Part shown: piece by piece, positions 1 through 64,000 of the stretch
Position numbering within the stretch: the stretch's first letter is position 1
Layout of the letters: each line of letters starts with the position of its first letter
From: Squalus acanthias
Taxonomy: Eukaryota
Direction: 5' to 3'
Assembly: GCA_030390025.1 (NCBI GenBank)
Contig: CM059432.1
Location: 53,384,001 to 53,448,000 of the forward strand
DNA: 64,000 nucleotides
Translations under genes and position numbers: made by a program
The notes under the pieces: model-generated
What the model saw: only the letters and a program-made list of their open reading frames with translations
The model's database searches: none
What the model was told of the DNA's origin: nothing

Positions 1-1830
1 CAGAATAACAGCAACGTCTATGCTAGTTAAGGTCTCCGCTGCCTTGAATTTCTTTGCATCTGGATCTTTCCAGGCAGCAATAGGTGATCTGTGTTGTTTT
101 AGTCAGGCAGCTGCTTACCATTGCATTAAGAAAATCCACTGATGCTCTATCCAGGAGGGTTGAAAATTTGTATCCTTCCCAATGGAAGTAGACAAGGAGA
201 GAGAGTTATCTAGTACTACAGACTGGCAGATTCCTAGAGCTGTAAAGAACAATTGAATGGTGAGACCCAAAGCTCCATTTGACAATCCTCTCAATTTTAT
301 GGATAGGAAAGCATTTCATTCTATTAATATGCAGCAAGTGTGTGATTCCAATTCCCTTATCCTGCACACCAATTGCAGATACCCAGGAAGCTGCCATGAT
401 GCTTCATCATGCGACAATCCAACATGGCAGATCTCATAACCCAGAGCCATGTATCTGGATGGATGACTGATGATCAAGGCTATCCCCTGCAGTCATGGCT
501 GGTGACACAACTACAATAACAACAACAACTTGTATTTATATAGCACCTTTAACGCAGTAAAACATCCCAAGGCGCTTCACAGGTGTGTTAGAAGATAAAA
601 ATTTGACACCGATCCACATAAGGATAAATTAGGGCAGGTGACCAAAAGCTTGGTCAAAGAGGTAGGTTTTAAGGAGCGTCTTAAAGGAGGAAAGAGGGGT
701 AGAGAAGCGGAGAGGTTTAGGGAGGGAGTTCCAGAGCTTAGGACCTAGGCAGTTGAAGGCATGGCCACCAATGGTTGAGCAATTATAATCAGGGATGCTC
801 AAGAGGGCAGAATTAGAGGAGCGCAGATATCTCGGGGGGTTGTGGGGCTGAAGGAGATTACAGAGATAGGGAGGCGCGAGGCCATGGAGGGATTTGAAAA
901 CAAGGTTGAGAATTTTGAAATCGAGGCATTGCTTAACTGGGAGCCAATGTAGGTCAGTGAGCACAGGGGTGATGGGTGAATGGGACTTGGTGCGAGTTAG
1001 GACACGGGCAGCCAAGTTTATGTAGGGTAGAATGTGGGAGGCCAGCCAGGAGTGTGTTGGAATAGTCAAGTCTAGAGGTAACAAAGGCATGGATGAGTGT
1101 TTCAGCAGCAGATGAGCTGAGGCAAGGGCGGAGACGGGCGATGTTACGGAGGTGGAAATAGACAGTTTTAATTATGCTGCGGATATGTGGTCGGAAGCTC
1201 ATTTCAGGGTCAAATATGATACCAAGGTTGCGAATAGTCTGGTTCAGCCTCAGACAGATGCTAGGCAGAGGGATGGAGTCGATGGCTAGGGAACTGAGTT
1301 TGTGGCAGGAACCGAAAACAATGGCTTCGGTCTTCCCAATAGTTAATTGGAGAAAATTTCTGCTCATCCAGTACTGGATGTCGGACAAGCAGTCTGACAA
1401 TTTAGAGAAAAGTGGTGGTGAAGTAGAGCTGGGTGTCGTCAGCGTACATATGGAAAATGATGCCGTGTTTTCGGATGATGTCGCCAAGGGGCAGCATATA
1501 GATGAGAAATAAGAAGGGGCCAAGGATAGATCCTTGGGGTCCCCAGAGATAACAATGCGGGAGTGGGAAGAGAAGCCATTGCAGGTAATTTTCTGGCTAC
1601 AATTAGATATATAATAATGGAACTAAGCGATGGAATGGAATGGACTCCAAATAGAGGGAAACAACAGTGTGGGCCCATACCATTACATGAAGTGCCATAG
1701 AACAGACTATAGGTATTCTCAAGTCTTATTCCAGTGGCCTGGATAAATCTGTTGGAGCCCTGCAATATAGTCTAGCAAGAGGCTCAAGGATTATTGTAGC
1801 TTGTTACATTCTACATAATAATACAATGAA
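1..1830 (+). pseudogene. Degenerate PIF/Harbinger transposase, split by an L2 insertion at ~513-1630
   Basis: Fragments read VKVSAALNFFASGSFQAAIGD, RKAFHSINMQQVCD, RYPGSCHDA and DQGYPLQSWL. After the L2 the gene resumes with IEQTIGILK and GALQYS...VACYILHN. It carries frameshifts and stops and is truncated by the window start. Confidence 0.85.
513..1630 (-). mobile_element. L2-clade LINE, 5'-truncated (RT C-terminal region plus 3' tail)
   Basis: ORFs 954-1523 and 629-1090 give WMSRNFLQL..KTE, LIHAFVTSRLDYSN, PVLTDLHWLPV and FKTLLKTYLF. The tail is GCTATATAAAT followed by (GTT)n. Confidence 0.9.
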
Positions 1831-2264
1831 GAAAGGCTTGCTGCTTCTTGATGCTGAAGGCAATGATGATGAAGATTGGATGGAAAAAACACCTTCGCCA
1901 CAGCATGAGGATGGTGCACTGAAAGGAGTGGACATAGGAGAGCACCAACTGCAGCAAGAGAAAGGAGGGTGCAGCTAATAGCCCAGTGCTTTCAATGAAT
2001 AAAGGTTCACTCACCAAGAAAAAGTCTCTTCAAACCAGCTTGTTCTCCCCTAGCAGCCATGAAAAAGTCCCTCACTGATAAAGACTTCTATTAAATTTGT
2101 TCATAAGACAGAAGTCTACATTTCCCCTGCCATCACCCAACCACCAAAAGCTGAACGCATGCTCAGAAAAGAACTCAGAACTTAGCTGTCTTTAATTCAC
2201 ATAACAACATATTCTCCAAATAGTGCCAAAATTCCAATCACCTGTGGCTACTTCTGAACATTGT

Positions 2265-2990
2265 GGGGGTTATTTTGGTGGAAGGGTGAAAACAGGCACT
2301 AAATGGGTGCTGTGCTAATAAGACACGTCTGGTTTTAGCAAGCAATTTTGGGCCTAATTGCTGATAACCATAATTTGAACTTGCCTGGAGGTGCTGAAAC
2401 TGAGACACCTGCAGGTTTAACGCTCAAGCGCTGATTAGGCGCAATTTTGGTGGAGCACTATATGGGGGCTCCTCGCACCCACTTTCACTGAAGATGTGGC
2501 GTGTGCTGACTGACACACAGCGGTAGGTTTCAGGATGGCTCAGGGACCGAGTGAGAGGGCGCACAGGTTCTCGGATGCGGCACCTGAGGTCCTGATGGAG
2601 GAGGTCCAGAGGAGGAGTGATGTCCTGTACCTGCGGGGGAAAGGAGTCCACCTCCCCCTCCTGTCCCTCCTGTCTCTCTCTTCTCCTGCACCTCCTCCTC
2701 CTCCTCTTCCTCCACCTCCTCTTGTGGCTCCTAAGCTTGACCCTCTGGTACAATTGTTGGTGGTAACAGCTGGTCTCATGATCGCCAGATTGTGCAGCAT
2801 GCAGCAAGTCACCATGAATCTGAAGCTCTCCTCGCCCTCCTGTCCCTCTCTCCTCCAGCAGCTTGTGCTGCTCTGCCTGGACTCATCTCCTCCTCCCATT
2901 CCTCCTGCAGACCAAGGAGGACCACTAGCAAGATGCCGATAACCAAGCACGCCCTTTCTCCTGGTGACTCCTATGAGGTAGAGTAGCACA
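2265..2990. mobile_element. Internally deleted Harbinger remnant
   Basis: A Myb N-terminus on + (ERAHRFSDAAPEVLMEEVQRR, from 2535) directly abuts a transposase C-terminus on - (VTCCMLHNLAIMR plus GAG-rich acidic tail). Ends are approximate. Confidence 0.65.
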
Positions 2991-3147
2991 CAATGTTCCC
3001 GTTCAGCCGCGCAGTGATCTGCAGTTCCCACACAGGCTGCTCAGTGGCTTTTAAATGGAAAAAAATCGTGCATGCATGGAAATTTTAATGGGCTGCGCAG
3101 CCCGCTAAAGGGGCCGCACACCCCAAAAAAAATTAGCGGGAACATTG
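2991..3147. mobile_element. 157-bp hAT-type MITE
   Basis: 11-bp TIRs CAATGTTCCCG (2991) and CGGGAACATTG (3137-3147). Flanks GTAGCACA and GTACCACA form an 8-bp TSD with one mismatch. Confidence 0.75.
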
Positions 3148-3324
3148 GTACCACAGCACTTACTCTTTTTAGGTGATGTATTCGGAGAATTTCCAGAATA
3201 ATTGTTGATGGAGTGTTGGTGAAGTGTGGGTGGTCCTGAGCCTTAAAGGCCTGAAATAACTCCTGTCTCAGGGAAGCAGGTGTCCCCGAGAGTCAAGCTT
3301 CTAATACACTTTCTCCTGCAGTTA

Positions 3325-3635
3325 TAACAACAACAACAATTTGCATTTATATAGCACCTTTAATGTAGCAAAATGTCCCAAGGCGCTTCACAGGAGTATT
3401 TTAAGAGAAAAAATTTGACACCGAGCCACATAAGGATAAATTTGGCCAGGTGACCAAAGCTTGGTCAAAGAGGTAGGTTTTAAGGAGCGTCTTAAAGGAG
3501 GAAAGAGAGGTAGCGAGGCGGAGAGGTTTAGGCAGGGAATTCCAGAGCTTAGGGCCTAGGCAACAGAAGGCATGGCCACCAAAGGTTGAGCGATTATAAT
3601 CAGGGATGCTCAAGAGGGCAGAATTAGAGGAGAAA
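3325..3635 (-). mobile_element. L2 LINE 3' fragment
   Basis: Near-identical to the 3' part of 513-1630; encodes GPKLWNSLPKPLR and has the (GTT)n tail. Confidence 0.9.
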
Positions 3636-3699
3636 GCAGTAATGGGTGCCAAGCCCATGTCTGAAGCTCCCTCAAATGAAGGCATTGAAGAGGGCATTT

Positions 3700-4035
3700 T
3701 ATAAATTCATTTTTGGATTTGGGTGTCACTATCAAGGTCAGCATTTATCATCCATCACTGAACAGAGTGGCTTGCTTCAGAGGACAGTTTAGAGACAACC
3801 ATGTTTGGTGTGATACTGGATTCACATATAGGCCAGACCAGGCAAGGGTGGCAGATTTCCTTCCATAAAGGATATTAGTGAACCAACTGGGTTTTACAAC
3901 AATCTGACAGTTTCATGGTCATTTGTACTGATACCAGCTTCTAATTTCCAGGTTTTTAAATCTGAATTCATATTCTCAAACTGCCACGGTGGGATTTGAA
4001 CTCACATTCTCTAAATTATTAGGCCAGACCTCTGG
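3700..4035 (-). mobile_element. Degenerate tRNA-derived SINE, same family as 19460-19850
   Basis: The reverse complement matches the core GGTTCACTAAT..GGAAGGAAATCTGCC..CCTGGTCTGGCCTATATGTGA and the LINE-like tail. Confidence 0.75.
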
Positions 4036-4802
4036 ACTATTAATCTAGTAGAATAGCTATTACTCTACTGTAAGGAAGCAGACACACTTCCACTCACTGG
4101 AGAGACAGTGACATCTGTGCCTTCTCCTTGCACGCCAGTGGTGCTGGGCACAGATTCAGAGGATTTACTGGTTGATGTCAGTACACAATCACCAGCGTAT
4201 TCTGCAGGACTTAGAAAACTTCCCTCAATTTGTTGCAGATGCAGATAGTGGACTCATGCCATTTGTTCATCATTTCAACCATTGTACGGAAACCATCGCC
4301 ACTGCCTACATATGAGATCGATACACCTTAATCATAGCTCTTTTGAAGACTTGGGTGCCTAAGATCTGGGTTCCTCAGCTCCTTAGCCAAGGGTGGTTGT
4401 TTTTCCACTCTCCATGAAGGAATGTCATTCTCCCTTTCTTCCCTTCCCAGGTCCTCATTTTCACTAATGCTCAGTGTTTCACCCAGTGACAGCCTTTCCG
4501 ACTCACTGGCTATTTTCTCCCAAGTGAATGTGCCTGCGTTGATACTTGCAAAGTGGTGCTAGGATTAGGCTCAGAGGGTTTAATGGTCAGTGTCAAGATA
4601 AACCGAATAGTCCCAACCAGATCTTTGCAGCCCTGTGAAAGTCCTGTAAAAGTCCTGTTCAACGTATCTAAGGCAGATAAGATGAGAAGCTACAATGTCC
4701 TTAGAAGCTGTTCCTGGTATCTTGATGCCGCAGAAATCTCCCGGCTGTCACAATCAAACTGAATTCAAATTCTTAAACTGTCATGGTGGGATGTAAACTC
4801 GT

Positions 4803-6040
4803 GGGGCTAAAAATTCAATTAGGCCCGAAAATGGATGGGGGGGGAGATTGTGATGCGCGATTGGGCCTCGCCCATTGAAGTAAGGCAGGCAGCAGGTGAC
4901 CTTCAACAACAACAACGTGTATTTATATAGCACATTTAACGTAGTAAAACGTCCCAAGGTGCTTCACAGGGAAATTTGACACCGGGCCACATAAGGAGAA
5001 ATTAGGGCAGGTGACCAAAAGCTTGGTGAAAGAGGTAGGTTTTAAGGAGCGTTTTAAATGAGGTAAGAGAGGCGGAGAGGTTTAGGCAGGGAATTCCAGA
5101 GCGTAGAGACTAGGCAACAGAAGGCACGACCACCAATGGCTGAGCGATTATAATCAGGGATGCTCAAGAGGCCAGAATTAGAGGAGTGCAGATATCTCGG
5201 GGTGTTGTGGGGCTGAAGGAGTTTACAGAGATAGGGAGGGGTAAGGCCATGGAGGGATTCCTGCTGCCTGCTATTTACCATGATTAACGTGTGCAGCCCA
5301 GCACTGAGTGTGCTGCTGAGTGACTGTGCACTTAGCAGGGGGCCAAAGTTTGTGTGAGGGTATCTCTATTTAAAGCCTGCTTCCACTTTTAAAGGCAGTC
5401 TGCACCTCTTAAAGGTGAGGTGCATTCTGCATTCAGCAGCTGCCGGATGTGCTTGTCAAGACAACTGTGGCTCTGTAATGGCTTGACAAGGCAGAGAACG
5501 GGCACCAAGTTTCTCTGACGCAGCACTAGAAGCCTTAGTGCATGGGTAGAATGGAGGAGACAGATCCTTTACCCACAGGGGGCCAGGAGGCCCTCCAGAC
5601 TCATGGTCAGAAGGCAATGGAAGCAGATAGCTGAAGCGATCACTGGGTCACTGCCAGCAGTCTTGCCCCGAGGACCTAGATCCAGTGCCGAAAGAAGTTC
5701 AATGACCTCACACAAGTAGTCAAGGTGAATGAATGCATCTTTAAAAGCCATCTTCCACCAAGTGCACCTAGCCTCACACACTGCTCAAAGCACCACACTC
5801 CCATCACTCAGCTACCAACAATCTCTACCAATCACGACTCATACCTCACATTCATAGCTTCACCTCACCCTCACACACTTAGCTTTGCTGTAAGCCTCGC
5901 ATCAATATCTCAGCTTGCACACACTGCCAGTTATTTAACCATGACAGGCACATCACCCAAACACATTGCACCACACTCACGGACACACTTCTCCTTCTCT
6001 TGGGGGGCAAGGTGGCTCATAACCGCAAACAGCAGCATTT
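4803..6040 (+). mobile_element. Harbinger left-end remnant with degenerate Myb gene exon 1, intron 1 and start of exon 2
   Basis: The end GGGGCTAAAAATTCAATTAGGCCCGAAA resembles 60737. RERAPSFSDAALEALV..QCRKKFNDLTQVVK|gtgaat lies at ~5480-5724. An L2 interrupts it. Confidence 0.7.
4903..5260 (-). mobile_element. L2 LINE 3' fragment
   Basis: Same family and (GTT)n tail as 513-1630; ORF 5054-5281. Confidence 0.9.
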
Positions 6041-6099
6041 CAAGGTTCTTTGGTATCAGTTCTTTGATGTGGCAAGTACAAAACTCCCTAATTATTTCT

Positions 6100-7180
6100 G
6101 AAAAGCTCCAGCCTACAACACTTGCTAAAAGTCATGGGGGCTGTACTGACAGTGGACCTCGCCCTCCAGGATCTACGGCAGATGGAGCGGAAGCAGCAAG
6201 ATAATCAGCCTTCTGGATGGGCTGTCCGTGACTGGCTCATCAGACTCCGATTCACATGAATGAAACCCCAGATCCCCGTAGCTCACCAAATCTCCATCAT
6301 ATCATCCCTGTCTCATGTCACAACACAGCGTCCTCCTGGGCGCAATGGTGAAATAGAGAGACCACAAAATATTCCAAACACAATTAATAACTTTATCTAT
6401 AAACATATCACACATATCACATGAATATTATTAATTAATGACCCTTGTGCCTGCTATAGTTGAATAGCTGTCATTGTGTGCAAGGTGTGAGAGGTGAGTG
6501 TGAGTGTTGCTAGGTAGAGATTGTTGGTGGATGAGTGCTGGGGGTGTGGTGCATTGAGCAGTGTTTGAAGCTTGTGGTACAGATGGTGGTATGTAACATT
6601 TGTTGAAGCCTTCACTCACCCTGACCACCCGTGTGAGCTCATTAAACTTCCTCCTGCACTGTGTGTGGGTCCTGGGGAGCTCGGTGCTGCCCATGACGTG
6701 GTGTGCCACCTCCCTCCACATAGTCCAGCAGACTTGTGGTGATGGCATCCTGCCAGTTGGTGAGTACAGGACTGCCTTCTCTCCACTGCTAAAACCAATG
6801 CCTCCAAAGCTTCATCGGAAAACCTCTGGGCTCTCTCCCTGGGGTGGCGATCTGTCATCAGGATTTGTAAATAAGTGCTCCTTCTCCTTGTGTTTCTTCT
6901 TTTGGTTGCTAAGGCAGCTGCACACCCAACAATGCTGAGAATGAGATGCTGCAGCATCAAAGAACCTTCCCTTTAAGTAGTGCAAAAGGCCTGTGGCAAT
7001 CATTACTTGTGTTTAGACTGCCCCCGATATTGATCCATCTTTTCAATTTAATGCCAATGAGCTTGGATTTTTAGACGAGAATCATGACTGCAATCATTTT
7101 AATGAGGAGTGAGGACGAATTTTGCGTGCAGCATAGACGATTTTCAACTGGCGCTACTTAACCATTTTTAGTCTAAATAC
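6100..7180 (-). mobile_element. Reverse-oriented deleted Harbinger remnant
   Basis: Myb exon 1 on - (RERAQRFSDEALEALV; RTHTQCRRKFNELTRVVR|gtgagt, ~6620-6840). A transposase 3' end on + (~6150-6300) resembles the reverse complement of 63040-63120. Confidence 0.7.
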
Positions 7181-7999
7181 TGCCCAGTTCTTGGCTATAA
7201 TGAATTAACATAGTCACATTCGACAAAAGGGAGGCATAGCCTTAAACTTAGATGAGGGAAGGCGAAAATACAGTTTAAATTTAACTACTTTAAGCAGCGG
7301 GTAATAAATGTATGGAATGGGCTACTTTGGGAGATGGTGGGGGCTGATTGTATCAGCGAATTCAAGAGAGAGTTAGATAAATACCCAATAAAAAATTGCT
7401 CCTCCTTGCTCCGCATCAACCCTTAAAAAATAATTAACTACCTTTTTGATGGCGGCCACTTGCTAGGCCTATGGCCTGTTTTGGGCATCGGATGTTTTTA
7501 GGAGTCATTGCGTACAATGCATAGCCTTGTGAAATTGATAATTTTTCCCCCATTTTCCGACTGGAAAACTGGCGCAATGATGATCAATTTCTACCCTACT
7601 GGGACTAGACAGATGGACTGCAATGGTCTTTTAGATTCTTATGTTCTGTCCACGATGAGTCAACAGAAGTGATATCTCCTGAGCCAAGGGGCTGGGTGCC
7701 GGAGATACAAGTTCACCTATGGACTCATGAATGACTAGCGGTATCCTTTGCCTGAGTCACTGGTATCTGCATACTTTCAACGACCATTTGTGCAGACTTT
7801 TGTGTGGACCCAGAGCTACCACTGACTTCAGTGTCACTTGACTGCTCCCATGCATTGCTTTAGACCATTGCTTCTGCAAAGGCATACACATCTATGAGGA
7901 TTTTCAAATTTTGTTGTGATGGCTAAATTTAATCATTCCCTATGCCCCACATTGCACTGATGGCCACTGAGTTTGCTCAGCAATATGTCCTTCATGGAA

Positions 8000-8505
8000 G
8001 TGTGAGCTTGGCTCAGTTGATGGAATTCACAATTTTTTAATATAAGGTTATGGGTTCAAGCTCCACGAGAAAGAAAGACTTGCATTTATATAGCGCCTTT
8101 CACAACCACTGGATGTCCCAAAGCACTTTACAGCCAATGAAGTACTTTTGAAGTGTAGTCACTGTTGTAATGTAGGAGACTTGAACAGATGGTCTAGGCT
8201 GACACTTTAATGCAGTACTGAAGCAGTACATTGCTTCAGGTGCTGTCTTTCAGATGAGATATTAAAATGAGATCTTGTCTGCCAGCTCAGGTGAGCATGA
8301 AAGACCCAACAACACTATTCAAAGAAGAGCAGGATCTTGGTGTCCTGGCCAACATTTCTTCCTCAAGTAATATTTGCTATTTGCTGTGTGCAAAATTGGC
8401 TGCCTTGTTTGCCGAAATAACAACACTGACTATACTTCAAAATAATCCACTGGTCGCATAGCACTTTGGGATGTCCTGAGATGCTATATAAGTACAAGTT
8501 CTTTC
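8000..8505 (+). mobile_element. Degenerate Deu-domain SINE, with an inverted 3' tail fragment of the same family inserted at ~8070-8178
   Basis: tRNA-like head, core GGTGCTGTCTTTCAGATGAGA and tail GCTATATAAGTACAAG. Confidence 0.65.
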
Positions 8506-8690
8506 TTGCTTTCATTCACGGGAGACTGAATCAAAGACAATCTATCATCCATCCTTTGAATCACTACCTGTGGGATCTCATGTGACTTTTCCACTGCTGA
8601 AACCTGAATGAATGCCTTTGACATCTTCAGACTCAATTACTCCACTGCTCTCCTAGCTAGTCTCCCATTCTCCAACCTCATCCAAAATTC

Positions 8691-9058
8691 TGAAATAACA
8701 ACAGAAAACGCTGGAAACACTCAGCAGGCCAGGCAGCATCCGTGGAGAGAGAAACAGAGTTAACGTTTCAGGTCTGTGACCCTTCGTCAGAACTGGTAAA
8801 AGTTGGAGATGTAACAGGTTTTAAGCAGGTGCAGAGGCAGGGAAAGGGTGGGGGGAGGGGAGGAAGGAATTGAAGGCACAAGTCTGTGCTAGGATTGAAC
8901 TCAGGAGAGATAAAATGTTGCAAATGGAGGTGGCAGAGTCATCAACAGCTGCTGCCTGAAAAAATGGGGGGGTTGTAGTCTGAAATTGTTGAACTCAATG
9001 TTGAGTCCAGAAGGCTGTAAAGTGCCTAATTGAAAGATGAGGTGCTGTTCCTCGAGCT
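8691..9058 (-). mobile_element. Penelope-like element 3' fragment
   Basis: The reverse complement matches the 3' part of the GIY-YIG-bearing element at 20417-21124. Confidence 0.8.
8758..8794 (-). ncRNA. Putative minimal type I hammerhead ribozyme
   Basis: The minus strand reads AGTT-CTGACGA-A-GGGTC-ACA-GACCT-GAAA-CGTT-AACT. This gives both core boxes, a 5-bp stem II, AGTT/AACT stem I and a palindromic AACGTT in place of stem III. Confidence 0.65.
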
Positions 9059-10078
9059 TTCATCTTCCGACTCTATGACTCTATGTTTAAATCCCTCCAT
9101 GGCCTCACTCGCCCTATATTCTAACCTGCTCTGGGCCACAACACTCCCATCATTGCTCTCTGTTCCTCTAACTCAAGCCTCTTGCACGTGGCCCCTACAC
9201 TTTGCCATATCATTGGCAGGTGTGCTTTCAGCGCCGATGTTTAATTCTCTGGAATTCTCTCCTTAACTCCCTCTTCCTCTCCACCTCTCTTTCTGAGTTC
9301 TCTGTTCCTCTGACTCCCACCTTTGTGTTTCACCCCTCTCTTCACCCCACCATTTATAGTTGTGTCGTTAGTCAAGCTCTGAAATTCCCTCCCTAAATCT
9401 TTCTGCCTTGCCACCTACCTCTCCTGTTAAGGTCCTCCATCAAACCCACCTTTTTGACCAAGCTTTTGGTCATCCCCTCTCCATCTTTCGCTTAGTGTCC
9501 ATTTTCTTCTGTGAAACATCTTGAGGTGTTTTTCTGTGTTAAAGGTGTAATATAAATGTAAGTTCTTGTATTTTGTTATATAAGTGTGCGTGGCAATTTT
9601 TTAACTTACAGATTCGACAAGTAGCCTGCATTGGGTATATAGCAGCTGGTCTGTGAGTAATTCCATATTCCTGCAGGGGTGTGCCTATAATAGTCTCTGC
9701 TGTAATGAATGCTGTCATCCTCTGCTCAAAGGATGTCAGTGCCTTCTGGATATTAGTACCACCATCTGTGCCAGTGCACACAAGGTGATTATAGATCATT
9801 TTCCCCAGTAACAATAACAGCAATGTAAAATTAAACAGGTTAAAAAGCCATGTTAATGCCATCCTTCACTGGCTACTGTGCACTCTCATGCCACATGTAA
9901 TGCAATCAGCATGAGTGCAATTTTTCATTCTGCTGCAGCTTTCTTGCTACATACGTTATCACTTAGGTATGTGTAAGTAACTCACTTTAAGGTGCCATAT
10001 GTAATTAATACTTTCCTTTACAAGTCACATGGCCCAACTGTATATATGAAGGTAGTCAGTCCTTCATCCTGGTAAGTA

Positions 10079-13000
10079 TTTTTTTATTCGTTCATGGGAT
10101 GTGGGCGTCGCTGCCAAGGTCAGCATTTATTGCCCATCCCTAATTGCCCTTGAGAAGGTGGTGGTGAGCTGCCTTCTTGAACCGCTGCAGTCCGTGTGGT
10201 GATGGTACTCCCACAATGCTGTTCGGGAGGGAGTTCCAGGATTTTGACCCAGCGACGATGAAGGAACGCCGATATACTTCCAAGTCAGGATGGTGTGTGA
10301 CTTGGAGGATAACTTGGAGGTGGTGGTGTTCCCATGCGCCTGCTGCCCTTGTCCTTCTAGGTGGAAGAGGTCGTGGGTTTGGGAGGTGCTGCTGAAGAAG
10401 CCTTGGCGAGTTGCTGCAGTACATCTTGTAGATGGTACACACTGCAGCTACGGTACGCCGGTGGTGGAGGGAGTGAATGTTTAAGGTGGTGGATGGGATG
10501 CCGATCAAGCGGGCTGCTTTGTCCTGGATGCTGTCGAGCTTTTTGAGTGTTGTTGGAGCTGCACTCATCCAGGCAAGTGGAGAGTATTCCATCACACTCC
10601 TTACTTGTGCCTTGTAGATAACATAGAAGATAGGAGCAGGAGTAGGCCATTCGGCCCCTCGAGCCTGCTCCGCCATTCGATGAGATCATGGCTGATCATC
10701 TAAACTCAGTACCCTGTACCTGCCTTCTCCCCATATCCCTTGATACCTTTAGCTTTAAGAAATATATCTAACTCAACCTTGAATATATTTAATGACTTCA
10801 CCTCAACTACCTTCTGTGGTACAGAATTCCACAGGTTCACCACTCTCTGGGTGAAGAAATTCTTCCTCATTTCTGTCCTAAATGGTTTACCCGTTATCCG
10901 TAGATTATGACCCCTGGTTCTGGACTCTCTGACCATCGGGAACATTCTTCCTGCATCTAGTTTGTCCAGACCTGTCAGAATTTTATATGTTTCGATGAGA
11001 TCCCCTCTCATTCTTCTATACTCCAGTGAGTATAAGCCCAATTGACCCAATCTCTCCTCATATGTCATTCCTGCCATCCCAGGTATCAGCCTTGTGAATC
11101 TTCGCTGAACTCCTTCCATGGCAAGAACATCCTTCCTCAGATAAGGCGACCAAAACTGCACACAGTACTCAAGGTGTGGTCTCACCAAGGCCCTGTACAA
11201 CTGCAGCAGGACATCCCTGTTCCTATACTCAAACCCTTTCGCTATGAAGGCCAACATACCATTTGCCTTCTTCACCGCCTGCTGCACCTGCATGCTTACT
11301 TTCAGCAACTGGTGCACAAGGACACCCAGGTCTCGTTGCACTTCCCCTTCTCCCAATCTATTGCCATTCAGATAATAGTCTGCCTTTCTGTTTTTGACAC
11401 CAAGGTGGATAACCTCGCACTTATCCACGTTATATTGCATCTGCCACGCTTCTGCCCACTCACCCAACCTGTCCAGATCATCCTGGAGTTTCTCGGTATC
11501 CTCCTCGCAGCACACACTCCCACCCAGCTTTGTGTCATCTGCAAACTTGGTGGTGGAAAGGCTTTGGGGAGTCAGGAGGTGAGACACTCACCACAGAATA
11601 CCCAGCCTCTGACCTGCTCTTGTAGCCACAGTATTTATGCGGCTGGTCCAGTTAAGTTTCTGGTCAATGGTGACCCCCAGGATATTGATGGTGAGGGGAT
11701 TCGGTGATGGTAATGCCGGTAAATGTCAAGGGGCTCTGGTTAGACACTCGCTTGTTGGAGATAGTCATTGCCTGGCACTTGTGTGGTGCAAATGTTACCT
11801 GCCACTTATCAGCCCAAGCCTGAATGTCATCCAGGTCTTGCTGCATGCGGGCATGGACTGCTTCATTATCTGAGGAGTGGCAAATGGCACTGAGCACTGT
11901 GCAGTCATCAGCGAACATCTCCACTTCTGACCTTATGATGGAGGGAAGGTCATTGATGAAGCAGCTGAAAATGGTTGGGCATAGGACACTGCCCTGAGGA
12001 ACTCCTGCAGCGATGTCCTGGGGCTGTGATGATTGACCTCCAACCACCACAACCATCTCCCTTTGTGCTAGGTATGACTCCAGCCAGTGGAGAGTTTTCT
12101 GCCCAATTCCCATTGACTTCAGTTTTACTAGGGCTCCTTGATGCCACACTCAGTCAAATGCTGCCTTGATGCCAAGGGCAGTCACTCTCACCTCACCTCT
12201 GGTATTCAGCTCTTTTGTCCATGTTTGGACCAAGGCAGTAATGAGTTCTGGAGCGGAATGGTCTTGGCGGAACCCAAACTGGGCATCAGTGAGCAGGTTA
12301 TTGGTGAGTAAGTGCCGCTTGATAGCACTGTTGACGACACCTTCCATCACTTTGCTGATGATTGAGAGTAGACTGATGGGGTGGTAATTAGCCAAATTGG
12401 ATTTGTCCTGCTTTTTGTGGACAGGACATACCTGGGCAGTTTTCCAGATTTTCGGATAGATGCCAGTGTTGTAGCTGTACTGGAACAGCTTGGCTAGAGG
12501 TGCGGCTACTTCTGGAGCACAAGTCTTCAGCACGATAGCCGGGATGTCGTTGGGGCCCACAGCCTTTGCTGTATCCAGTGCGCTCAGCCATTTCTTGATA
12601 TCACGTGGAGTGAATCGAATTGGCTGAAGACTGGCTTCTGTGGTGGTGGGGACCTCAGGAGGAGGCCGATATGGATCATCCACTCAGTACTTCTGGCTGT
12701 AGAGGGTTGCAAACGCTTCAGCTTTGTCTTTTGCGCTCACGTGCTGGGCTGCACCATCATTGAGGATGGGGATATTCATGGAGCCTCCTCCTCCCGTTAG
12801 TTGTTTAATGGTCCACCACCATTCATGACTGGATGTGGCAGGACTGTAGTGCTTTAATCTGATCCGTTGATTGTGGAATCGCTTAGCTCTTTCTATAGCA
12901 TGCTGCTTTTGCTTTTTAGCATGCATGTAGTCCTGTGTTGCAGCTTCTGCAGGTTGGCACCGTATTTTTAGATACACCTGGTGCTGCTCTTGTCATGCTC

Positions 13001-13975
13001 TTCTACACTCCTTATTGAACCAGGGTTGGTCCTCTGGCTTGATGGTAATGGTAGTGTGAGGGATATGCCGGGCCATGAGGTTACAGATTGTGGTGGAATA
13101 CAATTCTGCTGCTGCAGATGGCCCACAGCACCTCATGCATGCCCAGTTTTCAGCTGCTCGATCTGTTCTGAATCTATCCCATTTAGCACGGTGGTAGTGC
13201 CACACAATACGATGGAGGGTGTCCTCAGTGTGAAGACAGGACTTCATCTCCACAATGACTGTGCGGTGGTCACTACTACCAATGCTGTCATGGACAGATG
13301 CATCTGCAACAGATAGATTGGTGAGGGCGAGGTCAAGTAGGTTTTTCCCTTGTGTTGGTTCTCTCACCATCTGTCGCAGGCCCAGACTGGCAGCTATGTC
13401 CTTCAGGACTCGGCCAGCTCTGTCAGTAGTGGTGCTACCGAGCCACGCTTGGTGATGGACATTGAAGTCCCCCACCCAGAGTACACTCTGTGCCCTTGCT
13501 ACTCTCAGTGCTTCATCCAAGTGGTGTTCAACATGGTGTAGTCCTGATTCATCAGCTGAGGGAGGGTGGTAGGTGATAATCAGCAGGAGGTTTCCTTGCC
13601 CATGCTTGACCTGAAGCCATGAGACTTCATGGGATCCGGAGTCAATGTTGAGGACTCCCAGGGTCACTCCTTCCTGACTGTATACCATTGTACCGCCACC
13701 CCAGGTGGGACTGTCCTGTCTATAGAACAGGACATACCCAGGGATAGTGATGGAGGAGTTTGGGTCATTGGCTGAAAGGTGTGATTCTGTGAGTATGACT
13801 ATCTCAGGCTGTTGCTTGACTAGTCTGTGGGACAACTTGCCCAATTTTGGCACAAGTCCCCAGATGTTAGTGAGGAGGACTTTGCAGGGTCGACTGGGCT
13901 GGGTGTGCTGTTGTCGTGTCCGTAGCCGGTGCCGAGGTCGATGCCGGGTGGTCCATCTGGTTATATTCTTATTGT
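10079..13975 (-). mobile_element. APE-RT LINE (CR1/L2/Jockey-group, clade unassigned), copy 1, ORF2 nearly complete but with stops
   Basis: Endonuclease motifs VILTESHL, GDFNVHH, LLDLALTN and SDH. RT motifs QFGFR, GVPQGSVL and FADD. A-rich tail. Interrupted by a CR1 at 10620-11550. Confidence 0.92.
10620..11550 (-). mobile_element. CR1 LINE, 5'-truncated, nested in LINE copy 1
   Basis: Open ORF2 C-terminus [36 protein letters not shown] and a typical CR1 3' UTR. The host sequence TGTAGAT^GGTGGAAAGG is contiguous in the other copies. Confidence 0.93.
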
Positions 13976-15889
13976 TTATAATATTCACTGACCTTTCTCA
14001 AATCATGGAGCTTCTTGTTTATGTCTTTTCAAGTTTTTTTTTGGTGGATTGTTCTTTGATATTTTCATTGATCACTTTCCATAACTTTACTTGTTTTGCA
14101 AGGTCTCTTTCCTCTATCGCTGAACAGCTGCTCTTGTTTTGAATGCACACTATCCAGTAATGTTTCAAGATCTCTGTCAGTGAAGCGTGCCTTCTGTCTG
14201 CAAAACTCAGCCATTGGCCTAAATGTTTGTTTTCCTCAGGCTACATCTACAATCTACAATAACGAAACTAGTTAAGAAATGTGTTAACTGCTTCAGCTGT
14301 GTCCCAATTGGATACCTACTGCTGGATGCGTTGTGTGGATTCACTGTGTTCATAACCACCATCAGAAAACCCTTGCTGACACATGTACATTCACAAGTCC
14401 ATATAAAAATATCTCCAGGTACTTTAATAAAGAAACGTATATGGCCGAGAACATTTTGCCCATATTGCTATGCAAACTGGGATTCGTTGAACAGGTTGAT
14501 TGCCCAATGTTGAACCTTAACACTTTTAATTCACTTAGAACTATGTTAAGACAATTATGTACCATATATGGCTGCTGGGGTTGAAAGGTGTATTTACATT
14601 GAAATACATCATATCAGATCACGTTACTGCCATTTCTAGAGGAAAAACAGGAGATATATCACCATGTGTTTGTTTTATTGACATTAACATCTATATGCCT
14701 CATGCATGCTGTTGCTATGGAGAAAGCACAGTTAAATGAGTGTGATGCACTACACTGTAGAAAGTGGGCAATGTTCCACATAGATCTCTGTGACTCTTGA
14801 CCTGGTTTATTATAAAATTGAAGTTGTCTTCTCTAGATTAATTTAAATTTGTTAATTAGTATGACAATCCACATTTTATACCTGACAAAGAAATATTTGA
14901 AACCTTTTTAATACATTTAAAACACACGCAATCCAAGACATTAGTTCACTGAGCACATCGACACAGCGTGAAGTTGTGAGAGATATATTGCAGTCTTATT
15001 TCCTTAGGCTAATAGTAAAAGCAGACCGAAATTAGACTCCAGGGAGCCTAGTACAGAGACCAAGAGTCAGAAATTGTGATGCAAAGTCTGTTATCTGAGA
15101 TGATCTGAAGAAAGGATTGTGAATACCAATTTCTCCTGTACAGGATGGTTTTGAATGAAGGTAATATCAGTGAGGTCATCTCGCTGCAGCGCTTGTGATT
15201 ATTCTGTTGCTAGGAATGGAGACTGAACTGAAGAACTTAACCAGTCTAGGTATTGATTTTTACATAATAAGAGCAGAAGACAACTGTAGCAAGGAAAAAT
15301 ATCTCAAATTGGATGCTTTTGTGGTTGCTAGCAGCATAAAGAGATTTAGATAAATTATAACAATTCACAAGTCACAAATTTCTAATGGAACAGTTGACTC
15401 CAGCAATTCTGATTTAGCAAATGGTTGAAGCCTACCAAATAAGGATACAGTATTCCATCACTGTCTGATGACAGGTATAACTGAGCTTTCTTGAGGATTC
15501 CTATCAACATTTGTACCTATTAACTTGCTTGTGTTCTCGTAGATTGGATAGTTAACCAAATAAGGAATTGAGGAGACCCTTACACTTTTTTATTATCAAT
15601 ACCACCTTTGATCTTTCTTAACAGTTACTATCTTGGCCCTCTCAGCTGCTGAAGATAAAACACCATCTCCCCCTGTTTAATTCCGTCTATATTTGCCTGC
15701 ATTGACACTGGTTAGTCATCATTTGTCTTTCAGATGGGGTTAACCACAGTGAAGCTACTGATGTCAGCAGCAAAGAGAACAATGTTAATGTTGTGACATA
15801 CACTGAACTGAGGGCAATATTGAGAACCACAGTCAGTCCAAGTTTGCCTTCCAGAAGGAACCCTGTAGTGATGTTATGATAAAAACAAT

Positions 15890-16659
15890 GGCCCGGAATT
15901 TGCGGTCAGCGGCGAAGCAAAAGCATTCGCCACTGGCCCCGAAGAAATCTTGCAATCTCTGTGGCGAGAAGTTTGCCTTTTTCGATGCGTAAGTGATTTC
16001 AATGCAGCATAGTGGGGATTCCCTAGCGTGATCTGCTGTGATGTTAACAAGGTGTCTAAGCAGCCAATCGCATTGTAGAATTCGCACAGACAGAGAAGCA
16101 GGAAATGAGAACCTGCTTTTATCCTGACTTTTAAAAAATATTACAGAGAGTAAAACAAAGATTGGGGCTCTCAAGTGGGGCTAAGGTAAAACCTGAAATA
16201 TCGTGAACAAACTTTAAAAAATATTAAAAAATATATTTTTAAAGTTTCTTAAAAATCGTAATTTTTATCGCAAAGGAGATATTTGGCAATCCACAAAATT
16301 AAAAATAGTTTTTCAGGGCCATAACATTTGTTTATCAGTCACTACATTGTGAAAACCCTAGGCACACCTAATCCAACAAGGCCTAACATTAAATGGGGTA
16401 TTTTACAATGATATTACCTCGGAAAAGCCCAAGTTTTCATCAGTTTCACTGATTTCACTGATTACACTGATTGCCGGCAATAGGGGGGTGGGGGTGGGGG
16501 GGGGGTGCACATCGCAGCTAATGTCGGAGCAGTGAATGACTGACCACAACTTCAGGATTTCCGTGTTTAGATGCGCATGCGCTACATCCTGAAGTTATGG
16601 TCAGTTTCAAAGGGGTAATAACGGTGAACACTGTTATTACCCACCACAAATTCCGGTCC
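15890..16659. mobile_element. ~770-bp MITE, probably Harbinger-related
   Basis: Inverted termini GGCCCGGAATTTGCGG and CCACAAATTCCGGTCC match at 14 of 16 positions. No coding remnant; TSD not resolved. Confidence 0.55.
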
Positions 16660-16759
16660 TTGAGTATTGACATCATAGCGAATGTAACATATCAGGTGAG
16701 GTCTTGACTACAATTTCCTATAAGGACTTAGACATAAGGTTATGATGACAAGAGACCAA

Positions 16760-18356
16760 GGGGGGGAAATTTGGTTGGTTAGCACCACCCGTTAGCGCCT
16801 CTGGCGGGGGCTAACGGGGCGCTAATGAATTACCACCCGAGCATGGCGATTTTAGCGCCGCCCGCAAAATTGACGTGGAGGTTTGCAGTGGCGCTAAACA
16901 CTACCGCCACGATCTCCTGTGCCCTGGAGATCGTGACGTCATTGAAGCGTGCATCACCCCGGACCGGAAATTGATTCTCACCCCCTGCCTCTGCGCCTGC
17001 TGCTAGTAACAACAAGTAGAGGGGGACAGTTTGCAGTCGAATGGGAGCTGGGGGAGCGCTAATTAAAGGCGTGCACTTCCTGCTTTTTCCTGTCGGCAAA
17101 ATATTCTGCATACGCAGGTTAAGAGAGGGAGAGAGGCGTCTGGAGACATTTAACACAAGTTTTGTTCCTCAGCAAGACTTTTCAGGTTCCCATTTCTGTC
17201 AGCTTTATTACTACCACATTTAGAAGATTTAATGGGGCTGTACTAGCTCGGGGCCTCGTCCTCCAGCTTCACCTTCAGAGGCAGCGGAGGCAGAGAGAGT
17301 GGAAAACGTGGCCAGAGGGAAGAGGGCCAACAGGGCTCTGCACAGGAGACCTTACCCTCCCAGGGTATTCCGGGTGCAATTCTCATATATCCATCTGTCC
17401 GAGGAGTAGTGTTTTAGAAGGCTCCGCTTCAGTAAGGAGGTGGTCACTGAGCTCTGCCACCTCCTGCAACCAGAGCTCCAGCCTCAGCTCAGGACCAGGA
17501 CGTCTCTGTCGGTGGCAGTGAAGGTGACGGTGGCTCTCAATTTCTACGCCAACGGCTCCTTCCAGGCTTCAACAGGGGATTTTGCGAACATCTCCCAGTT
17601 CGCTGTCCATTGTTGCATCCGGGAGGTCACAAATGCTCTCTACAAAAGGAGAGGGAGTACATCTCATTCCCCATGACCCGAGACAAACAGCGTGAACGTG
17701 CATGTGGCTTCGCTAGGATAGCGGGCTTCCCCATGGTTCAGGGCGCCATTGACTGCACGCATGTGGCATTGCGGGCACCTCATGAAAATGCAGAGGTTTT
17801 CCGCAACCGGAAAGGCTTCCACTCTCTCAACGTCCAGTTGGTGTGCGAACACAGACAGCGCATCCTCGCCATCAATGCCCGCTATCCTGGCAGCAGCCAC
17901 AATTCATTTATCCTGCGCCAGACTGGTGTCCCAGACCTGTTCCAACTACCGTGTCAACCTCGTGGCTGGCTCCTCGGGGACAAGGGTTATCCACTCTGCA
18001 CCTGGCTGATGACACCGCTCCGTAACCCCAACATTCCTGCTGAGCTCACATACAATGAGAGCCAGAGCGTCACCAGGAACCTGATTGAGAAGACTATCGG
18101 CGTGCTGAAGCAACGTTTCCGGTGTCTTGACCACTCTGGAGGAGCCCTGTGTGCTGTATGCTTCACAACCTTGCAATTCTGAGGACCCAGCCATTGCCAC
18201 CAGGGATTGGTGGACTATCTCAGGAGGAGGAAGAGGGAGAGAGGAGGAGGAGGCGGAGGAGGAGGATGAAGAGAAGGATGAACAGCAACAATGTGGGAGG
18301 GAGGCACTCAATGTTGCTTCTGCAAGGGCCGTTCATGAACGCCTCATAAGACACTG
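16760..18356 (+). mobile_element. Truncated Harbinger: one end plus transposase pseudogene (~17232-18353)
   Basis: TIR-like GGGGGGAAATTTGGTTGG and GCGCC-rich subterminal region. Motifs GAIDCTH, GDKGYP and NLIEKTIG are present, with frameshifts, a stop and a short deletion. Confidence 0.9.
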
Positions 18357-19252
18357 TGGGGTAAAAATTCACTTGGTTGCGCCACCCGTTAGCGCCTTAA
18401 GAGGCGGCCCTGCTAATGGGGCGCAAAGCCGCTAACGCCCGGGCGCAGCGATGTTTGCGCCGCTCGAGAACTTAACTTGAGATTGTGCGGCGGCGCTAAA
18501 ACTTACCGCTGCGACCACCTGCGCGCGCAGATTGTGACGTCATTCCATGGTGCAACGCCCTTGGGGCACCCCGTAGCGGAAATTGAGTGGCGCCCCCTGC
18601 CTTACCGCCTGGCGCTTCCAACGACCAGAAGACTGGAACGCTATCAATTGCTGTGGGGCTGGGGGGGGCGCTATTTAAAGGGGGCCTCTTCCTGTCTTTT
18701 ATTGTTGGTGGCATTTTTGAACTACGCATTCTGAGAGAGAGAGGGAGAGACTTCTGGAGAGATTCAACGTTGTGTGAAGGAGTTTTGGGTACTGAGCAGC
18801 ACTTTGCAGGTTCATTTTGATTTGCCATTCCTTGTATCGATTTAGCAGAGACCGTGTGAGCTGCACTCTGAGCTCTTTGCCTGGTGCTCTCCATTGTTCT
18901 TTCCAGCACATTTGATGTGCAAGTCTCTCCAGGCCGAGATTCAAGGCTGCAATGAACAGGATGTGGATGGAAAGCAAGATTAACCATCCCCTTTAAGAAC
19001 TGGCCCGTGCCATTGTGTGTGTGTTCCATTGCTGACTGACATTACATGAGCTTCGCCAGCGCTCCGAGTTAGCGCCTCACTGCTCGGCCTTTGCGCCTTA
19101 AGAGAGGTGTGCAGCGCCTGCTTTAGCGCTCCACTCACCTCCCGGGGCGGTAAAAGTGAAGTTTCCCGTCAGTGGCGATAATTAGCGCCAGGCGCTAATA
19201 TTTGCGTCCGGACGATATTTGCGCCCCAAATGGGGCGCGACCTAATTTCTAC
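18357..19252 (-). mobile_element. Non-autonomous ~0.9-kb Harbinger deletion derivative
   Basis: Both ends of the 21912-26092 family in reverse orientation, joined at ~18850. It keeps the transposase 5' region and the first codons of the Myb gene. The right TIR is eroded. Confidence 0.85.
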
Positions 19253-19459
19253 GTTTCTTTTCTAACTTCATGTTGGGCAATGAGAAAAATCACTCCATTT
19301 TTAAGAACATAAGAACATTAAAATTAGGAGCAGGAGTAGGCCATACGGTCCCTCAAGCCTGCTCTGCCATTCAATAAGATCATGACTGATCTTCAACTTC
19401 AATCACCATATCCCTTGATTATCTGGAGTCCAAAAATCTATCTATCTCAGCCTTGAATA

Positions 19460-19850
19460 GGGGTACGGTAGCATAGTTATGTTCCTGAACTAGTAATCCA
19501 GCAACATGAGTTCATAGTCCCACCATGGGGAATTTAAATTCAATTAATAAAATAAATCTGGAATTAAAAAAAGCTAGTATCAGTAATGGTGATCATGAAA
19601 CTATCAGATTGTTGTAAAAATCCATCTGGTTCACTAATGTCTTTTAGGGAAGGAAATCTGCTGTCCTTACCTGGTCTGACCTATATGTGACTCCAGACAC
19701 ACAGTGGTTGACTCTTAACTGCCCTCTGAAATGGCCTAGCAAGCCACTTATTCAAGAAAGTGGCTCACCACCACCTTTGAGGGCAATTAAGGACAGGCAA
19801 TAAATGCTGGCCTTGCCTACGATGCCCACATCCCGTAAATGAATAAAAAA
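19460..19850 (+). mobile_element. tRNA-derived SINE with a LINE-derived 3' tail
   Basis: 7-bp TSD TTGAATA (19453-19459 and 19851-19857). The last ~100 nt match the LINE end at ~52425-52530. Confidence 0.85.
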
Positions 19851-20416
19851 TTGAATATACTCAATGACTAGAGTATAGAATTCCAAAGATTCACAACCCT
19901 CTGAGTGAAGAAATTCCTCCTCATCTCAGTCTTATAATAGCCTTATCCTGAGACTATGCCCCCCAGTTCTAGACTCTCCAGCCAGGGGAAACAACATCTC
20001 AGTATCTACCCTGTCAATCCCCCTCAGAATCTTATATATTTCAATGAGATCACCTCTCATTCTTCTAAACTCCAGAGAGTATAGGTTGAATCTACTCAAT
20101 CACTCCTCATAGGACAACCCTCTCATCTCAGGGATCAATCTAGTGAACCTTTGTTGCACCGTCTCTAAGGCAAGCATGTCCGTTCTCAGATAAGGAGACC
20201 AAAACTGTGCACAGTACTCCAGGTGTGGTCTCACCAAAGCCCTGTACAATTGTAGTAAGACTTCTTTACTCTTGTACTCCAACCCCCTTGCAATAAAGGC
20301 CAACATGCCGTTTGCCTTCCTAATTGCTTGCTGTACCTACATGCTAACTTTCTGTGTTTCCTGTACGAGGACACCTAAATCTCTCTGAACACCAACATTT
20401 AATAGTTTCTCACCAT

Positions 20417-21124
20417 CCAGGGCCCCAAACGCTCCTTCCAGGAAACAGCGATTTACCTGTACTTCTTGCAATTTAGTATACTGTATTCGCTGCTCATGAT
20501 GCAGTCTCCTCTACATTGGGGAGGCCAAACGCAAATTGGGTGACCGCTTTGCGGCACACCTCCATTCAGTCTGCAAACGTGACCCCGAGCTTCCGGTTGC
20601 TTGTCACTTTAATTCTCCGCCCCATTCCCCCTCTGACCTCTCTGTCCTCGGCCTCTTACACTGTTCCAATGAAGCTCAACATTAGCCTGAGGAGCAGCAC
20701 GTCATCTTTCGATTAGGCACTTTACAGCCTTCTGGACTCAACATCGAGTTCAACAATTTCAGACAATAACCTCTGCCCCTATTTTTTTTAGATGGTAGCT
20801 GTTGTAGATTCTGCTATTCCCATTTACACCTCTTCTAGACCCACCTTTTGTTTCTTTACCTGTCCTATTACCATCTCCTTTTGCTTTGTACAATCATAGC
20901 TTTTGTCATTTAATCTCTCCTGCCTTGCACCCTATCACAGACCTTCCCTTTTGTTCTTTCCTCCCCTCTCGCTTTCCCTGCCCCTGTACTTTCCTAAAAT
21001 CTGTTACATCTCTAACTTTTTCCAGTTCTGATGAAATGTTATTGCCCTGAAACGTTAACTCTGTTTCTCTCTCCACAGATGCTGCCTGACCTGCTGAGTA
21101 TTTCCAGCATTTTCTATTTGTATT
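20417..21124 (+). mobile_element. Penelope-like element, 5'-truncated (GIY-YIG remnant plus 3' terminus)
   Basis: Translates FTCTSCNLVYCIRCS*CSLLYIGEAKRKLGDRF..H...PVACHFNS. 19-bp TSD TTTAATAGTTTCTCACCAT (20398-20416 and 21125-21143). Degenerate hammerhead motif at 21024-21060. Confidence 0.88.
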
Positions 21125-22268
21125 TTTAATAGTTTCTCACCATTTAAAAAATATTCTGTTTTTCTATTCTTCCTATCAAAGTGAATAACCTCACATTTCC
21201 CCACATTATACTCCATCTGCCACCTTATTGCCCACTCACTTAATCTGTCTATATCCCTTTGCAGCCTGTTTGCATCCTCCTCACAGCTTACTTTCCTGCC
21301 TAGCTTTGTATCATCAGCAAACTTGGATACATTACACTCGGTCCCTTCACCTAAGTCATTAATAGAGATTGTAAATAGCTGAGGCCCAAGCACTGATCTT
21401 TGCAGTACCCCACTAGTTACAACCTGCCAACCTGAAAATGACCCGTTTTCTGTCCATTAAGCAATCCGCAATCCATGCTAGTATATTACCCCCAATCCCA
21501 TGAGCCCTTATCTTGCGTAGCAACCTTTTATGTGTCACCTTATCGAATGCCTTTTGGAGATCAAAATATACTACATCCACTGGTTCCCCTTTATCTACCC
21601 TGCTAGTTAAATCCTCAAAAAACTCTAATAAATTTGTCAACAACACGATTTCCCTTTCATAAAACCATGTCGGCTCTGCGTTTTAGATCATAATGATTAA
21701 ATTCTGATCTTGCAATTGAACCAACATTGAGTCATGGCTCTCCAATAGCATGGGTGGGCTCAGGCTGGCAGAGGAGAGGGTTGGCATCATTGTATTTTAT
21801 GAGACTAACCTCTCTTAATTTTAATAGCCGCCCTATATGTGAAAAACAAGTGCAGGAAACATAACTAACAGCACATTCGGCTGGGAGGCAGGAAATCCTT
21901 ATAGGCAGCAGGGGGGAAAAATTCAGTCGTGCCCCGTTTGGGGCGCAAATATCGTCCGGGTGCAAAAATTATCGCCTGGCGCTAATTATCGCCACTGACT
22001 GGAAACTTCACTTTTAACGCCCCGGGAGGTGATTGGAGCGCTAAATCAGGCGCTGCACACCTGTCTTAAGGAGCAAAGGCCGAGGAGTGAGGCGCTAACT
22101 CAGAGCGCGAGCGCAGCGCAGATGCTGCCAGTTAGCGAGGGAACACAGACACACTGGCGCCGGCCAGTTCTTAAAGGGGGGGGCAATCTTGCTCCCCAGC
22201 CACACCCTGCTCATTGCAGCCTTGAATCTCGGCCTGGAGAGACCTGTGAATCCATTTTCCAGCCAAGG

Positions 22269-24112
22269 ATGGAGAGGGTGAGAGAACGAGCTGAGCGCTT
22301 CACTGAGCGGGCCTTGGATGCTCTGGTTGGCGCGGTGGAGCGCCGAAGACCAATACTGTACCCAGAGAGTGGCAGGAGGCCTTTGCTGCGCGATTACAGA
22401 AGAGTGTGGAGGGAGGTGGCTCAGCGCGTCTCCTCCAGGAGCATGGTGCCCAGGACCCATTTCCAATGCCGGAAAAAGTTCAACGACCTCACTCGGGTTG
22501 TCAGGGTGAGTGGCTTTTTTGCAATACCTCTCCATCCCTCCATCTCAACCTCACTCTATGGCCAGAGGGTCTTAAAACCACAATTAACAACACTCATCCA
22601 ACACCTATGGCCCTTTCATGAAGCACACACACACATTCCATACTTTGCATACAGTAAGGGCTATTCACCTATGGGAGGCACATCAGACAAGACCATGGCT
22701 GTATACAGTAAGAGCTATTCACCTATGGGAGGCACATCAGGCAAGACCATGGCTGTATACAGTAAGGGCTATTCACCTATGGGAGGCACATCAGGCAAGA
22801 CCATGGCTGTATATTTACTCAGACGCCGTCCTTTTTCTTGCAGGCCAAGCAAGCGCATAATAGGAGACAGCAGCAATGGACGGGTGGAGGGCGGCCTCAG
22901 CTGCAACCCCTCAGCGATCTTGAGGAGCGCGTCCACAGGATTGTGGCAAGCCGGGTGATCGGTCCCGTCGCCACTGGAGACGCCGACCCCGTTCTGGACA
23001 GCAATGGTAAGGTCATCACCTTTTTGTCCTCTGTCCTTCCACTTGTCCCTCACAACACCAGCCTTTGACACTTTCAATCCAACTTACTAACTCGCTGCAC
23101 TTATTCCTCCCTTACTGCCACCCTGTCCTCACGCTAAAGCCACTCTTGTACCTCCCTGCTTTCAGATGGTGATTCACCAGCTGAGGAGACGGGCCCTGAA
23201 GCTGCCAGTGGGAGTGAAGCTGCAGCCGAGGAGGAAGAGGAAGCCGAAGCATCAGTGCCACCCTCTCCCGAGGAAGCCCATGCCGACACTGGGAACACGC
23301 CTTCCCTGGAGGGGAGCAGGGGGGAAGGGTCTGATGAGGGTGAAGCTCCAGGACCCAGCGGGCTGCAGCAACGCGATGGGGGTAGGGAAGCTCGGGGGCC
23401 TTCTCCCCGGAGGGAGAGTATGCCAGCGAGTCCTGCTGCACTGGACGCAGAGGAGGAGCGGCTGATCGCGGAAATGAACACCCAGGCGGTGGGCATGCAC
23501 ACTGAGCTCATGGCTGCAGTGGGTAGGATGCCCGAATGCATTGAAGCACTGGCAAGGAGTGTGGAGCACTTCGCTGCAGCGCAGGCGGATGCGACACTGA
23601 AGCTCAGTGCTGCAATTCAATCTCAGACTGCTCTCATGCAGACTCAGATTGAGGTCATGCGAGCACTGTCTGCTGCCATCCTCGCTGGTTCGTTCACATT
23701 TCCCCGGGGCTCTCACCGCGCCGCAGCAGGCCAGCAATCTGTGCTCCAGCAGATTGCTCCAGATGCTGAGGTGCTGCCCCGTGGGAGTGCCAGTGTGCCA
23801 GTCGAGCAGGGAGTTGCTGTCCTCGCTCAAGATGACAGCATTCCTGCTGTCACCACTGTCACTTCTCCACTGCAGTTGCCACCGCCTGTAGGACAGACTG
23901 CTGCCGCCCATGCAGAGTTGGTGCAGTCTGCAGCCGGGCCCTCCAGGCCCAGAACTGGTCGAGGCCGTCCCTCAAGGGCATCTGCATTGTCAGGGCCTGA
24001 CAGTCAGCAGCCTTCCACCAGCCTTGCTGCAGCCACTGAGGTCCCATTGCGGAGGAGCAGTAGGGTAAGAAGGGGGGAAGGGCGCATGGGAAGGAGTTCA
24101 CCCTCGATGTAG
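22269..24112 (+). CDS. Harbinger Myb/SANT-like (trihelix) DNA-binding protein; predicted exons 22269-22505, 22844-23006, 23166-24112 (448 aa)
   Basis: RERAERFTERALDALV..W..VA..V..RT..QCRKKFNDL followed by the TGGG motif in exon 2. Two GT-AG introns (phase 0 and 1) join into a stop-free frame. Confidence 0.85.
22650..22811 (+). repeat. 54-bp tandem repeat x3 in Myb intron 1
   Basis: Unit TACAGTAAGGGCTATTCACCTATGGGAGGCACATCAGGCAAGACCATGGCTGTA starts at 22650, 22704 and 22758. Confidence 0.95.
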
Positions 24113-24421
24113 GAGGTGTGACAAAATGCTGGTCATTTTTTTATTAAAGGCCGAGGTTCGTGGTCAAACTTTTGTTGAGTGTTTTGCACATGATCTCCAG
24201 GTTGTGAGAACCAGTTATGGTAATGACTTTTTTTGTGTTTATTTGTATGAGTTTGTCATGAAGAAATGACACACACAGAGTTTGTAAAATAAATAAGTTT
24301 TGGTACTCAAAATTTACATGTTTGGTGTTTGGAATCATTGGTGCCTTGGCCGGCTTAGGGGTTGCGTGTTGGGTTCATTCATGCTGTTCTCAATGGCAGA
24401 AGCCATTTCCACAGCAGGGGC

Positions 24422-24520
24422 CTAGAAGCGGCTTGCTATCAACCGCTGACGGACGGCCCTTGCAGTTTCACCATTGTGGGCCGCCCTCACGCCTTGGTGC
24501 TGCTGCTGATCATCCTCCTC

Positions 24521-24551
<31 letters not shown>

Positions 24552-25582
24552 GGTGGTGCTCCAAGGCCTGGTGGCATTGGCTGGGTCCTGAGGATTGCCA
24601 TGTTATGCAGCATGCAGCACACAACTACGAAGTTGGATACTCGCTCAGGCGAGTACTGCAGGGCTCCTCCAGAATGGTCGAGACAGCGGAACCATTGCTT
24701 GAGCACGCCGATTGTGTGCTCCATGATGTTCCTGGTAGCTTGATGGCTCTCGTTGTACCGCAGCTCAGCAGGGGTGTTGGGCGTACGGAGCGGTGTCATC
24801 AGCCAGGTGCTCAGTGGATACCCCTTGTCCCCGAGAAGCCAACCAACTGGCTGATGCGGTGCCTCGAAAAGTTCTGCCACAGTAGTCTGGCGCAGGATGA
24901 AAGCATCGTGGCAGCTGCCAGGATACTGGGCATTGACAGCGAGTATCAGCTGTCTGTGGTCACAGACCAACTGAACATTCAAGGAATGGAACCCCTTTCT
25001 GTTCTGGAAATCCTCGGCATTCTCATGCGGAGCACGCAAAGCCACATGCGTGCAGTCAATGGCGCCCTGCACCATGGGGAAGCCCGCTATCCTCGCAAAG
25101 CCCAGAGCGCGTTCTTGCTGCTTGTCTGGGGTCATGGGGAAAGAGATGAACTCTCGTCTCCTTTTAAAGAGGGCATTTGTGACCTTCCTGATGCAGCAAT
25201 GCACCGCGAACTGGGAGAGATTGGCGATGTCCCCAACAGCAGATTGAAATGAGCCAGTAGCATAAAAGTTCAGAGCCACTGTGACCTTCACTGCCACCGA
25301 CAGAGACGTCCTGGACCTCAGTTGAGGCTGCAGATCTGGCTGCAGCAGGTGGCAGAGCTCAGTGACCACCTCCTTGCTGAAGCGCAGCCTTCGCAGACAC
25401 TGCTCATCAGACATATGAATGTAGGAGAGCTGTTCACGATATACCCTGGGAGGGTAAGCTCTCCTGTACAGACGCCTGTTGGCCCTCCTCCGTCTGGCCA
25501 TCATTGCCACTCTCTCTCTGCGTCTCTGTCTCCTCCGATTCAGCTGGCGCAGGACGACGCCCCCCATCAGTGCAGCCCCCAT
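24422..25582 (-). CDS. Harbinger DDE transposase (HARBI1-like, DDE_Tnp_4 family), ~386 aa, open frame
   Basis: HTH-like LNFYATGSFQ region, catalytic-type motifs GAIDCTH, GDKGYP and RNIMEHTIG, and a C-terminal poly-Glu tract. Confidence 0.93.
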
Positions 25583-25774
25583 ATCTCTTAGCAAGCAAAG
25601 TTATGAAGGCCAGAAACCAAAGTACCAGCGAAGTTAGGATGAGTAGCCAAAAGTATCTCACACAGCGTTGACTCAATGCAGAAGTCTCTCTTTCTCTCTC
25701 TCCGAATCTCTCTCTCTCTCTCAGAACGAGTGGTGCAAAAATGTCAACCACAGAGAAAGACAGGAAGAGGCCCC

Positions 25775-25783
25775 CTTTAAATA
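25775..25783 (-). promoter_or_regulatory. TATA-like box upstream of the transposase
   Basis: TATTTAAAG about 200 nt upstream of the ATG, conserved at 18672-18680 and 46969-46977. Function is inferred. Confidence 0.45.
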
Positions 25784-26606
25784 GCGCCCCCCCCAGCCCC
25801 ACAGCGATTGTTAGCGTTCCACTCTTCCGGTCGTTGGATGCGCCAGGCGGTAAGGATGGGGGCGCCACTGAAATTCTGCTCTGGGGCGCCACAAGGGCGT
25901 TGCACTCTCGTATGACGTCACAATCTGCGCGCGCAGGAGATCGCGGCGATAAAGTTTAGCGCCGCCGCAAAATGTCTAGTTAAGTTCGCGAGCGGCGCAA
26001 ACATCGCTGCGCCCGGGCGCTAGCTGCTTTGCGCCCCATTAGCGCCCTCTTAAGGCGCTAACGGGAGGCGCAACCAACTGAATTTTTCCCCCCAGGTTTT
26101 AAAGGGCTGCCTTAAAAAGTTTGATTGGGTTGAAGCTGTACTTTCATCACACGAAGCAGGAATAGCTGCAGAAAAATTTGGCAGGGCTGTGTGAGGCAAT
26201 AAAATGCCTGGAAGAGCTCCATTTATTGATGAGGCCTTCAGATCATAATCCAATTATTATGTCATTCTGAAATTCTGTACAACAGAGGAATATTGTCTTG
26301 TCACTTGGTTCTTGTATCGCATAATATAAATCTACTTTATGAATGAAGTTTTCAGTGCTCTTAAAACCCACATAATTAAATACTGAATGCTGAATGCAAG
26401 AGTTTCGGAATATATCATCTCACTATGAAGGAAAACAATGAAAAAAAAAGCCCACGGGCTATTTTGGAATGGCTACTGGGCTCCTTATGGGTCTGAAATT
26501 CTGAAAATTGGATACATTTCAAAATTCTACAGGAAAACTACAGTGAAAGGAAAGCACTAAAGATTTCCAGCAGTAAACCAAGCAAAGGGAAATGGTGAAA
26601 ATGATT

Positions 26607-26785
26607 ATCATAGAATCATAGAAATGTACGGCACAGAATGAGGCCATTCGGCACATCGTGTCTGCGCCGGTCAAAAAAGAGCTATCCAGCCTAATCCCAC
26701 TTTCCAGCTCTTGGTCCGTAGCCTTACAGGTTACGGCACTTCAAGTGCATATCCAAGCACTTTTTAAATGTGATAAGGGTTTAGA
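26607..26785 (-). mobile_element. CR1-type 3' tail fragment
   Basis: (TTCTATGA)n tail and GAATGGCCT hairpin region; same family as 47720-47862. Confidence 0.7.
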
Positions 26786-27105
26786 ATTCCTTTGACATTT
26801 TCACCTTAAGAGCAAATATATGTTTTAGTAATTCCATTACTTATAAGGATATAAGTCAGCAACAGGAATTAAAGTAGGAAAAGGGAGGTAATTTTAACCT
26901 AACCCGCACAGCCGTAAACTGATAGAATCAAATCTGACGCCTGTTTTACACTCCGCCCAATCTTACTTTCCATTGAACCTTTATATTCATCACAATGAAA
27001 GATTGACTGCAAGCTGTATTCAAAATGAATTCATTTTCTGCAGTTGTATGTGTTTAACGTGTTTGGCTGTCACATTTGCTTGCTGCCTGTCATAAATTTC
27101 TCTGT

Positions 27106-27174
27106 TAACTCTGTTTCTCTCTTCACAGATGCTGCCTGACCTGCTGAGTTCCTCCAGCATTTTCTGTTTTTATT
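27106..27174 (+). mobile_element. 69-bp Penelope 3'-terminal insertion
   Basis: Matches 21056-21124. 14-bp TSD ATAAATTTCTCTGT (27092-27105 and 27175-27188). Confidence 0.8.
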
Positions 27175-27796
27175 ATAAATTTCTCTGTGTTTATTGTGAA
27201 TATGACCTAAATGCTGCTCTAGTTGAGGACATAGGACTTGTGATTGTCTGCATAGCCAAGTGACAACTTATTGGGAACGTGGAAAGCTTTCTATCTGTAT
27301 CTACAACCAACTCTGATGTGTCTGCATGAGTGTCAGTGACCTCCTTTGCTGGTCTTGGTGTTTGCTGTTAAGTTTGCAGGGTTACATGATGGCCTTGAAC
27401 TGCGGTAATGTGAATGCTGCTCCTGTGGTGCTCCATCATGCTACTGCTGGAGAGCATCTCCTCATGATCTGTGTGAGTTTTTGAGAATTTCTTCATCATG
27501 GGTTTTCCATAACTATACTCCAAGCAAGTTAAAACCATCGATAATTATCTCACAGAGTTTGAACCTCAAAGTCTCCACAGCATAATGGAAGCATTCATGA
27601 GGGATACTCCGACTGCTGAGCTCAAGTCTCACTCCTGTTGCTGACTGCTCAATGGCAGACTGCAGTGGAGGAGTCAAGCCTCAAAGTGATGAAGACATGG
27701 ATTAGAGTCTCAGCAGTGGTAGAGCAGGAGTAGGCAATGCTTTGAAATTGGAAAAAGGCAGTCTTATTGAGAGAAAAGATGTGGAGAAGACACTTA

Positions 27797-29957
27797 TGGC
27801 GAGAAATTCGTTTTAACCAGTAAAGTTGCCGGTGGAATTAACGGCCGCTGAAAATGGCCGCAACTCTAATGGAGCAAAATTCATCTGGGGGGATGGAGAT
27901 TATTGGTGCAGTGCTCACCTTCCGTGCAACACCATCCTGGTGGCATTGCTGGAGGCATCCTACCCAAAGTTTGTGTGCAGGAGTGGCGTTGCAGCTTCTC
28001 ACAGCCTTTGGAAGCGAGGCTGTGGAGCTTGCATGGAATTGTGGGCAGTTAAGAGGTTTGAGAGTTAAAGGGACCATGCACATTGAAGCAATACAAATTA
28101 AAATGAAGTGAAACAATGCAGGTTTCAGCCCTTTCTGCCTTAAAAAAATAACATTAAAAAGAAGTCCAAAATGTGAATATTCAGCTCTTAAAGCTGAATT
28201 CCCTACCGAACCTTAAAAAATGGGAAAAATGCCTCAGCACTAACACAAATGGGGCCAAGCCAGGGAAGGGGCATCCAGGGTCTCGCCCGCAGCACTCCAA
28301 CTTTATGCAGGGGGTCAACACTGCAAAACAGACCCTCTACCCACAGGGGTCAGGAGGGCCTCCAGAAAGAATGATGTGGGAGTACATCACCGAGGTCATC
28401 ACTGCCAGCAGTGTCACCCCCCACCACCTGGCTCCAGTGCCCAAAGAAGCTTCATGACTGGTCAGGGTAGTGAATGCATCTTCAACAGCCATCTCCTACC
28501 AACTGCACCACTAGCCTCACACACTGCTCAATGCATGATCCCCACCCCCAATCACTCATCTACCAGCAATCTGCACCAATCACGAGGCACATCTCCCATT
28601 CCTAGCCTCACCTCACCCCCTTAGAGGAGACGGTGCAGGCCATTCTTGGCAGAGGCATGGCTGAGCCCTTGGCCAGCGCCAGGGCTGAAAGGATACAAGA
28701 TGCGGGTATCCTCATACGTCATCCTGCTTCTGGCATGCACCTTGTGCTTACCTGCCCTCTCATCACCACAACTCCAGCCTTGTGCCTTCCTCATTTCACA
28801 CACCCAAGAAATGCAGCCTGCCCAGCCAGTGGGTGACCAAGAAGAGGGAGAGGAGAGTGAAGAAGAACAAGAAGAAAAAGATTGATTTGACACTCCCAGC
28901 CACCAGCTCCTCAAGGTCGACCAGCAAGGCCATTTGCAGTGTTCCACCAGCCATGCTGCAGCCACTGGGGTAGCATCAGTAGGATAGGCAAAGGCACACA
29001 CAAGGCAACCACTAAGAGAATGCATACGGGTGATAAGTTGATTTCTTGATGTCACATTGGATGGATAGATGTATATCGGTGGATTGAAAAGTTTGCTTTG
29101 TGGTGGCTTTTATTTCAGCATCGTGGCCAAGAGGACGCTGTGATGGTCAGTAACAGAGGGAAGGTAAGGTGTGGGATAAATGTTGAAAGGGGAAGTGGGG
29201 TTGTAGTTACTGGGACCGCAGGCGGATGATTCCATCCCGGATATCCCAACCACAAAGGGGCTGTCTGGGATACATCCTTCCTTCCGCTTCCTCCTCTTCT
29301 GCTTCCTCCTCTTCTGTGTCTTCCTCTTCCCCCTGCAAGCGGATGCTGTAAATCTGAAATGACAGCATAAAATGCTGGAAATACTCAGCTGGTCAGGCAG
29401 CATCTCGACCTGAGATGCGAATCCTGTTTTTCTTCCCACGGATGTTGCCTGATCTGCTGAGTATTTGCAGAATGTTCTGTCTTCTCAATGGACTTCATTT
29501 ACCATCCAAGCCCTTGCAAGCATCCAGCAGCACTCCCTACACATTTAAAACAACTTCTCTCATCTATTGCAGTAAGCCACTACTTCAATAAAATCAAAAA
29601 ACCCAGTCCAAAACCTTAAATCCAAAATTACCTGAACGATGTGTGTGTCCCTTTAAGAGGTTCAGACATTGCCACTGTCAGCATGCTTGCACGGCAGCTT
29701 AGGACCCAGCACTGAATTCAGCGCTAGGGTTGAAGTTCACGCTTGTGACGTAAAGTTGGCGTTGCACGCCGATTTACGTCACAACGCCGCCATGTTGTTC
29801 GGGATGGTGCTGCCAGTTACCAGCAGCGCAAAGGTGAGGATGAAAACAGTGGCCGCTGCGGGAACCGCCACCAGCTGGCAAAAGAGCCATGGCCGCCATT
29901 TTAGTGCCATTCAATGGCGCTACACAGAGTGGCGTTAAGGCCACGAATTTCTCCCCC
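27797..29957. mobile_element. Non-autonomous Harbinger, ~2.16 kb
   Basis: TIRs TGGCGAGAAATTCGT and ACGAATTTCTCCCCC match at 13 of 15 positions, with TTA on both sides. Decayed Myb pieces at ~28250-29030 and an acidic transposase tail at ~29220-29330. Confidence 0.8.
29352..29480. mobile_element. Inverted pair of Penelope 3' termini
   Basis: AAAATGCTGGAAATACTCAGC..CAGGCAGCATC is followed by its degenerate reverse complement. Confidence 0.65.
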
Positions 29958-30357
29958 TTAAATTTGGGACCAAGAAATGCAAAATTTAAATATCAGCACA
30001 ATGGGGATTGAAACATGGGGAGGTGAATTTCTGCAGAAGTTTTCTCACTGCTGTAACTTCAGCGAAAGAGCCATGGAAAATCTATACCATTTTTCAGGAT
30101 TTCCATGGCTCTTCTATTGGTTATGGTAGATGAGGGGGAGAACCCCCACAAAAGTTCATTCCCATGGTGATTGGGCTTATGAGGGATGTAGCGTCTCAGT
30201 GCAATGCCATATCCAGCCCTTCCACCCCACAAATGACAGTAGATTGGCAGAAAGTGAACAGGCAGCCATTGCAGTAGTGGATGTGGCAAAGCCATTTCTA
30301 AGGCCATCTCCTGACCCGTCACACGATATCATAGATCCACTTCAATCCCACAATCCC

Positions 30358-30672
30358 AGCTAGTATTAGTAATGATGACCATGAAACTACCGGATTGTCG
30401 CAAAAACCCATCTGGTTCACTAATGTCCTTTCGGGAAGGAAATCGGCCGTCCTTACCTGGTCTGGCCTATATGTGACTCCAGACCCTCAGCAATGTGGTT
30501 GACTCCTCAGCAATGTGGTTGACTCTTAGCTGCCCTCTGAAATGGCCTATCAAGCCACTCAGTTGTATTCAAGAAGGCGGCTCACCACCACCTTCTCGAG
30601 GGCAATTAGGGATGGGCAATAAATGCTGGCCTTGCCGGCAACGCCCACATTCCTGTGAATGAATAAAAAAAA
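30358..30672 (+). mobile_element. SINE of the 19460 family, 5'-truncated
   Basis: Same core and LINE tail, with an internal 20-bp tandem duplication CTCAGCAATGTGGTTGACTC. Confidence 0.85.
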
Positions 30673-30981
30673 GAGGCTCCCACTGACATTCAGCAGTCAG
30701 CCACTTTACCTACTCTTGCTACTAGGGCAGCATCTAGAAGCATTAGATTACATCCTAGAGCACCCAATTCACACACTATCACCAAGGGAAAGCACTGAAG
30801 CAAATACAAAATTAACTTAAATGGTATCAAATTTAGTTGCACCTTATTTGAACTGCGCCAAAGTTATTTTGGTTTGGTTTGGTTTGGTTGGAATAGGATA
30901 ATAGCAGGTGGAAGGAATAGGTTAATTCAGGGTTGAATGAAGGTGTATTTAGCCACTGCATTGTACACATTGGGGAAGGTC

Positions 30982-33900
30982 TTTTTTAGTATTTGTTCAT
31001 GGGATGTGGGCATCACTGGCAAGGCCAGCATTTATTGCTCATCCCTAATTGCCCTTGAGAAGGTGGTGGTGAGCCGCCTTCTTGAACCGCTGCAGTCCAT
31101 GTGGTGAAGGTACTCCTACAGTGCTGTTAGGGATGGAGTTCCAGGATTTTGACCCAGTGACGATGAAGGAACGGCGATATATTTCCAAGTCAGGATGGTA
31201 TGTGACTTGGAGGGTAACTTGGAGGTGGTGGTGTTGGACGTGACTCCAGGATGGTATGTTGCTTCCCTGGTGCCAGGGTCAAGGATGTCACTGAACGGCT
31301 GCAGGACACTCTGAGGGGGGAGGGTGAACAGCTAGACGTCGTTGTCCATATCAGTACCAACGACATAGGCAGAAAGAGGGATGAGGTCCTGCAGGCAGAC
31401 TATAGGGAGCTAGGAAAGAGATTAAAAAACTGTACCTCAAAAGGTAGTAATCTCCGGATTACTCTCGGTGCCACGTGCTAGTGAGTACAGGAATAGGAGG
31501 ATAGAACAGATGAATGCGTGGCTGGTGAGATGGTGCAGGAGGGAGGGCTTTAGATTCCTGAGGCATTGGGACCATTTCTGGGGAAGGTGGGACCTGTACA
31601 AGCTGGACGGGTTACACCTCAACAGAGCCGGGACCAATATTCTCATGGGGAGGTTTGCTAGTGCTGTTGGGGAGGGTTTAAATTAGCTTGGCAGGGGGAT
31701 GGACACCAGCATATAGAAGTAGAAGAGAGGAATAAGGTGCATAAAAGAGTGAGTGTGCTGGATAGTACTAGAGAAGAAAGTAGTACTAGAGGTGGAAGTA
31801 GTACCATATTAGATAGGAGCAGACTAAGAAAGACTACGGAAAATTCAAAAATGGGTTTAGAATGCATGTACGTAAACGCACAAAGTGTGGTGAATAAGGT
31901 TGGTGAGCTACAAGCACAATTAGCCGTGTGGCAATATGATGTTGTGGCAATAACAGAAACGTGGTTTAAAAACAGTGAGGACTGGGCACTTAATATTCAA
32001 GGGTACAAGGTGTTCAGAAAAGATAGGGAAGGAAAAAAGGAAGGTGGAGTGGCAGTGCTGATTAAGGAAGACATTGTGTTGGAAAGGAAGGATGTTCTTA
32101 AGGGGACAAGAACAGAATCCATTTGGTTAGAGTTGAGGAGCAAAAAGGGTATGATCACACTATTGGGGGTATTCTACAGGCCTCCAAATAGTGAGAGGGA
32201 GGTAGAGGAGTAAATCTGCAGGGAAATCGCAGAGATATGCAAGAGCTATAGAGTGGTGATATTGGGGGACTTTAATTACCCAAATATCGATTGGGATAAT
32301 GCTAGGATAAAGGGAAAGGAGGGGGAGGAATTTCTGAAATGTATTCAGGAGAATTTCCTTGACCAGTATTTTCTTGGCCCAACTAGGAAAAAGGCATTGC
32401 TGAATCTGGTGCTGGGGAATGAGGTGGGCCAGGTCGACCAAGTGTCTGTGGGAGAACACTTGGGTACGAGTGATCATCGTATCATAAGAATTAGATTAGC
32501 AATGGAGAGGAGCAAGGAACAATCTAGAGTGGAACTTCTAAACTGGAATAGGGCTAACTTCAATGGGATGCGAAAGGATCTAGCCAGGGTAAAATGGAAC
32601 CAAAGACTGACAGGAAAAACTCTAACGGAACAATGGGTGATCTTTAAGGAGGAGATGTTCCAAGTACAGGCTAGGTACATTCCAACAAGAAGGAAGGGTA
32701 AGGGAACCAAAGCAAGGGCTCCTTGGATGACATGGGAGATAGAGAAGATAATGAAACAAAAAAAGAGGGTGTACAATGAATGTCAGGTGAATTCTTCAAG
32801 GGAGAACCAGACCAAATACAATAAGTTAAGAGGGAAAGTGAAGATGAAAATAATATTGGCAAAGAGAGAATATGAGAGTAGAATGGCGGTTAACATAAAA
32901 GGGAACCCCAAAATCTTCTACCGGCATGTAAACAGTAAGTGGGTAGTAAGAAGCGGGGTGGGGCCTATTAGGGACAAAGAAGGTGATATATGCTTAGAGG
33001 CACAGGACAAGGCTAGAATACTCAATGAGTACTTTGTATCGGTATTTACTAAGGAGGTGGATGCTGACAAAATATCGGTAAAAGTGGAAAAGGTAGAAGC
33101 AATGGAAGGGGTGAAAATTGATAGACAGGATGTACTGGAAAGGCTGGGTATGCTTAGAGTGGTTAAGTCGCCTGGTCCAGATGGCTTGCATCCCAGGTTG
33201 CTAAGGGAATTGGGGGAGGAGATAGCGGAAGGGCTCGCCATAATTTTCTAATCTTCCCTTGATGCGGGGGAGGTGCCTGAGGATTGGAAAGTAGCAAATG
33301 TGACACCATTGTTCAAGAAAGGGTGTCTGGACAATCCTAGTAACTACAAGTCGGTCAGTTTAACATCAATGGTAGGTAAAGTTTTCGAAACAATAATCAA
33401 GGAAAAAATTAATGGGCACTTGGAGAGGTTTAAACTAATTAAGGAGAGCCAACACGGATTTGTAAAAGGCAGATCATGTCTGACTAATCTAATTGAATTT
33501 TTTGATGAAGTAACAGGGAGGATGATGAAGGGAATGCAATGGATATTGTCTACATGGATTTTAGGAAGGCGTTTGACAAAGTACCACATAGAAGGCTGGT
33601 TAACAAAATTGAGGCTCATGGAATAGGTGGGTCAGTGGCAGCTTGGATAAGGAATTGGCTTAAGGAGAGAAAACAGTGAGTTGTGGTAAATGGCTGTTTT
33701 TCAGACTGGAGGATGGTAACAGTGGTGTTCCCCAAGGGTCAGTGCAGGGGCCACTGCTTTTTTTGATATATATAAATGCCCTGGATAAGTTATGCTGAAC
33801 CTATATAAAGCACTGGTTAGGCCACAACTGGAGTATTGTGTCCAGTTCTGGTCACTACACTTTAGGAAGGATGTGAAGGCACTTGAGAGGGTGCAGAGGA

Positions 33901-36873
33901 GATTTATCAGAATGGTTCTGGGGATGGGGAATCTTAGCTACAAGGACAGGTTGAAGCAGCTAAATTTGTTTTCATTAGAGCAAAGGAGGTTGAGGGGTGA
34001 TTTGATAGAGGTGTACAAGATTATGACGGATTTGGATAGGCTAGAGGGGGAAAGGCTGTTCCCACTAGTTAATGGTACAAGGACTAGATGACACAGATTT
34101 AAGGTTTTGGGCAAGAGATACAGGGAGGATGTGAGGAAAAACTTTTTTATGCAGTGAGTGGTGAGGACCTGGAATTCGCTGCCAACGGAAGTGGTGGAAG
34201 CGGAGACACTCAATGTTTTTAAGGGGAGACTGGATAGGTACTTGAGGGAAATAAACTTGCAGGGCTACGGGGATGGAGCGGGGGAATGGGACTGACTGGA
34301 TTGTTCTGCAGAGAGCCAACGTGGACTCGATTGGCCGAATAGCCTCTTTCTGTGCTGTTATGACTCTATGACACTATGCGCCTGCTGCCCTTGTCCTTCT
34401 AGGTGGAAGAGGTCATGGGTTTGGGAGGTGCTGCCGAAGAAGTCTTAGCGAGCTGTTGCAATGCATCTTGTAGATGGTACACACTGCAGCCACAGTACGC
34501 CGGTGGTGGAGGGAGTGAATGTTTAAGGTGGTGGATGAGGTGCCAATCAAGTGGGCTGCTTTGTCCTGGATGGCGTTGAGCTTCTTGAGTGTTGTTGGAG
34601 CTGCACACATCCAAGAAAGTGGAGAGTATTCCATCACACTCCTTACTTGTGCCTTGTAGATGGTGGAAAGACTTTTGGGAGTCAGGAGGTGAGACACTCA
34701 TCGCAGAATATCCAGCCTCTGACCTGCTCTTGTTGCCACAGTATTTATGTGGCTGGTCCAGTTAAGTTTCTGGTCAATGGTGACCCCCCAGGATGTTGAT
34801 GGTGGGGGATTGGTGATGGTAATGCTGTTGAATGTCATGGGGCGGTGGTGAGACTCTCGCTTGTAGGAGATAGTCATTGCCTAGCACTTGTGTGGCGCGA
34901 ATATTACCTGCCACTTATCAGCCCAAGCCTGAATGTCGTCCAGGTCTTGTTGCATGCGGGCATGGACTGCTTCATTATCTGAGGAGTTGCGAATGGCACT
35001 GAACATTGTGAGTCATCAGCGAACATCCTCATTTCTGACCTTATTTTATTTATTGATGAAGCAGCTGAAGATGGTTGGGCCTAGGACACTGCCCTGAGGA
35101 ACTCATGCAGCGATGTCCTGGGGCTGTGATGATTGACCTCCAACCACCACAACCATCTTCCTTTGTGCTGGATATGGCTCCAGCCAATGCAGAGTTTTCC
35201 CCCCGATTGACTTCAGTTTTACTAGGGCTCCTTGATGCCACACTCGGTCAAATGCTGCCTTGATGTCAAGGGTAGTCACTCTCATCTCACCTCTGGAATT
35301 CAGCTCCTTTGTCCATGTTTGGACCAAGGCTGTAATGTGGTCGGGAGCCTTGGCGGAACCCAAACTGGGCATCAGTGAGCAGGTTATTGGTGAGTAAGTG
35401 CCGCATGATAGCACAGTCGATGACACCTTCCATCACTTTGCTGATGATTGAGAGTAGACTGATGGGGCGGTAAATTACCGGATTGGATTTGTCCTGCTTT
35501 TTTGTGGACAGGACATACCTGGGCAGTTTTCCAGATTGTCGGATAGATGTCAGTGTTGTAGCTGTACTGGAACAGCTTGGCTAGAGGCACAGCTAGTTCT
35601 GGAGCACAAGTCTTCAGCACGGCAGCCGGGATGTTGTCGGGGCCTACTGCATTTGCTGTATCCAGTGCGCTCAGCTGTTTCTTGATAATTCGTGGAGTGA
35701 ATCCAATTGGCTGAAGACTGGCTTCCGTGATACTGGTGACCTCAGGAGTAGGCCGATATGGATCATCCACTCGGCACTTCTGGCTGAAGATGGTTGCAAA
35801 CGCTTCAGCCTTGTCTTTTGAACTGACGTGCTGGGCTCCACCATCATTGAGGATGGGGATATTCATGGAGCCTCCTCTTCCCGTTAGTTGTTTAATGGTC
35901 CACCACCATTCATGATTGGATGTGGCAGGACTGCAGTGCTTTGATCTGATTCATTGATTCTGGGATCGCTTAGCCCTGTCTATAGAATGCTGCTTCCGCT
36001 TTATAGCATGCATGTAGTCCTGTGTTGCAGCTTCACCAGGTTGGCACCTCATTTTTAAGTATGCCTGGTGCTGCTCCTGGCATGCTCTTCTACACTCCTT
36101 ATTGAACCAGGGTTGGTCCCCTCTCTTGATGGTAATGGTAGAGTGAGGGATATGCTGAGCCATGAGGTTACAGATTGTGTTGGAATACAATTCTGCTGCT
36201 GCTGATGGCCCACAGCGCCTCGTGGATACCCAGTTTTGAGCTGCTAGATCTATTCTGAATCTATCCCATTTAGCACGGTGGTAGTGCCATACAACATGAT
36301 GGAGGGTATCCTCAGTGTGAAGACGGGACTTCGTCTCCACAATGACTGTGTGGTGGTCATTACTATCAATGCTGTCATGGACAGATACATCTGCGACAGG
36401 TAGATTGGTGAGGACCAGGTCAAGTAGGTTTTTCCCTCGTGATGGTTCTCTCACCACCTGTCGTAGGCCCAGACTGGCAGCTATGTCCTTCAGATCTCGA
36501 CCAGCTCGGTCAGTAGTGGTGCTACCGAGCCACTCTTGGTGATGGACATTGAAGTCCCCTACCCAGAGTACATTCTGTGCCCTTGCTACTCTCAGAGCTT
36601 CTTCCAAGTGGTGTTCAACATGGAGTACTGATTCATCAGCTGAGGGAGAGCGATAGGTGTTAATCAGCAGGAGGTTTCCTTGCCCATGCTTGACCTGAAG
36701 GCATGAGACTTCATGGGGTCCGGAGTCAATGTTGAGGAGTCCCAGGGCCACTCCTTCCTGACTGTATAACACTGTGCTGCCACCCCTGGTGGTTCTGTCC
36801 TGCCGGTGGGACAGGACATACCCAGGGATCGTGATGGAGGAGTTCGGGACATTGGCTGAAAGGTATGATTCTG
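30982..36873 (-). mobile_element. APE-RT LINE copy 2, split by a CR1 at 31236-34375
   Basis: Same endonuclease and RT motifs as copy 1. 3' piece at 30982-31235, remainder at ~34376-36873. Frameshifts present. Confidence 0.92.
31236..34375 (+). mobile_element. CR1 LINE with partial ORF1 (SGNH/esterase-like) and ORF2 (APE plus RT), internally deleted at ~33780
   Basis: FPGARVKD..VVHISTND..DGLHLN; YVNAQS, ITETW, GDFNYP, SDH; QHGFVKGRSCLTNL. The sequence jumps from YIN to LVRPQLEYC, so FADD is lost. (CTATGA)n-like tail. Confidence 0.93.
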
Positions 36874-37652
36874 CTGATATATTGGAGGGTTATGGCACTT
36901 GGGTGAAGATCTCATCAATGAGAGCTTGTTATATGATCTGGCAAACAGTCATCTACTTGATACATCTATGCACTGCAGATTGTTACTGAATTTTATGTGC
37001 CACATGAAAATTCAAGGCTTTAGTAACATTGACAGCCACTGGTAGTGCCTACATTGCAACAGTAACAACACTTCAATGGTACTTTGTTAATTGTATAGCG
37101 CTCTGGAAAGTCCTGGGATCATGAAAGGTGCTATATAAATGCAAGTCTTTCTTTTTCTTTCTTTCCTGCAGTGGAAGTTTGCTGGAAGTCAAAATCTAGA
37201 AGATAGAACAACACTGCAAACTACCTCAAAGGCAAAGTGGAGACTGCAAAAACAATTCACCTTCTGACATCCCAAGGTAGGTGTGCCTCCGCTTGTAGAT
37301 TCAGCTTTGTGAGTAAGGATGCATAAGTTTGAGTCAAATGCTTTCTGAACTGTCTCCTTTCAACTTATTCTTCCTTTTTCTAAATAACACAGAGAGGAAT
37401 CTCCATTGAAATGCCCATTAAATCTGGCTGTCAAAACCCCATGGCAAAAAAGTTTTTTTTAAAAGACAAAAAAAAACACCTAGCACAAGAAAAATGCTAT
37501 TTTCTGATATTCTTCTCAACACACAGAGGTTATTCTTTAAATGCTGACCTCTTTTCAGCCAAAAACGTGACTACCCCATTTTTGTTTTATACTGGTGAGC
37601 TCAGTGCACAGTATATTCTTGGCAAGAATCATGGGAAATTATACATGTGCTA

Positions 37653-38067
37653 CAGGAAACTCTTTGGTATCCGGCACCTACGGGACCGGGATGGTGCCGG
37701 TTTATTAAAAATTCCGGATAACGGAGAGGTATACCTACCAAGGTACGAGAGCCCCGTTACACAGCCACAGGTGCAGGAACCCCGGTTATACGGCCACAGA
37801 TCCAGGAGTCCCTGTTACACGGCAACAGATCCAGGAGTCCCTGTTACACGGCAACAGATCCAGGAGTCCCGGTTACACAGCCACAGGTGCAGGAACCCCG
37901 GTTACATAGCCACAGATCCAGGAGTCCCTGTTACACGTCCACAGGTGCAGGAACCCTGGTTACACGGCCACTAATATACAGTAAAACTTACCTGAACCTA
38001 CTCCTGAATTTTGCTGGTTAATAGAGAATTCCGGATATTTAGGTGCCGTTTAAACGAGAGTTTCCTG
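37653..38067. mobile_element. Tc1/mariner (Tigger/pogo-like) MITE
   Basis: TIRs CAGGAAACTCT and AGAGTTTCCTG, flanked by TA on both sides, with subterminal TCCGG repeats. Confidence 0.75.
37737..37968 (+). repeat. 29-bp minisatellite, 7 good units plus 1 degenerate
   Basis: Two unit types, CACAGGTGCAGGAACCCCGGTTACACGGC and CACAGATCCAGGAGTCCCTGTTACACGGC. Confidence 0.9.
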
Positions 38068-38809
38068 TAATATGCACCCTATTATAATACATCAACACAT
38101 GAAAATCAAGTTCTCAGCTGTTTTCAACAAGAGCTCATTGGGCCCACCTTCACGCCTGACCAGAGTTCATGCATGGTGAAGAATGGGGAAAGGTCTGTAA
38201 AGATTGATCTCCATCCAGCTTACTGATGCCTAGTTCTTTTCCAATCCAGCACCACCAGTGAGGCCAACCGGAAAATATACCATTCACTGTTGACCTCAGC
38301 GTTCAAATTCCCAATATGCATGAATTACCAATGTGCATGAAGCTCTGCGTCAGAAGCACTAAATCGTAAAGTTTATTTCAAAGTACGTTAATGCTCTACC
38401 AATGTAATTTGCAGAAGAATGACTACACTTGTTACCTGTTAAATGAACCTCTTCTTTATCCCCCAACTGTGCAATACTGATTTTTCATATGCGCTAAAAA
38501 AGTGTTTAGCAAACTGTTCTTTGTTAACAAACACATGATGCAGTGAAGTGATTCCATGCCTAAATGCATCATTACAGCACCTGACATTATCCCAATGAAA
38601 ATGATGCAGAAAATCAGAGGCCTCCCCTGCCACAATCTCGCCCCCCAACCTCATCCCGCCGCACCTCCCCCCCCCCGCCTCTTGATTGTGAGGACCCTTG
38701 TGGGATGGCCTGGCTGCTGATCTCGTGGACTTACTTGTTCGTGGGCAGCCTCTGGACTGCGAGGATTCGCGCCACTTCCAACGATTCCCTGCCCGGAATA
38801 GGTGGAAAG

Positions 38810-39282
38810 TTACATACGAACATACGAACAATGACAGATGGATAAAGATCCTCTGGTCCATCGAGCCTGTCCCACATAATGGTGATATCTTGTTTATCAC
38901 AATAAATACTCTCCACCTCACCCGAAACCATGTGATCTCCTGGGAGAGGCGAAAAACCAGATAAAAACCCAGGCCAATTTGGGGGGAAAAAATCTGGAAA
39001 ATTCTCTCTGACCCATCTAGGCGATCAAAACTAGTCCAGGAGATCACGCTGGCCCTGATATCCCTGCAGTACCTACCTTCTGTAAGAGGTGATCTCCACC
39101 CCAGCCAGAAACAAATCCAGCTCTCATTTGAGGGAATTCAGCGAATCAGTATCCACCGCACGAGACGGCAGCCTGTTCCAGAGGTCCACTATTCTCTGGG
39201 AAAAGAACCACCTCCTGACATCTAACCGAGATCTGGCCTTAAATTTCTGACCCCTGGTCCTCCCTAACCTATTTAATTGGAA
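38810..39282 (-). mobile_element. CR1-like 3' fragment with a longer 3' UTR
   Basis: The reverse complement encodes an RTRG..FFSQRIVDLWNRLP-like ORF2 end, with a (TTCGTATG)n tail. Confidence 0.7.
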
Positions 39283-41523
39283 GTTGAATGGCGGCATTTA
39301 AATGAGGCTCTGGAGTTAAAATACCCTGGCCATCGTTTTTCGTGAAGCGGGTGAGTTTTGAACTGGCATCAAAGCTCACCTGCCAAAATCTGGCCCCCAG
39401 CTAAAGTCCAGGCCAGTCACCTTGAATGGAACAAATTGGTTTTATGCTCCTGAGAGAAAGAAAATCCATTTGAGTTTCCAGGAAACCATTTAGATTAATT
39501 GGGCTCCCACAGTAGTTAAAAAAATTAAAGGAAAAGGATTATTATTTAAATGTATTTACAAAGATTCAGCCTAGTTCTTAGAGTTGATACCTTGTTATTA
39601 TTTTGTCTATTTGAGGAGCTTGCTGTAGATATGTAACAACATTATATGACTGCTACTTATGGGCATGCTCATCTTTTGTTTAATAAATATTTTTTTAAAC
39701 TTAAAACCAACTTTGATGTGATGCTCTACTGGTTTTGAAGACTGGACCAATTAGTAGCTTATCTCTAGTCTTTCAAATAATCAGGATCGACTGCAAACCA
39801 ATATGGTGGGTATATTGCGTTTAATCAGATTTTAAGATGAAATATAACACACTAGTAATACAGCAAAAACATACGACCGTGACAAGCAGCTGGTACCGGT
39901 CCCGATCGAACAGACGGCTGGCTTGCGTGAACAGTTCTCTGGCTTCCGGCCTCTCTCTCTCTCTCTCTCGGGCCTTCGAGTTGGTGAGTGTGGGATCACT
40001 CTCAAAAGAGCGTTCGACCAGCCCAACTTCTGTCTGGCTCTCCCCTCCACCATCTGTGTGGACAAGCACTCAGGGTGTCACTTTTATTCTCTTTTTAGGG
40101 GTGGGCCTGAGGCCAAGTTATTGACAAGACCATTTAATCTATAGAGGTTCCTCTAAAACCTCATCAATCAATGACAGCGCAAATTCTTTGTCTTGGTTCT
40201 TGGATGAAAACCCTCCCCAAAAGGGGGTCTCATTACCTCATTCAATTTGTCTTATTGTTTAATCTTTCTGAAGGTTCTTCCTTTGGAATTCGTGTCTTAT
40301 CTCTCTTGTCCCTAGTTTGGAGTCGGACATGCCATTCTCGGCCATCAGATGTTCATAACTGCTTGTTATCAGTTATTTATGTTCATACTGTTCATGCAGC
40401 TTTAGCTATGCAAAACAAACTATTTCATTATCAGACTATTGTACCATGGAATGAATCATTAAATTCCCAAAGATATTCTATTCTCATACACTGGTTAACT
40501 TACGCCTTTTAAAGCAGTTTTATTAAACAATGTCAAAATCATAATTTAGCATTATAATATGGTTATTAGCAGTAATGGAAGAAATATAACGTTGGGCCTT
40601 GGTTGGTCAAATTAGAGAAACATAAACAAGGTTGAAATCCTAACTTGAAAACAAGATTATTTATGACCGTCACACTGCAGAATGCTATAACATCCGCAGG
40701 GACCCAAAACACAGGCAGATTCTACGCATCTATCTAACTATTCTAAGACTAGTCTGAGAGACTTTCTGTCTCTAGTTCTAATACAGTCATGTAAATACAG
40801 CATTACTCGCATCACAGTTTTATCCGCAAAACCATATACATTTCTTTAACACCCCTGATTTCTAACAGGAATGAGAACTTTTGAAGGCATAAGGTAAGCA
40901 CAACAGCTAAAAGCACTTACACAACATGTTCCTTTTTCCGAGGCAGGTTATCAAAAATTAACTAGATTTCAAGGAAAAGTCAGATAAAGGGTTTGGGGAG
41001 TAAGGATTCACTCATGAGAATGATCTAAGATACGAGGGCCAAATTAACTAGGATGAGACTGGAAAAGACCCAAAAATCCAACAGTTCCTTTGAACATACT
41101 TTTCCTTTTTTGGGAGAGTGAATTTTGCATGTGGATCAGCACACCCAGTGATTAATTAAACTTCACTAATTGGCTAGCCCGAGCACCCTGTTCCCTTGGC
41201 TCTATGCCAAGAAAATTTACCCTTGTAAGTTAACAGATATGTTTTCTGTACAATCAGACATTTGTTTTTCCTTTTTTGTATCTGAGCTAATTTTATTGGG
41301 CTCTGTTGACAAGAAACCTTGCTGGCCAGGAGCATGGGAGATGAAATCATGCACACAGGCTAGCACAATTACAATGCTGGGGAGACTGCCTGTGGTGTTC
41401 ACCTTTGGCCCACAGCTTCCTTTTTTACATTTTTGCTGAAAATAAATCTATAGAAATGCTTGACATTACTTTACTAGTCTTTGCGGTCCTAACCTCATTT
41501 TCGATTTTAGCTTTCCTCAGGAA

Positions 41524-41660
41524 ATGCCAGCCTTGGCTCAGTGGTAGCACCCTCTCCTCTGAGTCAGAAGGTTGTGGGCTTAAGACCCACTCCAGAATTT
41601 GAGCATATAATCTAGTCTAACACTTCAAATCTGAAGGAATGTTGCATTGTCTGAGTTGTT
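41524..41660 (+). mobile_element. Deu-SINE tRNA-like head fragment
   Basis: TGGCTCAGTGG A-box followed by TCTGAGTCAGAAGGTTGTGGG. Confidence 0.55.
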
Positions 41661-41712
41661 GCGGGTGATTTTCTGGGTCCCTGCTTGACAGGTGTAGTGA
41701 AAAAGAAAAAAA

Positions 41713-42142
41713 TAAAGACTTGCATTTATAAAGCACCTTTCACGACCACCGGACTTCTCAAAGCGCTTTACAGCCAATGAAGTACTTTTGGAGTGTAGTC
41801 ACTGTTGTAATGTAGGAAACGTGACAGCCAATTTGCGCACAGCAAGCTCCCACAAACAGTAATGTGATAATGACCAGATAACCTGTTTTTGTTATGTTGA
41901 GTGAGGGATAAATATTGGCCAGGACACTGGGGATAACTCCCCTGCTCTTCTTCAAAATAGTGCCATGGGATCTTTTACGTCCACTTGAGAGAGTAGACGG
42001 GGCCTCAGTTTAACGTCTCATCCGAAAGACAGCATCTCCGACAGTGCAGCACTCCCTCAGCACTGCACTGGAGTGTCAGCCTAGATTTATGTGCTCAAGT
42101 CCCTGGAGTGGGACTTGAACCCACAACCTTCTGATTCAGAAG
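41713..42142 (-). mobile_element. Deu-domain SINE (SacSINE1/AmnSINE1-related)
   Basis: The reverse complement has B-box GGTTCAAGTCC, core GTCTTTCGGATGAGACGTTAAAC..AAAGATCCCATGGCAC and an L2-like tail. Confidence 0.8.
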
Positions 42143-43543
42143 GTGCACCTAAACTATGCTGTGCCTGACCAGGCCGAGCAGCGCTGAATTTGGTGTACCA
42201 GTCCATTAATGTGGCCTGGTTGTACCCTCAGTGCAGACCACCCCTGGCAGTGCCTTGAACTTCTTGTGCCTAGAGGTGGAAAAAGCAGTGCTTCAGGGCC
42301 TTCTGACTGCTGTTGGAGAAGGGTACACCTTCTCAGGGCAACTAGTGGTTGCCAATAAATGCGGCCTTGCCAACTTCGCCCACATCTTGAGAACTAATAA
42401 AAATAAGAAAGCATCAGAGAGGCTCAGGAAATTTACAAATTCAAGTCAGACTGGAGGCACTGGCCTCGTTATTAACCTGCCCACGATGGGTGTGAGAGAG
42501 TCGGGGGGAGGTTAAAAATGAAAAAAACGGGGAACGTGCTCCTAACCCGCTACGTACGCATACGTTGCTGTTTTTAGGGGATGGGTTTCGAGGGTTCAAG
42601 TGTCCCGCCGTGGAGAGGCTGTCAATTTGGCCAGCTGCCGGACGGGAAACAGAAGAAAAAAGTGATAATGAGATCCTGTCATTAAATTCGGAAGGACCTC
42701 CGTGTCCCTGGTCGTGTCAGGTTCCCCGGCTGTTTCCGACCTCCCCCGCACCCTTCCCACTTCCCCGTAAGTATCGGGGCCACGGTGTCTGTACATGCAT
42801 ATATGGCACAAGAAGTCACTGTGGATCCTGAAAAGGCCTATTCCGAAGGCCAAAGAAGTAATGTATGCACATAATAGAAAAAAGATCATGGAGAAAAGCC
42901 TGAGCTCATGAAGTATCATGAAGGAAGTTCCAGGCAAAATTTCCTGGTCTGGAATTTCCTCCGTCACTTCACCACTCCACACAGTTCTACCATTCATTTC
43001 GGGCATGAGGAGGAAAATCCAAGGTCCCCAGCTGAAGAATCCGAGCAAAAGCTAAATCAATGCCCCTGAAAGAGGAAGAAAAAGTTAGTGGAGGTAAGAT
43101 GACACGGGGAAGCGCATGGTACAGTCTCGTGATTTTTTTCACAAATATAAAATTTTTATGAGTTTATTTTGTTATAAATTTAGGGGGAGAAATTCGGTAT
43201 CGCCCCGTTTGGGGCGCAATTATCGGCCGGGTGTAAAGTTTAGCGCCTGCAGCTAATTATCGCCTCCGACTGCAAACTTGGCTTTTATCGCCTCTGGATG
43301 TGATTGGAGCACTAAATCAGGCGCTACACACCTGACTCAAGAGGCAAAGGCCGAGGAGCGAGGCGCTACCTCAGAGCGCGGGCGAAGCTCAGGTGATGTC
43401 AGTTAGCAATGGAACACAGACACACTGGCGCCGGCCAGTTCTTAAAGGGGAGGGTCAAACTTGCTCTCCAGCCACACCTTGCTCATTGCAGCCTTGAATC
43501 TCGGCCTGGACAGACCTGTACATCGATTCTGCAGCAAAGGACT

Positions 43544-45327
43544 ATGGAGAGGGTCAGGGAGCGAGCTCAGCGCTTCAGTGACCGGGCCTTGGTGGCTCTG
43601 GTTGGCGCGGTGGAGTGCAGAAGAGCTATACTCTACCCTGAGAGTGGCAGAAGGCCATTGCCGTGCGACTACAGAAGAGTGTGAAGGGAGGTGGCTCAGC
43701 ACGTCTCCTCCAGGACCCATACTCAATGTCGCAAAAAGTTCAACGACCTCACTCGGGTCATCAGGGTGAGTGGCTGTTTTTCAATACCTCTCCATCCTTC
43801 CATCTCAACCTCACTCTATGGCCAGAGGGTCTTAAAACCCCAATGCCCAACACTCAACCAAGACCTATGGCCCTCTCATAAAACACACACACACATTCCA
43901 CACCTTGCATACAGTAAGGGCTATTCAACTATGGGAGGGACAGCAGGCAAGACCACGGCTGCATACAGTAAGGGCTATTCAACTATGGGAGGCACATCAG
44001 GCAAGACCATGGCTATATATTTACTCAGACGCCGTCCTTTTTCTTGCAGGCCAAGCTATCTCATAACAGGAGACAGCAGCAACGGACGGGTGGACGGCGG
44101 CCTCAGCTGCAACCCCTCAGCGATCTTGAGGCGCGCGTCCACAGGATCGTCGCAAGCCAGATGATTGGCCCCGTCGCCCCTGGAGAGGCCGACCCCGTTC
44201 GGGATAGCAATGGTAAGGTCATCAGCTTTCTCTCCTCTCTCATTCCACTTGTCCCTCACAACACCAGCATTTGACACTTTCAATCCAACTTACTAAATCG
44301 CTGCACTCCTTCCTCCCTTACTGCCCCCCTGTCCTCACGCTAAAGCCACTCTTGTACCTCCCTGCTTTCAGATGGTGATTCACCAGTTGAGGAAACAGAC
44401 CCTCAAGCTGCCAGTGGGAGTGAAGCTGCAGGTGAGGAGGAAGAGGATGCTGGAGCCTCAGCGCCACCCTATCCCGAGGAAGCCCATGCCCACACTGGGA
44501 CCATGTCTTCCCTGGAGGGGAGCAGGGGGGAAGGGTCTGATGAGGGTGAAGCTCCGGGACCCAGCGGTCTGCAGCAACGCCATGGGGATAGGGAAGCTTG
44601 GGGGCCTTCTCCCCGGAGGGAGAGTATGCCAGCGAGTCCTGCTGCACTGGACGCAGAGGAGGAGTGGCTCATCGCTGAAATGAACACCCAGGCGGTGGAC
44701 ATGCACACTCAGCTCATGGGTGCAGTGGGAAGGGTGCCCGAAAGCATTGATGCACTGGCAAGGAGTGTGGAGCACTTCGCTGTAGCACTGGCGGATGCCA
44801 CGCAAATGCTTAGTGCTGCAATTCAGTCACTGGCTGCCGTGATCCCACCTCTGACTGCTCTCATGCAGACTCAGATTGAGGCCACGCAAGCACTGACTGC
44901 TGCCATTGTCGTTGGTTCGGACACATTTCCCTGGGGCTCTCACTGCGCCGCAGCAGGCCATCAATCTGTGCTCCAGCAGATTGCTCTGGATGCTGAGGTG
45001 CTGCCCTGTGGGAGTCCCAGTGTGTCGGTCGAGCAGGGAGGTGATGTCGTCTCTCAAGATGACAGCATTCCTGCTGCCACCACAGTCACTTCCCCATTGC
45101 ACTTGCCACCGCCTGTAGCCCAGACCGCTGCCGCCCATGCAGAGTTGGTGCAGTCTGCAGCCGGGCCCTCCAGGCCCAGAGCTGGTCGAGGCCGTCCTTC
45201 AAGGGCATCTGTAGTCTCAGGTTCTGACAATCAGCAGCCTTCCACCAGCCTTGCTGCAGCCACTGGGGCCCCATTACAGAGGAGCAGTAGGGTGGGAAGG
45301 GGGGAAGTGCGCAAGGGCAAAAAGTAG
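43544..45327 (+). pseudogene. Myb/SANT gene of the second Harbinger; exons 43544-43765, 44050-44212, 44372-45327
   Basis: Same splice sites as copy 1. TGG>TGA stop at 43682-43684 and a 15-nt in-frame deletion in exon 1. The intron repeat is present twice (43910-44017). Confidence 0.85.
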
Positions 45328-45639
45328 GAGGTCTGACAAAATATTGGGAATGTTTTTATTAAAGGCCAAGGTTCGTGTAATAACTTTTGTTTAGTGTTTT
45401 GGCCATTATCTCCCGGTTGTGAGAACCAGTTATGTTAATTAATGATTTTTTGTGTTTGTTTCTATTAGTTTGTCACGAAGAAATGACACACACAGAGTTT
45501 GTAAAATAAATAAGATTTTGTATTGAAAATGTACATGTTTGGCCTTTGGAATCATTGCTGCCTTGGCCGGCTATAGGGGTTGTGGGTTGCTTTTCATCAT
45601 GTTGTTCTCCATGCCAGAAGCCATTTCCTCAGTAGGGGC

Positions 45640-46785
45640 CTAGAAGCGGCTTGTTATCAGTCTTTGACGGATGGCCCTTGCAGTTTCAACATTATTGGCC
45701 TCCCTCCCGCCTTGGTGCTGCTGCTGATCATGCTCCTCCTCTTCCTCCTCCTCCGGTGGTGCACCAAGGCCTGGTGGCATTGGCTGGGTCCTGAGGATTG
45801 CAAGGTTATGAAGAATGCAGCACACAACTATGAAGAGGGAGACTCGCTCAGGCGAATACTGCAGGGCTCCTCCTGAGTGGTCCAGACAGTGGAACCGTTG
45901 CTTGAGCACGCCGATCGTCTGCTCAATGATGTTCCTGGTGGCGAGATGGCTCTCATTCTACCACAGCTCAGCAGGGGTGTTGGGGTTACGGAGCGGTGTC
46001 ATCAGCCAGGTGCAGAGTGGATAACCCTTGTCCCCGAGGAGCCAACCACTTGGCTGATGCGCTGCCTGGAAAAGCTCTGGCACACCAGTCTGGCGCAGGA
46101 TGAAAGCATCGTGGCTGCTGCCAGGATAGCGAGCATTGACAGCGAGCATCAGCTGTCTGTGGCCACAGACCAACTGGACATTTAAGGAGTGGAACCCCTT
46201 GTGGTTTCGGAAAACCTCTGCATTCTCCTGCGGTGCCCGCAATGCCACATGCGTGCAGTCAATGGCACCCTGCACCATGGGGAAGCCCGCTATCCTCGCA
46301 AAGCCGAATGCGCGTTCATGATGTTTGGCCCGGGTCATCAGGAAAGAGATGTACTGGCGTCTCCTTTTATAGAGGGCATTTGTGACCTGTCGGATACAGC
46401 AATGGACCGCGAACTGGGAGATATTGGCAATGTCCCCAGTAGCTGTTTGAATGGAGCCGGTGGCATAAAAATTCAGAGCCACTGTGACCTTCACTGCCAC
46501 CGACAGAGATGTCCTGGTCCTCAGTTGAGGCTGCAGATCTGGTTACAGCAGGTGGCAGAGCTCAGTGACCACCTCCTTGCTGAAGCGCAGCCTGCGCAAA
46601 CACTGCTCCTCAGACAAATTAATGTAGGAGAATTGTTCCCGGAATACCCTGGGAGGGTAAGGTCTCCTGTGCAGAGGCCTGTTGGCCCTCCTCCGTCTGG
46701 CCATGATTGCCACTCTCTCTCTGCGTCTCTGATGCCTCCGATTCTGCACAGGACGATGCCCCGAATCAGTGCAGCCCCCAAAGTC
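45640..46785 (-). pseudogene. Harbinger transposase with two in-frame stops and a damaged N-terminus
   Basis: ORF pieces 46543-46794, 45958-46500 and 45640-45909 share one frame. DDE motifs are retained. Confidence 0.9.
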
Positions 46786-47719
46786 TCTTGACAATCGAAG
46801 GAATGAAGGTCAAATCGAAAAGAACCTGAAAAGTGCTGCTCAGTAGCCAAAACTACTTCACACAGCATTGACTCTATGTAGAAATCTGTCTCTCTCAGAA
46901 TCTCTCTCTCTCTGTCAGAATGAGTGGTGCAAAAAAGTCTCCCACAAAAAAAGGCAGGGAGAAGGTGCCTTTAAATAGCGCTCCCCCCACCCCTCACGGC
47001 TGGAAAACATTCCAGTCTCCCTGTCGTTGCTTGCGGCAGGCGGAAAGGTGGGGGGTGCCACTCAATATCCAGTCCGGGGCTCCACCGGGGCGTTACACGC
47101 TTGACTGATGTCACGATCTACGGGCACAGGAGATCGGGTTGGTAGAGTTTTGCGTTGTCGCAAAAACACTGGTCAATTTCACGAGCGGCGCAAACATCGC
47201 TGCGCCCGGGTGATAGTTGCTTTGCACCCCATTAGCGCCCTCTTAGGGCGCTAACGGGAGGCGCAAACCAACCGAATTTTCCCCTTAATCTTTAAAGAAC
47301 TGCAATGGAGTGATTAGGAACCAATTAGCTGCTGAAAGGAGTTTTAATTTTTTGTTGAGGAATTTAATTGGATAGCTTTGTAGTGAATGCTGGTTGTTCA
47401 TTAGCTGTGCAATTTGTTTCCAAAAACATTAAGTGACTTTTCTTTAAGATAGTGGTGTTTGTTTGATTGGATTTTACTGAATGGGACTTTGAGCCAATTA
47501 GTAACCTTCTTGCCCTATAGATTTTCTGTTCCCTACAGGCATTTTCTACCCTGCAAACAGTTTTTGCTCTAAGAAACTGTGTCAGACGCAAACCTTTTCA
47601 TTATGTAGATCTTTGTCTCGGTACGATTCTTTGTCCACTTTTTCTTGGTAAATTTAGCAAAAAGGTAGATGTGAATAAAAAGTGATGTAATTTGTGGAAA
47701 AAATACTCAATTGAAGTGC

Positions 47720-47862
47720 TGTAACCTACAAGGCTACAGGCCATGAGCTGGAAAGTGGGATTAGGCTGGATAGTTCTTTTTTAACCGGCACAGACATGAT
47801 GGGCCAAATGGCCTCCTTCTGTGCCGCAAATTTCTATGAATCTACTTCTATGATTCTATGAT
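47720..47862 (+). mobile_element. CR1-type 3' tail fragment
   Basis: GATGGGCCAAATGGCCTCCTTCTGTG followed by (TTCTATGA)n. Confidence 0.7.
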
Positions 47863-48652
47863 TTGTCTGTCTTTAATGCTTGTCTAAGAATTCCTATCCC
47901 TTCCCCCCCCCCCCACCCCCAGTAATGGATTAACAAATCAAAATGTTAGAAAAATTGTCTTGTCCTCAAAAATCCATGGGATGCAATCCCAACAGTTACA
48001 ATGGGATTGTGCCCGTCGCAGAACTCTGCCACTGGCACTGCCGAAGTTCACAAAATCAGGGAAAGGGGCCTACATGAGTGGGAGTTCAACAGTTTGGGGA
48101 TACATCTATGGCTTCCCCTGCTGAAGATCCCGGAAATGTTGATAACTGCTGGCCTGGCTGAGGGAGGAGGCTGGTTTTCCCTCCTGGAAGAACAATCTGG
48201 GTGTCCCAAACATAGGTTTAAACCGTCACCACCACCTCCACCCTCTCCACACACCACCAAAAAAAACCCATTCTGGCCTCTTCATCTTCTTAAGAATAAA
48301 ATGGCAGTGATTATTATTTGCCACTTGTTATATCATGAAAGGGATTTGGGGGTTTGGGGGAAAAATGATTTAATCCTATCAACCTTGTACATGACTGCAG
48401 TAAAATAAACTTAGTAAATTACTGTGCTGTATTATCAGGAATATAGAATACCAATTTAAAAAAAATGATGTAATTACTGTATATTGGTTACATTCTATCT
48501 GAAGTACTGCATGCAAGACTGGCTGCCATATGTTAAGAAAGACAATGTGGTCCATGAGAGCATGCATCATAGAGCAATCAGGATGATGGCTGATCCTGGG
48601 AATCTAAGTAATGGAAAAAGTATAAGGAAGTTGGGATTGTTCCCATTAGCAT

Positions 48653-48972
48653 GGGCAACACGGTGGCATAGTGGTTAGCACTGTTGCCTCACAGCGCCAT
48701 TACCCGGGTTCGAATCCGGCCCCGGGTGACTGTCTGTGTGGAGTTTGCACATTCTCCCTGTGTCTGCGTGGGTTTCCGCCGGGTGCTCTGGTTTCCTCCC
48801 ACAGTCCAAAGATGTGTGGGTTAGGTTGATTTGGCTATGATAAATTGACCCTTAGTGTTAGGGGGATTAAATACGTGGGGTTACGGGGATAGGGTGGGAT
48901 ATGTGTCGGTGCAGGCTCGATGGGCTGAAATGGCCTCTATCTGCATTGTGGGGATTCTGTGATTTTCTGTGA
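48653..48972 (+). mobile_element. HE1-like V-SINE, inserted in an old CR1 remnant (~48570-49200)
   Basis: A-box TGGCATAGTGG, B-box GGTTCGAATCC (48707-48717), V-domain TGTGTGGAGTTTGCAC..GGTTTCCTCCCACAGTCCAAAGA and a CR1-like tail. Confidence 0.85.
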
Positions 48973-50631
48973 TAAAAGAGATTTCAAGGTAATCTAATAG
49001 AAATGTTGAAAATTATGGAAGGTGCTGGTAACGTTAGACAATTGGTTCACACTGCCCAGAGGTCAAAACTAGTTTAATAATTCGATAAATGGGGAAGTCA
49101 GTCAGAATTACTTCACACAAAGAATAATCGGCATATGGAGTAAATTGCCAAAGAAAGTCAATGAGATGAATAGTATTAATTTGTTGAAGAGACTACCAGA
49201 GAGGTAATATTATAAAATTGTGCCCTCAGGCAATGCATATTGGAGATTAACCATTCACTCCCCCAACCCCATGATTTTCCACCCATTAACTTTGGTGAAT
49301 GGATAATCATGAAGAGCGTGTGGCCACATTCCCGATATGCGCACATGGGGCCAAGGCACCCTCTGCGAGTATAATTTTGTGAAATTACACCTTAGATGCT
49401 TGTGAAGAAGGAGCGATTTAATCAATGTGGTGAGAAGGCAGAGTTTCACTTAATCACAAAAATGATGTGTAAGTTAGCTGCTGATTATTAACTGTGTTTT
49501 TTACTGATGATTACCAATCAGCATTATGCGACTGCATCAGTGACCTCTGGGTGATAATTTCTTTCGCCTATCTAGCCAAAAATAAGTGCTGAAAATGGCT
49601 GAAAAAATATTTCAATTTAACATTGAGATTATTCTAACATTGCAATATTCTTGAATATTTTATGAAATGTAAACTACTGCAATGCAGACATTATAGCAGC
49701 TGATGCCACATTCTGATTACATTTAGTTATAAGGGTAATAAAGTGTGACTAGTTACTTCTGGGCTGATGCTGAGAAGGACACTTTGGAAAAATGATAAAA
49801 GGAGCAATTTGTTCACCATACCAGCATATTTGTAACAAATATCAATACAGTATGTATCTGAATTTTAATATTGTAATGACAGGATAGTTGGATGTTCCTC
49901 TTTTAACTGCACACCAATGCCACCATTCGATGAAGACTGGCACCATGCCACTTATGCACATGTTAAAGATTCCTGACCTGTTACTGTGACTGATTTATAA
50001 GTCTGACACCTATTCCATCTTAATCAGTGGCAAAACATCAATGAAACTAATCCATCATTCCACAGATGGGGCAAAGGACAGTGCATATTAAACTTTATTT
50101 ACAATTATGAAGATATTAAAAACAAATTATGAAACCAAAACACATTACTGTCCTTACTGCATAAATCAGGCATATACAAATGCAAATGATGTTATATTTA
50201 TTTTGATTGCTACATTTGTCTTGATTAAAATGCTGTGCAGATGCATCGATTGAATCTGAAAGTACAGATGCAAATTGTCAATACGGGCATGATATATTAC
50301 TGGGCAGTCACACATTTAAACATGTCATACTGAGTTTTCACCAGCCTCTAAGTCTACGACATCATTTGTAAAGTAGATGAATTAGTTGGTTCAGGCTTCC
50401 AAATGTGGACGACTGAATAATTCATCATGTAATAAACATCCCACCCTCATTGTAGAGCTTTCGGTTCTTTTGTAGACCGTGGAACATTCTTCATTTCCAT
50501 TGCTAGATCTGTTGTGTTATTTGTGACATTAAACTGTCCTCCCTTTTACAATTCTTCAAGCAGCTTAATGATTACAGCAGCTAGTTGGACTAATGCTGGA
50601 CCACAGCCTAGAAGTTGCTGTCGGTGTAAAG

Positions 50632-52531
50632 CCATGCTATAGACAGGGTTACGCGATCTCACAACCAACGGATCAGATCAAAGCTCGGCAGTCCTATCAC
50701 ATCCAGTCGTGAATGGTGGTGGACCATTAAACAACTAACGGGAGGAGGAGGCTCCATGAATATCCCCATCCTCAATGATGGTGGAGCCCAACACGTGAGT
50801 GCAAAACACAAGGCTGAAGCATTGCAACCATCTTCAGCCAGAAGTGCCGAGTGGATGATCCATATCGGCCTACACCCGAGGTCCCCACCATCGCAGAAGC
50901 CAGTCTTCAGCCAATTCGATTCACTCCACGTAATATCAAGAAACGGTTGAGCACACTGGATACAGCAAAGGCTATGGGCCCCGACAACATCCCGGCTATC
51001 GTGCTGAAGACTTGTGCTCCAGAACTAGCCACGCCTCTAGCCAAGCTGTTCCAGTACAGCTACAACACTGGCATCTATCCGAAAATCTGGAAAACTGCTC
51101 AGATATTTCCTGTCCACAAAAAGCAGGACAAATCCAATCCGGCCAATTACCGCCTTATCAGTCTACTCTCAATCATCAGCAAAGTGATGGATGGTGTCAT
51201 CGACAGTGCTATCAAGTGGCACTTACTCACCAATAACCTGCTCACAGATGCCCAGTTTGGGTTCCGCCAAGACCACTCGGCTCCTGACCTCATTACAGCC
51301 TTGGTCCAAACATGGACAAAGGAGCTGAATTCCTGAGGTGAGGTGAGAGTTACTGACCTTGACATCAAGCCAGCATTTGACCGAGTGTGGCATCAAGGAG
51401 CCCTAGTAAAACTGAAGTCAATAGGAATCGGGGGGTGGGGGGGGAAACTTTCCACTGACTGGAGTCATACCTAGCGCAAAGGAAGATGGTTGTGATGGTT
51501 GAAGGTCAATCATCACAGCCCCAGGACATCGCTGAAGGAGTTCCTCAGGGCAGTGTCCTAGGCCCAACCATCTTCAGCTGCTTCATCAATGACCTTCCCT
51601 CCAACATGAGGTCAGAAATGGGGATGTTCGCTGATGACTGCACAATGTTCAGCACCATTCACAACTCCTCAGATAATGAAGCAGTCCATGCCCGCAAGCA
51701 ACAAGACCTGGATGATGTTCAGGCTTGGGCTGATAAATGGCAGGTAACATTCGCGCCACACAAGTGCCAGGCAATGACTATCTCCAACAAGCGAGAGTCT
51801 AACCACTGCCCCTTGACATTCAACGGCATTACCATTGCTGAATCCCCCACCATCAACATCCTGGGGGTCACCATTAACCAGAAACTTAACAGGACCAGTC
51901 TCATAAATACCGTGGCAACAAGAGCAGGTCAGAGGCTAGGTATTCTGCGGCAAATGTCTTACCTCCTGGCTCCCCAAAGCCTTTCCACCATCTACAAGGC
52001 ACAATTAAGGAGTGTGATGGAATACTCTCCACTTGCCTGGATGAGTGCAGCTCCAACAACACTCAAGAAGCTCTACACCATCCAGGACAAAACAGCCCGC
52101 TTGATTGGCACCCCATCCACCACCTTAAACATTCACTCCCTCCACCACTGGTGTACCATGGCTGCAGTGTGTACTATCTACAAGATGCACTGCAGCAACT
52201 CGCCAAGGCTTCTTCGGCAGCACCTCCCAAACCCGCGACCTCTTCCACCTAGAAGGACAAGGGCAGCAGGCGCACGGGAACACCACCACCTCCAAGTTCC
52301 CCTCCAAGTCACACACCATCCTGACTTAGAAGTATATCGTCGATCCTTCATCGTCGCTGGGTCAAAATCCTGGAGCTGCCTCCCTAACAGCACTGTGGGA
52401 GTACCATCACCGCATGGACTGCAACGGTTCAAGAAGGCGACTCACCACCACCTTCTCAAGGGCAATTAGGGATGAGCAATAAATGCTGGCCTTGCCAGCG
52501 ACGCCCACATCCCATGAATGAATAAAAAAAA
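50632..52531 (+). mobile_element. APE-RT LINE copy 3, 5'-truncated (RT plus 3' end)
   Basis: ORFs 50851-51336 and 51486-52469 (GVPQGSVLGP, FADD); ends ATGAATAAAAAAA. Confidence 0.92.
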
Positions 52532-54499
52532 GCATTGCATGGGTTCCCATTGAACAGCAGGGGCAGCAATTTCCAGGATTCTAAGTTTCATGCAAGGTTC
52601 TAGCTATAAGAAATCTACTTAGAGATATTGGGATGGAAATTCCATTTGGCCCTTTTGCGCGCCTGAATTAGGTACCATGCACAGAGTGTCCGCCCCAGCT
52701 GGAAGGCCCGAGGCCAGCCTTAAATTGGGCCTCAGGCCTCTTTAACATTATTTGGGCAAGCCGCTGGTGCTCGACGTTTTAAAAGATCAATGTCAGGCTG
52801 CTTGCTCCGCTGGCAGTGGACCAAACGTAAGTCCGGGGTGGGGAGGGCGGGTGGCGAGGAGAACGGGAGGGGGCTGATTGCGGCTGGCAACAGCCCTCAG
52901 GATTACTGTGGTGCTGGGAAGAGAACACCTGACCCTCTTGGTTCCACATCAAACCCAATAAAAGGCCCTCAGCTTTTTGTTGGTGGCCGCATTTCCACCT
53001 GGAAAACCTGAGTGGAGCTTGACAGCCCAAATTCCCTGAGGGATCTAAAAACAGGCATTAGGCCTCTCATTACATTATGTCTGTTTTAGGCGGCCACCTC
53101 GGATGCATGAAAAATTGCCCAACCCAATATTGGGTTCGACATTATTCAGGTGTTCTTAGGGACCCAGACGTTGGTCCCTGTAATTGGCTCTCGTTGCATC
53201 TATTTTATGTCATAAAATGGGTGCAATGAGGTCCAATTTCTACTCCATTGAATACAAAAGCAAGGAGCAAATACTGAGAGGTGTTTAGGTGCATGGAACT
53301 CATGCAGATATGTAGCATGGAAAATACTGGCAAGGAAGGTAATGGTGAAGAATGAAGAAGAACTGAAGACCCAAGCCGAGAGAAAGGAGCAGGCCTATGC
53401 AGGGGAATGTTGTTGCAGGGAGTTCCATCACACAAAGGGTAAGTTTAATGATTTTTTTTCAAAGAATTATTTTTAATGTATTTATTATGTTATAAATCTA
53501 CAATGGGGTGAATTGGAAAGCAACATAGCTACAGAAATAACTTTGAAAAAGATATTATGAGGAATTTAATTGTTTCATTTTTTGTCATTTGTCAGTTTTT
53601 CATTGCTAGTTTTCTGGTGTTTGCTGCTTGTTTTTTGGTAGGTTTTCCAACCTTGTTGGTGACATTTTAAGTTGATTAATATTGTTCGCCTAACCATGAT
53701 TTGTCTTTTTTAAATTAAATTGATATGTGAACCAATCAGGATTGTTTTCCCCACTGAGATTTTGAATGTGTGATGGACATTTTCCCAGACCTGCTAGTCT
53801 CATGCCAGATGGAAAACTTTTAATTATACAAGCAGATCTCTCGTGGCATTACTCACGATGAGTCAGGGATGATGCTTTTGCAAGCTGTGTGCTGGAGTGG
53901 TCGAAGGGATGATCCTCATACCACAGTTATATTAATAAATACATCTCTCAGGGGTGGGGGGTTGGGAAGAAAGAGTCAATGACATGGGTCCCGATTGGGC
54001 ACATTCCAGCACTTCTGCCAGTTCCCTCCCCAGTGTGGATTTTCAACCCAATATAGCAACATACCGCATCAATGTATAGAAACTTATTTGCAATATAAAT
54101 GCGTTTTGACATGTTGATGGCAAAATGTCATTAGCAGCATATCTCAAGGACATTGCAAAAGCCACGGTAGGTTAGTGGTTTTTAACCAATGTGGTGAGCA
54201 AACGGATTAGAGGGTCAATCTGTCCTGTCAACTGTGGCCAGCTAGGTAGCATATTAATATAAAAGTGGATGTGTTGGTATGCATCCTGACGCTCCCAGAC
54301 ATTGCATGGACATTTGCGATGGCTTAATGAAACAGGCATATGTTTTCTTCCAGCATTATCAGGACTGGTGCTGAAGATATTGGGCAGCCAACATCTGTTT
54401 CGTAAGAGTAATGCATCCTCTGCCTGTTACTGAAAACCATTCAACTTGTATAGTGTATCCTGAAGAAGATCCTGTCAAGGAGCCATCAATTAAAAAAAA

Positions 54500-57048
54500 A
54501 TTGTTTTATGGGATGTGGGCGTCGCTGGCAAAGCCAGCATTTATTGCCCATCCCTAATTGCCCTTGAGAAGGAGCTGGTGAGCCGCCTTCTTGAACTGCT
54601 GCAGTCCGTGTGGTGAAGGTACCCCGACAGTGCTGTTAAGTAGAGAGTTCCAGGATTTTTACCCAGTGACGATGAAGGAATGGCGATATATTTCTAAGTC
54701 AGGATGGTGTGTGATTTGGAGGGGAACTTGGAGGTGTTGGTGTCCCCATGTGCCTGCTGCCCTTGTACTTCTAGGTGAAAGAGGTCACAGGTTTGGGAGG
54801 TGCTGCTGAAGAAGCCTTGGCGAGTTGCTGCAGTGCATCTTGTAGATGGTACACACTGCAGCCACAGTACGCCGGAGGTGGAGGGAGTGAATGTTTAAGG
54901 TGGTGGATGGGGTGCCAATCAAGTGGGCTGCTTTGTCCTGGATGGTGTCGAGCTTCTTGAGTGTTGTTGGAGCTCCACTCATCCAGGCAAGTGGAGAGTT
55001 TGCCATCACACTCCTTAATTGTGCCTTGTAGATGGTGGTAAGGCTTTGGGGAGTCAGGTGGTGAGACACTCGCCACAGAATACCTAGCCTCTGACCTGCT
55101 CTTGTTGCTACAGTATTTATGTGGCTGGTCAATGGTGACCCCCAGGATGTTGATGGTGGGGGATTTGCTGGTGGTAATGCGGTTGACTGTCAAGGGGTGA
55201 TGGTTAGATGCTCGTTTGTTGGAGATAGTCATTGCCTGGCACTTGTGTGGTGTGAATGTTACCTGCCACTTATCAGCCCAAGCCTGAATGTTGTACAGTT
55301 CTTGTTGCATGCGGGCAAGGTCTGCTTCATTATCTGAGGAGTTGCGCATGGCACTGAACACTGTGCAGTCATCAGTGAACATCCCCACTTCTGACCTTAT
55401 GATAGAGGGAAGGTCATTGATGATGCAGCTAAAGATGGTTGGGTCTAGGACACTGCCCTGAGGAACTCCTGCAGCGATGTCCTGGGGCTCTGATGATTGA
55501 CCTCCAACCACCACAACCATCTTCCTTTGTGCTAGGTATGACTCCAGCCAGTGGAGAGTTTCCCCCCCGATTCCCATTGACTTCAGTTTTACTAGGGCTC
55601 CTTGATGCCAGACTCGGTCAAATGCTGCCTTGATGTCAAGGGCAGTCACTCTCACCTCACCTCTGGAATTCAGCTCCTTTGTCCATGTTTGGACCAAGGC
55701 TGTAATGTAGTCGGGAGCCGAGTGGTCTTGGCGGAACCCAAACTGGGCATCAGTGAGCAGCTTATTGGTGAGTAAGTGCCACTTGAAAGCACTGTCGATG
55801 ACACCATCCACCACTTTGCTGATGATTGAGAGTAGACTGATGGGGCGGTAATTGGCCGGATTGGATTTGTCCTGCTTTTTGTGGACAGGACATACCTGGG
55901 CAGTTTTCCAGATTTTCGGATAGATGTCAGTGTTGTAGCTGTACTGGAACAGCTTGGCTAGAGGTGTGGCTAGTTCTGGAGCACAAGTCTTCAGCACGAT
56001 AGCCGGGATGTTGTCAGGGCCCATAGCCTTTGCTGTATCCAGTGCACTGAGCCAATTCTTGATATCACGTGGAGTGAATCGAATTGGCTGAATACTGGCT
56101 TCTGTGATGTTGGGGACCTCAGGAGTAGGCTGATATCTTCCACTCGGCACTTCTGGCTGAAGATGGTTGCAAATGCTTCAGTTTTGTCTTTTGAACTGAT
56201 GTGCTGGGCTCCACCATCATTGAGGATGGGGATATTCATGGAGCCTCCTCCTCCCAAAAGTTGTTTAATGGTCCACCACCATTCACGATTGGATGTGGCA
56301 GGACTGCAGAGCTTTGATCTGATCCATTGATTGTGGGATCGCTTAGCCCTGTCTATAGCATGCTGCTTCTGCTTTTTAGCATGCATGTAGTCCTGTGTTG
56401 CAGCTTCCCCAGGTTGGCACCTCAGTTTTAGGTACACCTGGTGCTGCTCCTGGCATGCTCTTCTGCACTCCTTTTTGAACCAGGGTTGGTCCCCTGGCTT
56501 GATGGGTAATGGTAGAGTGAGGGATATGCTGGGCCATGAGGTTACAGATTGTGGTGGAATACAATTCTGATGCTGCTGATGGCCCACAGTGCCTCATGGA
56601 TGCCCAGTTTTGAGCTGCTAGATCTGTTCTGAATCAACCCATTTAGCACGGTGGTAGTGCCACACAACACGATGGAGGGTGTCCTCAGTGTGAAGACGGG
56701 ACTTCGTCTCCACATTTACTATGCGGTGGTCACAGCTAGCAATACTGTCATGAACAGATGCATCTGCGACCGGTAGATTGGTGAGGACAAGTTCAAGTAG
56801 GTTTTTCCCTCGTGTTGGTTCTCTCACCATCTGTCGCAGGCCCAGACTGGCAGCTATGTTCTTCAGGACTCGGCCAGCTCGGTCAGTAGTGGTGCTACCG
56901 AGCCACTCTTGGTGATGGACATTGAAGTCCCCCACGCAGAGTACATTCTGTGCCCTTGCTACTCTCAGTGCTTCTTCCAAGTGATATTCAACATGGAGGA
57001 GTACTGATTATACAGCTGAGGGAGGGCGGTAGGTGGTAATCAGTAGGA
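54500..57048 (-). mobile_element. APE-RT LINE copy 4, 5'-truncated
   Basis: ORFs 56618-56980, 55991-56587 and 54771-56150. The catalytic motif reads FTDD; frameshifts present. Confidence 0.92.
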
Positions 57049-57974
57049 TGGTAAAGGGTCTACCTGCTGTTAGCAGTACAGGTTGACCTTTGTTGTTAGA
57101 ATGCTACATCTTCTGTGTAGGTAGGTGCTTCCTCCTCACCCAAGGATGTAATGTCATCCTGTATCTGGTCACTGTTCTCTGAATACTGAGAGTGAGGAAT
57201 GGATATGAAAGGGCTAGACGATCTTTTTGTGGAGCCATTAAAGATATTTGAACTTCATGTATACTGGAACAGAAGCACTGCTGCACAGATTTTGTGATGC
57301 TTCCAGCTTCTGTATTGTACCTTGCACCTTTGTTAAATTATTCTGCATTTTCATTGCCACCTGCTTAAGGTCATTAATCTATTTCCTAGCATGCTGTGAT
57401 ATGTGGGATTTTGGACACTTTGTTCAGTTTCTTAGATTTCTTAGTCAATGCATATGTTCTTCCTTTTATGGTTGGTAATACTGATTTAGTGCTAAAGAAA
57501 GCCAATTCGATTTCAGGAACGGTTTGACTAAAATGATTAGTTCTGCTCCCATTAGATGTGGTCACCCCTTCAGTTTTGTATTTGGCTCCATTTTGTGATC
57601 TTTAGCATAACCACTGCATGCTGTCACAATTGTTAACATTCATTAGAATACGTTAGTGAACATAAAGTGCCACATTCTCATTCAATGGTTGGTTTTAAAT
57701 AAGCTAGTTTTGAAGAATTTCTGATCGGCTCTCTTAATTGACTTCCAGCAGTAAATTAAAATGCTGAGTTTTTGGAACTTGCAGTGTAACCACTGGGGCA
57801 GTAAGTGAATGTATTTATCTCGATATAACTGTCCAATGTTCATTAACACTGATGACTCAGGAAATCACCCCCGCAAGGACGGCAGAGGTTAAATAGATAC
57901 TGTTCTTTTAACGTAACAATTATGCATGTAATTAGGTATTAAACATTAATAAATCAGTGACCTGGTATATATAA

Positions 57975-58830
57975 TAAACTTGCAGAATGGGTATATAATT
58001 GGCAAATGAATTTCAACACAGATAAATATGAGGTATTACATTTTGGTAAGAAAAATAAGGAAGTCACATATTACTTCGCAAATACGAATCTAAATAGGGT
58101 TGAGGAACAAAGGGATCCCAGAGTACAAATACACAAATCACTAAAAGTTGTGACCCAGGTTAATAAGGCCATACAAAAAACAAACCAAGCACTAGAGTTT
58201 ATTTCTAGAGGGATAGAATTGAAAAGTAGAGAAGTTATGCTAAACTTTATCGAACCTTGATTAGACCACACTTGGAGTACTGCGTACAATTCTGGTCACC
58301 ATGTTATAAAAAGGATATAGAGGCACTGGAGAGGGTGCAAAAAAGATTTACAAGGATGATACCAGAAATGCAAGGGTAAAGCTATCAGGAAAGGATGTAC
58401 AGGCTGGATCTCTTTTTCTTTGAAGAGAGAAGGCTGAGGGGTGACCTAATAGAGGTCTTTAAAATTATGTAAGGTTTTGATAGAGTAGATACAGAGAGAG
58501 TGTTTCCACTTGTGGGGAAGAGCAAAACTAGAGGCCATCAATATAAGATAGTCACCAAGAAATCAAATAGGGAATTCAGAAGAAACTTCTTTACCCAAGA
58601 GTGGTGAGAATGTGGAACTCACTACCACAGGGAGTGGTTGAGGTGAATAGTATAGATGCATTTAAGGGGAGGCTGGACAAGCATATGAGGGAGAAGGGAA
58701 TAGAGGGTTATGCTGATAGAGTTAGATGAGGAAAGACGGGAGGAGGCTCGAGTGGAGCATTAACGCCGGCATGGACTGGTTAAGCTGAATGGCCTGTTTC
58801 TGTGTCATATATCCTATGTAATCCTATGTA
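57975..58830 (+). mobile_element. CR1 LINE 3' fragment
   Basis: [31 protein letters not shown]1 3' UTR and (ATCCTATGTA)n tail. Confidence 0.9.
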
Positions 58831-59059
58831 ACTATACATGAGGTGAAAAGTGAAAGCCATTTCTTCGCTGCTCAAAGCAAAATCCGGGCCATTAATTTAA
58901 AGGAGTTGTGTGATTTCATTTATATCTTATAATGCTTTTAAAAAATATATGGAGTTAGCAGTTTAGAGCAGCAGAACTTGGAAAAATACTTGGAAAATCT
59001 TTTATATTTTGTGGAGTCTGAAGGAGAAGGAGTGCTCCTCCTGGCTCCACAAAACAACT

Positions 59060-59560
59060 GTGGGCTGCATGGAATCCCACTCCGGGATGAGGAGGAGGAG
59101 CAGGCGGAAGAGGAGGAAAGGAGTAAACAGAGCTGCAGCTGGAAGGGCAGCAAATAGATCGAGAAATCTTTACCCTCCCAACAAAGTTCATAGCCCCAGA
59201 ATAACATGTCTGCAATTCTCTGAGGAACAATGTACAAAGAAGCTTCGATTCTCTAGGGAGGCAGCGACAGAGTTGTGTCACATCCTGCAAGAAGATCTGC
59301 AGCCAACTGCTACAGCTAGCACAGCATTACCTGTTACAGTCAAGGTCACTACATACCTGAACTTTGCCTCTGGCTCCTTCCAGGCTGCCAGAGGGGATAT
59401 CAGCAACATCAGTCAATCTGCAGTCCATGCTTGTATTAAACAGGTAACCAATGCTTTTTTGATGCAAAAACAGATCCATCACCTTCCCTATGGACATCAA
59501 GAAGCAACGTGCAGGGCTCTGAAGTTTGCACAGATCGCAGGAGGCCTTTCTGGGGATCAA
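59060..59560 (+). pseudogene. Harbinger transposase N-terminal remnant
   Basis: LRFSREAATELCHILQEDLQP..PVTVKVT..LNFASGSFQAARGDISNISQ; truncated before the first catalytic Asp. Confidence 0.85.
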
Positions 59561-60736
59561 GGATAGAGTGTTTATAATGTATTTAAGGAAGACGTAAAAC
59601 CTAGATCATTAGAACGTTCTCGGAGTGGAACTGGACACGCTCAAGTGCAGGCTATTCTATGATTCTAAGAATGTAGTTTCTTTAATACGTATAATAAACA
59701 TATATACTTTGGAACAAGACTTCCTCTAGTGTCTAAGTATCACAAACCGAATATAAATCACTTACACTGCCTGCTGCATAACTTCAGTCTGCAATAGGGA
59801 CAACACATGGAGCCACGATTGGATGAGGATCTTCAGCATAATGGGGAAGACAACATTGATGATGCAGAGGATCGTGATGAAGTGGGAGGGTCCAACAGTT
59901 GCCTGCACCCAGTTTGACAGCAGCTTGTTGAAGACAACTTCAGCTGAACAATCTGTGTTCCCCTGCAGTAGCACTCATGTCCAACATCTCTCTGAATCCT
60001 TCCTTGATAGAATCAAAAGCATCTGCCCAAGTGCCAAAATTAATATTCTTGTCATCTGACATTGTAAGATCATCAGCAACTACAGAACACCCTCTGCAAA
60101 AAAAGTTTAAAACAGCAATGTGGTTTTACTAGCTTACAGAAAGGCCTACACACTATTTGTCACCCCGGTGTGACCTTTCAGTGCCTGACTGAAAAGTTCT
60201 TTTACCTACTCTAGTGCTTCTAAAACGTGCTTCACCAATGGCGGCAATATTGGAGGAGATAACGGCTGTGGCTTATTCTGGGGCTCATTCAGCAAACCTT
60301 AGGGTCCTGCTGGGACTCTTCTTTCTCCCAGACATCTTCCTGCAGCTGCATAGTGCTGTTTTCCTGCTTTGGCCACAAAAAACCCACCATGCCCTTAAGA
60401 ACCTTCAGCATTGTCCAATTTTCCACGTACTAATTAGCGAGCTGCCAATACGGACCATGTTTTACACTGACAGCTTGGTTACTGCATGCTAATGATGTGC
60501 AACTTGGAAACTGGGATGGGTTCCCCACTGACTCCACCAGGCGTTTGTTGCTCCCATCCTGCTCACCTCCTCCTGGGAGGCCAAAATTGACCCCTAGGAG
60601 GCATAGCACCAAACTGCCTCTAATTTGAGATTACATTGACCATTTTAGTCAGACAGGGTGGCTGCTGCTTTTGAAAAGGAAGCATCTCATTGGTAAATTA
60701 AGGTGAGCTGTTCTGTGTATGGGGCTAAGGCACAAT

Positions 60737-63700
60737 GAGGGTGAAATTGGATTAGGCCCGAAAACCGGCATGGGAATTGTGAAACGCAATCTGCCCGTGC
60801 CCATTGAAAGTGGTGCAGGCAGCATGCAAAATTTGTGTTGCCTGCTCATTAGAATGATTGTACCGCTGAGCTTAGCGCTAAATGTGCTGCTGGTTGGCTC
60901 AGCGCTCAAGAGGGGGGCCAATATCGGGTGCAGTCTACTGGCCAATAAAATTTTGCCTAGGCTCTCTGCACTACTTAAAGGGGAGGTGTTTTGTTGCAGA
61001 AGCACCTCATTGTCACTGTGGATGCAGCTATGTTGCAACAGAGTAGAGAAAAGGGCATGGCACTTCTCAGATTCAGCACTGGAGACCTGGGTCCAGAGGG
61101 TATACAGAAGAAGACAGGTCCCCTACCGACAGGGGGGCAGGAGGCCTTTGAGACCCAACACCAGAAGGCAGTGGAAGGAAATAGCCCAAGCTGCCAGTGC
61201 CACCAGTGTTGCCCCCAGAACCTGAATCTAGTGCTGCAAGAAGTTTAATGACCTCACACGAGTGGTCAAGGTGAGTGAGTGCATCTTCAAATGCCATATC
61301 CCACAAACTGCACCATTAGCCTCACACACTGCTCAATGCACCACACCCCCATCACTCACCTACCAACAATCTCTAGCAATCAGAACTCATACCTCACAAT
61401 CATAGCTTCACCTCACTCTCACACACTTACCACTGCTACAAGCCTCACACCCACATCTTACACCTTGCACACAATGTCAGCTATTCAACTATGACAGGCA
61501 CATCACCCAAACGCATTGCACCACACTCACTGACACACTTCCCTTTCTCTTGTAGGCCAAGGTGGCTCACAACCGCTGTGAACAACAGCAGACAGGTTGG
61601 GGGTGAGGGGGTTGGGGGTGGCAAGCACGGCTACACAACCTTACTGCGCTGGAGGAGATAATTGGAGGGGCCGTCGCTGAGGCTGTGGTGAGTGGCGAGC
61701 TTGAAAGCATTGTTGATGATGGTATGCTCATACCTAATCCTTCTTCCCACATCCCACTTCCCCCTCATCCCACAATCTCTTCTCACTTACAAGCTGCTGA
61801 TGGTATAAGAATGTACATCTTGCTTCCCCCCCCTACCCTCACCACAACCCTACCCTTGTGCCTTTCATCTTTCAGATACCCAAGAACTGCCAGCAGCCCA
61901 GCCTGTTTTCAACCAACTAGAGCAGGAGAGTGATGGAGAAGAAGAGGCACCATCACTCGATCTGACATTCCCAGGCACCAGCTCAGAAAATGGCACTACA
62001 TGAACCTTAGAGAGTAGTGTAGAGGTGGGATCTGCATGTAGTGAGTCACCGGGCATGAGTGGGCAGCAGCCAGGCCAGGGGGAAAGTGTAGCTCAGGTGC
62101 CAACTCCTTGTTGCTGCACAGGACTCAGATGAGGACTTCAATGGGGTGGCTTTCTGAAGAAGAGTGATGGGCATGTACACAGAAATGCTTGGTGCAATGG
62201 CAGACCTGCCAGAGAGCCTCTTTTCCGTGTCAAGGAGCATGGAGGAGTTCAGATCCAACATTGCCCCGGGCTTTGTGTGAAGCTTGGAACGCATGATTTC
62301 CAGGATGGAACTGATAGGCGACTCCATTAGAACAATTGTGGACCCAATCGTGATGCTGGGTGTGATGGGCGATGTCGCAGCTTCCATTGCAGCACAAGCG
62401 GAAGGGTCCCAATGTCTGAGTGCTGCAGTGGAAGCTCAGAATGCTCTCATGCAGGCTCAGCTTGCTGCCATGCAAGTTCAGACTGCTGCTACCGTGGCTG
62501 GGTTTACCAGTGTCGAAAGGGGCTTGCAGGGGGACGCAGCAGTCCAGCAATCTGTCCTCCAACAGATGGCTAGGAATGCTGAGGCACCACCCCATGGAGT
62601 AAGAACCTGCTGCCCTTTCTCAGGATGACAGCATTCGTACTCCCACCACTGCCACCACAGTGCCCTTGTTGCTGCCTGTCAGCCAGCCAGCCCAGACTGC
62701 TGCCGCCCATGCCGAGATGGTGCAGTCTACAGCCGGGTCTTCTAGGCCCAGAGGTCCTCGAGGTCGTCCTGCAAGGCCAGCAGCACTGTTTCCCACTGAA
62801 AGTCAGCAGCCTTCCACCAGCCATGCTGCAGCCATTGGGGTAGCACTGTGTAGGAGCACTAGAATAGGCAAAGGAACACGAAAGACAGACACTAAGGGAA
62901 TGCACAAGGGCGATTAGTTGACTTTTTTATGTAGTATTGGATTGAATAATTTATAAATTATGTTTGGAATGTTTGTTTTGTGGTGGCTTTCATTTCAGCT
63001 TTGTGCGCAAGAGGACACTGTGAGAAGTGCTGAGCAACGGGGATCTGGGTTTTCATTCATTGGACCTGGAGTCTGATGAGGCGCTCACAGAAAGCCAGTC
63101 CGGAGCGGGGTTTTGCTGCCTGCCTCCTCCTCTTCCTTCTGCTCTTCCTCCTCCTCTTCCTCCTTTTCCTCCTCCTCCCCCTGAGGTGGTCGCAGAACCC
63201 GTGGTGGCAAGGGCTGCGCCCTCCTGATGGCCAAATTGTGGAAGTTGCAGCAGACCACCACGAAATGGGACACCCATTCTGGCCTGTACTCGAGGGTTTC
63301 TCTTAAGCGGTCAAGGCAGCAGAACTGTTGCTTTAGCACCCTGATGGTCTGCTCAATGATGTTCCTCATGGCAGCATGGCTCTCATTATATGACTGCTGG
63401 CCTCGAATGGTGGGGTAGCAGAGGGGAGTCATCAGCCAGGTGTAGAGCGGATAGCCCTTATCTCTGAGCAGCCATCCTCCGGTTCGTTGTGGTGGCTGGA
63501 AGATTGCTGGCACACCGGACTGGCGCATGATGAATGCATCATGACTGCTGCCAGGATAGCGGGCATTCGCCATCATGATGTGCTGGGCGTGGTCACACAC
63601 CAACTGCTCATTAAGTGAGTGGTAGCCTTTGCGGTTGCGGTATATCTCAGGATTGATATGCGGCGCCCACAAAGCTAAGTGTGTGCAGTCGATGGCATCC

Positions 63701-64000
63701 TGCACCATGGGAAGCCCACTATCCTGGCTAAGCCACATGTGCGTTTCCTGCTTCTCTCTGTTCGGAGAAAAGATAATGTAATCCCTTCTTCTGGAGTACA
63801 GAGATTCTGTGACCTCCTAGGTGCAACGATGGATGACGCATTGGGAGAAGTTAGCTATGTCGCCTGCTCCAGACTGGAAGGATCCGGTGGTGAAAAATTG
63901 AGTGCCACGGTCACCTCGAGGGCCACTGCCAGAGCCTTCATCGCCCTGCTCTGAAGCTGCAGGTCTGGTTTTAAGAGGTGGAAGAGTTCTGTGATCACCT
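60737..64000. mobile_element. Diverged Harbinger subfamily, defective, running off the window end
   Basis: TIR-like GAGGGTGAAATTGG. Myb pseudogene on + with donors at 61271 and 61722 and acceptors at 61555 and 61875, ending at 62917. Transposase pseudogene on - at ~63060-64000 (AIDCTH, RDKGYP, NIIEQTI). Confidence 0.88.

What the first reader, a model, noticed from the sequence alone, without database searches (positions are those of the whole stretch)
21912..26092. Structurally complete two-gene Harbinger transposon with both reading frames open
Seen: perfect 16-bp TIRs, a CAG TSD, an uninterrupted transposase with all three DDE-type motifs, and a spliceable partner gene. Known: Harbinger3_DR needs both a transposase and a Myb-like protein, and most vertebrate copies are dead. 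Inference: this is a young or easily revivable element in a probable elasmobranch genome, able to mobilise the nearby derivatives.
Basis: partly seen in the sequence, partly recalled or inferred. Interest (0 to 1): 0.7.

Follow-up and report, generated by a model that had tools for sequence, protein, structure and literature searches.

The report
Worn full-length shark Harbinger transposon copy
This is a complete two-gene cut-and-paste jumping gene with both genes still readable, but it is one copy of a very abundant family in what is likely a shark genome and carries its own change at a near-invariant enzyme position, so it is likely an ageing passenger of a known kind of element rather than a working one.

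Summary
The anatomy is real: perfect 16-bp TIRs, CAG duplication, an open 386-aa DDE transposase and an open three-exon 448-aa Myb/SANT partner, transcribed towards each other. Closest proteins are shark and ray 'HARBI1' models, at best 68% identical. It is not special. The window holds a second full-length copy and several fragments, and DNA runs cover the element at 10^4-10^5 times flank depth (not a copy number). The copy differs from at least 75% of family depth at 28-50 of 4,181 places. At 1% neutral drift both frames stay open in about 45% of simulations. It has Trp at position 297, where 49 of 53 distant DDE-complete homologues have Arg and none Trp. Intron 2 is spliced in family contigs of 4 of 4 probable RNA runs; intron 1 splicing and this copy's own transcripts were not seen. 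No empty site was seen. Intact Harbinger copies are published for sea kraits, and Harbingers are listed in shark repeat tables. The scan noted at least eight such open-frame copies elsewhere in this genome. New member of a known kind.

The parts
21909..21911 (.). left target-site duplication CAG
21912..21927 (+). left TIR, 16 bp, begins GGG
21928..22211 (.). left subterminal region with repeated GGCGC-type motifs (6 in the first 300 bp against 0.75 per 300 bp inside); likely Myb binding sites
   Evidence: binding is inferred from Harbinger3_DR as described in PMC2836001
22171..22179 (+). TATA-like TTAAAGGGG motif 98 bp before the Myb ATG; the same motif occurs once more, before the transposase
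   Evidence: promoter role inferred
22269..22505 (+). Myb/SANT partner exon 1 (79 codons, DNA-binding domain)
22506..22843 (+). predicted intron 1 (GT..AG), with one more 54-bp repeat unit than the neighbouring copy; spliced form not seen in RNA contigs
   Evidence: gap-free homology across the junction to P0009
22844..23006 (+). Myb partner exon 2
23007..23165 (+). intron 2 (159 nt, GT..AG), removed in family contigs of 4 of 4 probable RNA runs
   Evidence: table 5; not among the 15 shown of 64 DNA joints
23166..24112 (+). Myb partner exon 3 to stop: acidic stretch, hydrophobic middle, basic tail; 21-nt in-frame gap after 23619 relative to copy 2
24113..24421 (.). spacer where the two genes converge; AATAAA at 24288 (+) and at 24140 and 24238 (-)
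24422..25582 (-). DDE transposase, 386 aa, open; D176/D226/D252/E288 present; W297 (codon 24694-24692) where homologues have Arg
25772..25780 (-). TATA-like TTAAAGGGG motif about 190 bp before the transposase ATG
   Evidence: promoter role inferred
25793..26076 (.). right subterminal region with repeated GGCGC-type motifs (13 in the last 300 bp)
26077..26092 (-). right TIR, 16 bp
26093..26095 (.). right target-site duplication CAG
43183..47285 (+). second full-length copy, 3574 of 4073 aligned bases identical; TTA duplication; 2 stops in the transposase and 1 in Myb exon 1
18358..19255 (-). non-coding internal-deletion derivative, 87% identical to both ends; one TIR has lost its terminal G-run
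16760..18332 (-). truncated relative: broken transposase plus right end only

Best explanation
This is a full-length copy of a very abundant two-gene PIF/Harbinger cut-and-paste transposon family in a likely shark genome, and it is likely an ageing, partly crippled passenger whose two frames stay open because too few mutations have yet hit them. Shown here: the ends, the 3-bp duplication, two convergent open genes, the catalytic residues, very high family depth, family-level splicing of intron 2, and copy-specific replacements including R297W. Inferred from Harbinger3_DR and Ping/Pong: the Myb protein binds the ends (probably the GGCGC-rich subterminal repeats) and brings the transposase to the nucleus and the TIRs; the transposase cuts the element out and inserts it into a 3-bp target. 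Inferred: R297W, at the end of the helix that carries the catalytic Glu, lowers or abolishes this copy's transposase activity, while its perfect TIRs could still be moved by proteins from a healthier sister copy.
For: Anatomy. Abundance: summed contig depth 2e5-3e6 over the element against 6-13 on the flanks in two DNA samples of organism A, and 1e4-2e5 in organisms B and C; seven transposase-bearing segments in 64 kb. Drift: the window letter differs from at least 75% of depth at 47, 50, 28 and 40 places in the four DNA runs (sums table 1). Of the 40 places shown (of 70), I scored 18 as differing in all four runs; 7 of the 18 are CpG losses, and of the 14 in coding sequence 10 change the residue. 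Both frames stay stop-free in 44-46% of simulations at 1% divergence. R297: Arg in 49 of 53 distant DDE-complete homologues, Trp in none; Arg in 81 of 116 close homologues, Trp in 2; the Arg-type letter in 86-100% of depth in the four probable RNA runs and in window copies 2 and 3. It is a CpG transition. Past purifying selection between lineages: transposase dN/dS 0.36 and 0.20 against copies 2 and 3.
Against: All catalytic residues and both TIRs are perfect, and only 3 of 57 strongly conserved columns differ, two of which (51, 129) are shared with copy 2. The effect of R297W is untested. The 10:4 ratio fits neutral decay (omega 0.81, p 0.76) but cannot be told from the between-copy ratio (Fisher p 0.42), and wider row sets give omega 0.5-0.65, so some differences may have been inherited from an active parent. 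Depth shares from contigs are noisy: 11% against 96% at one place in two runs of the same organism. Place 24694 was not among the 40 DNA rows shown.
Confidence: 0.8

Rival explanations
1. This copy, or a small subfamily identical to it, is a competent autonomous element that moved recently and can mobilise its derivatives.
For: Perfect TIRs and duplication, both frames open, D176/D226/D252/E288 kept; confident predicted fold, pLDDT 89; the 21-nt gap in the Myb frame keeps frame; the family is transcribed.
Against: W297 is seen in none of 53 distant DDE-complete homologues. At many diagnostic places no RNA contig shown carries this copy's letter (contigs drop rare variants). A second sample from another study has a contig running from the right flank 23 bases into the element, which suggests the insertion is shared but is below the tool's 31-letter bridging rule; no empty-site joint was among the 15 shown of 64. 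At 7e-10 per generation, 0.3-1.2% divergence is about 4-17 million generations (2-85 million across the published interval) if the changes arose after insertion.
Confidence: 0.12
2. The locus is a domesticated host gene pair of the HARBI1/NAIF1 type, kept open by host selection.
For: Both frames are open; databases name the homologues 'putative nuclease HARBI1'.
Against: Intact TIRs and duplication, a second copy with other flanks 21 kb away, very high family depth, copy-specific changes mostly non-synonymous.
Confidence: 0.03
3. The open state is an assembly artefact: a collapsed consensus of many copies.
For: The family is highly repeated.
Against: A collapsed consensus would carry majority letters, whereas this copy carries minority letters at 28-50 places. 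Contigs of run X1 match both flank-to-end stretches with 0 differences (X1 may be the source sample).
Confidence: 0.03

Closest known systems
Harbinger3_DR / Harbinger3N_DR of zebrafish (Sinzelle et al. 2008; primary paper not held; seen through passages of PMC2836001, PMC3016246 and PMC9179366)
   Same: Transposase plus Myb-like protein, short TIRs, CWG-type target. The empty site here matches the published 15-nt target consensus at 10 of 15 positions, which 70 of 3001 CWG-centred sites in the window reach.
   Different: Harbinger3_DR was rebuilt from consensus and shown to transpose; nothing here is assayed. Sequence identity to it was not measured.
NuwaI group of the PHIS superfamily (Han et al. 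2015, PMC4482050; passages read)
   Same: CWG duplication, TIR beginning GGG and within 12-61 bp, two ORFs, about 4.2 kb against a mean of about 4.5 kb.
   Different: The paper states PHIS elements are absent in sharks. The 88%-identical sister copy here has a TTA duplication, so the family straddles the CWG/TWA split. Tree placement was not tested.
Harbinger-Snek of sea kraits (PMC8437027; passages read)
   Same: Mass expansion of a two-gene Harbinger in a vertebrate, many intact copies (269 in one species), RNA reads over both genes, solo-ORF and short derivatives.
   Different: Harbinger-Snek came by horizontal transfer 15-25 Mya. Here the closest proteins come from many sharks and rays, which fits a long-resident lineage; transfer was not tested.
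Shark and ray 'putative nuclease HARBI1' gene models
   Same: 40-68% identical transposases (the 120 hits listed), many per species, often with degenerate catalytic motifs, as expected of annotated transposon copies.
   Different: None above 68%: this family's own proteins were not among the hits.

Membership tests
PIF/Harbinger (broad sense, PMC9179366) | terminal inverted repeats | tested here: met
   16 bp perfect; shorter than the usual 25-50 bp given in that paper
PIF/Harbinger (broad sense, PMC9179366) | 3-bp target-site duplication | tested here: met
   CAG
PIF/Harbinger (broad sense, PMC9179366) | DDE transposase ORF | tested here: met
   DDE_Tnp_4 E 6.5e-40; D176, D226, D252, E288 are the majority residues in close and distant homologues
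PIF/Harbinger (broad sense, PMC9179366) | second ORF with a Myb/SANT domain | tested here: met
   Myb_DNA-bind_5 E 2.8e-9; intron 2 spliced at family level
PIF/Harbinger (broad sense, PMC9179366) | both proteins needed for transposition; Myb binds the ends and the transposase | not testable with these tools
   needs a cell assay
PIF/Harbinger group in the strict sense (Han et al. 2015) | TWA duplication | tested here: not met
   CAG in this copy; TTA in the sister copy
NuwaI (Han et al. 2015) | CWG duplication; TIR 12-61 bp starting GGG; two ORFs | tested here: met
   met for this copy, but the sister copy has TTA
NuwaI (Han et al. 2015) | first Asp among strands, second between strand and helix, Glu in a helix | tested here: met
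   predicted model only: D176 in strand 171-182, D252 after strand 248-250, E288 in helix 271-297
NuwaI (Han et al. 2015) | falls in the Nuwa clade of the transposase tree | not tested
   no named reference sequences were fetched
Domesticated HARBI1/NAIF1-type host genes | single copy, no TIRs or duplication (recalled) | tested here: not met
Currently active autonomous element | conserved transposase residues intact | tested here: not met
   R297W
Currently active autonomous element | insertion polymorphism or near-identical copies | tested here: inconclusive
   no empty site among the joints shown; contigs too short to phase copies; no genome held

The most novel reading that the evidence does not exclude
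A lineage of this family is still naturally transposing in a shark germ line: a high-copy, spliced and expressed vertebrate Harbinger whose native proteins need no reconstruction, in a group where PHIS elements were reported absent, and with a relaxed target (CAG and TTA) that breaks the duplication-based classification.
Probability: 0.25. Interest if true: 0.5.

Novelty: new member of a known kind. Interest (0 to 1): 0.2.

Why it matters
Modestly. A 2015 survey called PHIS elements absent in sharks, and a 2022 one found none in elephant shark and asked for other cartilaginous fish to be checked. Shark genome papers of 2021 and 2025 list Harbingers only as a repeat class. A described high-copy family with full anatomy fills that gap and shows that open frames in slow-mutating sharks do not imply activity. 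If a sister lineage is still active, it would give a natural vertebrate two-component Harbinger for mechanism and tool work; a sequence search found no solved relative of the transposase. This particular copy is not the one to build on.

Tried and rejected
No genome is held for the window, so copies could not be counted or phased. Two searches for Myb partner homologues failed (none; only the query), so the Myb changes (such as L40, Q82, W91) could not be scored for conservation. No RNA holder is on record; the RNA runs are the tool's guess, though their GT..AG joint fits RNA. The intron 1 joint was not among the 8 joints listed in 4 runs, and contigs reading from exon 1 into intron 1 exist; family differences next to the junction may hide the joint. 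RNA contigs show no cover of the flanks, which is no evidence of silence. The depth ratios of 1.5e4-1.4e5 are not copy numbers. Organism C's flank contig (26115-26372, 9 differences in 258) stops short of the junction and says nothing on presence. Solved-structure search by sequence hit only the poly-Glu tract; Foldseek gave no match at E<=0.001, only weak DDE transposases and integrases. The terminal-branch dN/dS test was underpowered. No complex prediction was run. Literature searches found no description of an elasmobranch Harbinger family; Repbase, Dfam, subscription journals and supplements (for example the repeat tables of PMC8455134 and PMC12498223) were not seen and may hold one.
Full report
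Observation. The element runs from 21912 to 26092. Its first and last 16 bases are a perfect inverted pair starting GGG, with CAG directly outside both ends; about 0.0015 such arrangements are expected by chance in the window. The minus strand holds an open 386-aa frame from 25582 to 24422 that matches Pfam DDE_Tnp_4 at E 6.5e-40. D176, D226, D252 and E288 are present and are the majority residues in close homologues. The plus strand holds a three-exon gene (22269-22505, 22844-23006, 23166-24112) with GT..AG introns that gives 448 aa with no internal stop; exon 1 matches Myb_DNA-bind_5 at E 2.8e-9. The genes converge on a 309-bp spacer with AATAAA on both strands, and each has one TTAAAGGGG motif upstream. 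GGCGC motifs number 6 and 13 in the terminal 300 bases against 0.75 per 300 inside.

Host and family. Of 380 homologues at E<=1e-20, the 120 listed are mostly shark and ray models named 'putative nuclease HARBI1', the best at 68%; a shark host is likely. No genome is held. The window itself has a second full-length copy at 43183-47285 (3574 of 4073 aligned bases identical, TTA duplication, stops in both genes), a truncated relative at 16760-18332, a non-coding derivative at 18358-19255 and a more distant two-gene element from about 61000. Seven segments carry transposase remnants. Twenty runs from 11 studies and ten coded organisms hold part of the stretch; I laid 8 of them. In the four DNA runs (organisms A, A, B, C) summed contig depth over the element is 1e4-3e6 against 0-13 in the outermost flank bins. 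The tool warns this is no copy number, but the family is clearly very abundant and shared by several organisms.

How young is this copy? The window letter differs from at least 75% of depth at 47, 50, 28 and 40 places in the four DNA runs, 70 places in all, of which 40 were shown. One of the 40 lies in the flank and was dropped. I scored 18 of the other 39 as differing in all four runs and 21 as differing in some; shares are noisy, up to 11% against 96% in two runs of one organism. Of the 18, seven are CpG losses and 14 are coding, with 10 replacing a residue and 4 silent. That fits neutral decay (omega 0.81, p 0.76) but cannot be told from the pooled copy 1-copy 2 ratio of 0.47 (Fisher p 0.42); wider row sets give 0.50 and 0.65. 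Between lineages, selection is clear: transposase dN/dS is 0.36 against copy 2 and 0.20 against copy 3, though CpG decay inflates dS. In simulations both frames stay stop-free in about 70% of cases at 0.5% divergence, 44-46% at 1% and 9% at 3% (substitutions only, 600 runs each). Open frames are therefore expected in a copy this close to its family. At the epaulette shark rate of 7e-10 per generation (PMC10587355, passages), 0.3-1.2% means about 4-17 million generations, 2-85 million across the published interval, if the changes arose after insertion (another species' rate, with CpG sites not corrected in the upper figures).

Is the transposase sound? AlphaFold2 on an alignment of 54 sequences gives pLDDT 89 and pTM 0.83, with E288 in helix 271-297. 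From 132 new representatives I kept the 77 that were at most 43% identical and covered residues 100-325; 53 of these keep all four acidic residues. At position 297 these 53 have Arg 49, Lys 2, Cys 2, Trp 0. The window has Trp, from a CpG transition. Window copies 2 and 3 carry the Arg-type letter, as do 86-100% of depth in the four probable RNA runs. Of 57 columns at least 80% conserved, the window differs at three; the other two (51, 129) are shared with copy 2. Q193 and M287 are also rare (0 and 1 of 53). The Myb frame has at least seven replacements against the family and a 21-nt in-frame gap against copy 2; their weight could not be judged because two homologue searches failed. That R297W impairs activity is an inference.

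Expression and mobility. All four probable RNA runs (two studies, organisms A and E) have contigs that skip exactly the predicted 159-nt intron 2 at GT..AG, at depths 336, 426, 622 and 52. This joint is not among the 15 best-supported of 64 DNA joints, so family transcripts are likely spliced. The intron 1 joint was not among the 8 listed; one contig uses its acceptor from another donor, and a shark gene model aligns without gaps across the junction. At many diagnostic places no RNA contig carries this copy's letter, so the transcripts seen come from other copies; contigs cannot prove absence. Run X1 matches both flank-to-end stretches exactly but may be the source sample. Run X5, from another study, has a contig from the right flank 23 bases into the element, which suggests the insertion is shared but is short of the 31-letter rule. 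No empty-site joint was shown.

Mechanism. By analogy with Harbinger3_DR and Ping/Pong (PMC2836001, passages; PMC9179366, passages), the Myb protein would bind the ends and bring in the transposase, which would excise the element and insert it with a 3-bp duplication. The empty site matches the Harbinger3_DR 15-nt target consensus (PMC3016246, passage) at 10 of 15 positions, which 70 of 3001 CWG-centred sites in the window reach. This copy is most likely a weak or dead source of transposase but a good substrate. Of the neighbours, only copy 2 keeps near-intact ends; the derivative at 18358-19255 has lost the terminal G-run at one end.

Comparison and novelty. It meets every sequence feature of the broad PIF/Harbinger superfamily and the NuwaI features of Han et al. 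(PMC4482050, passages), though the sister copy's TTA duplication blurs that boundary. Han et al. call PHIS elements absent in sharks, and Etchegaray et al. found none in elephant shark. The whale shark and grey reef shark papers list Harbingers as a repeat class (one passage each). Intact vertebrate copies are already known: 269 in one sea krait species (PMC8437027, passages). Searches found no family-level description for sharks; Repbase, Dfam and supplements were not seen. Unchecked notes of this scan report at least eight similar open-frame copies in this genome; I did not test those loci. Verdict: a real, ordinary, ageing member of a known kind of element; interest 0.2.

Noticed in passing
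window:27799-29957: A 2.2-kb element of another Harbinger-like family, with imperfect GGGGGAGAAATTCG-type ends and TTA/TAA-like flanks. It resembles the decayed Myb-bearing pieces at 5487-5870 and 61195-63023 and has no transposase hit: a likely Myb-only derivative. Three of its ORFs gave no Pfam hit.
   Followed up: partly
window:15890-16660: A 771-bp element with short inverted ends (12 of 14 match) and no other copy in the window; probable MITE.
   Followed up: partly
window:16760-19255: A truncated transposase-bearing copy abuts an internal-deletion derivative of the same family 25 bp away; possibly one inserted at or deleted the other.
   Followed up: partly
window:21909-21911 and 43180-43182: Two copies 88% alike have different duplication classes (CAG and TTA), which Han et al. 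use to separate NuwaI from PIF/Harbinger.
   Followed up: partly
window:22506-23165 against 43183-47285: Between copies 1 and 2 the Myb introns differ by 6-7% while the terminal regions differ by 14-21%, also outside CpG sites; possibly a mosaic of subfamilies.
   Followed up: no
window:24097-24112: Family contigs carry a longer, Lys-rich end of the Myb frame than this copy, and copy 2 has a 12-nt gap nearby; the basic tail, a possible nuclear-import signal, varies among copies.
   Followed up: no
window:22028-22843: One RNA contig (run X19, depth 7) splices from a donor in the left subterminal region to the intron 1 acceptor, skipping Myb exon 1.
   Followed up: no
window:10079-13477, 34369-36564, 50633-52531, 54500-56937: Several 90-94% identical copies of another repeat about 3 kb long; not identified.
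   Followed up: no
window:21055-21682: Broken reverse-transcriptase (LINE-type) fragment just left of the element.
   Followed up: no
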